Assembly (NCBI GenBank): GCA_030066135.1
Contig: JASJCD010000001.1
Location: 1 to 44,658 of the forward strand
Direction: 5' to 3'
DNA from: Desulfobacterales bacterium
Lineage (GTDB): Bacteria > Desulfobacterota > Desulfobacteria > Desulfobacterales > UBA5852
Length of the DNA stretch: 44,658 nucleotides
In this document: one piece after another, positions 1 to 44,658 of the stretch
Position numbering within the stretch: the stretch's first letter is position 1
How the letters are laid out: every line of letters begins with the position of its first letter
Made by a program: the position numbers and the translations under genes
The notes under the pieces: generated by a model
What the model saw: the letters and a program-made list of their open reading frames with translations, nothing else
What the model was told of the DNA's origin: nothing
The model's database searches: none

Positions 1-331
1 GGTGCTCCCTCAAAGGCAGCCCGATATTCTCGGCCACCGTCATGAAATCAAACAGGGCCGAATCCTGAAACATATAACTGAACCTGCGGCGTAAAAGCCG
101 ACGCTGCCTGTTTTTCATGAACGCCAGGCAGTCGCCGTTGATATAGACACGGCCGCTGTCCGGTTGCATCAATCCAATGATGTGTTTGAGGAGCACACTT
201 TTACCGCCGCCGCTCTTACCGATGATCGTCGTAATCTGGCCGTGGAAAATCTCGAGATCGATCTCGTCCAGAACCAGATTACCGTTGAAGGCTTTCTTGA
301 CTTTCTCGAATCTTATTAAAGGTGCGCTCAT
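1..331 (-). CDS. mlaF: ABC transporter ATP-binding protein, MlaF/Mkl type (3' part outside window)
   Basis: Manual translation from ATG 331: MSAPLIRFEKVKKAFNGNLVLDEIDLEIFHGQITTIIGKSGGGKSVLLKHIIGLMQPD. Walker A is GKSGGGKS. Lies directly downstream of mlaE and is not in the ORF track. Confidence 0.88.
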   Translation of the reverse strand, partial: MSAPLIRFEKVKKAFNGNLVLDEIDLEIFHGQITTIIGKSGGGKSVLLKHIIGLMQPDSGRVYINGDCLAFMKNRQRRLLRRRFSYMFQDSALFDFMTVAENIGLPLREH

Positions 332-335
332 CTTT

Positions 336-1136
336 TCACAGCAGCAGAGAAGTTAAGATGTAATCGGTCACCAGCACGAGCACACAGGAAACCACCACCG
401 CCGTCGTCGTGGCCATACTGACACCCTTGGCGCCAAATTCCGTCCCGCGATGGGCATGGAATCCGTTGTAGCAGCAGACGGTCGTGACGACGATCGCGAA
501 CACGAATGACTTGATAAAACCACCGGTGACATCATGCAGCTGAACGGTTGAATGAATCCTTGCGAAAAAAATCCCCGGATCAATGCCCAGCATGGCCACA
601 CCGGTCAGATACCCCCCCATGATCCCCACCACATCGCACATGGCCGTCAGGAGCGGAAAACTGATCAGGGCTGCGCCCAGCTTGGGACTGACCATGAACC
701 GGACGGGATTGATATCCATGGTCTCGAGGGCGTCGATCTGCTCGGATATCCGCATGATACCGAGTTCCGCCGCCATGGCCGACCCGGCGCGGGCGATGAT
801 CATGATGGCGGTCATCACAGGGCCCAGCTCGCGGATCAGGGTCAAGGCCACACCGGCCCCCAGAACACCTTCCGAGCCGAATTTTACCAGCGTGTAATAG
901 CCCTGAAGCCCCAGCACCATACCGGTGAAAGCGGCTGTAAGGCACACCACCGAGACGGATTTCATGCCAATGAAATAAACCTGGTGGATAATTTTCTTGA
1001 TTTGCCAGGGCCAGATAAAAAGTTGGGCAAAACTGTCGCCCACAAAAAGCGCGTACTGGCCCAGCAGCCGGATGCGCTTTATGATCAGCCGGCCAAAGTG
1101 CGTGAACATCGGCAATGTGGTACCCGTCCCTGTCAT
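336..1136 (-). CDS. mlaE: MlaE-family lipid ABC transporter permease
   Basis: Motifs LIRELGPVMTA, ELGIMRISEQIDALETM and GAKGVSMATT. Start moved from 1232 to ATG 1136 (alternative 1109). Confidence 0.92.
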   Translation of the reverse strand: MTGTGTTLPMFTHFGRLIIKRIRLLGQYALFVGDSFAQLFIWPWQIKKIIHQVYFIGMKSVSVVCLTAAFTGMVLGLQGYYTLVKFGSEGVLGAGVALTLIRELGPVMTAIMIIARAGSAMAAELGIMRISEQIDALETMDINPVRFMVSPKLGAALISFPLLTAMCDVVGIMGGYLTGVAMLGIDPGIFFARIHSTVQLHDVTGGFIKSFVFAIVVTTVCCYNGFHAHRGTEFGAKGVSMATTTAVVVSCVLVLVTDYILTSLLL

Positions 1137-1242
1137 CGGTTGCCATCCAGCAGATGATTGCGATATGCCTTCGGGTCTTTGCGGGTGGGGATTTCCACAG
1201 GCAAAAACGGGGTTGACGGACAACGAGGGCAAAAATTATCAC

Positions 1243-1271
1243 AAAATATTCGCATTGAAATTGAAAGTCAA
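1243..1271 (-). promoter_or_regulatory. Putative sigma70 promoter for mlaE-mlaF
   Basis: Minus strand TTGACT-N17-TATTTT in an AT-rich divergent intergenic region. Confidence 0.4.
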
Positions 1272-1380
1272 TTATATTATCGGCAACTTGTGACGCCGAC
1301 CGGCGGCCCTCACCCGAAGTTCGCTGCCGTGATCGACACCTGCTGGAAACACGCCGAAAATTTATACATAAAAGACCAAT

Positions 1381-3231
1381 ATGCTCAGCATTGAAAACAT
1401 TCACAAAGCCTATGGCCAATATAAACTATTTGACGGCGTCAGTTTCCGCCTGAACACACGAGAAAAAATTGGTCTGGTCGGACGCAACGGTCATGGCAAA
1501 ACAACCCTCATGCGCCTGATCGTCGGGCAAGAGGACGCCGACGCCGGCAGCGTGGTAAGACCTCGCAACTACCGCATTGGATACGTTCAGCAGCACCTGG
1601 CGTTTACCCAGCCCACCATTCTGGCCGAGGCCATCACCGGTCTACCGGCCCACGAGGCCGATCAGCACTGGAAGGCTGAGAGGATTCTGGCGGGCCTGGG
1701 GTTTTCGGACGACGCCATGCAGCGTACGCCGGCGGAATTTTCCGGCGGCTACCAGGTTCGTCTGAACCTGGCCAAGGTACTCATTTCCGAACCGGATCTG
1801 CTCCTGCTCGACGAGCCCACCAATTACCTCGACATCACTTCCATCCGCTGGGTTGTCCGGTTTTTGCGAGATTGGCCTCGCGAGGTGCTGCTGATTACGC
1901 ATGACCGCTCGTTTATGGACCAGGTCGTCACGCACGTGGTGGGTCTCCATCGTCGTAAGGCCCGCAAAATTGAGGGCGACACCGCCAAATACTACGACCA
2001 GGTGGCCCAGGACGAAGAAATCTATGAGAAGACGCGCCAGAACGACGAGCGGCGTCGCAAGGAAATCGAACTGTTCATCAGCCGCTTCCGGGCGAAGGCT
2101 CGCCTGGCCAATCTGGTCCAGTCACGCGTCAAAACCCTCGATAAGATGGAAAAGAAGGATCGCCTCGAAGCGATCCGCAGCCTCGATTTCGCCTTTCGCG
2201 ATCACCCCTATCGCGGCCGTCAGATGATGGTCGTCGATGATCTGGCTTTTGGCTATACGGAAGGTCAGAACCTATTCCGGAACTTGTCCTTTAGCCTTAG
2301 CAAGGGGGATCGCATTGGTATCATCGGCCGCAACGGCCAGGGCAAGACCACCCTTCTGAAGGTGCTGGCCGGGGATCTGGCGCCCGTTGCGGGCACCACC
2401 CGCTTCAATCCCAATGTTCGTCTGGGTATCTACGAACAAACCCACACCACCCGTCTGGTGGCGGAACGCACGGTGGAAGAGGAAATCATGTCCGCCAATG
2501 GTGACCTCGATCGCCAGGTCGCCCGCAGCATCTGCGGTGCCATGATGTTCTCCGATGACGCCGCCTTAAAAAAAATCCAGGTCCTCTCGGGGGGGGAGAA
2601 AAGTCGCGTGCTATTGGGCCAGCTGCTGGCGCGTCCGCTCAATCTGCTGCTTTTGGATGAACCCAGCAACCACCTCGACATGGAATCCTGCGATGCCCTC
2701 CTGGCGGCCATCGATCAATTCGAAGGCGCGGTGATCCTGGTTACCCACAACGAAATGTTCCTGCACGCCGTGGCCCGTCGTTTGATTGTCTTCCAGGGTG
2801 ATCAGGCCGTTGTCTTCGAAGGCAGCTATCAGCGTTTTCTGGAGTCGGGGGGCTGGTACCTGGAAGAAGAAATCGCCAAGCCCGGCGGCGGCAAAACCAG
2901 CCCGGTGCGATCATCCAAGAAGCAGTCGCGGCGCGAACGCTCGCAGATCTTGACCCGCAAGAACCGGGCCCTGCGGCCGCTGGAAAAAGAAATGGCCGAA
3001 ATCGAGGGTGTGATTGATACCTGCGAACAACGGCTCCACAGCCTGCATGCCGACATGCAGAAGGCCACGGCGCGCCGCGACGGCCAGCAGATCGCCAAAC
3101 TGGCGCGCGCCATCAAGGAGTGTGATCAGACGATCGAGACCGGTTTTGAACGTTTGGATGGATTGAACACCGAACTGGAAGCCACCAAGGCCCGATACGA
3201 CGCCCAGCTGGCGCAGATCGAAATGGCGTGA
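1381..3231 (+). CDS. ABC-F family ATPase (ribosome-associated, Uup/YheS-like)
   Basis: Two NBDs (GRNGHGKT/FSGGY/LLLDEPTNYLD and GRNGQGKT/LSGGE/LLLDEPSNHLD), no TM segments, C-terminal coiled coil. Confidence 0.93.
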   Translation: MLSIENIHKAYGQYKLFDGVSFRLNTREKIGLVGRNGHGKTTLMRLIVGQEDADAGSVVRPRNYRIGYVQQHLAFTQPTILAEAITGLPAHEADQHWKAERILAGLGFSDDAMQRTPAEFSGGYQVRLNLAKVLISEPDLLLLDEPTNYLDITSIRWVVRFLRDWPREVLLITHDRSFMDQVVTHVVGLHRRKARKIEGDTAKYYDQVAQDEEIYEKTRQNDERRRKEIELFISRFRAKARLANLVQSRVKTLDKMEKKDRLEAIRSLDFAFRDHPYRGRQMMVVDDLAFGYTEGQNLFRNLSFSLSKGDRIGIIGRNGQGKTTLLKVLAGDLAPVAGTTRFNPNVRLGIYEQTHTTRLVAERTVEEEIMSANGDLDRQVARSICGAMMFSDDAALKKIQVLSGGEKSRVLLGQLLARPLNLLLLDEPSNHLDMESCDALLAAIDQFEGAVILVTHNEMFLHAVARRLIVFQGDQAVVFEGSYQRFLESGGWYLEEEIAKPGGGKTSPVRSSKKQSRRERSQILTRKNRALRPLEKEMAEIEGVIDTCEQRLHSLHADMQKATARRDGQQIAKLARAIKECDQTIETGFERLDGLNTELEATKARYDAQLAQIEMA

Positions 3232-3287
3232 CCAGTGGCCGCGACCCCTTGGCCCACCGAACCTCAGCGAGAAAGCGACGCACAACC

Positions 3288-3941
3288 ATGGCACCTGAAA
3301 AAAAATATCAGACCATCCTGGTCTGCCAGCAAAACGGCAGCGGCGAAGCCAAGATAGCCGGTATCCGCAAATACGGCGGACGCCTGTTCAAGATCAAAAC
3401 CCATGACATCGACACCCCCCTGCCCGAGTTGATCGATGATACGACCCCGTATCTCCCGGCCCGTCTGGAAGCCGACCTGATCCTGGACTTCCTCAAACAC
3501 CCGGATCTTTCCACCGACCTGGCACACATGGCACACCGGCAGGGCATACCGGTGGTGGCCTCCGGCAAGAAGATCCTGCAGGCCCTGACACCGCCCACCT
3601 GATGCGGTCTGCCCGGACAGGATTGTCTGGGACGGTATGGTCGTGAGTTTGGCAGCCCGGCATTCAGGGTCACGACGGTTGACGGCAAGGTTGAAACGGT
3701 GGATGTCTTACGCGGCGCCCCCTGTGGCGCCACCTGGGAGGCCGCACCGCGCGTTATCGGCATGCCAGCCGACCAGGCGGCCGTGCGCATCGGCCTGGAG
3801 GTCCAGTATATATGCGTGGCCGACCCGGCCGGATGGGATCCCATCCACGGAAAGAGCCCGGTCCATTTCGCCGGCAAGGTTCACCAGCAGGCCTTCCTGA
3901 AAGCACTGCGCGAAGAAGAGCAGCTTAAGTCCGACGATTGA
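3288..3941 (+). CDS. DUF166-family selenoprotein (UGA at 3600-3602 read as Sec; PPT-U-CGL)
   Basis: ORFs 3228-3602 and 3699-3941 are in one frame, separated by a single TGA. Read-through gives LTPPTUCGL...YGREFGSP...VLRGAPCGATW, a DUF166-like sequence. A SECIS-like hairpin follows the TGA. Confidence 0.85.
3609..3635 (+). promoter_or_regulatory. Bacterial SECIS-like hairpin
   Basis: CCCGGACA-GGAT-TGTCTGGG, an 8-bp stem at 3612-3631 extended by CTG/CGG. The G-starting apical loop begins 18 nt after the UGA. Confidence 0.75.
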
Positions 3942-3977
3942 TTTTAAACCTGCGGACCGTGCCCCCGCCCGCCCGGA

Positions 3978-4514
3978 TCATGCCGGACGGCGTGAAAGCA
4001 CTTTCCAGATCCCGAACGCGATTACGGCGCTAAGCCCCCCCTGAAGAAAATTGGGACCGATCTCGATCAGGGCGGCCGCACGGTCCGTAACTCCGAAGAA
4101 GGGAATCCGCTTTGCCAGCAGGGGGTAGATATGGGCCTCAAAGAGATAATACCCCCCGACCAGCACGACGATACCGACGGCAAGCGCTAGGAGAATACGG
4201 CCCGTGGAGGCATTGCGTCGGCTCAAAAGCCCGATCAGGAGCCCCTCGATGCCCTTGACCACGCCGGTGGCCAGGATGAACTGTGGAAAACCCACGGCGT
4301 CGGCCAGGGCCGGGCCGACCATGCCGACGGCCCCGCCCACCAGCGGTCCGTAGAGCAGGGCGGCCGCCATCACGAATGTATCGCCCAGATTGAAATACCC
4401 GCCTGTTGCGGGGATCGGGATCCGAATGACGGTCGTTCCCAGGAAAGCCAGGGTGATGAATGCCACCGTAACGCCGACACGGAACAACTGCTGCATCTGG
4501 TTGGACGGTTTCAA
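3978..4514 (-). CDS. ECF transporter S component
   Basis: IRIPIPATGGYFNLGD motif and several hydrophobic helices. TTG start at 4514 with GGAG RBS, overlapping the upstream stop. Confidence 0.85.
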   Translation of the reverse strand: MKPSNQMQQLFRVGVTVAFITLAFLGTTVIRIPIPATGGYFNLGDTFVMAAALLYGPLVGGAVGMVGPALADAVGFPQFILATGVVKGIEGLLIGLLSRRNASTGRILLALAVGIVVLVGGYYLFEAHIYPLLAKRIPFFGVTDRAAALIEIGPNFLQGGLSAVIAFGIWKVLSRRPA

Positions 4515-5215
4515 CGCGATCTCCTGTTCTGCTGTATTTCCCGATCGGGCAGATCGGCAATTTCCCGGGCCCACAGAGGGATGAAACGCAATGCGGCGCA
4601 GATGCCGGCAACGCCGATCTGCACCAGGACGGCCATCAGGGCACCTGGCGTGGCTTTACGATCCACACCGTTTCGCCAACGCGCCCCCCGTGATTCGAAA
4701 GGTCTTTCCTCCCGCACGACTTCGAGGAGATTGGGTATAACAAAAAACGTTATGTGATTAAAGACCCGCACGGCCATCAGAACTTTCTTCTCCCAGGACG
4801 CAACGCCGCGAGCGCTCCTGAGCAGATGCTGCTCAAGGCGGCCGAAGGGGATGGTGGCCACGATGCTCAATGCCAGTGGAATCACGCTCAGCATGTTCAA
4901 CGCCAGGCGTACATAATGTCCGCCGTGGGCATCGGCCGGAATGGTGGACGGTGAAGCCAGCCAGGCAAGACACCATGTAATGGCCGCCCCGCCAATTACC
5001 ACCGGCAGAAGAATCAAAACGCTCACCGCCAGGGCGCCGGCGGCGAAGGTTCCGCCACAGGTCAGTCCCACCGCCAGATTCACTGCGGCCGCATAAATGA
5101 ATGCGCTCCAGGTCACACCGGGCAGCGCATCCCCCAGTCCGGACAGGGGATAGACCCCCGTAAAGGCCGGAATCCCGACCAGCATCAAAATCAGAATGCG
5201 GCCTTGCCAGATCAT
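4511..5215 (-). CDS. Membrane protein, divergent ECF T-component-like
   Basis: Start at ATG 5215 (ATGA overlap with the ATPase stop). Several TM helices, SARG/ESRG and ALRFIP motifs, located between an ATPase and an S component. Confidence 0.55.
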   Translation of the reverse strand: MIWQGRILILMLVGIPAFTGVYPLSGLGDALPGVTWSAFIYAAAVNLAVGLTCGGTFAAGALAVSVLILLPVVIGGAAITWCLAWLASPSTIPADAHGGHYVRLALNMLSVIPLALSIVATIPFGRLEQHLLRSARGVASWEKKVLMAVRVFNHITFFVIPNLLEVVREERPFESRGARWRNGVDRKATPGALMAVLVQIGVAGICAALRFIPLWAREIADLPDREIQQNRRSR

Positions 5216-6531
5216 TGCAAGCGATTTGCCCTTTGCATCTGGATTTGGAACAGTTCCATCGAACCGGACGTCTGGTGGGGGTGAACTTTGCTGACCGCCA
5301 GACCGCTTCCGGCCCAGGGCCGCCACCAGGGCTTGTGAGAAATGAGCAGCACCGGAATGCCCTCCTGATGCGCCGCCCGGATCACCCCGCGCACATAGGC
5401 CAGCGCCGTGGCCCGCCGCAGGCCCCAGTCCGGTTCGTCCATCACGATCGCCGCCGGTCCGGCGGCCAGGCGCAAGGCGGCCAGCAGGATTTTGAGCTCG
5501 ACCAAGGACGCCGGCGTGCGCACACGACAAGCATCTTCAAATGATCTGATCGCCTCCGGCGTCAACGCCTCGTCCACCGTTGTCATGTCAGCCCGGATTG
5601 CATTGTAGAATCGCCCTACCCGTGCGCCGCCGCCAGGATTGGTGCCCGTGGCGAGTTGTCGAAAACTGCGCATCATGGCCTGGTTGATGAGATCCTGAAG
5701 CAGGAGGCGGACACGCCCTTTCGATTGCACGGTCTCCAAATCGGCCTGCCCCTCATGGGGCATGGCCCGGGCCAATATCTTGGCCACAAGGCTTTTGCCC
5801 TGACCGTTGTCGCCCTGGATCAGGCAGGGGGAACGCAGATTGAATTCACCATCCGCAATCAAGGCGTGCAGCTGCCGGTTATGCAGGCGGTCGAAGATCG
5901 AATTCAGGATGACCCGCGCCCGGCAGAAGACGAGTCGGAATTCCGGTCCGGAAGGCAACCCGGTCCGAAGATCGGGCGTGGCGGCATCATCCTCGCCTTC
6001 CAGGGCGAAGACCTCCAGGGGCTTGCCCAGCGTGCGGCAGTGATCGGCCAGGGCATAGAAAAAACGTCGATTGTTCTGCGACAGCCAGCTGAAAGGGCTT
6101 GCCAATGTCAGGCGGTCGGCGTGAACCGCCGCGGTGAAGGCCTTGGCCAGCGCCAGGCGGACGGTCTCCCCGCCCGAAAGTGAGCGTACCGGTTGGTTCA
6201 AGTGCGATCGAAGGCCGAAGCGCACAGCGATATCCTCCAGGTCCGCAGTCACTTCGGTCGATGACGGTGCGGCGGTCATGATAACGGCCTGAAGTACCTG
6301 GCGGGGGGTTCCGAACGCCAGGCAATCGCGGGGGTTACTGGTGATGTAGTGCTCGGCGCGGCGGGCCGAAGCCTCCGGCAGGGCGTCAAACAGGCGCTGG
6401 AAATCCCGCCAGAAGAGGGCCGTGCCGCCGTGCTTGCGGGGCAATAGGGTCGCGATCCGGCGACGGAAGGCATTTTCGAGGGCCTCGTAATCACGGAAGT
6501 AACGCGTGGTTATGTCCGGGTCCCGCTTCAC
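5212..6531 (-). CDS. Degenerate double-domain ABC ATPase (ECF A-like)
   Basis: N-half has the signature LSGGE but no recognisable Walker A/B. C-half has Walker A GDNGQGKS, Walker B IVMDEP and H-loop ISH. Confidence 0.7.
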   Translation of the reverse strand: MKRDPDITTRYFRDYEALENAFRRRIATLLPRKHGGTALFWRDFQRLFDALPEASARRAEHYITSNPRDCLAFGTPRQVLQAVIMTAAPSSTEVTADLEDIAVRFGLRSHLNQPVRSLSGGETVRLALAKAFTAAVHADRLTLASPFSWLSQNNRRFFYALADHCRTLGKPLEVFALEGEDDAATPDLRTGLPSGPEFRLVFCRARVILNSIFDRLHNRQLHALIADGEFNLRSPCLIQGDNGQGKSLVAKILARAMPHEGQADLETVQSKGRVRLLLQDLINQAMMRSFRQLATGTNPGGGARVGRFYNAIRADMTTVDEALTPEAIRSFEDACRVRTPASLVELKILLAALRLAAGPAAIVMDEPDWGLRRATALAYVRGVIRAAHQEGIPVLLISHKPWWRPWAGSGLAVSKVHPHQTSGSMELFQIQMQRANRLQ

Positions 6532-6724
6532 CCTCGTTTGCCCTTTGCGTCCCCTTGCTACCCTGAAATATCGAATACGGATTGCCGCGCTTGTCGGGAT
6601 GACCCCTTAACAGGGTCGCCCGGAAAGGACAACCGTTTTCGCAATCAGGTCCGAGCCGTCTGGGTACGGTTGGATTCCCGGTTGCTTGTGGGCGTCGTGC
6701 GTCGCGTGGGATACCAATTCACGG

Positions 6725-8410
6725 TCACGACGGATTGCAGATTTTTTCCAACAGGACCTGGGTAATGAGGTAAGTGGGGGCAATCCCTTCCTGCCCCATG
6801 GGGCCCGATGCCAGGGTCTGTCCGCTCTTGAGGGGATTGTCGGAGGCATAGTAGGCATAGCGGGTTTTGATATCGCTGCTGATGTGGCCTTTGATCAGCG
6901 CGGCGTTGATGGCACGCTGGTAATGGCCGCCCTCCATTTCCAGACCGATCGCCTTCCAGCCGCGCTGGATACGGCGCAAAATGTCTTTGTTCTGAAGCGA
7001 GGTGCCCACCACCGTCAGCATGGGTCCATTGAAGGTATTGATGCGGCCCTCGAAGTCTTCCACCGCCAGGTCGTTATGCACAAGGTAGTTGTCCGTGGTC
7101 CCCTCGATGACATGGGCGTTGGCCAGCATAACATCGCCTTTATTGCCCGTCAGGATGCCGGCCTTGCCCATGATGGCGATCGAGCGGAAGTCAAAATACT
7201 GCTTTTTTCCATCAACCGTATAGGGCTCGAGCAGGCTCTCCATCAGTTCGAAAGCCTGGGCGCCAAAGGCGTAGTCCATGACCAGGATGACAGGCTGGTC
7301 CTTTTCAACCGCCTCGGAAGAAAAACGGACTTGTGGATGGACGCCATCGGGATCCAGCCGGGCGGTATCGATGATCTGGCAGTCTACGTGGGTTCCGGCC
7401 CCGTCGGGCATGACAAACAACCCTCGTTCGCGACCGTAATCGACGGCATCGATCTGATTCGCCAACAGCGCCGCGACCATTGCGGGAATACTATCCTCGG
7501 GTATTTTGCGGCCTGCCTTCCCCAGCGCGCCGGCCCCATAGAAAATATTGACCACGCTGTGCAGATTGGCGCTGATGATGTGCACCGGTCGTGCCTGAAG
7601 CCCGAGTTCGATCAATTTGTCTTTAAGCGTAGCAGCCCATTGCTTGCCGTATTTATGGTGGCCGATGTTGTTCATCAGGGAGGGGGTCATATAGATAATC
7701 AGGGCATCCTCTTTGGATTCCCGCTCGGCTTCGACACGTTTGCCCAGATGATAGACAAGGGCAAAGAGCCCGCCGTCGGCCTGTCCACTGGAGCGGCTTT
7801 GCACCAGATAGTCGTGGGTGGCCCGCGTTTCCAGAAAGGACCGGCCGATGATGATGCTCAGGTTCCACAGGGCCTGGTCGAGATCGTCGCCCGCGGGCGT
7901 CTTGCCGCTGAGGACGAGTTTCTCCAGATCGACCCATTCAACCGTCTGATGACCGGATTCGTCATAAATGCGTTCGGAGATCTTCTGGGCCTCGATGCAC
8001 AGGAACGTGAGATGGGTGAGTATATCGTAGATTTCGCTGATGCCCCGGGTAATGACGAAACAGATTTCCCGGTCCGTGACCCGATAGGATGTCCGCCGCC
8101 GTTTGGGCGGCTCGATTTTTTCGAAATGCGTTTCATCGAAGCCCTCTTCTTCCGTCAGGATGATACGCGTACACTTTTCGATCCCCTCGGGCAGGCGGTC
8201 GATCACGTACTCGAGCCCTTTGAGTTCCACCACACGCCGGTCGTTCATCGAGCCATAGATCTCCGGGTCCAGATTGCGCAGGCTGTCGGCCAGCGCCTGG
8301 CCGAAACGGTCCGACGGCCGGTAGTGGCCGCGAAGCCCCATGGCATCGGCCACCGTCTTGAAGCTGCGGATCGCCATGCGTGCTTTTTGGGATTTGGAAG
8401 GCGTCGTCAT
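6725..8410 (-). CDS. DUF6909-like protein with C-terminal nucleoside phosphorylase-like fold
   Basis: PEIYGS...VELKGLEYVIDRLPEGIE N-terminus recalled from the DUF6909 family. C-terminal MGKAG and GLEMEG...YASD resemble the PNP/AMP nucleosidase fold. Confidence 0.65.
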   Translation of the reverse strand: MTTPSKSQKARMAIRSFKTVADAMGLRGHYRPSDRFGQALADSLRNLDPEIYGSMNDRRVVELKGLEYVIDRLPEGIEKCTRIILTEEEGFDETHFEKIEPPKRRRTSYRVTDREICFVITRGISEIYDILTHLTFLCIEAQKISERIYDESGHQTVEWVDLEKLVLSGKTPAGDDLDQALWNLSIIIGRSFLETRATHDYLVQSRSSGQADGGLFALVYHLGKRVEAERESKEDALIIYMTPSLMNNIGHHKYGKQWAATLKDKLIELGLQARPVHIISANLHSVVNIFYGAGALGKAGRKIPEDSIPAMVAALLANQIDAVDYGRERGLFVMPDGAGTHVDCQIIDTARLDPDGVHPQVRFSSEAVEKDQPVILVMDYAFGAQAFELMESLLEPYTVDGKKQYFDFRSIAIMGKAGILTGNKGDVMLANAHVIEGTTDNYLVHNDLAVEDFEGRINTFNGPMLTVVGTSLQNKDILRRIQRGWKAIGLEMEGGHYQRAINAALIKGHISSDIKTRYAYYASDNPLKSGQTLASGPMGQEGIAPTYLITQVLLEKICNPS

Positions 8411-8729
8411 CGTCTAACCTCGCTCGTGGGGGGCGTCGACAAAGGTGAACACCCTGAGATTAGATTGAATTAGAGGTGCGGTCAAGTCCGTAACACTCAG
8501 GGACCGGCGAGGGAATCCCTACAAATGGTGGGCAGTTCTTGGATGGAAGACCGGAGGCGCATCGCCACGATGGGAATCCGACCTGGGACCAAGGCGGTCG
8601 CAAACCCTGGTCCGCCTGCTTACTTCTGTATGGCCATAGCTTGAAATAATCACCCCTCGGGGAACAGACCCTCACGAAAATCTGTTGGATACGTTTTCTC
8701 CGGCAGGTGCGCATGCGACCGACGGCCGG

Positions 8730-9254
8730 TTAGACCCCCTTTTTCTCAAACAGCCGGAACATCGCCAGACACAAAGATGCCAAGACGACGATCACGATCC
8801 AAGGCGACAGGCCCGTCGCCTGGGGCAGGGTGATCTTGCCCCATTGCCCCCAGGAAATGACAGTGGCTTTGGCCACCGGATAGAACAGCGCGTACAGCGC
8901 ACCCCCGGCCACCATACCCACCAAACCCCAGGCGGCGTCCAGACGTCCCTCGCCCAGGGCGCCCCCGGCCGTTCCGGGGCAGTAGCCCAGAAGCCCCCAG
9001 CCAATGCCGAAGACGGTGCCCCCCACGACCTGGGCACCAATTGACGTCGATTTGAGACTGAGCGCCACCATTCCCAGATCTTTGAGCACATAGATTCCGA
9101 CGGCCGCCACCAGGATGGCGGACAGCATGAATTTAAATATGGTCATGTCTTTCAGACGCAGGGCACCCACCTGGCGGTCGTAGCGCAATACCTCCGCGCG
9201 CTGCAGCAAGATACCGAATAAAATCCCCGTTAGCAGTCCGTATAGCAAGCTCAT
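8730..9254 (-). CDS. YeeE/YedE family sulfur-compound transporter subunit
   Basis: GGTVFGIGWGLLGYCPGT motif; hydrophobic. Confidence 0.85.
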   Translation of the reverse strand: MSLLYGLLTGILFGILLQRAEVLRYDRQVGALRLKDMTIFKFMLSAILVAAVGIYVLKDLGMVALSLKSTSIGAQVVGGTVFGIGWGLLGYCPGTAGGALGEGRLDAAWGLVGMVAGGALYALFYPVAKATVISWGQWGKITLPQATGLSPWIVIVVLASLCLAMFRLFEKKGV

Positions 9255-9269
9255 TGTATTCTCCTTGGT

Positions 9270-9788
9270 CTAATCGCGGTAGAGCAGTTTGGCGGTGATC
9301 CATCCGCCGACGAAGAAAAAGGTAAGGGCCACAAAACCGCTGACGGCAAGTTGGGCCAATCCGCTGAGACCGTGGCCGCTGGGGCACCCCCCGGCCAGGC
9401 GGGCGCCGAAAATCAGAATGGCACCACCGACAAAGGCGGTCAGGTTGCGCCACAGCGGGCGCTCACCAAAGCGCTCGGCCCACATGGTGGGAACAGGCTG
9501 CAATTTAAAGGTGCCCGAAGCCAGCGAGGCGCCCAGGCCTCCCAGAGCTATGCCCACGACAAACAGCACCTGCCAGTTGGGGATCGAATCCGGGCCGAAC
9601 TTGCCGCCTTTGGTGGTGAAATATTCGATACGGCCGGTATCGATCCCGGCCACCGCTTCAATTTTGGCCGCCGTGCGGGCAAAGGTGGTGGACGCTCCGA
9701 AATACTTGCCAGCCACCAGCACCGACAGGGTCAGCAAGACACCAGTCAATGCGCCGGCGATGTACGGGTTCCAGGTATTCGATTGCAT
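9270..9788 (-). CDS. YeeE/YedE family sulfur-compound transporter subunit
   Basis: WNPYIAG and FGARLAGGCPSGHGLSG motifs. Start at ATG 9788 with GGAG RBS. Confidence 0.87.
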   Translation of the reverse strand: MQSNTWNPYIAGALTGVLLTLSVLVAGKYFGASTTFARTAAKIEAVAGIDTGRIEYFTTKGGKFGPDSIPNWQVLFVVGIALGGLGASLASGTFKLQPVPTMWAERFGERPLWRNLTAFVGGAILIFGARLAGGCPSGHGLSGLAQLAVSGFVALTFFFVGGWITAKLLYRD

Positions 9789-9971
9789 AGGGTCTCCTTG
9801 TCTCAATTCGGGTCGGGCAGCGATCCGACCGTTCATGCGATGGGGAAAAGGCCTTTTTTTCAAACGCCAGGCCCATTGTCGCTGCTGGTATCTACTGATC
9901 ACCAGACCGCCAGAAGGTTACAAAAAAAGGAATCCTGGCCTTCCCGCCGGGATAGTGGCGGCACTTCAGGT

Positions 9972-10001
9972 TTGACAGGTATTTTATTCCTATTCTATCT
10001 T
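9972..10001 (+). promoter_or_regulatory. Putative sigma70 promoter for ppdK
   Basis: TTGACA-N18-TATCTT. Confidence 0.4.
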
Positions 10002-10165
10002 GGTGGTCACGGCCTGTTGGTTGCGCATTCGATCTGAATTCACGCACGGCCTGACCTTATGCATTCCGCCCGACTAAGAATCAATCAAGGCAATCCTGGC
10101 AGGGGTTGGCTAAATTGCCGCGGCCGCACCGTCTGAGGCCGGCATCGGCTGGAAAGGGAATCGCT

Positions 10166-12901
<2,736 letters not shown>

Positions 12902-13142
12902 GCCTCAAAACCGGGTGTCAGGTTTGTAAGGATGCCGCCTAAACCGCGAAATCAGCGGCTATCAAAAGAGGGGCATGCATGCCGGCGAAGGGCTGAACGC
13001 CCGCGCCGGTAGCTGCGCGCCGTTGCCTGCTGTCGGCCGGTCGCATCATCCCGGGCCCCAGGCCCGGGAATCCCCCCGAGGGTGGGGAATAAGACGATGC
13101 CTGGGAATCCACCCGGAAATGGGGGCCTTGGATTGAAGCCCT

Positions 13143-13195
13143 TTGCGAAAGGCCGGCCGTTCGTGTATACTTTCAGTCAACATATCAGCTGATAT
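13143..13195 (+). promoter_or_regulatory. Putative sigma70 promoter plus palindromic operator for the envelope locus
   Basis: TTGCGA-N17-TATACT (13143-13171), followed by the perfect 14-bp palindrome ATATCAGCTGATAT (13182-13195). Confidence 0.5.
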
Positions 13196-13340
13196 TTCAT
13201 AATGTTAACTTTCAGGCCCCCCGCCGGAACATACCCACTGACAGCCTTGGCCGGCAACTTGACACATGGGGGCCCGATTCTTATTTCCGGATGTGAGCTT
13301 TGCATGCTCCCGTCCAAGGTTAATACATCCCAGGTTTGAA

Positions 13341-14288
13341 ATGATGAAAACATTGTTCCGATCAGCTGCGTACAGACAAATCGCTGTGACGATCCTGGGC
13401 GTATTCGGCATTGGCCTTCTGATCGGTGCGAACGCCGAGGCCCTCAGTCGAGACGAACGCATCGCTCAGGCCCGCCGGGACTGGCTGGTCGGCCTGGCCA
13501 CCGAAAGGCGGATTGCCGAGGATCTGGCCCGCTATAAATCATCGGACCAGGCCTCGCCGGAAGTCGTCCAGCTTTACGAAACCTATCTGGATCGCGTGCG
13601 GCGCCTTACCGCCGAAAAACGCAAGCTTCTGGATGCCCTCCAGGGCGACCGCAGCAAAGGATCGGCGTCGGCCCATTCGGGCGGTGCTAAAACGAAGTCA
13701 CCTTCTCAGCCCGTATACGATCCCCAGATTCCTGAAGATCAGGAACTTGACGAGATCCGGGCCCTGAATGCGGAACTCGACCGCTCGCTGGCGGCCTTCG
13801 ACGACATGCTCCTGCGAGAAATCGAACAGTCCCGCGTCGAATCCGAGCTCAAAATGCAGAAGTTGGCCCGTGAGGCCGCCCGGGCCGCCAGGTCACTGCG
13901 CGACCAAGGCCAGATGGAGGGCAGCGAAGACACCGAGCAGGGACTGAAAGAAGGCCAGAGCTCCACTGGCAGCGGGAATGAAACCGGAAAAATGGAAGGC
14001 GACCGGCAAGGAGAACAACAGCCGGCCGGGGGGGCCGCGGGCGAGCGTGACGCCGAGGCCAGCCAGAAAGAAAGTGGCCAGGGAACCGATCTGGCCCGCT
14101 CAGAGAACAGGCAAACCAAGGGCACCGCCTCCGGGGAAGCGGGGTCACCGGGCGAAGACGATAACATCAACACCCAGGATGACGATATTGTCGCCCGCCA
14201 GTTGCGGGAAGCTGCCGAAAAGGAAACCGATCCCGAGTTGAAAGAAAAGCTGTGGAAAGAGTACCGCGACTACAAAAAGAGTATTTAG
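13341..14288 (+). CDS. Secreted coiled-coil protein with low-complexity G/E/Q linker and compact C-terminal helical domain
   Basis: Signal peptide ending ANA-EA, helical segments, acidic disordered linker, C-terminus DDDIVARQLREAAEKETDPELKEKLWKEY. Start at ATG 13341. Confidence 0.7.
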   Translation: MMKTLFRSAAYRQIAVTILGVFGIGLLIGANAEALSRDERIAQARRDWLVGLATERRIAEDLARYKSSDQASPEVVQLYETYLDRVRRLTAEKRKLLDALQGDRSKGSASAHSGGAKTKSPSQPVYDPQIPEDQELDEIRALNAELDRSLAAFDDMLLREIEQSRVESELKMQKLAREAARAARSLRDQGQMEGSEDTEQGLKEGQSSTGSGNETGKMEGDRQGEQQPAGGAAGERDAEASQKESGQGTDLARSENRQTKGTASGEAGSPGEDDNINTQDDDIVARQLREAAEKETDPELKEKLWKEYRDYKKSI

Positions 14289-15562
14289 GGTTTCCCGACG
14301 CCAGTCTTACAGCGAGGACCGGTAAGCGCCAAAATCGACGGCGGCGTCCTGTGTTGGTTTCCCTGCTGGGATGTATATTGGTCACGGCTTTAAGCGGCTG
14401 CGCCAGCCACAGTTACAATGCCCGCAATGTGGAGGCCACCCCGATCCAGATCGCCCAGCAGGAGATTCCCGAAGCGGATCTGCTCGACGTGGGGATCGTC
14501 GTTTTTGAAAGCGCCGAGCTTACCGAGGAAGACATCGAGGACAAGGGCACCAACAACGAAATTCGGCAATCCGAGACCCATTTCATTCCCTGCCACCTGC
14601 GCAATACTCTGCAGCGCAGCGCTCAGTGGGGAGCGGTACGCGTCATACCGGAAGAAAGCAGCACCCATGATGTTCTGCTCACCGGCACCATATTGGAATC
14701 CAACGGCCAGGAACTCGTCATTAAAATCAAGGCCACCGATGCCCGCGGCCGCCTCTGGTACGAGGAGACCTATCGTCAGGAAGCCACCGGGGTCTCCTAT
14801 AAAGACAATATCCCGTGGGAGCAGGATGCCTATCAAAACCTTTATAATACGATTGCCAACGATCTGGCCGACCATCGCAAGAAACTCCCGGCCGGTTCAG
14901 TCGACCGGATCCGTTCGATCGCCAAACTGCAATTTGCCCGGGACTTCGCCCCCGATGCCTACGAAGACTACCTCGTCGAAAATGACGATCAGGAAGTGAC
15001 TTTAAACCGCCTGCCGGCGGACGACGATCCCCAGATGGCCCGCCTGATGACCATCCGCGAGCGTGACCACATGTATATCGACACGCTAAATCAATACTAC
15101 GACGGCTTTTATGCCGGAATGTGGCCGGCCTACGAGAATTGGCGCAAGCTGGATCTGACCGAACGGCTGGCCCGGGAGGAAATCGAAAAATCCGCCATGC
15201 TGCGCAAAGCCGGCGGCGCCATGTTGGTGGCCCTGGCCATTTTGCTGGAAGTGACCCAGTCGGGGGCCGGGAATATGCTTCAGGGCGTGATGGCGGTTTC
15301 CGGCGGGCAGGTGTTCATGAGCGGTATCAACCTCTCCAAGCAAGCGGAAATGCACTCGGCGGCCATCGCGGAGCTGAGCGAATCGTTCGGGGCGGATATG
15401 GAACCGGTCAATCTGGAGCTCAAGGGCCAAACCTATGAACTGACCGGTTCAGCCCAAGAGCAATATCGGCAATGGCGGGCGCTCTTGCGTCAGATCTACC
15501 TGCGGGAAACCGGTTTCGAACCTGTCGCGGACGACGGCCCTGACGTGAGCGTGGCCGATTAA
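14252..15562 (+). CDS. Lipoprotein of unknown function
   Basis: Arg-rich n-region, hydrophobic h-region and lipobox LSG-C; second hydrophobic segment near residue 330. Start is uncertain. Confidence 0.7.
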   Translation: MERVPRLQKEYLGFPDASLTARTGKRQNRRRRPVLVSLLGCILVTALSGCASHSYNARNVEATPIQIAQQEIPEADLLDVGIVVFESAELTEEDIEDKGTNNEIRQSETHFIPCHLRNTLQRSAQWGAVRVIPEESSTHDVLLTGTILESNGQELVIKIKATDARGRLWYEETYRQEATGVSYKDNIPWEQDAYQNLYNTIANDLADHRKKLPAGSVDRIRSIAKLQFARDFAPDAYEDYLVENDDQEVTLNRLPADDDPQMARLMTIRERDHMYIDTLNQYYDGFYAGMWPAYENWRKLDLTERLAREEIEKSAMLRKAGGAMLVALAILLEVTQSGAGNMLQGVMAVSGGQVFMSGINLSKQAEMHSAAIAELSESFGADMEPVNLELKGQTYELTGSAQEQYRQWRALLRQIYLRETGFEPVADDGPDVSVAD

Positions 15563-15634
15563 AACCGTGGACGCCATCACTGTTTCAGGCCGCCTTTCGG
15601 CCGCTGCCCGCTGCTGAGTGCCCAGGTCGGACCT

Positions 15635-18046
15635 ATGCCGCCTCCAATCCCTTCATCCATTCGTCCACAACAGATTCTCGGCGATCGTTTCGAGCTGCTC
15701 GCGCTTCTGGGCCGGGGGGGCATGGGGGAGGTCTGGCTCACACGGGATCTCGAATTGGAGGTCCGCATTGCGCTGAAACTTTTGCATCCGCGTCTGGCCG
15801 CCGCCGAGGGCGCAGTTGCGTTCATGAAAAACGAATGCCGGGCCGCCCGCCGTCTGACCCACCCCAATATCGTACGTGTCTACGATTTCCACCAGCAGGA
15901 CGATCTGGCGTTCATTTCCATGGAGTGGATCGAGGGTCCCACCTTTGATCGCTGGATGCTTTCTGACGGAACCGATCAGTTGCAACCGGTCCGCGTGCTG
16001 GGCACGGTGGCCGATGCCCTGGACCATATCCATGGGCAGGGGCTGGTGCATCGCGATGTCAAGGCCCGCAACATCCTGATGACCCCGCACGGGCAGCCGA
16101 AATTGACCGATTTTGGCATTGTCGGTCTATGGCGTTTCCAGGAGGACATGCTGAACATCCAGACCGGAGGATCCGCCGCGGGCATGAGCCCCCAGCAGCG
16201 CGAAGGCCACCCTCCGGATCCGGCCGACGATATCTATGCTCTGGGGGTACTGCTGCAGGTGACGCTGGCCGGTGGCCCCAACCCGGCTGTCACCCTGGAC
16301 CTCCCCGGGTCTGACGAAACCGTGGTTCCCGAGATAGAGACGCCCGCGCCTTCAGCCGCCTGGAACACTGGCGCACTGCTGCAGTTGGCCGCCCAGATGC
16401 AGGCGTCTTCCCGCCGCGCGCGCCCCGCCAGCATGACCGTTGTCCGGGATACCATCGATACCGCTCTTGCCGCTGCGGCTGAGAGCACCATGCCGCCGAA
16501 TGCCGACGTCCACCCGCTGGTTGACGACCGGACGTCAAGGACTGCCGACCATGTCGCGCCGCAATCGTACACGCCCGGTAAAGACATCTCAGCCCCGCCC
16601 TCACGGCGGCCGCCCCCATACTGGGGACTGGGCCTGGTCATGGCGGCCGTGGGGTTGATGGCCGCCGGTATCTGGCTCATCACCGTACTGGCCCCCAAGC
16701 CGCCGGTCGCCACGACGCCGGCGGCGTCCCCCGGGCCGGCAGCGGTTGCACCGCCGGCACCATCCGCAGGCCCCGACGGCGGAACCCGTCTGACACGCGC
16801 CCCCCAGGAAACGGCGCCGGGACCGGATCTCATTACGGCCGAAAAGAGCATGGCCCTCTGGCTGCGCCTCAACGAACAGCTCAAAGAGGCACATGCGGCA
16901 GACTGGGCGGCGGAACGGCTCGAACAAATTGAAACGCGCGCGCAAGCCGCCGATGCCGCCATGATGGCCCGCGACTATACCGGGGCCGCGGAAACCTATG
17001 GCGCCGCCGTCGCGGAAGGCGAAGCCCTGCTGGCCGAACGCGAGACCCGGTATGCGGCCGCAATGCAGGCCGGCGCGGAGGCCCTGCAGGCGGAGCGGCC
17101 TGCCAAGGCCCGCGATCATTTTTCATGGGCCCTCAGGATAAAGCCGGGCGATGCCGCTGCCAGCCAGGGTCTAGCGGCCGCCGATATACTTACAAAGGTC
17201 ATGGTGCAGATGGACGCCGGGCGCTCCCATGAAAGGGAGGGGCGCTACGAGCTGGCGCTGGCGGACTATGAGGCCGTGCTCGCGATCGACGGCGATTTTA
17301 TCCCGGCCCGGGAAGCCGTGGACCGCCTGCGGGAACAGATCGCCGCAACCCAGTATAATCGTCTGGTGGCCGATGGCCTGAGTGCCTATCACCAGAACCG
17401 GCTGAATGAGGCCCGCGGCCACATCAAGGAGGCCTTGCTCTATCGGCCAGGCGGCCATGAAGCCCGTGAAGCGTTGCGGCAAATCGACACGGCGGCGCGC
17501 AATCAGCGCATTGCACGCCTGCGGCAGAGAGGAAACAACGCCGAAAACAGGGAACAGTGGGATCAGGCCCTGAAAGCCTATGAAAATGCACTCGCCATCG
17601 ATCCGGCCCTCCAATTCGCCCGCGATGGTGCCGTGCGCAGTCGCGAGCGCATCCGCCTCGACAAGCGCCTGCGCTATTATCTCGACAATCCGGAGGTTCT
17701 GGCATCCGATCGTTATCTGCAGGAAGCGCGTCAGCTGCTGACGGCGATCGCGGCGCTGGAACCGCGCGGTCCCCGTCTGTCCGGGGAGATCCAAACCCTG
17801 GAAGCCCGAATCAAGGCCGCCCAGACCATCGTCCCCGTAACGCTGCTTTCGGACGGTCTGACAGAAGTGGCTGTGCTGCGTGTGGCCCGTCTGGGTCGCA
17901 TCACCCGCCGGACCCTTGATCTGCGCCCGGGCATCTATACCGTCGTCGGGGCGCGCAACGGTTACAAAGATGTCCGCCAAACCATCCGTGTTGAAGCGGA
18001 TCAGCAGGCCTTGCAGGTGTCGATCGCATGCAAAGAAAAGATCTGA
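15635..18046 (+). CDS. Membrane-anchored Hanks-type Ser/Thr protein kinase with extracytoplasmic TPR-like repeats
   Basis: GRGGMGEV, IALK, HPNIV, HRDVKARN and DFG motifs; TM segment WGLGLVMAAVGLMAAGIWLITV; repeats such as ALADYEAVLAID and ALKAYENALAIDP; short beta-rich C-terminus. Confidence 0.9.
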   Translation: MPPPIPSSIRPQQILGDRFELLALLGRGGMGEVWLTRDLELEVRIALKLLHPRLAAAEGAVAFMKNECRAARRLTHPNIVRVYDFHQQDDLAFISMEWIEGPTFDRWMLSDGTDQLQPVRVLGTVADALDHIHGQGLVHRDVKARNILMTPHGQPKLTDFGIVGLWRFQEDMLNIQTGGSAAGMSPQQREGHPPDPADDIYALGVLLQVTLAGGPNPAVTLDLPGSDETVVPEIETPAPSAAWNTGALLQLAAQMQASSRRARPASMTVVRDTIDTALAAAAESTMPPNADVHPLVDDRTSRTADHVAPQSYTPGKDISAPPSRRPPPYWGLGLVMAAVGLMAAGIWLITVLAPKPPVATTPAASPGPAAVAPPAPSAGPDGGTRLTRAPQETAPGPDLITAEKSMALWLRLNEQLKEAHAADWAAERLEQIETRAQAADAAMMARDYTGAAETYGAAVAEGEALLAERETRYAAAMQAGAEALQAERPAKARDHFSWALRIKPGDAAASQGLAAADILTKVMVQMDAGRSHEREGRYELALADYEAVLAIDGDFIPAREAVDRLREQIAATQYNRLVADGLSAYHQNRLNEARGHIKEALLYRPGGHEAREALRQIDTAARNQRIARLRQRGNNAENREQWDQALKAYENALAIDPALQFARDGAVRSRERIRLDKRLRYYLDNPEVLASDRYLQEARQLLTAIAALEPRGPRLSGEIQTLEARIKAAQTIVPVTLLSDGLTEVAVLRVARLGRITRRTLDLRPGIYTVVGARNGYKDVRQTIRVEADQQALQVSIACKEKI

Positions 18047-20178
18047 ATAATACCACCCGCCCCGATGAAACCACGCCGCCGGATGTCGTCGGCGCGACGA
18101 CTGTCAAACCGGTCGCTTTCGAACCCCGCGGCGCAAAATCCTCTTCCGGTCAGGATCGACGCGGCCGGCTTTGGCTGGCTGCCCTGGGCCTGCCGGCCGT
18201 TGTATTGGCCGTCCTGGCCTGGTTTGTCTTTACCGCCCGCCAACTCGAGCTCGACATTGTGCCAGCGCCTGAAAAACTAACGATCCAGGGCGGTCTCCTG
18301 ACACCCCGCGTGGGCAAAGCCTACCTGCTGCGACCCGGAAACTATCGCCTGCATGCTGTTCGCGCCGGCTACCACGACCTTGAAACCGACTTCCAGATCG
18401 GTGCGGACAAGCATCAGACCCTCAAGTTCACCATGGAAAAGCTGCCGGGCGTGATTCACCTGACCACGCACCGGGAAGGCCAGCCAGCCGAAGCCGTGAA
18501 CGGCGCCGCTGTCGAAGTCGACGGCGATATTCTCGGCCAGAGCCCGCTGGTGGCGGTCGAGGTGCCCGCGGGCCGCCATACGCTCCGCCTGCAGGCGCCG
18601 CTCTACAAACCGCGGCAGGCGCATATCGATGTGGCGGGAGAGGGCCAGAAGCAGACGTTCGCCTTCGGGCTGGAGCCCAACTGGGCTGATGTCAGTTTCG
18701 AGACCAACCCGCCCGGCGCCTGGATTCAATTGGCTGGCCGCCGTCTGGGTCAGACCCCTCTGACGGCACCCCTGGAAGCCGGCCACCATCAGGTGCAAAT
18801 CCGCCGGGAAGGCTACAAACCGGCCTCCACGCGCATTCATGTGATCGCCGGCCAGGCCCTGGCGGTTCCGCCCCTAGCGCTTGAAAAGGTCGCAGGACGC
18901 CTGTTCGTCACCTCCCGCCCCACGGGGGCCAACGTCACGGTTGGCGACCGTTTCTATGGGCAGACTCCCATCGACCTCGCCCTGCCGGCGGATCAGGAAT
19001 ACGTGGTGCGCATTTCCGAACCAGGCTACAAAACGGCCGCGCACCGCGTGCGGGTGGCCAGCGGTGGCAAAGCCTCTGTGGCGGCCGATCTGGTGCCGCG
19101 CCGCGGGAGGATTCGCTTCAAGGTGTCCCCACCGGAAGCCCGATTGCTGGTAAATGGCCAGCCATACGGCCGGGTGCCGGCGTCGCTGGATCTCCTGGCC
19201 GTCCGCCATCAGATCCAGATCGTCAGGGAAGGCTACCGCGACTACCGCACCCAGATTACCCCCCGCCCAGGTTACACTCTGGAGCTCAATGTCAAACTCA
19301 AGCGCCCCTATGAAACCGACGTCCCCGGCATCATCCAGGCCCCCAACGGCTACCGTCTTAAGCTGATCCAACCGGCGGCGGCAACTTTCCGCATGGGGTC
19401 ATCGCGCCGCGAGCAGGGCCGCCGGGCCAATGAAACCCTGCGTGATGTCAGCCTGCGCCACCCGTTTTACATGGGCCTGAAAGAGGTCACCAACGGCCAG
19501 TTTCGAGAATTTCAGGCGGCCCACGACGCCGGCATCTTCAAAAACTATAGTTTGAACCGCAACGAACAGCCCGCGACCCGGATCACATGGCAGCAGGCCG
19601 CCGCCTTCTGCAACTGGTTAAGCCAGCGGGAGGGGCTGCCCCCGGCCTATGTTTCCCAAAGAGGAGGCGGGTTGAAACCGGCGATCCCCCTGAACCATGG
19701 CTACCGCCTGCCGACCGAGGCCGAATGGGCTTTCTGTGCCCGTGTGGATGCATCCGGAAGTGTGGTCAAATACCCCTGGGGGAACAAATTCCCGCCGAAG
19801 GACCGAACCGCGAACCTGGCCGATCAGTCCGCCCAGACGATCCTGCAGCTGTTTCTGCAAAACTACAAAGACGGGCATCCGGTGGCCGCCCCGCCGGGCA
19901 GTCTGAAGCCTAATCACCTGGGTCTGTTCGATATGGGGGGCAACGTCTCGGAATGGTGCCACGACTATTACATGATCTATCCCTATACCCAAGGCCGGGT
20001 GGTCACCGATCCGACCGGTCCGGCAACCGGACGCCACCACGTCATCCGGGGGGGAAGCTGGAAGCAGGCCTCAATCCAGACCCTGCGCGCCGCCCACCGC
20101 GATTATCAGGAGAAGAAGCGCCTGGATCTGGGATTCCGTATCGGCCGCTATGTCGCGCCAAACAAGGAGACAGACTGA
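18028..20178 (+). CDS. TM-anchored PEGA-repeat and SUMF1/FGE-sulfatase-like domain protein
   Basis: N-terminal TM; repeated PEGA-like units (TNPPGA..GQTPL, SRPTGA..GQTPI); C-terminal FRMGS, EVTNGQF, YRLPTEAEW, GLFDMGGNVSEWC, VIRGGSW and GFR. Lacks the FGE catalytic Cys pair after RGGSW. Confidence 0.9.
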   Translation: MQRKDLNNTTRPDETTPPDVVGATTVKPVAFEPRGAKSSSGQDRRGRLWLAALGLPAVVLAVLAWFVFTARQLELDIVPAPEKLTIQGGLLTPRVGKAYLLRPGNYRLHAVRAGYHDLETDFQIGADKHQTLKFTMEKLPGVIHLTTHREGQPAEAVNGAAVEVDGDILGQSPLVAVEVPAGRHTLRLQAPLYKPRQAHIDVAGEGQKQTFAFGLEPNWADVSFETNPPGAWIQLAGRRLGQTPLTAPLEAGHHQVQIRREGYKPASTRIHVIAGQALAVPPLALEKVAGRLFVTSRPTGANVTVGDRFYGQTPIDLALPADQEYVVRISEPGYKTAAHRVRVASGGKASVAADLVPRRGRIRFKVSPPEARLLVNGQPYGRVPASLDLLAVRHQIQIVREGYRDYRTQITPRPGYTLELNVKLKRPYETDVPGIIQAPNGYRLKLIQPAAATFRMGSSRREQGRRANETLRDVSLRHPFYMGLKEVTNGQFREFQAAHDAGIFKNYSLNRNEQPATRITWQQAAAFCNWLSQREGLPPAYVSQRGGGLKPAIPLNHGYRLPTEAEWAFCARVDASGSVVKYPWGNKFPPKDRTANLADQSAQTILQLFLQNYKDGHPVAAPPGSLKPNHLGLFDMGGNVSEWCHDYYMIYPYTQGRVVTDPTGPATGRHHVIRGGSWKQASIQTLRAAHRDYQEKKRLDLGFRIGRYVAPNKETD

Positions 20179-20480
20179 TGCCGGCGGCCGCCAGAGGATG
20201 GGGGGTCGGCCTGTTGCTGGTGGTCTGGCTGCTGGCGGCTCATCCGGCCGGGGCTGAGAACGATGCCGCCGTCTCGCCTTCCCCGCCCCCCCGCCAGTCA
20301 GCGGAAAGTAACGAAGACCGTCCGGAAAACGCCGCGTCCGAATCATCTGCGGAGGCACAAGCCCGGCCGGCCGCCAAAGCGCCGGACCGGTCCCCGGCGA
20401 CGCCGCGCAACCGCAAGCCTTTCCAGCCCTCGGAGGAAATCCACGTGGACAAAGCGGTGGATTTCCCGGCGGACATATGA
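20178..20480 (+). CDS. Small secreted protein with disordered body and ordered C-terminal peptide
   Basis: ATG overlaps the upstream TGA and has a GGAG RBS. Signal peptide ending AGA-E, Pro/Ser/Ala-rich body, terminus FQPSEEIHVDKAVDFPADI. Confidence 0.7.
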   Translation: MPAAARGWGVGLLLVVWLLAAHPAGAENDAAVSPSPPPRQSAESNEDRPENAASESSAEAQARPAAKAPDRSPATPRNRKPFQPSEEIHVDKAVDFPADI

Positions 20481-20486
20481 CACTAG

Positions 20487-20750
20487 AAACTATCTCAAAA
20501 TTAAGATTAGGGTTCCTGGACGGCGTGCGACGGCGATAAAGCGGAGCATACACGCAAGTATGTATGCAGGCTCGTAGGGCAGAGACCCTGCGATTCTGAT
20601 CAAAGCCGGCTCACGATGCACCGTTTTTTTGTAGATCAAGATGCTGAATCCCGCATCGCGGGGACTCACCGCCATGAATAAAAACCAGTGAGGAATCCAG
20701 CAAAGCGGAAAACGCTGCCCGGGGCACTTGGATTATTTTTGAGATAGGTT
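20487..20750. mobile_element. MITE-like non-autonomous element
   Basis: Imperfect terminal inverted repeats with perfect 11-bp core CTATCTCAAAA (20490-20500) / TTTTGAGATAG (20737-20747). Internal palindromes, no transposase. Confidence 0.55.
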
Positions 20751-20809
20751 TTTATCGGGGGCGTATCCGGCCCCCGGCAACCATCATCAACCCCTTTGCG
20801 GATACGCCG

Positions 20810-21613
20810 ATGAAACACAATCTGCCTGTTTCGTTTGAATTTATCTACCAGTTGTTTGCCCTGATCATCATTGTGATCGCGGTGCACGCCGTCTACGTGG
20901 CCGCCATTCGTCCGGCGGCCGATACCTTCCTGCAGCAGCAGGCCGAACGCGTGGCCAGCGGGCAGCCGGCGGAAACGGAGCAATCGATTTTTGTGATGAT
21001 CCGGGATTATGAGCAGGAGGCCTGCTTTATTCTGATGTTCTGGGCCCTGGCCATCATGGCCTATAAAAGCATCACCACCATCCGCCATCGGCGGCTGCTG
21101 AACGAGGATCTGATCCCCCTGGCCGAGGGGGTCCGCGTGCTGCCCGAAGACACCCTGGCCCTGTCCCGCCGTATCCAGGCCCTGCCTGCCGAACAGCGCC
21201 AATCGCTTCTGCCGCGGGCCCTGCTGGCCGCCCTGCAGCGTTTCAGCTCGACGCGCAACATCCAGGATGTGGCCAATGCCATGCATGCTTACTGCTCGAG
21301 CGAAGGCGAACGCCTGGACAGTGAACTGGCCATGATCCGCTATATCGCCTGGGCCATTCCTTCGGTCGGATTTATCGGCACCGTGCGGGGCATTGGTCAA
21401 GCCCTGGGCCACGCCCACAAGGCCCTTGAGGGCGATATCATGGAGGTTACCCGCAGCCTGGGCGTAGCGTTCAACTCCACGCTGATCGCGCTGCTCATCA
21501 GCATCGTGCTCATGTTTCTGCTCCATCAGCTGCAACTGCTGCAGGAACGCTATATTCTGGATTCGGAAGCTTACTGTGAAGACAAACTGACCCGTCGGCT
21601 GCACACCCGTTAG
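20810..21613 (+). CDS. MotA/TolQ/ExbB proton channel family protein
   Basis: Four predicted TMs; IPSVGFIGTVRGI and LGVAFNSTLIAL channel motifs. Confidence 0.9.
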   Translation: MKHNLPVSFEFIYQLFALIIIVIAVHAVYVAAIRPAADTFLQQQAERVASGQPAETEQSIFVMIRDYEQEACFILMFWALAIMAYKSITTIRHRRLLNEDLIPLAEGVRVLPEDTLALSRRIQALPAEQRQSLLPRALLAALQRFSSTRNIQDVANAMHAYCSSEGERLDSELAMIRYIAWAIPSVGFIGTVRGIGQALGHAHKALEGDIMEVTRSLGVAFNSTLIALLISIVLMFLLHQLQLLQERYILDSEAYCEDKLTRRLHTR

Positions 21614-21624
21614 AGGATACGCAG

Positions 21625-23043
21625 GTGAACATCATCGGACTGGAAATACACGACACCGGCATCCTGTGTGCCGGCCCCGAAGGCCGGCTGCACCCCACGG
21701 ACGCGGAGGCCCTGGAGAGTCCGGGATTCGCCCTCGTGCACGGCCAGAATCTACAGCTCGGCATGTCCGCGCTGCACCAGGCCCGGCGGCGTCCCCGGCA
21801 GGTCATTTGCCGTTTCTGGGAAGAGCTCAACACCCAGCCGCTACTGAGCCCGGAGTTCGAGGGCTACAATCATGCCGAGCTGGCATACCGGCACCTGGAA
21901 CAGGTATGGCGCCAGGTTAGCGCCGATGCCGCGGAGGTGGTGCTCACCGTTCCCGACCACTACGAGGACCGTGAACTGGGCCTGCTGCTGGGCATTGCCT
22001 CCGTCCTGGGCCTGCCGATCCGCGGACTGATCTCCCAGGCGCTGGCCTGTACCCCTCCCGAAACCGATCAGGGCACCGACTTCCACGTTGATCTTCATCT
22101 CCACCGTCTGGTGCTTACGGCCGTCGATGGCCGCCCCCGCCCGGAAGTGGTCCGGCATGAAACCATCATCGATCAGGGCCGGGAGGCCGTCCACCGCGAG
22201 TGGGTCAAAATGCTGGCCGATGCCTTCGTGCACCAGACCCGGTTTGATCCGCTCTATGCGGCCGATGCCGAACAGGATCTGCACGACCGCCTGCCGCAAA
22301 TCGCCGATGCGCGGCAGCAGGACCCGATCCATGTCGAAATGCAGGCCGACGGTCGGACCCATCGCATCCAGCTCGATCAGCAGGCCTTTATGGCCCCTTT
22401 GGCCCCCTGGATTGAAAATCTCGGGCACACCATCGGCGACTGGCAGAGAGCGCTTTCCGTGTCGCCGGATGATTCCCGTCTCGTGCTGACCCATCGGGTG
22501 GCCGCGCTGCCGGGGTTCGTGGACACCCTGGAGAATGTTACCGGTTTGAAAGCCCGTCGGCTGTCTGCGGGTGCGGCCGCCGCCAACGCCCTGGCCTACG
22601 CCCAACTATTCTCCAAAGGCAGTACAGCACACGGGGTACCCTACCTGAAGCGCGTTCCCAGGGCGCCGGCGGACACGGCCGCGGTGCGCGCCGCGGCCCC
22701 GGCGGAAGACGAACCTGACCTGCCCACCCACCTGCTCTACCGCGGCCGGGCCTACCCCATCGTGGACGAGCCCCTGGTGGTGGGTCGTGAGCTGCCGGCC
22801 GGTACACGCGGTATTCTTATCCAAGGCCGGCTGGCAGGTGTTTCACGGCATCATTTTTCGGTAATCCGCGAGGATCAGCAGGTCCTGCTGATCGACTCCA
22901 GCAGCTATGGCACCCTCGTGGATGAAGTGCCGGTGATGGACCGCCGCGCCCTGATGGTGGGTCAAATCATACGCATCGGAAAACCGGGGGAAACCCTGCA
23001 GGCCATTGCCTGCCTGTCGCACCATGAAACGACGATCCCTTAA
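21625..23043 (+). CDS. Degenerate Hsp70/actin-fold protein with C-terminal FHA domain
   Basis: IIGLEIHDTG, VVLTVPDHY, GLPIRGLISQALA and HVDLHLH parallel the DnaK motifs. FHA motifs are VVGRE, GVSRHH and SSYGT. Confidence 0.7.
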   Translation: MNIIGLEIHDTGILCAGPEGRLHPTDAEALESPGFALVHGQNLQLGMSALHQARRRPRQVICRFWEELNTQPLLSPEFEGYNHAELAYRHLEQVWRQVSADAAEVVLTVPDHYEDRELGLLLGIASVLGLPIRGLISQALACTPPETDQGTDFHVDLHLHRLVLTAVDGRPRPEVVRHETIIDQGREAVHREWVKMLADAFVHQTRFDPLYAADAEQDLHDRLPQIADARQQDPIHVEMQADGRTHRIQLDQQAFMAPLAPWIENLGHTIGDWQRALSVSPDDSRLVLTHRVAALPGFVDTLENVTGLKARRLSAGAAAANALAYAQLFSKGSTAHGVPYLKRVPRAPADTAAVRAAAPAEDEPDLPTHLLYRGRAYPIVDEPLVVGRELPAGTRGILIQGRLAGVSRHHFSVIREDQQVLLIDSSSYGTLVDEVPVMDRRALMVGQIIRIGKPGETLQAIACLSHHETTIP

Positions 23044-24115
23044 TGTATTCAGCCTGTCTTTCATCGACTGCATCTGTTGCGGTCTGGGGGCTGTTATCCT
23101 GCTCTTCGTCATCGTCAATGCCAAAAGCGCCGTACAGCGCGAAAAAGTGACCCGGGATGTCCACAGCGAGGCCACGCGCATTGAACGCGAAGTCCTGGAG
23201 GGCCGCAAGCGGCTGGTGGAGTTGAGGAACGCACTCGAGAAAACCGAGGCGGATATTGCGCGCACGCAAGGGGCCAGCCGCCGTATTCTCAAGCGCCTGG
23301 AAGAACGCCGCACCGAGATCGCGCACTACGACAAGGAGAACCTGGCGGAGAAAGCCCACCTCAACAAACTCAAAGCCGACGTCCGCTCCCTGGAGGAAGA
23401 AGTCAAACGACTCAAGGCCGGCAGTCAGGCCGAAGACGACCGGGGCGACACCATTCGCACTTTTGCCGGCGAGGGCGACCGTCAGTACCTGACCGATCTC
23501 AAGGTGGGCGGCCGCCGTATCTTCATCCTCGTCGACACCTCGGCCAGCATGCTCGACGACACCATCGTCGGCATCATCCGCCGGCGCAACATGCCCGCGG
23601 CGGAAAAAATCAGATCGCCCAAGTGGCGCCAGGCCGCTGCCACAGTAGACTGGATTACGGCCCAGTTGCCGGCCGAGAGCAAGTACCAGATCTACACCTT
23701 CAATGAGAGTGCCCAGCCGCTTGTGCCCGGTACCCGCAACCAGTGGCTGCCGGCCGCCGAGAGCAAGCGCCTGGACGAAGCGGTGAAACGACTCTATGAG
23801 ACCGCCCCGGAGAAGAGCACCAGTCTGGCCAACGCCTTCGACGCCCTCAATCGCCTGACGCCGCCGCCGGACAATATCTTTCTGCTGACCGACGGGCTCC
23901 CCACCATGGGGGCCGGCAAACCCTGGCGCCGCAAGGTCTCCAGCAAAAAGCGCCTGAGCCTGTTCAACGATGCCGTCGAAAAGCTGCCGGCCAAGGTGCC
24001 GGTCAACGTCATCCAGTTCCCCCTGCGGGGGGACCCCATGGCCGCCAGCGCTTTCTGGCGGCTGGCCACCCGCACCCGGGGCAGCTATTTCTGCCCGGCG
24101 GCGGACTGGCCCTGA
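23024..24115 (+). CDS. Single-TM coiled-coil VWA-domain protein (ExbD/MotB-like N-terminus)
   Basis: MKRRSLNVFSLSFIDCICCGLGAVILLFVI, coiled coil, MIDAS DTSAS...LLTDG. Start at ATG 23024. Confidence 0.85.
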   Translation: MKRRSLNVFSLSFIDCICCGLGAVILLFVIVNAKSAVQREKVTRDVHSEATRIEREVLEGRKRLVELRNALEKTEADIARTQGASRRILKRLEERRTEIAHYDKENLAEKAHLNKLKADVRSLEEEVKRLKAGSQAEDDRGDTIRTFAGEGDRQYLTDLKVGGRRIFILVDTSASMLDDTIVGIIRRRNMPAAEKIRSPKWRQAAATVDWITAQLPAESKYQIYTFNESAQPLVPGTRNQWLPAAESKRLDEAVKRLYETAPEKSTSLANAFDALNRLTPPPDNIFLLTDGLPTMGAGKPWRRKVSSKKRLSLFNDAVEKLPAKVPVNVIQFPLRGDPMAASAFWRLATRTRGSYFCPAADWP

Positions 24116-24130
24116 AGGGGGCGAAAGCCC

Positions 24131-25159
24131 ATGGCCCGCGAACGACGCCAAATCGAAATTTTCAGCCTGTCCTTTCTGGACTGCATCTGCTGCGCCTTCG
24201 GGGCTATCATTCTTTTGTTTGTCCTGTCCAAATTTTCCGAACCGACGGTCATCGAAAAGGTGCGCACGGACCTGCGGGCCGACATCATCCGGATGGAAGA
24301 AGAACGCCATGAAATCAGAGGGCAGACCGTGCTCCTCGACCGGGAGCTCACCGCCAAACGTGTGGTGCAGTCCCAATCGCGTCAGAAACTGGCCCGCCTT
24401 CAGGGTGACCTCACCGCCATCGAGGGTGAATTCGCCGCTTCACGTGACGATGCCGAGGTCCAGAACATCATCGAGGGTCGCATGGCCCGCGCCCTGCAGG
24501 AGCTCACGGAAGAAATGAAAAAACTCTCCCTGGCGCCGCGCAAAAGGATCGACCGCCGTGTGGGCGGCATCCCCGTGGACAGCGAATACATCATCTTCAT
24601 CATCGACACCTCGGGCAGCATGCAGCGCGCCGCCTGGGTGACGGTCCAGAACAAAATCCGCGAGACCCTCGACATCTACCCCAAGGTCAAGGGGATTCAG
24701 GTCATGAACGATATGGGCGAATACATGTTTCCCCATTACCGGGGAAGATGGATCCCCGACACGTCGCGGTTCCGCAACCGGATCGTCGATACCCTGCGGA
24801 CCTGGTTTCCCTTCAGCAACAGCAGCCCCGTGGAAGGCATCACCGAAGCCATACGAACCTATTACGATCCCGACCTTCGCATCAGCCTCTATGTTTTCGG
24901 GGATGAGTACAGCGGCAAAAACATGCAGGGGGCCATCGAGGCGGTGGACCGGATCAACCGCGCGGACAAACAAGGCCGTCGTCGGGTGCGTATCCACGCG
25001 GTGGGGTTCCCCACCGTACTGGACGATCCGCGGGGCATCACCGGCGTGCGCTTCGCCACCCTGATGCGCGCCCTGTGCGAACGCAACGGCGGCGCCTACG
25101 TGGGCCTGAATCAATCCCACGGGTTGGGCACCGGGCGCGGCATCCGCATTCGTTTCTGA
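24131..25159 (+). CDS. Single-TM coiled-coil VWA-domain protein (paralog of the previous gene)
   Basis: FSLSFLDCICCAFGAIILLFVL, coiled coil, MIDAS DTSGS...VFGDE. Confidence 0.85.
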   Translation: MARERRQIEIFSLSFLDCICCAFGAIILLFVLSKFSEPTVIEKVRTDLRADIIRMEEERHEIRGQTVLLDRELTAKRVVQSQSRQKLARLQGDLTAIEGEFAASRDDAEVQNIIEGRMARALQELTEEMKKLSLAPRKRIDRRVGGIPVDSEYIIFIIDTSGSMQRAAWVTVQNKIRETLDIYPKVKGIQVMNDMGEYMFPHYRGRWIPDTSRFRNRIVDTLRTWFPFSNSSPVEGITEAIRTYYDPDLRISLYVFGDEYSGKNMQGAIEAVDRINRADKQGRRRVRIHAVGFPTVLDDPRGITGVRFATLMRALCERNGGAYVGLNQSHGLGTGRGIRIRF

Positions 25160-25254
25160 GGTTCGGGGGTTCTGGGTTCTGAGGTTCTAGGTTTTGAGAT
25201 ATCTCGATGCTATCCGGTCAACCCTGAACTGAGAACCCAGAACCCTGAACCCTG
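25160..25254. repeat. Inverted arrays of 7-bp tandem repeats at a convergent junction
   Basis: Left arm has GGGTTCT-like units (25160-25198); right arm has five AACCCTG-like units (25220-25254). Confidence 0.8.
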
Positions 25255-25257
25255 ATT

Positions 25258-25914
25258 TCACCCGATCAGACCGGTGGTATACGCGATCTGAAACTGTCCC
25301 AGGTAGTAGAGCGGCAGCCCGATAAGACGGTTGTAGAAGGTTTGATGCACAAACCGCTGACGGGCCACGAACAGGTCGGAAATGTAAAATGCCAGGGCCC
25401 CGTTGAGCACCAGCAGGCGGCCCGTAAAGGATAAGCCGGATACGCCGAACAGGGCCCCGGCCGCGATCACCATCAGGGTGATGACCACCACATACCCCAT
25501 GACGGCGTGCCGCATGCCGTCCAGAAACGGCAGCAGACGCGCGTAGACAAAGGTACTCGCCGGAATGGTCAGGACGGCCGTGATCCACATGGCCTTTCCG
25601 GGTGGAGCCAGCATCATGAAGGCCGCGATATACCCGACATGCCCCAGGAGAAAAGCGACCAACCCGACACGAAAAGCCACCTGACCCGGGACCGCCAAGC
25701 AGACATCCCCCACCAGGCACAGCGTGAGCCCGATCGTCACAGCGCCCGCATAGGCCGGGTGTTTGGCCGTCTGGATTGCGGCCAGAAGGATAAAAAGGGA
25801 GGAAAGTAGAAACTTGAAGACAATCTTGTACCCCGTCCGGCCGTTTTTTTCGCTTGTGAGCAGCGCGGCCAGAAGCAGGGGGGCCATGAGAAAAATGATG
25901 GTGTTCGGCGTCAT
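25258..25914 (-). CDS. YhhN/lysoplasmalogenase family membrane protein
   Basis: LCLVGDVCL, GLVAFLLGHVGY, GALAFYISD and LYYLGQF motifs. Confidence 0.88.
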   Translation of the reverse strand: MTPNTIIFLMAPLLLAALLTSEKNGRTGYKIVFKFLLSSLFILLAAIQTAKHPAYAGAVTIGLTLCLVGDVCLAVPGQVAFRVGLVAFLLGHVGYIAAFMMLAPPGKAMWITAVLTIPASTFVYARLLPFLDGMRHAVMGYVVVITLMVIAAGALFGVSGLSFTGRLLVLNGALAFYISDLFVARQRFVHQTFYNRLIGLPLYYLGQFQIAYTTGLIG

Positions 25915-26067
25915 GCCGTCTCCTGCGGAAACCCCGGGCAGTGCTGCGAATTAAGGGCGATGATCCCGAGCAACGCCCAAAGCTGTCGCAGTGCCGGCGG
26001 CGAAACGGGCAGGGGGTCTCTTGATCGCTGCAGTTGCCAGCGGATGGGTGCTCGTCCGCCCGGTGGT

Positions 26068-26820
26068 TTACGCCCCCGGGCGTATTCCGGATTCTATCTT
26101 CTGACGCGCAAGCGCGGCCAGGTCATCGATATTCGCGCGCCGGTAGCCCTGGATGTCGATGGGCGCATGGATCGTCATGGTTGCCCGCCCGGGAAATAAG
26201 TCCAGTGTATCCGAGGGGAGGATCTGGCGCGTCCCCTCAATGGTTACCGGCAGCAAGGGCAGCTGCAGATCGAGCGCGAAATGGAAGGCACCTTTTTTGA
26301 AGGACTTCAACTGACCGTTGCGGCTGCGGGTGCCTTCCGGAAAGAAGAGAACGGAAGTCCCGTCGGTTACCCGGGTCTTGGCGGCTTCGATCGAGGCCAG
26401 GGCCGCTTCGCGTCGGGATCGATCCACGTAGATATGCCCCAGTTTGTCACAGGCGATACCGATCACGGGGATGTTGCGCAGCTCCTGTTTCATCACCCAC
26501 TTGAAATCGATGTTGAGCCAGCCGTAGAGGACAAAGATATCGTATTGGCTCTGGTGATTGCACACAATCACGTATGACTGCGTGGGATCGATATGGTGTC
26601 GCCCCTGCACGCTGACGAGCATTGGGGTGACCCAGCTGTTGATGCGGGCCCAGCTTTGCGCAAAAATTCTGGACAGGGTGGACGGCCGTACAAACCATAC
26701 CAGGGCCACGATCGACATTCCGCAGACGAAAGTCGTTACACCCAGCATGGGAATCACCACGAACCACTTGTAGAAGCTGTAAAGCCGTCGAAGCACACTT
26801 TGCAATGGATGCGCCCTCAT
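26068..26820 (-). CDS. plsC: 1-acyl-sn-glycerol-3-phosphate acyltransferase
   Basis: NHQSQYD (HX4D), FPEGTRS and FKKGAF motifs. Confidence 0.9.
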   Translation of the reverse strand: MRAHPLQSVLRRLYSFYKWFVVIPMLGVTTFVCGMSIVALVWFVRPSTLSRIFAQSWARINSWVTPMLVSVQGRHHIDPTQSYVIVCNHQSQYDIFVLYGWLNIDFKWVMKQELRNIPVIGIACDKLGHIYVDRSRREAALASIEAAKTRVTDGTSVLFFPEGTRSRNGQLKSFKKGAFHFALDLQLPLLPVTIEGTRQILPSDTLDLFPGRATMTIHAPIDIQGYRRANIDDLAALARQKIESGIRPGA

Positions 26821-26892
26821 CTTTTGGGATCAGCATTCAACCTGCACGATCGCTGGTTGCCGCATAGGGGATAAACGGCCGCCATTGGCCGG

Positions 26893-28203
26893 TCACAAAC
26901 GCCAATAGCGGATGTCCATCGCTTCGGCTTCAGCCGGGTCAAAAACCGCCTTGATGTCCAACAGCAGGCGATAGGCCGGGTTGAGCATTGGGGCCAATGC
27001 TTCCAAACCGCCCTCCAGGTAAGCATCGTGCCGAACGGCCAGGATGGCGGCATCCGCGTTGTGGATGTGTGCCCGGCTGACCAGCTGGATGTCATAATAG
27101 CGGCGCGCCTCTTCCGGGTCCGCCAGGGGATCGTGGACCAGAACATTCATACCGTAGTCTTGGAGCTCCTTGATGATGTCCACGATGCGGGTGTTGCGCA
27201 GGTCGGGAACGTTTTCCTTGAAGGTCAGGCCCAAAACCGCCACCGTGGCCCCGCGTACCTGCCGCTGCCCCTTGATCAGCAGCTTGACGGCTTTCTCGGC
27301 CACGTATTTGCCCATGCCGTCGTTGATGCGCCGCCCGGCGACGATCATGTCGGGGTGATAGCCGATCGACTCGGCTTTGAAGGTGAGGTAGTAGGGATCC
27401 ACCCCGATGCAGTGCCCCCCCACCAACCCGGGATGAAAGTTCAGAAAATTCCATTTGGTACCGGCCGCCGCCAGCACGTCGCGGGTGTCGATCCCCATGC
27501 GGTCGAAGATCATGGCCAACTCGTTCATCAGGGCGATATTCAGGTCGCGCTGGGTATTTTCGATGACCTTGGCCGCTTCGGCCACCCGTATGGAGGGTGC
27601 CTGATGGATACCGGCCGTGACCACCCGCCCATAGACCGCGGCCAACAGGCTGGTCGTCTCAGGGTCGGAGCCCGCTACGATCTTGACGATCTTGTCCAGT
27701 GTATGGACCTTGTCGCCGGGATTGATGCGCTCCGGGGAATAGCCCACGGCAAAGTCTTTTCCGAATGCCAGCTCAGACCGCGCTTCGATCAGGGGAACGC
27801 AGACCTCCTCCGTGGCCCCGGGGTAGACCGTGGATTCAAAAACCACGCAGCTGCCGCCGGCCATATTGGCGCCCACGGATTCGGAAGCCCCCTTTAGCGG
27901 CCCCAGATCCGGAATCCGCGATTCGTCGATCGGCGTCGGCACCGCCACGATGATGAGCCGGCATTCCCTCAGGACGGAGGCATCGGCGCTGAAGTTGATA
28001 TCCACGGTCTGCAGATCCTGGACGTCCACTTCGAGGGTGCGGTCCAGGCCGTCCTGCAATTCGGCCACCCGTTGTTCATTAAGATCAAAGCCCACCACTT
28101 CAAAATGGCGCGCCAGGTGAACGGCCAGCGGCAGGCCGACATAACCTAACCCGACTACGGCGATGCGGTCTTCGCGTGCATCCAGCGATTGAATCGTCAG
28201 CAT
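26893..28203 (-). CDS. Nucleotide-sugar dehydrogenase (UDP-GlcNAc/GalNAc 6-dehydrogenase, TviB/WbpO type)
   Basis: GLGYVG, ESTVYPG, YSPERINPGD, AKVIENTQRD, GLVGGHCIGVDP and GLTFKEN motifs. Start at ATG 28203. Confidence 0.93.
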   Translation of the reverse strand: MLTIQSLDAREDRIAVVGLGYVGLPLAVHLARHFEVVGFDLNEQRVAELQDGLDRTLEVDVQDLQTVDINFSADASVLRECRLIIVAVPTPIDESRIPDLGPLKGASESVGANMAGGSCVVFESTVYPGATEEVCVPLIEARSELAFGKDFAVGYSPERINPGDKVHTLDKIVKIVAGSDPETTSLLAAVYGRVVTAGIHQAPSIRVAEAAKVIENTQRDLNIALMNELAMIFDRMGIDTRDVLAAAGTKWNFLNFHPGLVGGHCIGVDPYYLTFKAESIGYHPDMIVAGRRINDGMGKYVAEKAVKLLIKGQRQVRGATVAVLGLTFKENVPDLRNTRIVDIIKELQDYGMNVLVHDPLADPEEARRYYDIQLVSRAHIHNADAAILAVRHDAYLEGGLEALAPMLNPAYRLLLDIKAVFDPAEAEAMDIRYWRL

Positions 28204-28348
28204 GGGATCGAGATTGTCCTTTTGGTGGTTATTGGGATTGGATGAGCAGCGGTCACCATGGCGATAGGAACCCAGGGCCGGCGCCACGCGTGCATTACGA
28301 CTGTATTTGAATAAAAACGCGCGGTAAAGTCAAGGTTGGATAAAAGGC

Positions 28349-28378
28349 TTGACAATCCACCGGTGATTACTTCATAAC
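28349..28378 (+). promoter_or_regulatory. Putative promoter of the TRAP operon leader
   Basis: Perfect TTGACA with a weak -10 (CATAAC at 18-nt spacing). A back-to-back TTGACT lies on the minus strand at 28328-28333. Confidence 0.35.
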
Positions 28379-28401
28379 AACCTTTATTAATTGAGGTTTT
28401 T

Positions 28402-28458
28402 ATGCCCAGACGTTTCCGGCGACATCTTCGCTGCTGCTCCTACGATTATGCCTATTAA
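28402..28458 (+). CDS. Putative leader peptide MPRRFRRHLRCCSYDYAY
   Basis: GAGG RBS upstream of ATG; 18 codons; Cys-Cys and three Tyr at the end; strong hairpin at 28460-28494 immediately after the stop. Confidence 0.5.
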   Translation: MPRRFRRHLRCCSYDYAY

Positions 28459-28640
28459 TGGCCTGCTGCTCATCTTGGCGCGAGCACGCAGGCCCTTACC
28501 GGTGAACGCCGCACCAGCGGCCCGTCTCTTACCCCATCAATACACACGACCCAAGCGCGTCATGCGGCTTGCCCCCAGACGAATCGGTTGTTAAAGCCGC
28601 TCGATTCTTCACCTCAAACCGGCAGAACCAAGGAGGCCCA

Positions 28641-29654
28641 ATGAAGAAACTGCATTCGATCGTTGCCCTGACGTTAATGGTGTTGATGCTGGCAGCCCTG
28701 GCACCGGCCAGTCACGCCGCCGCCCCGACCATCAAACTGACCTACAGCATCTTTTTCCCACCCTCCCACGGCCAATGCCAGGCAGCCGTCGCCTGGGCCG
28801 AGGCGATCGGGAAGCGCACCAACGGCCGGGTGCAGATCCAGGTCTTTCCGGCCGGCACCCTGACCAAGGCCAAGCAATGCTACGACGGCGTCGTCAACGG
28901 CATCTCCGATATCGGCATGTCGGTTTTTGCTTACACGCGCGGCCGTTTCCCGGTCATGGAAGCCCTGGACCTGCCCCTGGGCTACCCCAGCGGGCTGGTG
29001 GCCACCCGCGCGGCCAATGATTTTTATGCCAAGTTCCAGCCCAAGGAACTGGCCCAGGTCAAACTCCTGTATCTGCATGCTCACGGCCCCGGTCTGCTGC
29101 ACACCAAAAAGCCGGTCAAAGACATGGCCGGCCTGCAGGGCATGAAGATCCGCTCCACCGGTTTGAGTGCCAAGATCGTCGAGAAACTGGGCGGGGTGCC
29201 GGTGGCCATGCCCCAGCCGTCCACATACGAAGCCCTGCAGAAAGGCGTCGTCGAGGGCACCTTCGGGCCCATCGAGGTGCTCAAAGGCTGGAAGCAGGGT
29301 GAGGTGGTCAAATCCACCACCGACTGCCGCGGCGTGGGCTACACGACGGCCATGTTCGTGGTCATGAATCGCAGCAAATGGGAAAAGCTGCCCGCCGATG
29401 TTCAGAAGGTGTTCACCGAGACGAGTCAGGAATGGATCGACGTGCATGGCCGCACCTGGGACAAAAACGATGAAGAGGGCCGGGCCTTTACCCTGAGTCT
29501 CGGCAACCAGGTCATCCCCCTCTCGGATGGGGAGAGCGCCAAATGGAAGGGCGCCGTGCAGCCCATCATTGACAATTACGTCCAGTCGGCTAAAAGCAAG
29601 GGGCTTGCGGGGGACGACTACATCAAAACCCTGAATGAGTTGATCGCCCGCTGA
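28641..29654 (+). CDS. dctP: TRAP transporter substrate-binding protein
   Basis: AGGAGG RBS, signal peptide ending SHA-A, motifs GMKIRS and [11 protein letters not shown]. Confidence 0.93.
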
Positions 29655-29685
29655 AGCAGCAATCAACCCGGCACCGGGAGGAAAA

Positions 29686-30174
29686 GTGATTCAGCGCCTC
29701 GAAAAATGGACCGCACGGGCCGCCGAAGTCTTCAACTGGGTTGCGGCGGCAGCCGTAACAGGCATGATGCTCCTGACCTGTATGGATATCGTGCTGCGCC
29801 TGTTCCGGCGGCCCATCCCCGGCACGTATGAAGTCGTGGGATTCCTGGGAGCGGTTTTCGCGGCCTTCTCACTGGGGTACACGTCTGTCAATCGCGGGCA
29901 TATTGCCGTTGATTTCATCGTCCAGAAATTGCCGGCCCGGGTTCAGACCGTCGTGGACGGCGTAAATGCCGCGGTCTGCGCGGTGCTCTTTGGTCTGCTG
30001 GCCCGCCAGAGCATGCGCTATGCCGCCGATTTGCGATCCTTCGGCGAAGTGTCGATGACCCTGCAGATGCCGGTCTATCCCTTTGTTTACGGTATCGCCG
30101 CGGGCTGCTGGCTGCTGGTGCTGGTGCTGGCTGTGCGGGTGTTGAAGAACCTGGCGGTCACCCTGAAACCTTAA
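29686..30174 (+). CDS. dctQ: TRAP transporter small permease
   Basis: DIVLR, GHIAVD, four TMs, located between dctP and dctM. Confidence 0.92.
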   Translation: MIQRLEKWTARAAEVFNWVAAAAVTGMMLLTCMDIVLRLFRRPIPGTYEVVGFLGAVFAAFSLGYTSVNRGHIAVDFIVQKLPARVQTVVDGVNAAVCAVLFGLLARQSMRYAADLRSFGEVSMTLQMPVYPFVYGIAAGCWLLVLVLAVRVLKNLAVTLKP

Positions 30175-30266
30175 ACCGCAAGCCGCGGATTCAATATCTG
30201 AATCCCGGCCGTTGAACCCGGCGCCATCCGATCGGGATGGCGCCTTTGTTGTGGAAAGAGATTCGC

Positions 30267-31568
30267 ATGTCCCCGACCGCAATCGGCGTGGTGGGTCTGA
30301 TCGCCCTCTTCGTTCTCATCTTCTCGCGCATGCCCGTGGGCTTTGTCATGGCCCTGATCGGCTTTACGGGTTTCAGCACGGTCGTTTCCTGGGATGCCGC
30401 CTTGAGCCTGTTCGCCAAGGATATCTTCGATGTCTTCGGCTCTTATAACCTCACCGTCATCCCCCTGTTCATCCTCATGGGACAGATTTCTTTTCATGCC
30501 GGCATCAGCACACGGCTTTTCGATGTGGCCTACAAGTTCATCGGCCACTGGCCGGGGGGGCTGGCCATCGCCACCATCGGGGCCTGCACCGGTTTTGCGG
30601 CCATCTGCGGCTCCACCAACGCCACGGCCGCCACCATGGCGGCCGTGACCCTGCCGGAAATGCGCAAGTATGACTACCACGATTCCCTGGCCGCCGGCGT
30701 CGTGGCGGCCGGCGGCAGCATGGGGATTCTGGTCCCGCCCAGCGTCATCTTCATCATCTACGGGATCATGACCGAACAATCCATCGGCGAACTCTTCATG
30801 GCCGGCATCATACCGGGGCTGCTCCTGGCGGTGCTCTTCGTCATCGCCATCGTGGTCTGGGTATCCCTGTCCCCGGAGATCGCTCCCCGGGGGCCGCGCA
30901 CCAGCCTGCGGGAACGCCTGGCTTCGCTGGCGGGCCTGATCGAAACCCTGCTGCTCTTCGCCCTCGTCATGGGCGGGCTCTTCCTGGGCTTCTTCACCCC
31001 CACCGAGGCCGGCGCCGTGGGAGCCTTCGGATCGATCCTGATCGCCGTCCTGCGCCGCAACCTTACGGTGCGGGGCTTCATCCAGTCCCTCTTCGAAACC
31101 ACCCGCATCTCCTGCATGATCCTGGTGATCGTGGCCGGTGCCACGGTGTTCGGCCATTTTCTGGCCGTCACCCGGATTCCCTTCGACATCGCCGCCTGGG
31201 TGGCGGGGTTCAACCTGCCGCCCTGGGCCATCATGAGCATGATTATCACGGCCTACCTCGTGGGCGGCTGCGTGATCGACGCCCTGGCCCTGATCATGCT
31301 CACCGTGCCGATCTTCTACCCGGTGGTGACCGCCATGGGCTACAACCCCATCTGGTTCGGTGTGATCATCGTGCTGGTGACCCAGATTGGTGTGATCACC
31401 CCGCCGGTGGGGGTCAACGTCTACGTGGTGAGCGGCGTGGCCCGCGATATCCCCCTGCAGGTGATCTTCAAAGGCGTCGTCCCGCTGTTGATCGCCCTCG
31501 TGGTCGGCACCTTGCTGATGCTGCCTTTTCCCCAGATCGCCCTCTATCTGCCCGGCCTGATGCGGTAG
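30267..31568 (+). CDS. dctM: TRAP transporter large permease
   Basis: IPLFILMG, GILVPPS, TPTEAG and ITPPVG motifs. Start at ATG 30267. Confidence 0.95.
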   Translation: MSPTAIGVVGLIALFVLIFSRMPVGFVMALIGFTGFSTVVSWDAALSLFAKDIFDVFGSYNLTVIPLFILMGQISFHAGISTRLFDVAYKFIGHWPGGLAIATIGACTGFAAICGSTNATAATMAAVTLPEMRKYDYHDSLAAGVVAAGGSMGILVPPSVIFIIYGIMTEQSIGELFMAGIIPGLLLAVLFVIAIVVWVSLSPEIAPRGPRTSLRERLASLAGLIETLLLFALVMGGLFLGFFTPTEAGAVGAFGSILIAVLRRNLTVRGFIQSLFETTRISCMILVIVAGATVFGHFLAVTRIPFDIAAWVAGFNLPPWAIMSMIITAYLVGGCVIDALALIMLTVPIFYPVVTAMGYNPIWFGVIIVLVTQIGVITPPVGVNVYVVSGVARDIPLQVIFKGVVPLLIALVVGTLLMLPFPQIALYLPGLMR

Positions 31569-31573
31569 TTTGT

Positions 31574-31614
31574 GGGTTCTGGGTTCGGGGTTCCAGGTTC
31601 TGAGTTGGGGTTCA
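31574..31614. repeat. 7-bp tandem repeat array (GGGTTCN) at a convergent junction
   Basis: gggttct gggttcg gggttcc aggttct gagttgg ggttca; same unit as at 25160. Confidence 0.75.
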
Positions 31615-31661
31615 CAGAATTGGCTGACGCCTGATTACTGAAACCTTCACGCGGGAGCGAT

Positions 31662-32456
31662 CTACGGCTTGCGGGGCGTGCGGCCCTTTGGCCGGGGACG
31701 CGCTTTGGTGCTTTTTGGCGGGACGGCCGACCTGGGGCGGACCGCCGGCTGTGGTTTCGACGGTGCGGTCAACCCTTTGACCTCCTCCGACGTCAGGTGA
31801 CGCCACTGGCCGGGTTTGAGATCACCCAGATGGATGTTGGCCACGCGCATGCGGTGCAGGCGCAGCACCTTGTGGCCCACCTTGCGCACCATCCGTCGGA
31901 TCTGGCGGTTCCTGCCTTCCTGCAGGACGATCTTGAACCGGCTGGCGGAAAGGCGGGTTACCCGGGCCGGTCGGGTGCGCGTGCCCATGAGGGGCATGCC
32001 CTGGGCGAGTCGCCGCAGCGCCCCTTGCGGTATCGGCCGGTCCACGGTTACCTCGTATTCCTTTTCATGGTCAAAGGAGGGGTGCAGCAGGCGATGGTGG
32101 AGCGGCCCGTCGTTGGTCAGGAGCACCAGGCCGGTGGAATCCTTGTCGAGCCGCCCGATGGGATAGACCCGCGCCTCGAGGTCGATCAGGTCGAGCACGA
32201 CCGTGGTGTCGTCCTGATCGCAGGAAGTCACGACCCCCTCGGGCTTGTGGAGGGCCAGATGGATCAGCCCGGAGCGGTCGACCACCCGCCGGTTGTCCAC
32301 TTCGACCCGGTCGGTGTCCGGGTCGATCTTGGTCCCCAGCACGGTCACGACCTGCCCGTTGACCCGTACACGTCCCGCCGCCATCAGCGCTTCGCCTTTG
32401 CGGCGCGAGCAGACACCGGCCGCCGAGAGGAATTTTTGCAGACGCATCAAGCCCAT
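31662..32456 (-). CDS. rRNA pseudouridine synthase, RsuA/RluB family with S4 domain
   Basis: RLQKFLSAAGVCSRR, GRLDKDSTGL and EGRNRQIRRM motifs. Confidence 0.93.
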   Translation of the reverse strand: MGLMRLQKFLSAAGVCSRRKGEALMAAGRVRVNGQVVTVLGTKIDPDTDRVEVDNRRVVDRSGLIHLALHKPEGVVTSCDQDDTTVVLDLIDLEARVYPIGRLDKDSTGLVLLTNDGPLHHRLLHPSFDHEKEYEVTVDRPIPQGALRRLAQGMPLMGTRTRPARVTRLSASRFKIVLQEGRNRQIRRMVRKVGHKVLRLHRMRVANIHLGDLKPGQWRHLTSEEVKGLTAPSKPQPAVRPRSAVPPKSTKARPRPKGRTPRKP

Positions 32457-32468
32457 GGCCTTCTTCCA

Positions 32469-33653
32469 TCAGGTGCGGTAGTCCGCGTTGATTCTGACGT
32501 AATCCAGCGAAAAATCGCAAGTCAGCAGCCGGGCGGTTGCTGTTCCCAGATTCAGGTCGAGGGTCACGGCAAAGGTGGGCCGTTTCAATACCGCCGTGGC
32601 CCGGGCTTCCGCTTCCGGCCCGCAGCCCACACCGGCAGCAACCATCTGGACATCATCGAAATAGAGCGCGAGACGATCGGGATCCAGCGCAACACCAGCA
32701 CGCCCGGCCGCTGCCAGAATACGACCCCAGTTGGCATCCTGGCCGAAAAAAGCGGTCTTTACCAGGGGCGAATGGGCGATCGTATCGGCCACCTGCAGCG
32801 CCTCGGCCGGGGTGCGGGCACCCTGCACCCTGATCTCCACCGTTTTGTTGACCCCTTCGCCGTCACGCACGATCCAGCGGGCCAGTTCCAGCAGCATGTC
32901 CTCCAGCAGGGCCGCGAAATGTTCTTCATCCGCCGCGGTCGCGAGGCGGGCCCCGCTCTGTCCATTGGCCATGAGAATGACCGTGTCGTTGGTGCTCGTG
33001 TCGCCGTCGATACTGATGCGGTTGAAGGAAGCATCCACCGCCCGGCGCAGCGCCTGGCCCAAAAAGGCTTGCGGCACCTCGGCGTCGGTACAGGCGAAGC
33101 AGAGCATGGTGGCCATGTCCGGTCGGATCATCCCGGCGCCCTTGGCCACGGCCATGATATGATAAGGGCGGTCACCAGCCCGGCCGGCGCGGAAAACCTG
33201 TTTGGGTTCGGTGTCCGTGGTCATGATGGCCCGGGCCAGATGGTCGAAGCCGTCAGCCGCAAGATGCTCAACCAGCACCGGTGCGGCGGCCTCGATTTTC
33301 TCGACAGGCAGGGGCTGCCCGATCACGCCGGTCGAGGCCACCAGCACATCGGATTCTGCAATCCCCAAAGCGCCGGCCGCGGCCGCCCCCATGCGCTCGG
33401 CATCCTGCAGTCCGCGATTCCCCGTGCAGCAGTTGGCATTGCCGCTGTTGACGATGACGGCCCGGCTCCGCCCGGAGGCAACACGCTGCCGGTCGAGCAC
33501 CACCGGAGCTGCCTGGACCTGGTTGCGGGTGAAAACGGCGGCAAGGACGGCCGGTGTTTCCGAATATATCAGGCCGAGATCCAGTTCGCCTTCCTTTTTC
33601 AAACCGGCGTGCACCCCGGCGGCCTTGAACCCCAAGCATTGTTCTGTGTTCAT
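32469..33653 (-). CDS. argJ: Bifunctional ornithine acetyltransferase/N-acetylglutamate synthase
   Basis: NSGNAN, STGVIG, KGAGMIRPDMATML, DGDTSTND, DGEG and DANWGR motifs. Start at ATG 33653. Confidence 0.97.
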   Translation of the reverse strand: MNTEQCLGFKAAGVHAGLKKEGELDLGLIYSETPAVLAAVFTRNQVQAAPVVLDRQRVASGRSRAVIVNSGNANCCTGNRGLQDAERMGAAAAGALGIAESDVLVASTGVIGQPLPVEKIEAAAPVLVEHLAADGFDHLARAIMTTDTEPKQVFRAGRAGDRPYHIMAVAKGAGMIRPDMATMLCFACTDAEVPQAFLGQALRRAVDASFNRISIDGDTSTNDTVILMANGQSGARLATAADEEHFAALLEDMLLELARWIVRDGEGVNKTVEIRVQGARTPAEALQVADTIAHSPLVKTAFFGQDANWGRILAAAGRAGVALDPDRLALYFDDVQMVAAGVGCGPEAEARATAVLKRPTFAVTLDLNLGTATARLLTCDFSLDYVRINADYRT

Positions 33654-33731
33654 TCTGATTGCCCTCTTCATGAAATTGGATGCCGGCTGAATTTCCGCCG
33701 CTTGAGGCTCTTTGCCCCAAAGGCGCGCGCA

Positions 33732-33788
33732 TGTCAACGCTGGGCCCTGAACGCCGTGCTTGACAAGGCGCCATCAGGGGCATAAACC
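33732..33788. promoter_or_regulatory. Back-to-back divergent promoters (argJ versus selenoprotein-AEC-truA)
   Basis: TTGACA on minus (33732-33737) and on plus (33760-33765). The plus one has TAAACC at 17-nt spacing. Confidence 0.4.
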
Positions 33789-33825
33789 TTCCCGACATCG
33801 CCTTGACCGCATGAAAGGATTCTCA

Positions 33826-34008
33826 ATGGACAACTCCCGACCGACCTGCGCCGGCTGCGGCCAGCCGCTGACCGTCAAACGCGCCTGACGCCGCGTTTAT
33901 CTCCACTGCCGGGTGTGCAGTGTCGATTATTCCATGGAAGCCTATGCCCAGCTAATCGACGACGAACTCGAAGAACGGCTGGCCCTTATCCCCTGTGATC
34001 GGATCTGA
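33826..34008 (+). CDS. Small dual-CxxC selenoprotein (60 aa, Sec at codon 21)
   Basis: Manual translation MDNSRPTCAGCGQPLTVKRA-U-RRVYLHCRVCSVDYSMEAYAQLIDDELEERLALIPCDRI. AAGGA RBS; TGA at 33886-33888; SECIS-like hairpin; ends 6 nt before the next gene. Absent from the ORF track. Confidence 0.85.
33904..33922 (+). promoter_or_regulatory. Bacterial SECIS-like hairpin
   Basis: CACTGC-CGGGTGT-GCAGTG; G-rich loop about 22 nt after the UGA. Confidence 0.7.
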
Positions 34009-34014
34009 CCCCTC

Positions 34015-34926
34015 ATGGTGCTGAGCAGCCTGTTCCCCGTGGTTGTGCTGATCGTGCTGGGGCGCGCGCTGAAGTACTACGGTCTGACCGACGAGGCTTT
34101 TCTGAGCCGCTCCGACCGGCTGGTCTACTATATTTTCTTCCCGGCCCTGCTGTTCTGGAAAATCGGCGGTTCGCCGAGCACCAGCCCGATCGACTGGGGG
34201 CTTTTCAGTGCCGCCTTTCTGGCGGTGCTGACCATTTATGCCCTTTCGCTGGTCTATATCCGCTGGCGTGTGACGGACTATCAGGCCGGGACCTTCTCCC
34301 AGAGCTGCTACCGTTTCAACACATACATCGGCATGGCCATCGTCATCAATGCCTATGGCCCTGAGGGCGCCCGCACCTTCGGTCTGCTGGTGGGATTCAT
34401 CATACCGATTATCAACGTTCTGGCCGTTTCTACGCTGATCTGGTTTTCGGGCCAGTCCTATGCGCGCGGCAAGCGTCTGCGCCTGACCGCCAAAGCGCTG
34501 GTCTCCAACCCACTGATCCTGGCGTGTCTGGCCGGCATGCTTTTCTCCCGGGCCGGCGGTCATCTACCCGACTTTGCCGCCGCCGCCCTCAAGTTGATGG
34601 CCGCCATAACCCTGCCGCTGGCCCTGCTTTCCATAGGCGGCGCCCTGACGATGCGGACGGCCCGCGGTTATTTGGCGCCGTCGCTGGCGGCGGCCGCCTT
34701 CAAGCTGATTGGTTTACCCTTGGTCGGTCTGGGATTTCTGAAACTCTTCGGCGTTCAGGGCGCGCCCCTGCAGATCGGGATGCTCTTGTTCGCCCTGCCG
34801 ACCTCGACCGCACTTTACGTGCTCTCGGCCCAGTTGAACAGCGACACCCGCCTGGCGGCCGCTTCCATCGTGGTCTCGACCGTGCTTTCGTTTATATCCC
34901 TCTCACTGGTGCTGATTTACTTTTAA
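34015..34926 (+). CDS. AEC (auxin efflux carrier) family transporter
   Basis: LVYYIFFPALLF, RFNTYIGMA, NPLILA, LPLALLSIG and FKLIGLP motifs; about 10 TMs. Confidence 0.9.
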   Translation: MVLSSLFPVVVLIVLGRALKYYGLTDEAFLSRSDRLVYYIFFPALLFWKIGGSPSTSPIDWGLFSAAFLAVLTIYALSLVYIRWRVTDYQAGTFSQSCYRFNTYIGMAIVINAYGPEGARTFGLLVGFIIPIINVLAVSTLIWFSGQSYARGKRLRLTAKALVSNPLILACLAGMLFSRAGGHLPDFAAAALKLMAAITLPLALLSIGGALTMRTARGYLAPSLAAAAFKLIGLPLVGLGFLKLFGVQGAPLQIGMLLFALPTSTALYVLSAQLNSDTRLAAASIVVSTVLSFISLSLVLIYF

Positions 34927-34948
34927 AAACCCTGCAGGGGATAACCCC

Positions 34949-35710
34949 ATGACCACCGCCGCAACCGACACGGCCCGCCATTTCAAACTGATCATCGAAT
35001 ACGACGGCACCGATTATTGCGGCTGGCAGCGGCAGAAAAGCGATCCCAGCATCCAGGGCGCCATCGAGGACGTGCTGGCCCGCATGACCCGGACGGCGGT
35101 CACCCTGCACGGTTCCGGCCGCACCGACGCCGGTGTGCATGCCCTCGGCCAGTGCGCCCATTTCAGCGCTGTGACCCGGCTCTCCAGCGAAGAACTGCTC
35201 AAGGGCATGAACAGCCTGCTGCCGGACGCCATCGCCATCCAGGCCTGCGAGGAGGTCGGTTCCGATTTTCATGCCCGTTTCAAGGTCCGGCACAAAACCT
35301 ACCACTATCGCATCCTCAACCGCCCCCAAAAAGCGGCCATCGGCCGCCAGTACGCCTGGCATATCCGGCGGCCGCTCGATCGTGAGGCCATGAATGCCGG
35401 CAGCACCCACCTCGTAGGCCGTCATGATTTCAAGGCCTTTGAAGCCACCGGCAGCCCCCGGCCCCACACCGTGCGCCACGTGATGACCGCCCGCTGGGAA
35501 CGCGGCGCAGGGCAACACCTGGTCTTCGAAATCCGGGCCGACGGTTTTCTTAAATTCATGGTCCGCAATATCGTGGGAACACTGGTGTCGGTGGGTCTGG
35601 GAAAGATCGAACCGGACGCGGTCAGAACGATCCTGGCGTCGGGCGACCGCCGGCAGGCCGCGGCCACGGCCCCGCCCCACGGCCTGTTTCTGATGCAGGT
35701 CACATATTAA
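34949..35710 (+). CDS. truA: tRNA pseudouridine(38-40) synthase
   Basis: YDGTDYCGWQ, GSGRTDAGVHA, FHARF, HDFKAF, FLKFMVRNIVG and TAPPHGL motifs. Confidence 0.97.
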   Translation: MTTAATDTARHFKLIIEYDGTDYCGWQRQKSDPSIQGAIEDVLARMTRTAVTLHGSGRTDAGVHALGQCAHFSAVTRLSSEELLKGMNSLLPDAIAIQACEEVGSDFHARFKVRHKTYHYRILNRPQKAAIGRQYAWHIRRPLDREAMNAGSTHLVGRHDFKAFEATGSPRPHTVRHVMTARWERGAGQHLVFEIRADGFLKFMVRNIVGTLVSVGLGKIEPDAVRTILASGDRRQAAATAPPHGLFLMQVTY

Positions 35711-35965
35711 GAAACATCCTCAATTATCTTCTATACCGCGATCTGCGGCGGGCGTTCATGGGCCCCCCGAAATACCAAGGTGTCCCTGCGGTTTGGTCCC
35801 GCCAGTCACATCGGAGTGGAAGAGAAACCGGACGCAGCGTGCGAACGCCCGGCCGTCTTGAACGGGAACCGATATTTATTATGTGATAGGGATTCGGGGG
35901 GCGACCGGCTGACTTGGTTAGTCGAGAAGCGCGTGTTGAGGTCCCCGTTACGGGGCCGGCGGCGT

Positions 35966-37786
35966 TCAGGTGGCCTGCGCCGGCCCTTTCATCTTCTGGA
36001 TCCGCTCGTTGTAGAAAGCGATCACCTCGCGGCGGTTCAGCATCCCCACCAATATGCTGTGATCATCAGCTTTGACAACGGGCAGGCTGTCGATATTCTT
36101 CTTGGTGAACTTGGTAAGGACGGTGTTCAGGTCTTCCTCGGGCGTCGTGAAGATGATGTCTGAAGTGGCGATATCGCGCATCACGATCAGGTTCTCGATC
36201 TCGGAAGAGAAGAGGACACTGCGAATATCGGTGCTCGAGAAGATCCCGTTCAGGCGGCCGTTCTGGTCCATCACCGGGAAATAGTGCTGCTTGGTCTTGG
36301 CGAAGAAGCGCTTGAAGTCGACAAAGCGCATATCCTCCGGAATCATCCGCACCTTGCGGATATGCGGGACCAGATCCTGCACGCGGATGGCCTGCAGAAT
36401 ATCCACAAAAAATTCACCGGCATGCGCCGGGGAAGCGATGCGGTTCTTGGGCTGCTTCTCGTAGATCGTCCAGCGCTGCGCGGCCAGGTAGGCCACCGAG
36501 CAGACCAGCAGGCTGGGCAGCAGCAGCTGGTAGGAATCGGTCATCTCGCTCACGAAAATGATGGTGGAGATGGGGGTGTTGGATACGGCCGTGAAGAAAC
36601 CGGCCATGCCCACCACCACGAAGGCGCCGGGTTCGGTGACGACGCCGGGCATGATCGTGTGGAAGACCCGGCCCACGGCACCGCCCATGGCCCCGCCAAT
36701 CACCACCGAGGGCCCGAAGACGCCGCCGCTGCCGCCCGAGCCGATCGAAAACGAGGTGGTCATGACCTTGCCGATGGCCAGAGCCAGGAGAAAGGAAACG
36801 CTCAACTCATTGAACAGGGCCTGCTGGGCAAATCCGTAGCCGAAAGCCAGGCACTGGGGGAAGTAAAAACCGATCATGCCGGTGCAAAGCCCCCCCAGGG
36901 CCGGCTTGAGATGGTTGGGAATTTTGATGCCTTTGAAAAATGCCGTCACCCCGTAGAAAGCCTTGACGTAGAAAATGCCGGTGCCCACGAGCACCAGGGA
37001 CAGAACGAGATAGGGTCCCAGTTCGAGCGGATTGGTGAATTCGAAGGGCGGGGTGTCGAAAAGCGATCCCCAGCCGAAAACCAGGCAGAAAAGGCAATAG
37101 GCCACCACCGAAGAGATGCCGGCCGGGATGATGACTTCAGACTCGAACTCCGGATCGCGGTAGAGGACTTCCGCCGCAAACAAGGCGCCTGCCAGGGGCG
37201 CCCGGAAAATACTGCCGACCCCGGCACTGATGCCGGCGGCCATCATGATACGCCGCTCGCGCTCGGAGAGTTTGAGGCGCGAAGCCAGAAAGGCGCCGAA
37301 GCCCGCCCCGATCTGAGCGATGGGCCCTTCTCGCCCGCCCGAGCCACCTGTCGTCAGGGTAATGGCCGAGGCGATTGTTTTCACGATCGGCACGCGGCCG
37401 CGCATGAAGCCGCCCTTGTTGTGATAGGCATCGATAGCCGAATCCGTGCCGTGGCCCTCGGCTTCAGGCGCAAAGGTGTAGACGATCCAGCCGCTGACGA
37501 TGCCGCCCAGGGCCGGAAGGATCAGCAGAATATAGCGGTTGAAGGGTCTTCCGGTGGGGGGCCAGGGGTGGTGTTCGCCAGCCGGTCCCGGCGGGACGTA
37601 GCCGGCCATGAAATCCATGAACCAGTGCATCCCCAGAAGGCAGAGATAGTGAAATACGATGGAGCCCAGCCCGGCAATGATGCCAATGATCAGAAAGTAG
37701 AAAGACCATTTCCCGGCGCGAGATATACGGGAAGAGAATTCCTCCGGATCCGATGGCTGCAATCGTTTCAAAAAGGTTAGGCCCAC
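35966..37786 (-). CDS. ClC chloride channel/antiporter family protein with C-terminal CBS pair
   Basis: GSGGREGP, FRAPLAG, GGVFGP and EMT motifs; CBS domains (FPVMD, LPVVK). Confidence 0.92.
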   Translation of the reverse strand: MGLTFLKRLQPSDPEEFSSRISRAGKWSFYFLIIGIIAGLGSIVFHYLCLLGMHWFMDFMAGYVPPGPAGEHHPWPPTGRPFNRYILLILPALGGIVSGWIVYTFAPEAEGHGTDSAIDAYHNKGGFMRGRVPIVKTIASAITLTTGGSGGREGPIAQIGAGFGAFLASRLKLSERERRIMMAAGISAGVGSIFRAPLAGALFAAEVLYRDPEFESEVIIPAGISSVVAYCLFCLVFGWGSLFDTPPFEFTNPLELGPYLVLSLVLVGTGIFYVKAFYGVTAFFKGIKIPNHLKPALGGLCTGMIGFYFPQCLAFGYGFAQQALFNELSVSFLLALAIGKVMTTSFSIGSGGSGGVFGPSVVIGGAMGGAVGRVFHTIMPGVVTEPGAFVVVGMAGFFTAVSNTPISTIIFVSEMTDSYQLLLPSLLVCSVAYLAAQRWTIYEKQPKNRIASPAHAGEFFVDILQAIRVQDLVPHIRKVRMIPEDMRFVDFKRFFAKTKQHYFPVMDQNGRLNGIFSSTDIRSVLFSSEIENLIVMRDIATSDIIFTTPEEDLNTVLTKFTKKNIDSLPVVKADDHSILVGMLNRREVIAFYNERIQKMKGPAQAT

Positions 37787-37876
37787 ATCTGCTCCATCGC
37801 CATGAATGCCCGTCGTAGGGTGCGTCCCCCGCCGGCAATGGGTTTGCCGTGGCAGGTGAGCGAAATCAAATTAGGA

Positions 37877-37962
37877 TTTTTAGCCACTCGTCCGGGGAAA
37901 TGCAAGTAAAATAAGACGTCCCGCCACCCGGACTTGAAGCCGCACAGCGGCAGTGCTATAAG
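37877..37962. promoter_or_regulatory. Divergent sigma70 promoters (ClC / aminotransferase)
   Basis: Minus: TTGCAT-N17-TAAAAA (37905-37877). Plus: TTGAAG-N17-TATAAG with extended TG (37934-37962). Confidence 0.45.
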
Positions 37963-38019
37963 AGATGACCGCCCACCGCCGCCCCAACACTGATCAACAT
38001 TACACGAGAAGGGAATGCC

Positions 38020-39297
38020 ATGTCCGATCTCAACGTCATGCCCCGGGAAGAACTGACCGTGTTGCGCCAGCAGTTGCGTGAACGTTTCGAGCGCTTCAAG
38101 CAAGCCGGTCTGAGCCTGGATCTGACCCGCGGCAAACCCTGCCCCGAACAACTCGATCTCTCCAATCCCATGCTGGCGGTCGTCAGCGAAGACGGTTTTC
38201 GGGCCGCAGACGGCACCGATTGCCGCAATTATGGTGGATTGGACGGCATTCCCGAGGCCAAAGCCCTGTTCGCGGAATACATGGGGGTGACGCCCGCGGA
38301 GGTGATCATCGGCGGCAATGCCAGCCTGACCCTGATGTACGACACGTTCATACGCGCGATGTTCATGGGAACGGGCGAGGGCCAACCGCCCTGGGCTAAA
38401 ATGGCCAAGGTCCGTTGTATATGCCCCAGCCCCGGCTACGATCGCCACTTTTCGATCTGCGCCAATCTGGGCATCGAGATGATACCGGTGGAAATGAATG
38501 CCACGGGCCCGGATATGGACGCGGTTGAAAGCCTGGTGGCGGAGGATGAGACCATCAAGGGTATCTGGTGTGTGCCGATCTACAGCAATCCCACCGGGGA
38601 CATCTACAGCGATGAAACCGTGGACCGCCTGGCCCGTATGCCCACGCGTGCGCAAGACTTCCGCATCTTCTGGGACAACGCCTACGCAGTTCACCATTTC
38701 GCGGGCGATCCGCCCGCCCAGAAGCATATCCTGACGGCCTGCAAAGAAGCCGGCCACCCCGAACGACCGCTGATGTTCGGCTCCACCTCCAAGATCACTT
38801 TTCCCGGTGGGGGTCTGGGCCTGCTGGCCGGCAGTGCGCGCAACATGGATTGGGTCCGTCAGCAGCTGTTTTACCAGACCATTGGCCCGGACAAGCTCAA
38901 CCAGCTGCGCCATGTGCGTTTTTTCGGCAATCTCGAGGGCATCCACCGTCACATGCAAAAGCATGCTGCCATCGTGCGCCCGCGTTTCGAGGCCGTCGAA
39001 ACCATTCTGACGCGCGAACTGGCAGGCCGGGGGATCGCCGAATGGACCCGCCCGCAAGGCGGCTATTTCGTAAGCTTCAACGCGCCGGACGGGTGCGCCC
39101 AGGCCGTGGTGGCCATGGCCCAGGAGGCGGGCGTCAAACTGACTCCGGCCGGGGCCACCTATCCATTGGGCATCGATCCGCGCGACCGCAACATCCGGAT
39201 CGCCCCGACCTTTGCCGCCCTGGAAGACGTCAACGCCGCCGTGGAAGTCCTGGCCGTATGCACCCAGATCGTCAGCATCGAAAAGATTTTGGGATAA
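38020..39297 (+). CDS. PLP-dependent aminotransferase class I/II (actinobacterial AspT-like aspartate aminotransferase family)
   Basis: LDLTRGKP, RNYGGLDG, PGYDRHF, YSNPTG, WDNAY, STSKITF (PLP Lys) and NIRIAP motifs. Confidence 0.9.
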   Translation: MSDLNVMPREELTVLRQQLRERFERFKQAGLSLDLTRGKPCPEQLDLSNPMLAVVSEDGFRAADGTDCRNYGGLDGIPEAKALFAEYMGVTPAEVIIGGNASLTLMYDTFIRAMFMGTGEGQPPWAKMAKVRCICPSPGYDRHFSICANLGIEMIPVEMNATGPDMDAVESLVAEDETIKGIWCVPIYSNPTGDIYSDETVDRLARMPTRAQDFRIFWDNAYAVHHFAGDPPAQKHILTACKEAGHPERPLMFGSTSKITFPGGGLGLLAGSARNMDWVRQQLFYQTIGPDKLNQLRHVRFFGNLEGIHRHMQKHAAIVRPRFEAVETILTRELAGRGIAEWTRPQGGYFVSFNAPDGCAQAVVAMAQEAGVKLTPAGATYPLGIDPRDRNIRIAPTFAALEDVNAAVEVLAVCTQIVSIEKILG

Positions 39298-39308
39298 AGG
39301 CCCGTCGT

Positions 39309-39389
39309 CTATCGGGGTCGGCATCGGGATCGCTAGCGGGTCCCGAACAACCAGTGCGGTCCGCCTAATCGCCATGCCGATACCGATAG
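39309..39389. repeat. Inverted repeat built from ATCGGN hexamers at a convergent junction
   Basis: CTATCGGGGTCGGCAT (39309-39324) versus ATGCCGATACCGATAG (39374-39389), 14/16 complementary. Confidence 0.7.
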
Positions 39390-39442
39390 CGGCACGGTCC
39401 CTGAGGTGATCGGCCCAAGTACAGCCTTTATGGCGCCCAAAT

Positions 39443-39480
39443 AAAAAAAGCGCCCGATCCGCAGAGCGGAAGGGGCGCTT
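39443..39480 (-). terminator. Rho-independent terminator of the PxxKW gene
   Basis: Stems AAGCGCCC/GGGCGCTT and TCCGC/GCGGA, followed by a T7 run on the minus strand. Confidence 0.75.
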
Positions 39481-39498
39481 GGGTGTGTCGAAGAAAAT

Positions 39499-39777
39499 CT
39501 ATCGGCTGGCGCGCTTGGAAGCCTTGAGCGGATTGATCTTCTGCTTGCTGCCAGTGGCCTGGCGGCTTACATGCGTAGCCATGTTGCAGTGGCCGCTCTT
39601 CCATTTGACGCTGGGCTCGGGACAGGCGGTGCAGAACCAACCGGAAGTGTATTCGGTCTTCCGGTTGCAGCCGTCACAGTGCTCGACCGTCTCATGGCAG
39701 ATACCACCATTGTAAGAACATCCGCTGGCGGTCATGAACGGGCACTCCTGATCTTTGCGAACGGTTGTACAATGCAA
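39499..39777 (-). CDS. PxxKW family cysteine-rich small protein
   Basis: Multiple Cys, PEPSVKW, CNMATH and C-terminal KINPLKASKR. TTG start with AAGGAGGTG RBS. Confidence 0.85.
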   Translation of the reverse strand: MHCTTVRKDQECPFMTASGCSYNGGICHETVEHCDGCNRKTEYTSGWFCTACPEPSVKWKSGHCNMATHVSRQATGSKQKINPLKASKRASR

Positions 39778-39869
39778 GGGTATCACCTCCTTCGTAATCT
39801 AATAATAGAAAGGCCGGAGACGCGGACATGCCGTTTCCGACCTGGCTCTAACATCATCTAAACCATCGA

Positions 39870-39898
39870 ATACTAAATTATATACAAAATTATGTCAA
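39870..39898 (-). promoter_or_regulatory. Sigma70 promoter of the PxxKW gene
   Basis: TTGACA-N17-TAGTAT. Confidence 0.65.
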
Positions 39899-39918
39899 GC
39901 TTTTTTATCATCCAAAGG

Positions 39919-40095
39919 AAAAAACCCCCTGGGCAAAGAAAAAAACCGCCCAGGCGATGGTCGGGTTTCACACCTGCATCCGAAAAGCAGCATGAACCCG
40001 TCCCCCATATTGAATTTTCCGGGGGGGGCGCCGCCTGAATGCGGTCCTCCTTGGCACCCGTCGCCGCATTGGACACTAACGCGCAGGGCCACAGC
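39919..40095 (-). ncRNA. Candidate structured small RNA of unknown family
   Basis: GC-rich multi-hairpin segment (AATGCGG/CCGCATT, CCCCC/GGGGG, GGGTTCA/TGAAACCC) ending in CCTGGGC/GCCCAGG and a T-tract, flanked by AT-rich DNA. Confidence 0.4.
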
Positions 40096-40186
40096 ATTTG
40101 AATATTTTCTATTGATTCTTAGCGTGTCATAACGGAAAAAGATCGCATCCCGCCATTACCCAATCTCAATCGATAGCGAGGCGAAA

Positions 40187-41518
40187 ATGTCCTTCGGCGA
40201 AATTGAAACCCATATTCCGACACTTGGCGCCGCCAAAATCGGCTCCCCCATTCAGGGCTGGCGGCAAGGCGGTGAATCTGCCAACTTCGTCAGCGACAAC
40301 GACCGTGTTCTCGTGGATGTGACCCCCGCGGGGCTCGAAAAATTGTGTCAGGAAAACAAGCCCTTCCCATCCTTCGAGATGGCCGGTCCGCGGGAGCGGA
40401 TCTATTTCGATCCCAGCAAACTGCGCTGCGCCCTGGTAACTTGCGGGGGGCTCTGTCCGGGCCTGAACGACATTATCCGCTCGGTCGTGCTGGAACTTTA
40501 CTACGGCTACGGCGTGCGTCGCATCTACGGCATCAAATACGGTCTGCAGGGGTTTATCCCCAGCTACGGGCACGACGTGATCGATCTCGATCCCCCTGCG
40601 GTGGTCAACATCCAGGACATGGGCGGATCGATTCTGGGCTCCTCCCGCGGCCCCCAGTCGATTGAAGAGATCGTTGACACCCTGGATCGCATGAACATCG
40701 GCATCCTATTCATGGTCGGCGGCGACGGCACCCTCAAGGCTGCCAACCTGATTGCCAAGGCCATCAGCGCGCACAACCTGCGCATCAGCGTCATCGGGAT
40801 CCCCAAAACCATCGACAACGATATTCACATGGTTTCCCGCTCGTTCGGTTTCGACACGGCCGTGGATATCGCCACCCAGGCCATCAAGGGCGCTCACAAC
40901 GAGGCCGAGAGCTACCCCAACGGCATCGGCCTGATCAAACTCATGGGCCGGCATTCCGGTTTCATCGCGGCCACCGCCACCCTGGCCCAGCAGGACGTGA
41001 ATTTCGTTTTGATCCCTGAAATCCCGGTCGATCTGGAAGGCCCCAACGGGCTTTTGACCAAGGTCGAAACCCGCCTGCAGGAGCGCGGGCATGCCGTCAT
41101 CGTCGTGGCCGAAGGCGCCCTGCAGGAACTGTTCGACAGCGAGGACCGGCGCACGGACGCTTCGGGCAACGTGCGCCTTCACGACGTGGGGCTTTTCGTT
41201 CGCGACCGCATCAAGGCCTACTTCAAAGCCAAGGACATCGAGATCAACCTCAAATATATCGACCCCAGCTACATGATCCGCAGCGTCCCCGCCAATGCCA
41301 ACGATAGCGTCTTCTGCGGCTTCCTGGGGCGCGACGCCGTGCACGCCGGCATGGCAGGCAAGACCGAAATGCTCGTGGCCCACTGGAACAACCACTTTGT
41401 GCACGTCCCCATGGCCCTCTCCGCAGGCCAGCGCAAACAGGTCAACCCCGATGGCAAACTGTGGTCGACAGTTCTGGGCGCCACCGGGCAGGGCTCAATG
41501 CGCAATCAGGACGCCTAA
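40187..41518 (+). CDS. pfkA: ATP-dependent 6-phosphofructokinase (PfkA family)
   Basis: TCGGLCPG, LGSSRG, GGDGT, PKTIDND, LMGR, VAEG and YIDPSYMIRS motifs. GGDG favours ATP dependence. Confidence 0.92.
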   Translation: MSFGEIETHIPTLGAAKIGSPIQGWRQGGESANFVSDNDRVLVDVTPAGLEKLCQENKPFPSFEMAGPRERIYFDPSKLRCALVTCGGLCPGLNDIIRSVVLELYYGYGVRRIYGIKYGLQGFIPSYGHDVIDLDPPAVVNIQDMGGSILGSSRGPQSIEEIVDTLDRMNIGILFMVGGDGTLKAANLIAKAISAHNLRISVIGIPKTIDNDIHMVSRSFGFDTAVDIATQAIKGAHNEAESYPNGIGLIKLMGRHSGFIAATATLAQQDVNFVLIPEIPVDLEGPNGLLTKVETRLQERGHAVIVVAEGALQELFDSEDRRTDASGNVRLHDVGLFVRDRIKAYFKAKDIEINLKYIDPSYMIRSVPANANDSVFCGFLGRDAVHAGMAGKTEMLVAHWNNHFVHVPMALSAGQRKQVNPDGKLWSTVLGATGQGSMRNQDA

Positions 41519-41539
41519 CCGCCGGACGCCCCTCGGCAT

Positions 41540-42175
41540 CTAACCTTCCCTGACCTGCGTCCCGAAGCATACGTCCCAGATTGTATTGGTTACCCCAAAT
41601 CGCTTGTCCGGTGTTTTCCAATGGTGACGCATGTGGTTTTTTCTAAGCATGCGCATGTAGTTGGATTTGAAATCGAAGTGATGGAGGGCGTAGTGGGTCA
41701 TGTCATAGGCAATGTAGCCCGCCAGGAAGGCGGCGAAGAGGGGGTACACCCAGTGGGGTTGGCCGCAAAGCTCTCCGAAAACGGCGACATATAGATAGTA
41801 GAAAAGCAGCGCCAAGGGTATGCTCACCGCCGGCGGCATCACCAGCCGGCTCTTTACCATGGGCTGGGCATGATGAACGCCGTGGAAGAGAAAAGAAATC
41901 CTTGCCTGCCAATTGTTCCTGGGTTGGAAGTGAAATACGAACCGGTGCAGCCCATACTCGGTCAGGGTCCAGAGGACCAAACCCCCAAGCAGGCAAATCG
42001 GAAAATATATGGGGGATATGCCCTCGGGTTGCCGCACCCAACCGAAGACGGCCATCGTCACCACCGCTGGAATCCAAATGATCAAAACAACAGCGGGATG
42101 CATATGCGTGAAAAATTCCATGAAATCCGATTTAAAAAGACGCATCGGTTCTTTGCTGGACTGTACATTCCACAT
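41540..42175 (-). CDS. Fatty acid hydroxylase / sterol desaturase family protein (FA2H-like)
   Basis: His boxes HRFVFH, HGVHH, HYALHH and HMRHH, plus RLVMPP. Start at ATG 42175. Confidence 0.88.
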   Translation of the reverse strand: MWNVQSSKEPMRLFKSDFMEFFTHMHPAVVLIIWIPAVVTMAVFGWVRQPEGISPIYFPICLLGGLVLWTLTEYGLHRFVFHFQPRNNWQARISFLFHGVHHAQPMVKSRLVMPPAVSIPLALLFYYLYVAVFGELCGQPHWVYPLFAAFLAGYIAYDMTHYALHHFDFKSNYMRMLRKNHMRHHWKTPDKRFGVTNTIWDVCFGTQVREG

Positions 42176-42392
42176 CAGAAAAACACCTTCGATAAAATCA
42201 AATAAAGCCATCGCCACAACCCTTCGGCCCATGACATTGCCGCATGGGGGCGGAGCGACACAAGCGAGACCAACGGCCGCGGGTAACAGAGCCTCGTCGC
42301 CGAAATCACCGGTGGCTACCCGGCCGGTGTCGAAGAGCCGCCTATAGCACCTCGCCGAGGACATGACAAGCGAAGTGATGGCCTGAACCGGA

Positions 42393-43043
42393 CTACCGCC
42401 GGCTCATGGCCACCGCTTCGGCCGCGAGCCGGGTGATGGCCTCCCAGTTTCCCGTTTCGATATCCCGGGAGGGGACAATCCAGGAGCCGCCGACGCAGGC
42501 CACATTGGCAAGGGCCAGGTAGGCATTGAAATTGGCTTGCGAAACACCGCCGGTGGGGCAAAAGGTGACATGGGGGAAAGGACCGCCGATGGACTTCAGC
42601 ATGGGCACCCCGCCGGCGGCCTCGGCCGGAAAGAACTTGAAGGCGGTATAGCCCATTTCCATGCCAAGCATCAGCTCCGAGGCGGTGGCGATGCCGGGAA
42701 TCAGGGCGATGGGGCCCTGGTTGGCCGCCTCCAGCAGGCTCGGGGTCAGCCCGGGGCTGATGGCAAAGACGGCGCCCGCCTCGGTCACGGCCGCCAGATC
42801 ATCGCGTGAGGCCACCGTGCCGGCGCCGACAATCGCTTCGGGCACCTCGCGGCTGAGCAGGCGGATGGCCTCGATGGCGGCGGCACTGCGCAGGGTGACC
42901 TCCAGGACCTTGACCCCGCCTTCCAGAAGCGCCTTGGCCAAAGGTACCGCCTGCTCGATATGCTTGATCACGATCACCGGCACCACCGGTCCGGCATTGA
43001 GGACATCCAGGGGTGCCAGCTTCCAGCGTTTTGCATTCGACAT
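42393..43043 (-). CDS. eda: KDPG/KHG aldolase
   Basis: [34 protein letters not shown] and CVGGSW motifs. Start at ATG 43043 with GGAG RBS. Confidence 0.96.
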
Positions 43044-43092
43044 TGTATTCTCCGGGATTGCTTGTTCGTTTGTGTGGTGGACACGCCTGTTT

Positions 43093-44658
43093 TCAGCGCT
43101 GCGGGGGAACGACCACTTTGCAGCTTTCATTTACGTAGGTGAAGATCGAACTGGCGCCCTCCTCGGCGCCCGCCAGGTCTTTGCGCAGCGGTGCAAAGAT
43201 CTGGCGGCCCAGACCATAGCGGTGGGATGCCAGGTCAGGGGCCGCGTATTCACGATCTGCCAGTTCACGTTCATCCAGCTTGAGTTCCAGAGCGTTGTTG
43301 TGGGCGTCCATCCGTATAATATCGCCATCCCGAACTTTGGCGAGCAGGCCGCCGCAGAAAGCCTCCGGTGTGCAGTGAATGGCAAAGGGCACCTTGCCCG
43401 AGGCGCCGGACAGGCGCCCGTCTGTTACCAGCCCGACGGTGTACCCCCGATCCATGATGACGGCCAGCGGGGTGATCAGTTTGTGCAGTTCCGGCATCCC
43501 GTTGGCCTGGGGACCCTGGAAACGGACCACGGCAATCAAATCCCGGTCGAGCCGCCCGGCTTTGAAGGCTTTCTCCAATTCGTGCTGGCTGTCGAAAACC
43601 ATGGCCGGCGCTTCCACCAGGGTTTTCTCGCCGTCCGCCAAGGCCGAGATCTTCATGATGGCCCGGCCCAGATTGCCAGACAGGACCTTGATCCCGCCCA
43701 TGGTCTCAAAGGGTTGCGCGACCGTTGCAATGACGTCCGGATCAGCGGCTTCCTGGGGGCCGTCTCGCCAGACCACTTTGTCGCCGTCGAATAAAGGCGC
43801 ATCCAGATAGCGGCGCAGGCCGAACCCGGCCACGGTCTGGACATCCTCATGGACCATTTCGCCCTTGAGCAACTCACGGATGAGCAAGGCCATACCGCCG
43901 GCCTCCTGGAAGGCGTTGATGTCACCCGGTCCGTTGGGATAGATGCGGACCAGCAGCGGTATATTGTCCGAGAGTTCGGCAAAATCGTTCCAGTCGATGC
44001 GGATGCCGGCGGCGCGGGCAATCGCCACCAGGTGCATGGTCTCGTTGGTGGAACCGCCGGTGGCCAGAAGCCCGACCATGGCGTTGACCACGGATTTTTC
44101 GCTCACCACATGGGCAATGGGCACGTAATCGTCGCCCAGATGGGTCATGGCGCCAACGCGTTTGGCCGCGGATCGCGTCAGGGCGTCACGCAGTTTGGTG
44201 CCAGGATTGACAAAGGAGGCGCCGGGCAGATGCAGGCCCAGCATTTCCGCCATCACCTGATTGGAGTTGGCCGTCCCGTAGAAGGTGCAGGTGCCCGGAC
44301 TGTGATAGGACTTGACCTCGGCGTCCAGCATTTCCTGGCGCCCGATTTTGCCCTCGGCAAAGCGCTCGCGCGCGCGCACTTTTTCCTTGTTGGGCAGGCC
44401 GGACGGCATGGGCCCCCCCGGAATCAGGATCATGGGCAGGTGCCCGAACTGAAGGGCGCCCATGAGCAGTCCGGGCACGATCTTGTCGCAGATGCCCAGC
44501 AAGAGCGCACCGTCAAAAACGTTGTGCGACAGGCCGATGACCGTGGACATGGCAATCACGTCCCGGCTGATCAGGCTCAGGTCCATGCCCGGTTCCCCCT
44601 GGGTAATCCCGTCACACATGGCCGGTACGCCGCCGGCGAACTGGGCATTGCCCCCGGC
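43093..44658 (-). CDS. edd: 6-phosphogluconate dehydratase (5' part outside window)
   Basis: [38 protein letters not shown] and [10 protein letters not shown] motifs; adjacent to eda. The frame is open to the window end. Confidence 0.95.

Follow-up and report, generated by a model that had tools for sequence, protein, structure and literature searches.

A nine-gene operon from a Desulfobacterales bacterium most likely builds an envelope-spanning, ion-driven motor that is switched by phosphorylation in many lineages. In the window, the whole stretch of 44,658 nucleotides that was analysed, positions 13341-25159 hold nine plus-strand open reading frames (g1-g9), which we read, with a probability of about 0.55, as a single membrane-spanning machine comprising an ion-driven motor, an envelope scaffold, and optional control layers. 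A previous sequence-only reading had proposed nine co-oriented genes. All nine were recovered on the plus strand at or near the positions it gave, and its domain calls were upheld (by Pfam, by AF2 and Foldseek for the Hsp70 fold of g7, and by the identification of g9 as a g8 paralogue).

Gene organization and conservation of the locus

The genes and features discussed below are:

g1, 13341..14288, + strand: secreted/anchored coiled-coil protein, its middle acidic and variable
g2, 14252..15562, + strand: lipoprotein with the lipobox LSGC, whose Cys is residue 50 when counted along the longest ORF
g3, 15635..18046, + strand: bitopic Ser/Thr kinase whose periplasmic side has a TPR region and, C-terminally, a PEGA-like domain
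g4, 18028..20178, + strand: TM anchor (50-68), PEGA array, and C-terminal FGE/SUMF1-like domain (452-705)
g5, 20178..20480, + strand: small secreted protein whose N-terminus resembles a signal peptide; a variable linker leads to a conserved 19-mer at the C-terminus
g5 C-terminal 19-mer, 20421..20477, + strand: here FQPSEEIHVDKAVDFPADI
g6, 20810..21613, + strand: TolQ-like channel subunit of the MotA/ExbB family, with four hydrophobic segments
g6 pore threonines, 21380-21382 (T191) and 21479-21481 (T224), + strand
g7, 21625..23043, + strand: cytoplasmic Hsp70-NBD-like domain (1-345) plus FHA domain
g7 FHA domain, 22777-22980 (residues 385-452), + strand: Pfam FHA, 6e-8
g8, 23024..24115, + strand: N-in TM helix (13-31), coiled coil, and periplasmic vWA domain
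g8 Asp15, 23066-23068, + strand: in the TM helix
g9, 24131..25159, + strand: TM helix, coiled coil, and divergent vWA domain; g8 paralogue
g9 Asp17, 24179-24181, + strand: in the TM helix

Overlaps of g3/g4, g7/g8, and g4/g5 (one shared base, with the g5 ATG lying over the g4 stop) were found, whereas that of g1/g2 hangs on the true start of g2, which is uncertain; residue numbers for g2 refer to the longest ORF. Intergenic gaps measure 11 nt between g6 and g7 and 15 nt between g8 and g9, and a dispersed repeat is inserted in the 329-nt gap between g5 and g6.

Mapping with phmmer showed that the order g1-g2-g3-g4-(g5)-g6-g7-g8-g9, on a single strand, recurs in related loci of Desulfobacterales, Woeseiaceae/Steroidobacteraceae, four Acidobacteriota, one Thermodesulfovibrionia, and one Polyangiaceae MAG. 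Because 45 related loci carry all eight larger genes in the identical order, their adjacency is far beyond chance. Counting for each gene only those loci whose contig reaches its place, we found g4 in 58/58, g6 in 75/75, g8 in 75/75, and g9 in 64/64; g1 (43 of 44), g2 (47 of 48), and the periplasmic part of g3 (50 of 51) are each missing from a single locus, L025 in every case. The g1-g9 order is kept in several phyla, and this synteny bears out the earlier claim of one conserved system.

Within Woeseiaceae, a g7 relative is present in 144 of 151 genomes, nearly always as a single copy (143/150 without G431, an unpublished genome included in the tally), and the spread in this family is housekeeping-like. 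In 19 loci of the Woeseiaceae type, the gene immediately upstream of g1 encodes a PP2C, and in 26, again all of this type, a Gly-zipper/OmpA gene follows g9 after ~93 bp. Of 401 genomes sampled from the phylum of the window, 2, this one counted, carry the system; such a sparse spread would be compatible as well with an accessory system that moves horizontally. The flanks of the locus in the window are housekeeping genes (PPDK, YhhN, acyltransferase, and UDP-glucose dehydrogenase). The seven Woeseiaceae genomes without a g7 match are 1.1-2.8 Mb in size.

A TolQ-like channel and twin vWA proteins

The g6 product matches Pfam MotA_ExbB (1.5e-14; 54.3 bits against a cut-off of 22.9) and has relatives in 154 cluster representatives at E<=1e-30. 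Consistent with the proposal that the channel is non-canonical (not TolQ, ExbB, or MotA), it scored 28 bits against the TolQ equivalog (cut-off 221), and hhalign aligned only residues 153-258, in its C-terminal half, to E. coli TolQ (probability 88%, E 2.9e-6). In that alignment, T191 and T224, both invariant in 76/76 sequences, coincide with the 'GTV' and 'ATA' threonines of E. coli TolQ. The N-terminal half gave no hhalign alignment to any reference, the probability against E. coli MotA was 1.5%, and g6 has four hydrophobic segments versus three in TolQ. No ExbD-family gene lies beside g6. The genome's two other MotA_ExbB genes each adjoin their own TolR or MotB (the sole ExbD match in the genome adjoins a canonical TolQ, and a MotB accompanies the third channel).

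An ExbD, TonB, OmpA domain, or nuclease had been reported as lacking from the locus. Pfam indeed found none in the nine genes, but g8 and g9 carry an Asp-bearing helix of the ExbD/TolR type. The g8 product matches Pfam VWA_2 (6e-8) and has a MIDAS formed by D171-x-S173-x-S175, T266, and D290; its D15 is invariant in 78/78 sequences, as are D171, S173, and S175. g9 is paralogous to g8 over its full length (26% identity, BLASTP E 2e-19); its D17 and the residues of D159-x-S161-x-S163 (D159, S161, and S163) are likewise invariant (70/70), and the MIDAS DxSxS is thus invariant in both vWA heads. The vWA assignment of g9 is indirect: no Pfam domain was found in the g9 of the window, VWA_2 is weakly matched by 14 of 25 g9 relatives, and the g9 profile retrieved only coiled-coil chains from the PDB. 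The N-terminal helices of both proteins resemble those of TolR and ExbD and, with this helix and its invariant Asp, the twin vWA proteins fill the place of the 'missing ExbD'. From the invariance of the pore Asp and Thr, we argue that the motor is a working one.

This core has been described in silico in PMC12204202 (Mol Biol Evol 2025), entitled 'Origin and Evolution of Bacterial Periplasmic Force Transducers', the main text of which presents a TolQ-like protein with paired vWA proteins and gives the same motor reading for such a gene trio, by AF3. That main text leaves g1-g5 and g7 unnamed and does not mention kinase, Hsp70, PEGA, sulfatase, or GldK, while its supplements may show neighbours; as far as the main text goes, what was known before is the three-gene motor core only, by computer analysis. 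The motor class is thus not unreported, since its core already appears in the main text of PMC12204202. New here are the g5 C-terminal 19-mer, the co-occurrence of g5 and g7, the seven-gene minimal variant, the co-variation of kinase and FHA domain, the likeness of g4 to PorK, and the fold class of the g2 lipoprotein.

Candidate components of an envelope scaffold

No Pfam family matched g1 above cut-off. It has one hydrophobic segment, at the N-terminus (residues 14-32), and 14 of the 16 invariant positions in its alignment (A8) lie within residues 282-311; its conserved C-terminal helical motif is DDDIVARQLREAA..DPEL.EKLW.EY..YK. g2 had neither a Pfam nor an NCBIfam match. Its AF2 model (pLDDT 78.5, pTM 0.74) predicts an N-terminal PelC/LptE/TolB-N/FlgT-like alpha/beta domain followed by a helical hairpin with ~70 residues per arm and a hydrophobic, Gly-rich tip. 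VIA-align matched this model to the FlgT ring (8z5n), DUF330 (2iqi), PelC (5t10/5t0z; rmsd 2.6-2.7 over 113-116 residues), TolB (7mx5), and PqiC (8q2c) at Z 8.2-9.9, the best of which stands little above the stated background of Z 7-8, and the fold matches were weaker by Foldseek. On this model, g2 looks like an outer-membrane lipoprotein of the PelC/LptE/TolB-N type.

The g3 product consists of a kinase domain (~20-290; Pfam Pkinase, 8.7e-29), a TM helix (334-352), a Pro-rich linker, and a periplasmic TPR and PEGA-like region (398-803; Pfam TPR_1 and TPR_2), with a C-terminal 'LRPGxYxxxxxRxGY' that matches the PEGA repeats of g4 (BLASTP E 2e-5). In g4, Pfam detected PEGA in four stretches (2.3e-57) and FGE-sulfatase (2.1e-41). 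Its best PDB sequence matches are the PorK/GldK lipoproteins 9myj_B and 9mzu_A (1.2-1.8e-18), behind which true FGEs rank at 1e-16, and it matches NCBIfam GldK at 3.7e-33, with 115 bits under a cut-off of 350. Judged by sequence, its SUMF1-like domain looks closest to T9SS PorK/GldK and appears non-catalytic.

Optional layers with a proposed control function

An ORF ending in F-x-P-[ST]-[EDQ]-x-[IV]-x-x-[DEG]-x-x-[IV]-x-[FY]-P-x-[DN]-[IM]-COOH, the g5 motif, lies between g4 and g6 in all 70 loci that have both genes (48 recognized by regex and 22 variants by reading). The motif is absent from 13/13 g7-less loci and present in 2/2 extra g7-bearing loci; g5 and g7 are gained and lost together. 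The N-terminal 345 residues of g7 are modelled as an Hsp70/DnaK nucleotide-binding domain fold (AF2 pLDDT 87.1) with Foldseek matches to DnaK/BiP NBDs at E 1e-16 to 2e-19, including M. tuberculosis DnaK (TMt 0.79, rmsd 3.6 A, 349 columns, 14% identity). The profile search matched FHA structures and, weakly, Hsp70, and the glycine-rich phosphate loops are lost from the Hsp70-like domain.

In the g3 kinase, K48, H139-R140-D141, K143, N146, and D159-F160-G161 are invariant in 20/20 kinase-bearing rows of alignment A4. Among complete g3 orthologues of g7-bearing loci, 12 have no kinase domain, and 13 loci, all from a Pseudomonadota sample in which two further loci have g7 and g5, form a seven-gene minimal variant, g1-g2-g3(kinase-less)-g4-g6-g8-g9, without g7 and the g5 motif. 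The FHA triad S407-[RK]408-x-H410 is intact in 41/41 kinase-bearing versus 5/14 kinase-less loci, although this co-variation does not represent many independent events because the kinase-less loci sit in few clades. At the position of the canonical FHA 'GR' arginine, Arg occurs only in the clade of the window and Ser in most kinase-bearing loci; therefore, phosphothreonine binding may be atypical. The suggested phospho-switch is supported by the co-variation of kinase domain and FHA site but, given the 12 orthologues without kinase and the minimal variant without kinase, g7, and g5, it is an optional layer. Since g1-g4, g6, g8, and g9 persist without these parts, the conserved core is mechanical rather than signalling.

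A model for the machine and alternative readings

In the machine that we favour, the engine would be a proton- (or ion-) driven motor of the 5:2 type, powered by ion flow, in which g6 presumably forms a pentamer around the N-terminal helices of a g8/g9 heterodimer; we infer this stoichiometry by analogy and from the main text of PMC12204202. Each helix would bring an ion-binding Asp of the TolR/ExbD/MotB kind, and a coiled-coil stalk with two metal-dependent vWA heads would replace the TolR/MotB periplasmic domain. The heads may grip, and then pull or turn, a putative periplasmic or outer-membrane partner. The scaffold would comprise g4, anchored in the inner membrane, with its PEGA array and PorK-like head; g3 as a TM-TPR-PEGA protein; g2 as an outer-membrane lipoprotein with a long helical hairpin; and the coiled-coil protein g1. 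Upon this seven-gene core, one optional layer would consist of secreted g5, with its fixed C-terminal peptide, and cytoplasmic g7; another would be the Ser/Thr kinase fused to g3, which would place a phosphothreonine mark on a putative substrate for the g7 FHA domain to read; and a third, in Woeseiaceae, the adjacent PP2C phosphatase. Our guess is that the output may be tethering or remodelling of outer membrane and peptidoglycan, of the Tol-Pal kind, gated by the state of the envelope. The outputs previously put forward (secretion, motility, and defence) gain no specific backing: no outer-membrane barrel, adhesin, or nuclease was found in the locus or conserved beside it.

It is unlikely that the main role of the locus is to sense envelope damage, in the manner of the system that triggers the P. 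aeruginosa H1-T6SS, with the TolQ-like and vWA proteins as an accessory or regulated output and force transduction as a side issue. In the H1-T6SS pathway, a membrane Ser/Thr kinase is activated by an outer-membrane lipoprotein together with an FGE-like protein of the periplasm, an FHA protein reads the kinase mark, a PP2C erases it, and PpkA has a periplasmic vWA domain; this locus offers the same domain set, with lipoprotein g2, FGE-superfamily g4, membrane kinase g3, vWA proteins g8/g9, FHA protein g7, and, in Woeseiaceae, PP2C. As described in the part of PMC13713981 considered here, the complex of the lipoprotein TagQ with TagR, residues 127-359 of which belong to the FGE-sulfatase superfamily, acts on PpkA, whose sole target is Fha1. 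A sensor reading is at odds with the loss of the kinase domain from complete g3 orthologues and of the kinase, g7, and g5 from minimal loci that keep the other genes, as well as with the invariant pore Asp and Thr, and neither the locus nor its surroundings contain T6SS genes.

A machine of the T9SS/gliding type for secretion or surface motility, in which a GldL/GldM-type 5:2 motor drives a PorK-like ring so that surface proteins are exported or moved, seems improbable. In GldL-GldM (PorL-PorM), a motor of the 5:2 type, the dimeric partner extends deep into the periplasm, an arrangement that this locus mirrors; the C-terminal domain of g4 is nearest to solved PorK/GldK chains and matches NCBIfam GldK, and the g2 fold class takes in ring-forming outer-membrane lipoproteins. 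Yet the nine genes and their conserved flanks hold no outer-membrane translocon, barrel, adhesin, sorting-domain cargo, or GldN/PorN, g4 is TM-anchored instead of a lipoprotein and falls below the GldK cut-off, and g6, TolQ-like with four hydrophobic segments, is not GldL-like. We give very little credence to a Zorya-type defence against phages or other invaders, with a MotA-like motor sensing envelope perturbation, despite the sparse spread in the window's phylum, a weak ZorA match (E 0.0057), and kinase matches to the PD-T4-6 and MADS models. The PADLOC kinase matches span the generic kinase domain only, and no nuclease, helicase, or other effector, nor ZorB, ZorC, or ZorD, was found in the locus, which nearly all Woeseiaceae have in one copy, between conserved flanks, and which lies among housekeeping genes in the window.

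Comparison with known systems

The envelope-spanning motor proposed here shares with Tol-Pal (TolQ-TolR-TolA-TolB-Pal-CpoB) a TolQ-type channel, an Asp-bearing partner helix, and a long periplasmic force transducer; the g2 N-domain matches that of TolB among others (Z 8.9), the coiled-coil and TPR components of the locus resemble CpoB, and an OmpA-domain gene lies downstream in Woeseiaceae loci. Unlike Tol-Pal, the locus in the window lacks the TolR periplasmic domain, TolA domain III, a beta-propeller, and Pal, and the same genome has a separate canonical TolQ-TolR-TolA-like set (contig C252). Zorya ZorAB and flagellar MotAB likewise combine a MotA/ExbB-family channel with an Asp-bearing partner, but here the partner has no peptidoglycan-binding OmpA domain, and neither an effector nor a flagellar context is present. 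With the PorK/GldK-PorN ring, the locus shares the PorK-like FGE-fold domain of g4, here on a TM-anchored PEGA protein and not on a lipoprotein; it differs from the T9SS core in having no GldN, SprA, or cargo, a TolQ-like channel, and hosts outside Bacteroidota.

The H1-T6SS pathway (TagQ/TagR/TagST-PpkA-PppA-Fha1), as far as described in the part of PMC13713981 considered here, has in common a lipoprotein, an FGE-superfamily periplasmic protein, a Ser/Thr kinase, an FHA protein, and a PP2C. In the present loci, the FHA site tracks the presence of the kinase; they differ in joining the FHA domain to an Hsp70-like NBD within one protein, in having an optional kinase, and in linking the signalling layer to a motor, with no T6SS present. 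With the gene trio in the main text of PMC12204202, the window shares a tolQ-like gene followed by two different genes for TM-tethered vWA proteins, no tolR/exbD nearby, an Asp in the TM helix, and conserved channel threonines; from these common features, the trio, for which the paper's seed is from Idiomarina, and the motor core of the window would belong to the same family.

One conserved gene unit

The interval 13341-25159 is filled by nine open reading frames (ORFs) on the forward strand, g1 to g9 in order, with overlaps between g3 and g4 and between g7 and g8, one base common to g4 and g5, and gaps of 11 nt (g6-g7) and 15 nt (g8-g9). They encode a coiled-coil protein (g1), a lipoprotein (g2), a kinase-TPR protein (g3), a PEGA/FGE-like protein (g4), a small secreted protein (g5), a channel (g6), an Hsp70-NBD-FHA protein (g7) and two paralogous TM-vWA proteins (g8, g9). 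A hydropathy scan found a single N-terminal hydrophobic segment in each of g1, g2, g4, g5, g8 and g9 and one central transmembrane (TM) segment in g3, and g1, g2, g5 and g9 matched no Pfam or NCBIfam family above cut-off. The genome assembly comprises 3.98 Mb in 344 contigs and is 80% complete. The layout is as follows:

13341-25159, forward strand: nine-gene locus, g1 to g9
20481-20750, between g5 and g6: dispersed repeat of about 270 bp, with 45 matches on many contigs and both strands of the same genome at 69-89% identity

The repeat had a word depth of 232 in a marine-sediment DNA run, compared with about 12 in most other bins. It looks like a MITE-type insertion, one that lengthens a g5-g6 gap of only tens of nt in related loci.

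In the synteny test that the sequence-only reading had proposed, the genes hold together across genomes. Searching a species-genome collection with a profile of g7 relatives, we confirmed at least 577 relatives among the 599 pattern matches listed and kept the best 80 loci, which came from Desulfobacterales-type MAGs, Woeseiaceae and other Gammaproteobacteria, four Acidobacteriota, one Thermodesulfovibrionia and one Polyangiaceae. All nine window proteins were searched against every stop-to-stop frame of these loci. The order g1-g2-g3-g4-g6-g7-g8-g9 was found on one strand wherever the contig reaches, and all eight larger genes occurred together in 45 loci. Among loci long enough to judge, g4, g6, g8 and g9 were always present (58/58, 75/75, 75/75 and 64/64), and g1, g2 and g3 were each missed once (43/44, 47/48 and 50/51), every time in L025. 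This locus, from a deltaproteobacterial MAG, carries g4 to g9 and the g5 motif without g1-g3 despite about 6 kb of upstream sequence. The locus is one conserved unit, and full-length g7 was present as one copy per genome in the five genomes checked.

The distribution of the unit is uneven. In Woeseiaceae, a g7 relative was detected in 144 of 151 sampled genomes at E<=1e-30 (143/150 when the unpublished genome G431 is left out), and the seven genomes lacking one are all 1.1-2.8 Mb in size. In the window's own phylum, only 2 of 401 sampled genomes had a g7 relative, the window's genome included. For the g6 subfamily, 154 cluster representatives among 1.84 billion passed E<=1e-30 and 1215 passed E<=1e-10. 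In a search for relatives of the minimal-variant g9, 4027 proteins among 8000 scored candidates reached E<=1e-20.

The genes on either side of the locus belong to ordinary metabolism: pyruvate phosphate dikinase lies upstream and, on the opposite strand downstream, YhhN, an acyltransferase and UDP-glucose dehydrogenase. Among the related loci compared, no conserved flanks were found outside g1 and g9 beyond the Woeseiaceae-type clade; PALP and pterin dehydratase genes, whose flank conservation is confined to that clade, were not counted as system parts. Further upstream, three other stretches of the window were recorded:

5212-6531, reverse strand: 438-aa ORF with a partial ABC_tran match only, neighboring an ABC-F type ATPase at 1381-3231
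6686-8473, forward strand: 595-aa ORF without a Pfam family, neighboring the same ATPase
8730-9902, reverse strand: two adjoining half-size Sulf_transp (YeeE/YedE-like) ORFs, perhaps one sulfur-transport gene that is split or else a two-gene form

No Rfam match was found in the window, and neither promoter-like sites (5 vs 3.0+/-1.8 in shuffles) nor terminator-like sites (11 vs 12.0+/-3.4) exceeded shuffled sequence. Near-identical DNA occurred in eight marine-sediment runs from two studies. Metatranscriptome contigs of at least 95% identity covered 21/30 and 17/30 bins of 12900-25400 in two runs of one study, where uncovered bins are uninformative, and one 558-nt contig spanned the g1/g2 junction. 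Because RNA libraries can contain DNA and such contigs do not prove a single transcript, we take this coverage as a weak hint of expression.

The putative motor core

The g6 product is a member of the MotA/TolQ/ExbB family (Pfam PF01618, 54.3 bits vs a cut-off of 22.9). As the distinct motor class of the sequence-only reading would require, it is not a canonical TolQ: it scored 28.4 bits against the 221 of the TolQ equivalog (NCBIfam TIGR02796), and the genome's other two MotA_ExbB genes adjoin partners of their own, TolR and a TolA-like protein on contig C252 and a MotB with plug and OmpA domains on contig C19. In hhalign comparisons, g6 aligned with E. coli TolQ over residues 153-258 only (probability 88%, E 2.9e-6), more weakly with ExbB (29%) and hardly with MotA (1.5%). 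We read four hydrophobic segments in g6, three of which were scored by the hydropathy scan. T191 and T224 are invariant (76/76) and fall on the threonines of the E. coli TolQ 'GTV' and 'ATA' motifs in the hhalign alignment.

At the start of both g8 and g9, a short basic tail precedes one TM helix bearing an invariant aspartate (D15 in g8, 78/78; D17 in g9, 70/70). This helix has the layout of E. coli TolR, ExbD and the genome's own TolR, with an F/L-I/L-D core and then about 15 hydrophobic residues. The earlier statement that the locus has no ExbD therefore needs qualifying: neither protein matches Pfam ExbD (PF02472), Pfam finds no ExbD or MotB domain within the locus, and the sole ExbD-family match in the genome is the gene on C252, but both partners carry the TolR/ExbD-like Asp helix, to which the likeness is confined.

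The head of g8 is a vWA domain and that of g9 a probable one, and both keep the DxSxS motif. In g8 (VWA_2, 33.7 bits vs a cut-off of 27), the vWA metal site (MIDAS) is conserved at D171, S173, S175, T266 and D290, including the later Thr and Asp. The g9 protein is a full-length paralog of g8 (26% identity, E 2e-19) with invariant DxSxS; it has no Pfam match of its own, and 14 of 25 relatives match VWA_2 weakly (best 1.2e-4). A g9 profile retrieved no vWA chains from the PDB, only coiled-coil chains.

The envelope and signaling proteins

The g1 protein has a conserved C-terminal helical motif: of its 16 invariant positions, 14 fall within residues 282-311. A lipobox is present in g2, whose model (pLDDT 78.5) combines a helical hairpin, with arms of about 70 residues each and a hydrophobic, Gly-rich tip, and an alpha/beta domain at about residues 58-215. 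This domain matches FlgT (flagellar LPHT ring), DUF330/PqiC, PelC and CT253 as well as TolB N-domain, CsgG-complex, LptE and TraT chains; VIA-align Z scores of 6.1-9.9 are modestly above the stated background, Foldseek matches are weaker, and the rmsd to PelC is 2.6-2.7 Å over 113-116 residues. In the ESM Atlas, g2 fell only in unnamed hypothetical clusters.

The g3 protein has a Hanks kinase domain (PF00069, 101 bits) followed by TPR repeats, and its catalytic residues (Lys, HRD..N and DFG) do not vary among the kinase-bearing rows (20/20). The most conserved part of g3 is its last 90 residues, a PEGA-like region ('LRPGxYxxxxxRxGY') similar to the g4 repeats (E 2e-5). The TM-anchored g4 carries four PEGA stretches and an FGE-sulfatase domain by Pfam. 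Among solved structures, the nearest in sequence to this FGE-like domain are the T9SS PorK/GldK lipoproteins (1.2-1.8e-18), with true FGEs at about 1e-16. Its segment 'RGGSWKQASIQTLRAAHR', which lacks Cys, aligns to the Cys-free 'RGGSW...R' segment of PorK; we take the catalytic cysteine pair of FGEs to lie in their C-terminal segment.

Since the middle of g5 is of low complexity, phmmer found it in only 30 of 72 loci. Its end is fixed: an ORF terminating exactly in F-x-P-[ST]-[EDQ]-x-[IV]-x-x-[DEG]-x-x-[IV]-x-[FY]-P-x-[DN]-[IM]-stop lies between g4 and g6 in 70/70 loci holding both (48 by regular expression, 22 P-T-E/D-type variants by reading). The N-termini are signal-peptide-like. Woeseiaceae have an acidic linker, and the clade of the window has a basic or Pro-rich one. 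We conclude that g5 is a real gene whose C-terminus is fixed. Co-folding of its C-terminal region with the periplasmic part of g3, the PorK-like domain of g4 or the head of g9 gave ipSAE values of 0.01, 0.01 against a mark of 0.32, which favors neither binding nor non-binding.

The AF2 model of g7 (pLDDT 87, pTM 0.70) matches Hsp70 nucleotide-binding domains, DnaK/BiP among them, over residues 1-345 (Foldseek, E to 2e-19; M. tuberculosis DnaK NBD, TMt 0.79, rmsd 3.6 Å, 14% identity), and its sequence profile gave weak matches to Ssz1 and Ssb. At the loop positions expected from Hsp70, the g7 family has 'DLHLHR' (D156 and H160 in 20/20) and 'LPG' in place of what we take to be the glycine-rich phosphate loops DLGGGT and GGxxRxP, so that ATP handling appears doubtful. 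In place of the Hsp70 substrate-binding domain, the C-terminus is an FHA domain (PF00498, 33.4 bits vs a cut-off of 20.7). At its classical 'GR' position, Arg is confined to the window's clade and missing from most relatives.

Nested variants and kinase-FHA co-variation

A g9-profile search of a 401-genome sample from the phylum of the Woeseiaceae genome G401 gave 20 positive genomes, G401 included, and a g8 paralog accompanied g9 in 19 of them. Sixteen regions were taken from these genomes, one of which (L131) was too short to judge. Thirteen (L118-L130) hold a minimal operon, g1-g2-g3-g4-g6-g8-g9, in which g7 is absent and the g4-g6 gap has no g5-motif ORF; their g3 aligns only from about residue 300 on, so the kinase domain is absent. 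The remaining two, L132 and L133, have g7 and, alone among the sixteen, the g5 motif, with a kinase-less g3. Relatives of the minimal-variant g9 occur in Mariprofundus isolates and MAGs, Candidatus Kentrum, Sneathiella marina and others.

Further parts were seen only in the Woeseiaceae-type clade: a PP2C gene directly upstream of g1 in 19 loci (e.g. L040:360-1346) and a Gly-zipper/OmpA-domain gene about 93 bp downstream of g9 in 26 loci (e.g. L040:13553-14326), both on the strand of the locus. The window has neither neighbor, and three PP2C_2 matches lie elsewhere in its genome. Therefore, these patterns of presence and absence describe a layered composition: a seven-gene core, then g5/g7, then the kinase domain, then PP2C/OmpA.

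The FHA motif S407-[RK]408-x-H410 is retained by every kinase-bearing locus (41/41, the window included), whereas it is intact in only 5 of 14 kinase-less loci, which belong to few clades and one of which (L132) is gapped there. This is what one expects if the FHA domain reads a mark placed by the g3 kinase. The phospho-switch of the sequence-only reading is strengthened by this tracking, but as a fixed feature of the locus family it does not stand, for the kinase domain is absent from 12 complete g3 orthologs in g7-bearing loci among the best 80.

The channel also differs between variants. Ten class-specific substitutions separate g6 of g7/g5-bearing systems from that of the minimal variant. 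Length differences of 3 and 5 residues, with a longer first loop, lie in regions 103-114 (about 21116-21151) and 46-56 (about 20945-20977), and L-P-E-D at 111-114 is invariant in g7/g5-bearing systems and distinguishes them from the minimal variant. These sites may be docking surfaces for g7 on the cytoplasmic side and for g5 at the periplasmic loop. T148 of g6 ('RFSSTRNI', with I at pT+3) was considered as an FHA docking site and set aside, because it is equally conserved in the g7-less variant.

A proposed ion-driven envelope machine

Rotary 5:2 motors are the power source of flagella, TonB uptake, Tol-Pal, gliding/T9SS and Zorya defense. To our knowledge, each such motor that came to be understood has shown another route by which energy can cross the periplasm. 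By analogy, the motor of this locus would work like those of the Tol/Ton/GldLM type, and we assign a probability of about 0.55 to the following overall architecture. A g6 pentamer would enclose a g8/g9 heterodimer, and ion flow through the Asp/Thr site would turn or pull the coiled-coil stalk. The vWA heads would use their metal sites to bind an acidic residue on a partner, with g4, g3, g2 and g1 forming a periplasmic and outer-membrane frame. The motor would be modulated by g5 from outside and g7 from inside, and the g3 kinase, sensing through its TPR/PEGA ectodomain, would recruit or release g7.

As the output of this machine, envelope tethering or remodeling is our first choice, because the locus has Tol-Pal-like parts, Woeseiaceae add an OmpA gene, inheritance in that family is of a housekeeping type, and no translocon, cargo or nuclease is encoded. 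A rival, a damage-sensing module of the TagQR-PpkA-Fha1 type, has the same domain set (PMC13713981), but its signaling parts are optional in the locus family. The PorK-like domain of g4 would suit a T9SS-like exporter or gliding device, which the lack of a translocon speaks against. Defense of the Zorya kind would have to operate without an effector and from a system that is near-universal in Woeseiaceae; PADLOC gave a ZorA match of E 0.0057 over 90 residues only and no other Zor match, and we rejected this assignment, the remaining PADLOC matches on the locus being generic kinase and coiled-coil ones.

A wider proposal, which we hold tentatively and rate below even odds, is a third major TolQ-family trans-envelope machine beside Ton and Tol-Pal, and a phospho-controlled motor in core envelope maintenance. 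Here a TolQ-like pentamer would turn a heterodimeric, vWA-headed rotor, and this rotor would engage both a lipoprotein ring in the outer membrane and a scaffold of PorK-like/PEGA type. A two-sided gate, with the secreted C-terminal peptide of g5 outside and the Hsp70-NBD-FHA clamp of g7 inside, would be read out by the fused Ser/Thr kinase. If true, it would serve Woeseiaceae and other abundant sediment bacteria as a core device for maintaining the envelope, and no earlier ion-driven stator would be known to be under threonine-phosphorylation control.

The stator-like partner here carries two integrin-type vWA heads at its end, and the scaffold proteins that accompany the vWA motor form a fixed set across at least four phyla. 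A true kinase-FHA link would tie Hanks-type signaling to an ion-driven motor. The nested variants offer natural controls for each layer (core, g5/g7, kinase and PP2C), and relatives occur in the cultured strains Mariprofundus sp. NF, Mariprofundus EBB-1 and Sneathiella marina, so that genetic testing is possible.

Comparison with known systems

Curated tests for TolQ, ExbD and GldK all leave the locus proteins short; for T9SS PorK/GldK (NCBIfam TIGR03525), g4 scores 115 bits vs 350 and has a TM anchor instead of a lipoprotein one, and GldLMN genes are absent from the locus. Two published systems were compared and rejected: the available text on vWA conflict systems (Kaur et al. 2020, PMC7159879) contains no MotA or ExbB and concerns a different system, and that on the zetaproteobacterial sfz stalk cluster (PMC8250860), which is unrelated, contains no vWA, TolQ, PEGA or sulfatase terms.

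The closest counterpart is the TPH-vWA (transpore-helix vWA) class of a 2025 in-silico paper (PMC12204202). Its main text describes TM-tethered vWA genes in heterologous pairs, tightly linked to tolQ-like genes without tolR/exbD, and a TolR-like transpore helix with a conserved Asp; AF3 models place the Asp pair inside a Thr ring, and the phenotype is given as unknown. Our locus likewise has g6-(g7)-g8-g9 with no ExbD/MotB domain within it, a heterologous vWA pair with both g8 and g9 in every long-enough locus, and a conserved transpore Asp with channel pore Thr. On each of these features, as judged from sequence, its core fits the class that the main text describes, whose seed proteins come from Idiomarina. 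The distinct motor class of the sequence-only reading thus survives as a difference from TolQ, ExbD and GldK, but its TolQ-like/paired vWA core had already been reported.

The words kinase, Hsp70, PEGA, sulfatase and GldK are absent from the main text of PMC12204202, and no paper on the whole locus was found in the open-access literature searched. Relative to both, what is new is g1-g4 as a fixed accessory set, the C-terminal motif of g5, the coupling of g5 with g7, the minimal variant, a kinase that is optional and FHA decay that matches it, and the PP2C and OmpA additions of Woeseiaceae.

Follow-up and report, generated by a model that had tools for sequence, protein, structure and literature searches.

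A conserved eight-gene envelope cluster with a MotA-like protein and paired VWA proteins, putative B-type subunits of an ion-driven motor

Genes of the cluster

The window analyzed here, a stretch of 44,658 nucleotides from a Desulfobacterales bacterium (contig JASJCD010000001.1 of assembly GCA_030066135.1), carries eight genes, coding for U1, U2, a kinase, a PEGA-FGE protein, a MotA-like protein, an Hsp70-NBD-FHA protein, VWA1 and VWA2, which, judged by comparison with related loci, are a conserved envelope cluster (Table 1).

Table 1. Positions of the eight cluster genes in the window and the basis of each assignment
Gene or product	Position	Strand	Basis
U1	13266..14288	+	First gene of the conserved cluster; translation, synteny
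U2 lipoprotein	14252..15562	+	Start codon uncertain; lipobox Cys, structure model
Ser/Thr protein kinase	15635..18046	+	Pkinase, E 8.7e-29; TPR_1 and TPR_2, E ~3e-11
PEGA-FGE protein	18028..20178	+	PEGA, E 2.3e-57 (4 stretches); FGE-sulfatase, E 2.1e-41
MotA/ExbB-type channel (A) subunit	20810..21613	+	267 aa; PF01618 match
Hsp70-NBD-FHA protein	21625..23043	+	FHA, E 6e-8; model pLDDT 90
VWA1	23024..24115	+	ATG at 23024, 363 aa; ORF translation
VWA2	24131..25159	+	ATG at 24131, 342 aa; ORF translation

U1 begins with a hydrophobic segment, either an anchor or a signal, and continues with a middle part resembling a coiled coil, an acidic stretch of low complexity and a C-terminus that is conserved; its only Pfam match is a weak one to the ATG16 coiled coil, and a homolog lies upstream of U2 in all 28 loci with enough DNA. 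The lipobox Cys of U2, a protein found in 47/49 loci, is residue 50 in the present reading and is invariant in 29 sequences. The structure model of U2 (pLDDT 81.9) consists of an N-terminal alpha/beta domain followed by a long helical hairpin, and the N-terminal domain, as modeled, has the PelC/FlgT/TolB-N/CsgG/LptE lipoprotein fold (VIA-align Z scores of 11.4 for the FlgT ring, 10.4 for PelC, with an rmsd of 2.6 over 110 residues, and 10.3 for TolB; Foldseek E of 2e-5 to 1e-3). A comparison of the U2 profile with solved structures gave no useful match. The kinase (50/52 loci) has a hydrophobic segment in the middle of the protein and C-terminal TPR repeats, and its translation shows the HRD and DFG motifs. 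The PEGA-FGE protein (58/60 loci) is membrane-anchored and combines four PEGA domains with a domain of the FGE-sulfatase type. The Hsp70-NBD-FHA protein, cytoplasmic and present in 70 of 75 loci, combines an Hsp70/DnaK nucleotide-binding-domain fold (residues 1-345 approximately) with a C-terminal FHA domain (approximately 365-462); its model matched DnaK in Foldseek with an E of 3e-18, and a DnaK NBD chain with a TM of 0.78. The MotA-like gene is found upstream of the VWA pair in 68/69 loci, and VWA2 is directly downstream of VWA1 in each of 75. Relatives of the cluster proteins occur in at least 599 species genomes of the scanned collection; cultured, non-pathogenic carriers include Congregibacter variabilis and Pseudohalioglobus sediminis.

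Pieces of the cluster were covered, at a depth of 2-6, by contigs of two metatranscriptome runs from one study, and some of these contigs match the cluster DNA with 0-1 differences over 220-270 bases. As carried-over DNA could explain the contigs, they are at most a weak hint of expression. A depth spike at 20452-20865 was considered as a small RNA of the cluster and rejected, as it arises from a dispersed repeat; Rfam has no match at these positions.

The A subunit and the anchor helices of the VWA proteins

The product of the MotA-like gene matches MotA_ExbB (PF01618) with an E of 1.5e-14 and 54.3 bits, against a cut-off of 22.9, and four hydrophobic segments were recognized by inspection. 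It falls under the equivalog cut-offs for both TolQ and ExbB, and is thus neither. Thr191 (codon 21380), Asn222 and Thr224 (codon 21479), as well as the stretch G-F-x-G-T-V-R-G-I, are invariant in 35 A-subunit sequences. The genome has three MotA_ExbB genes; one adjoins its only ExbD gene, another adjoins a MotB gene, and the third, that of the cluster, has only the VWA pair beside it. Among 80 related loci, none has an ExbD ORF (hmmsearch, E<=0.01).

The two VWA genes had been recognized in an earlier note on this DNA, whose coordinates for the codons of D15 in VWA1 (23066) and D17 in VWA2 (24179) are right, as is its description of a paralogous pair with a basic N-terminus, a hydrophobic helix bearing an Asp, and a DxSxS motif. 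In VWA1, the basic N-terminus is followed by a helix at about residues 9-31, with D15 and C19, then by a coiled-coil-like stalk and by a VWA domain with D171-x-S173-x-S175 and D290. VWA2 also has a basic N-terminus and follows the same plan: D17 and C21 lie in a helix at about residues 11-33, the stalk has about 14 residues fewer than that of VWA1, and the VWA domain contains D159-x-S161-x-S163 and D258. The full-length proteins align with 26% identity (E 2e-19) and their first 30 residues are almost identical; from these sequences, they are paralogs. Each is 45-60% identical to its own orthologs from other phyla, and this, set against the 26% between the paralogs, fits two non-redundant partners. 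A structure prediction for the pair, with residues 1-165 of VWA1 and 1-152 of VWA2, gave ipSAE values of 0.27, 0.32 and 0.30, for a mark of 0.32, which weigh neither for nor against a complex.

VWA1 matches Pfam VWA_2 with an E of 5.9e-8 and 33.7 bits (cut-off 27). VWA2 has no Pfam match at E<=0.01; among its orthologs, VWA_2 is weakly matched in 33/37 (best E 5e-4) and PF00092 in 20/37, and its profile, when compared with solved structures, found coiled-coil proteins and an integrin I-domain at E 0.4-0.5, and nothing else. The VWA domain of VWA2 is assigned from these ortholog matches together with the paralogy to VWA1. DxSxS is kept in 80/80 VWA1 and 76/77 VWA2 orthologs, and D290 of VWA1 and S229, S231 and D258 of VWA2 are invariant among orthologs. 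Thus, the elements of a MIDAS (DxSxS, with a downstream Thr/Ser and Asp) are in place, and metal binding is predicted. Between the helix and the VWA domain, the only Pfam matches are to coiled-coil families, for example Fez1, SMC and TolA_bind_tri, from which the stalk is predicted to be a coiled coil, in line with the earlier proposal.

The helix Asp is kept by 114 of 115 diverse representatives (from 150 obtained by clustering at 50% identity, those whose N-terminus is intact), by all 80 VWA1 orthologs and by the 75 VWA2 orthologs, out of 77, that carry the anchor motif. The motif around it, F-S-L-S-F-L-D-x-[MI]-x-C-G-F-G-A, is conserved across phyla. The conservation that had been expected for the Asp is therefore borne out, but the CxCC next to it, which had also been singled out, is not a feature of the family: it is complete in just 12/80 VWA1 and 32/75 VWA2 orthologs, and only its last Cys, four residues after the Asp, is invariant.

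The core F-x-D-[LV]-M-S is also found in the MotB of the same genome. Alignment of the helix with 20 ExbD sequences (hhalign) placed Asp on Asp, with an E of 0.15 and a probability of 0.4% over 10 columns, that is, with no significant homology. Neither VWA protein of the window matches ExbD/TolR (PF02472) at a Pfam E<=10, and the MotB/OmpA-like family is absent from the Pfam lists of both, the C-terminus being the VWA domain; among the 25 most frequent Pfam families of the VWA1 and VWA2 orthologs there is no ExbD or MotB family. The likeness of the helix to ExbD is at the level of the motif only.

A proposed 5:2 motor and other readings of the locus

We propose, as the probable reading of the locus, that VWA1 and VWA2 are the two B-type subunits of an ion-driven 5:2 motor of the MotA/ExbB type. 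This role is suggested because the Asp does not vary, because every locus examined has both paralogs and no ExbD or MotB is encoded in the cluster, because the A subunit has conserved pore-type Thr residues, because the two other motors of the genome each own an adjacent B subunit, and because a published model for such a trio matches (PMC12204202; see below). What the analysis shows directly is the paralogy, the motif conservation, the gene neighborhood, the absence of ExbD and the folds of the FHA protein and of U2. The MotA-like protein would form a pentameric A ring, and each VWA protein would insert its N-terminal helix into the pore, in a putative 5:1:1 stoichiometry. D15 and D17, about six residues from the cytoplasmic end, would face Thr191, Asn222 and Thr224 of the A subunit, and would take up and release the coupling ion. 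The stalk, of about 125-140 mostly coiled-coil-like residues, would hold the paired MIDAS VWA heads in the periplasm; the heads may grip an acidic ligand and transmit rotation or pull, taking the place of a domain that binds peptidoglycan or TonB. An on/off switch acting through phosphorylation from the cytoplasmic side is probably provided by the membrane Ser/Thr kinase together with the Hsp70-NBD-FHA protein. Candidates for partners in the periplasm or the outer membrane are U1, the PelC/FlgT-like lipoprotein U2 and the PEGA-FGE protein. The central claim of the earlier note, a heterodimeric VWA pair standing in for ExbD/MotB, is partly supported: the comparative evidence backs it, short of proof, whereas significant homology of the helix to ExbD was not found. 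A literature search found no experiment on any member of the VWA-pair family.

The VWA proteins could instead be bitopic periplasmic scaffolds or sensors, located beside the MotA-like pentamer or the kinase and outside the pore, with the Asp, Cys and Gly residues serving helix packing and not ion coupling. The lack of significant ExbD or MotB homology in the helix agrees with such a location, as does the small-residue motif C-G-F-G-A, which would suit lateral packing of helices too. Moreover, a different vWA family has been proposed to bind the motor rim, like TolA/TonB (PMC12204202). These TolA/TonB-like transducers are described as carrying an SHLS-type helix with a conserved His (PMC12204202), however, and the helices of VWA1 and VWA2 are, by inspection, devoid of the SHLS-type His that marks rim binders; their profile is free of His throughout. 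It would also be costly, unless it served a function, to keep an acidic residue unchanged in a single membrane helix, at the same depth as in the ExbD and MotB of the genome, and none of the 80 loci encodes another B subunit. We regard a location outside the pore as unlikely.

Alternatively, the complex may be built as proposed but work as a sensor, in which the channel opens when the VWA heads are strained or bind a ligand, and the kinase and the Hsp70-NBD-FHA protein relay a signal to the inside, resembling the TagQ/TagR/PpkA/Fha1 pathway of the H1 type VI secretion system or Zorya-type sensing. The kinase, the FGE-type protein, the lipoprotein and the FHA protein do correspond in kind to TagR, TagQ, PpkA and Fha1 (PMC13713981). 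However, the cluster has no conserved effector gene, and its strong single-copy conservation across phyla is more like that of an envelope machine than that of a defense system. PADLOC yielded just generic kinase and coiled-coil matches, in addition to ZorA2 at an E of only 0.0057 (13.7 bits), with no match to ZorB; assignment as a defense system was rejected on these generic matches, and a sensor is in our view quite unlikely. Finally, cleavage of the helix as a signal peptide, which would leave the VWA proteins soluble in the periplasm and would have undone the earlier proposal, is very improbable: the basic N-terminus is followed by a hydrophobic stretch, which in the VWA1 of the window ends in V-N-A, a passable cleavage site, but this stretch is about 23 residues long, has F, D, C, G, G and L invariant across phyla, a conservation unlike that of a signal peptide, and the site itself is not conserved, the would-be -1 position being His in 42/115 representatives.

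Relation to known motors and signaling systems

The proposed motor shares with the ExbB-ExbD, TolQ-TolR and MotA-MotB 5:2 motors a PF01618 A subunit and a B-type helix with an Asp near its cytoplasmic end. It differs in that its proposed B pair is a heterodimer with no Pfam match to ExbD or MotB, and in that the periplasmic part is a long stalk with a MIDAS VWA domain, rather than a fold of the ExbD type or an OmpA-like domain that binds peptidoglycan. In the gldKLMN order of the GldK-GldL-GldM system of type IX secretion and gliding, as in the cluster, the gene for a protein of the FGE-sulfatase fold shortly precedes those for a MotA-like motor and for its periplasmic partner with a single membrane pass. 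Unlike GldK, however, the FGE protein of the cluster has PEGA domains and reaches 115 bits with the GldK model (E 3.7e-33), against a cut-off of 350, and no relatives of GldM or GldN were seen. By sequence, the PEGA-FGE protein is a member of the GldK/PorK and TagR superfamily and an ortholog of neither.

Insertion of a heterodimer has a precedent in the gliding motor of Myxococcus, in which an AglQ/AglS heterodimer is predicted to be inserted in the AglR5 pentamer (PMC11761067, section 8). VWA1 and VWA2 differ from AglQ and AglS, which resemble TolR and lack a VWA domain. The FHA domain of GltG is predicted to touch the A ring of the AglR-AglQ-AglS motor (PMC11761067), whereas that of the cluster belongs to a soluble protein, where it is joined to an Hsp70-type domain. 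With TagQ/TagR/PpkA/Fha1 of the Pseudomonas H1-T6SS (PMC13713981), the cluster has in common a lipoprotein, a periplasmic protein of the FGE type, a membrane-bound Ser/Thr kinase and an FHA protein; in contrast to that pathway, no type VI genes and no phosphatase were seen in the cluster, and the output would be a motor.

The closest description in print is that of PMC12204202 (Mol Biol Evol 2025, section 8), which puts forward, as a computational hypothesis, a VWA pair as the B subunits of a 5:2 motor; according to section 8 and the legend of Fig. 4, the helices lie within a TolQ-like pentamer in AF3 models, with a ring of Thr around their Asp pair. The TPH-vWA proteins of that study (PMC12204202, Fig. 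4c,d) and those of the present locus have in common a lone N-terminal Asp helix and a C-terminal vWA domain, the arrangement of a heterologous pair beside a tolQ/motA-like gene with no tolR/exbD, and an A subunit whose Thr ring is conserved. In contrast to what is seen at the present locus, the relevant passages on the TPH-vWA systems make no mention of kinase, FHA, PEGA-FGE or lipoprotein genes, or of Cys, MIDAS or stalk; the words kinase, coiled, MIDAS and cysteine occur 0 times in the text (PMC12204202). From this description, rather than from sequences, we infer that the locus joins the published TPH-vWA kind and that its VWA proteins are probably of the same family as the published Idiomarina ones.

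The idea of a VWA-pair motor is therefore already in print (PMC12204202). What is new here is that the MotA-like/VWA1/VWA2 trio sits in a conserved eight-gene cluster; that the motor belongs to such a larger unit, with a kinase and an FHA protein, had been missed in the earlier note. MotA-family 5:2 motors drive flagella, nutrient import, envelope maintenance, gliding and phage defense, and inner subunits that end in adhesion-type VWA domains would, if the proposal is true, be a new output for this engine. The conserved link to the kinase and the FHA protein suggests that phosphorylation switches the motor, a mode of control that is, to our knowledge, rare in the MotA family. More tentatively, and as a possibility rather than an expectation, the eight genes may encode a single, previously undescribed trans-envelope machine: a proton-driven 5:2 motor with a heterodimeric VWA inner pair, the metal-dependent VWA heads acting on U2, as a PelC/FlgT-like ring lipoprotein of the outer membrane, and/or on the GldK-like PEGA-FGE protein, and a threonine-phosphorylation switch read by the Hsp70-NBD-FHA protein docked on the cytoplasmic face of the MotA-like ring. 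Such a machine, if it exists, would be a fifth kind in the MotA family, beside flagella, Ton/Tol, gliding/T9SS and Zorya, and would be present in hundreds of species from several phyla.

The gene run and its relatives in other genomes

Pfam and NCBIfam annotation of the window placed the MotA-like protein and the two VWA proteins in a tight run of genes on the + strand (13266-25159), in which several neighbours share a few bases or are separated by 11-15 bases. Scanning a single genome for each species gave at least 602 related stretches, at least 599 of them confirmed, and the best 80 were kept for locus comparison. These loci come from Gammaproteobacteria (Woeseiaceae, Halieaceae, Steroidobacteraceae and Pseudomonadales) and also from Myxococcales, Desulfuromonadales, Kiritimatiellia, Verrucomicrobiota and Vicinamibacteria. 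The window proteins were compared with all ORFs of these loci, and for each neighbour only loci with sufficient flanking DNA were counted. In one locus, L006, the four upstream genes sit downstream on the opposite strand and are thus still adjacent. Carriers of the cluster include three cultured, harmless bacteria, Congregibacter variabilis IMCC43200 (L066), Pseudohalioglobus sediminis NY5 (L049) and Biformimicrobium ophioploci NKW57 (L073).

Features of the locus, with the position and frequency of each gene in the best 80 related loci
Feature	Coordinates	Strand	Annotation	Related loci
U1	13266-14288	+	no family (Pfam, NCBIfam)	upstream of U2, 28/28
U2	14252-15562	+	no family (Pfam, NCBIfam)	upstream of kinase, 47/49
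Kinase	15635-18046	+	Ser/Thr kinase with TPR repeats (Pfam/NCBIfam)	upstream, 50/52
PEGA-FGE protein	18028-20178	+	four PEGA domains and an FGE-sulfatase domain (Pfam/NCBIfam)	upstream, 58/60
Small ORF	20175-20480	+	poorly conserved	
Dispersed repeat	20485-20625		about 140 nt, no Rfam match	
MotA-like protein	20810-21613	+	MotA_ExbB, 54.3 bits (cut-off 22.9)	upstream, 68/69
MotA-like residues 148-151	21251-21262		cytoplasmic loop	
FHA protein	21625-23043	+	472 aa, C-terminal FHA domain (Pfam/NCBIfam)	upstream, 70/75 (missing in L023, L027, L040, L062, L084)
VWA1	23024-24115	+	VWA_2, E 5.9e-8	
VWA2	24131-25159	+	no Pfam match at E≤0.01	directly 3' of VWA1, 75/75

The family of VWA1 is patchy in the phylum of the window, where 4 of 301 genomes sampled gave a match at E≤1e-30, and common in its genus (11 of 13 genomes), a distribution that horizontal spread of the cluster would fit; the VWA1 of the window is about 50% identical to its gammaproteobacterial orthologs. 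The small ORF, which has a signal-like start and a low-complexity sequence, found a weak match in only two of the 80 related loci and may not be a genuine or conserved gene. The repeat, which lies in the gap 5' of the MotA-like gene and outside the conserved cluster, has 27 matches in the genome (E≤0.001) and accounts for a depth spike in RNA contigs; 13 of the matches cover almost all of it (at least 129 of 156 bases) at 85-88% identity.

The VWA pair and its N-terminal helix

VWA1 and VWA2 share 26% identity across their full lengths (E 2e-19) and are nearly identical over their first 30 residues. The earlier note had described them as paralogs, each with an Asp in an N-terminal helix, a stalk and a VWA domain with a DxSxS motif, and this description is borne out: the Asp codons are where it had put them (D15, codon 23066, in VWA1; D17, codon 24179, in VWA2), and DxSxS is found at residues 171-175 and 159-163, respectively. 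Between helix and VWA domain the sole matches of both proteins were to coiled-coil families, from which we infer that the stalk is probably a coiled coil. Among 37 VWA2 orthologs, 33 gave weak matches to VWA_2 and 20 matched PF00092, and the MIDAS-type residues are invariant in the ortholog alignment; because of these features, together with the paralogy to VWA1, VWA2 is regarded as a VWA protein. Orthologs in other phyla are 45-60% identical to VWA1 or VWA2, respectively, well above the identity between the paralogs, and this would fit an old duplication that gave rise to two non-redundant partners.

The family is very large. At E≤0.001, the VWA1 search retrieved 4821 proteins among 8000 candidates scored and the VWA2 search all of the 8000 scored, and a library clustered at 50% identity held 1640 representatives (310 at E≤1e-30). 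The helix was inspected in the best 150 representatives, 115 of which have an intact N-terminus and a G-[FLA]-G-[AS] anchor; the 35 left out are mostly fragments or gene calls beginning within the helix, with the Asp still visible in three. The Asp is present in 114 of the 115, and a Cys directly ahead of the anchor, four residues or about one helical turn past the Asp, in 109; at the other two positions of the CxCC motif, Cys occurs in only 37 and 36 representatives. Likewise, in the best 80 related loci both the Asp and the last Cys are present in all 80 VWA1 orthologs and in all 75 VWA2 orthologs (of 77) that have the anchor, but the full CxCC only in 12/80 and 32/75. Thus, the Asp is a constant of the family and CxCC a lineage trait, and the proposal that CxCC could cross-link or redox-gate the dimer fails as a family feature, with a single Cys conserved. 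The hydrophobic part of the helix spans about 23 residues, and at the would-be -1 position of a signal-peptidase site 42 of the 115 representatives have a His; along with the invariant positions of the helix, this speaks against its cleavage as a signal peptide.

A putative 5:2 motor

In 35 orthologs of the MotA-like protein, T191 in the third hydrophobic segment and N222 and T224 in the fourth are all invariant; the pore-lining threonines of ExbB, TolQ and MotA/PomA occupy the equivalent positions. Three MotA_ExbB genes are present in the genome of the window (3.98 Mb, 80% complete): one adjoins the only ExbD of the genome, another a MotB with an OmpA-like end, and the third, described here, has only the VWA pair beside it. 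The standard pairs, MotA-MotB and ExbB/TolQ-ExbD/TolR, are found on contigs C19 and C252 (loci L002 and L004). A profile built from 20 ExbD sequences of related genomes detected no ExbD ORF in the best 80 related loci (E≤0.01), and no ExbD or MotB family was among the Pfam matches of the window proteins at E≤10. The likeness of the VWA helix to the MotB of the same genome is at the level of a motif, F-x-D-[LV]-M-S; alignment of the helix with ExbD (hhalign) placed Asp on Asp, but over just 10 columns (E 0.15), and homology is not demonstrable.

That the VWA pair would replace ExbD/MotB, as the earlier note had it, is well supported by comparative evidence, namely the Asp, the gene neighbourhood and the absence of ExbD, but it is an already published hypothesis (PMC12204202, Mol Biol Evol 2025). 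In that work, membrane-tethered vWA proteins, mostly in heterologous pairs, closely accompany tolQ homologs, with no tolR/exbD present, and have a TolR/ExbD-like trans-pore helix with a conserved Asp; AF3 puts the vWA helices inside the pentamer, where a threonine ring of the kind considered here surrounds the Asp pair (PMC12204202). The present pair is likened to the Idiomarina family of that paper by description, not by sequences. A precedent is AglQ/AglS, which have been predicted to form a heterodimeric B pair in AglR5 (PMC11761067). On sequence grounds, we consider it fairly probable that the MotA-like protein, VWA1 and VWA2 form a 5:2 motor.

The kinase-FHA module and the other cluster proteins

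The predicted structure of the FHA protein (pLDDT 90) has an Hsp70/DnaK nucleotide-binding fold from residue 1 to about 345 (Foldseek E 3e-18; TM 0.78 to a DnaK NBD chain), and the FHA domain occupies the place of the Hsp70 substrate-binding domain. In the MotA-like protein, Thr148 is nearly invariant and has Ile or Val at +3, a pattern favoured by many FHA domains once the Thr is phosphorylated; loci that lack the FHA gene retain Thr148 too, and in L005 an Ala takes its place. The cluster kinase falls into two length classes (window and L005-L084), one of about 500-535 aa and the other of about 735-835 aa, that of the window being of the long, TPR-containing class.

U2 has an invariant lipobox Cys, and its N-terminal domain adopts a lipoprotein fold, that of PelC/FlgT/TolB-N/CsgG/LptE (with Z from 11.4 down to 8.5 and, for PelC, an rmsd of 2.6 over 110 residues), a likeness of fold that does not equal common function. 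Several proteins of this fold form rings beneath the outer membrane. U2 also has a long helical hairpin whose hydrophobic turn is rich in Gly. Its start codon is uncertain; with the GTG start listed, the gene shares 37 bases with U1. The PEGA-FGE protein is related to GldK/PorK and TagR through its FGE domain, without orthology.

An FHA domain is predicted to touch the A ring of the Agl motor (PMC11761067), and the TagQ/TagR/PpkA pathway has regulatory parts of the same kinds as the eight-gene cluster (PMC13713981). The passages of PMC12204202 on membrane-tethered vWA proteins contain none of the terms kinase, FHA, cysteine, MIDAS or coiled coil, and full-text searches turned up no further paper dealing with the cluster. 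That all eight genes encode one phospho-regulated trans-envelope machine is a tentative idea, somewhat less likely than not. What is new here is the single invariant Cys of the helix, the finding that the trio of MotA-like and VWA genes belongs to an eight-gene envelope cluster which is conserved and includes a kinase-FHA module, and the folds of two uncharacterised cluster proteins, the FHA protein and U2.
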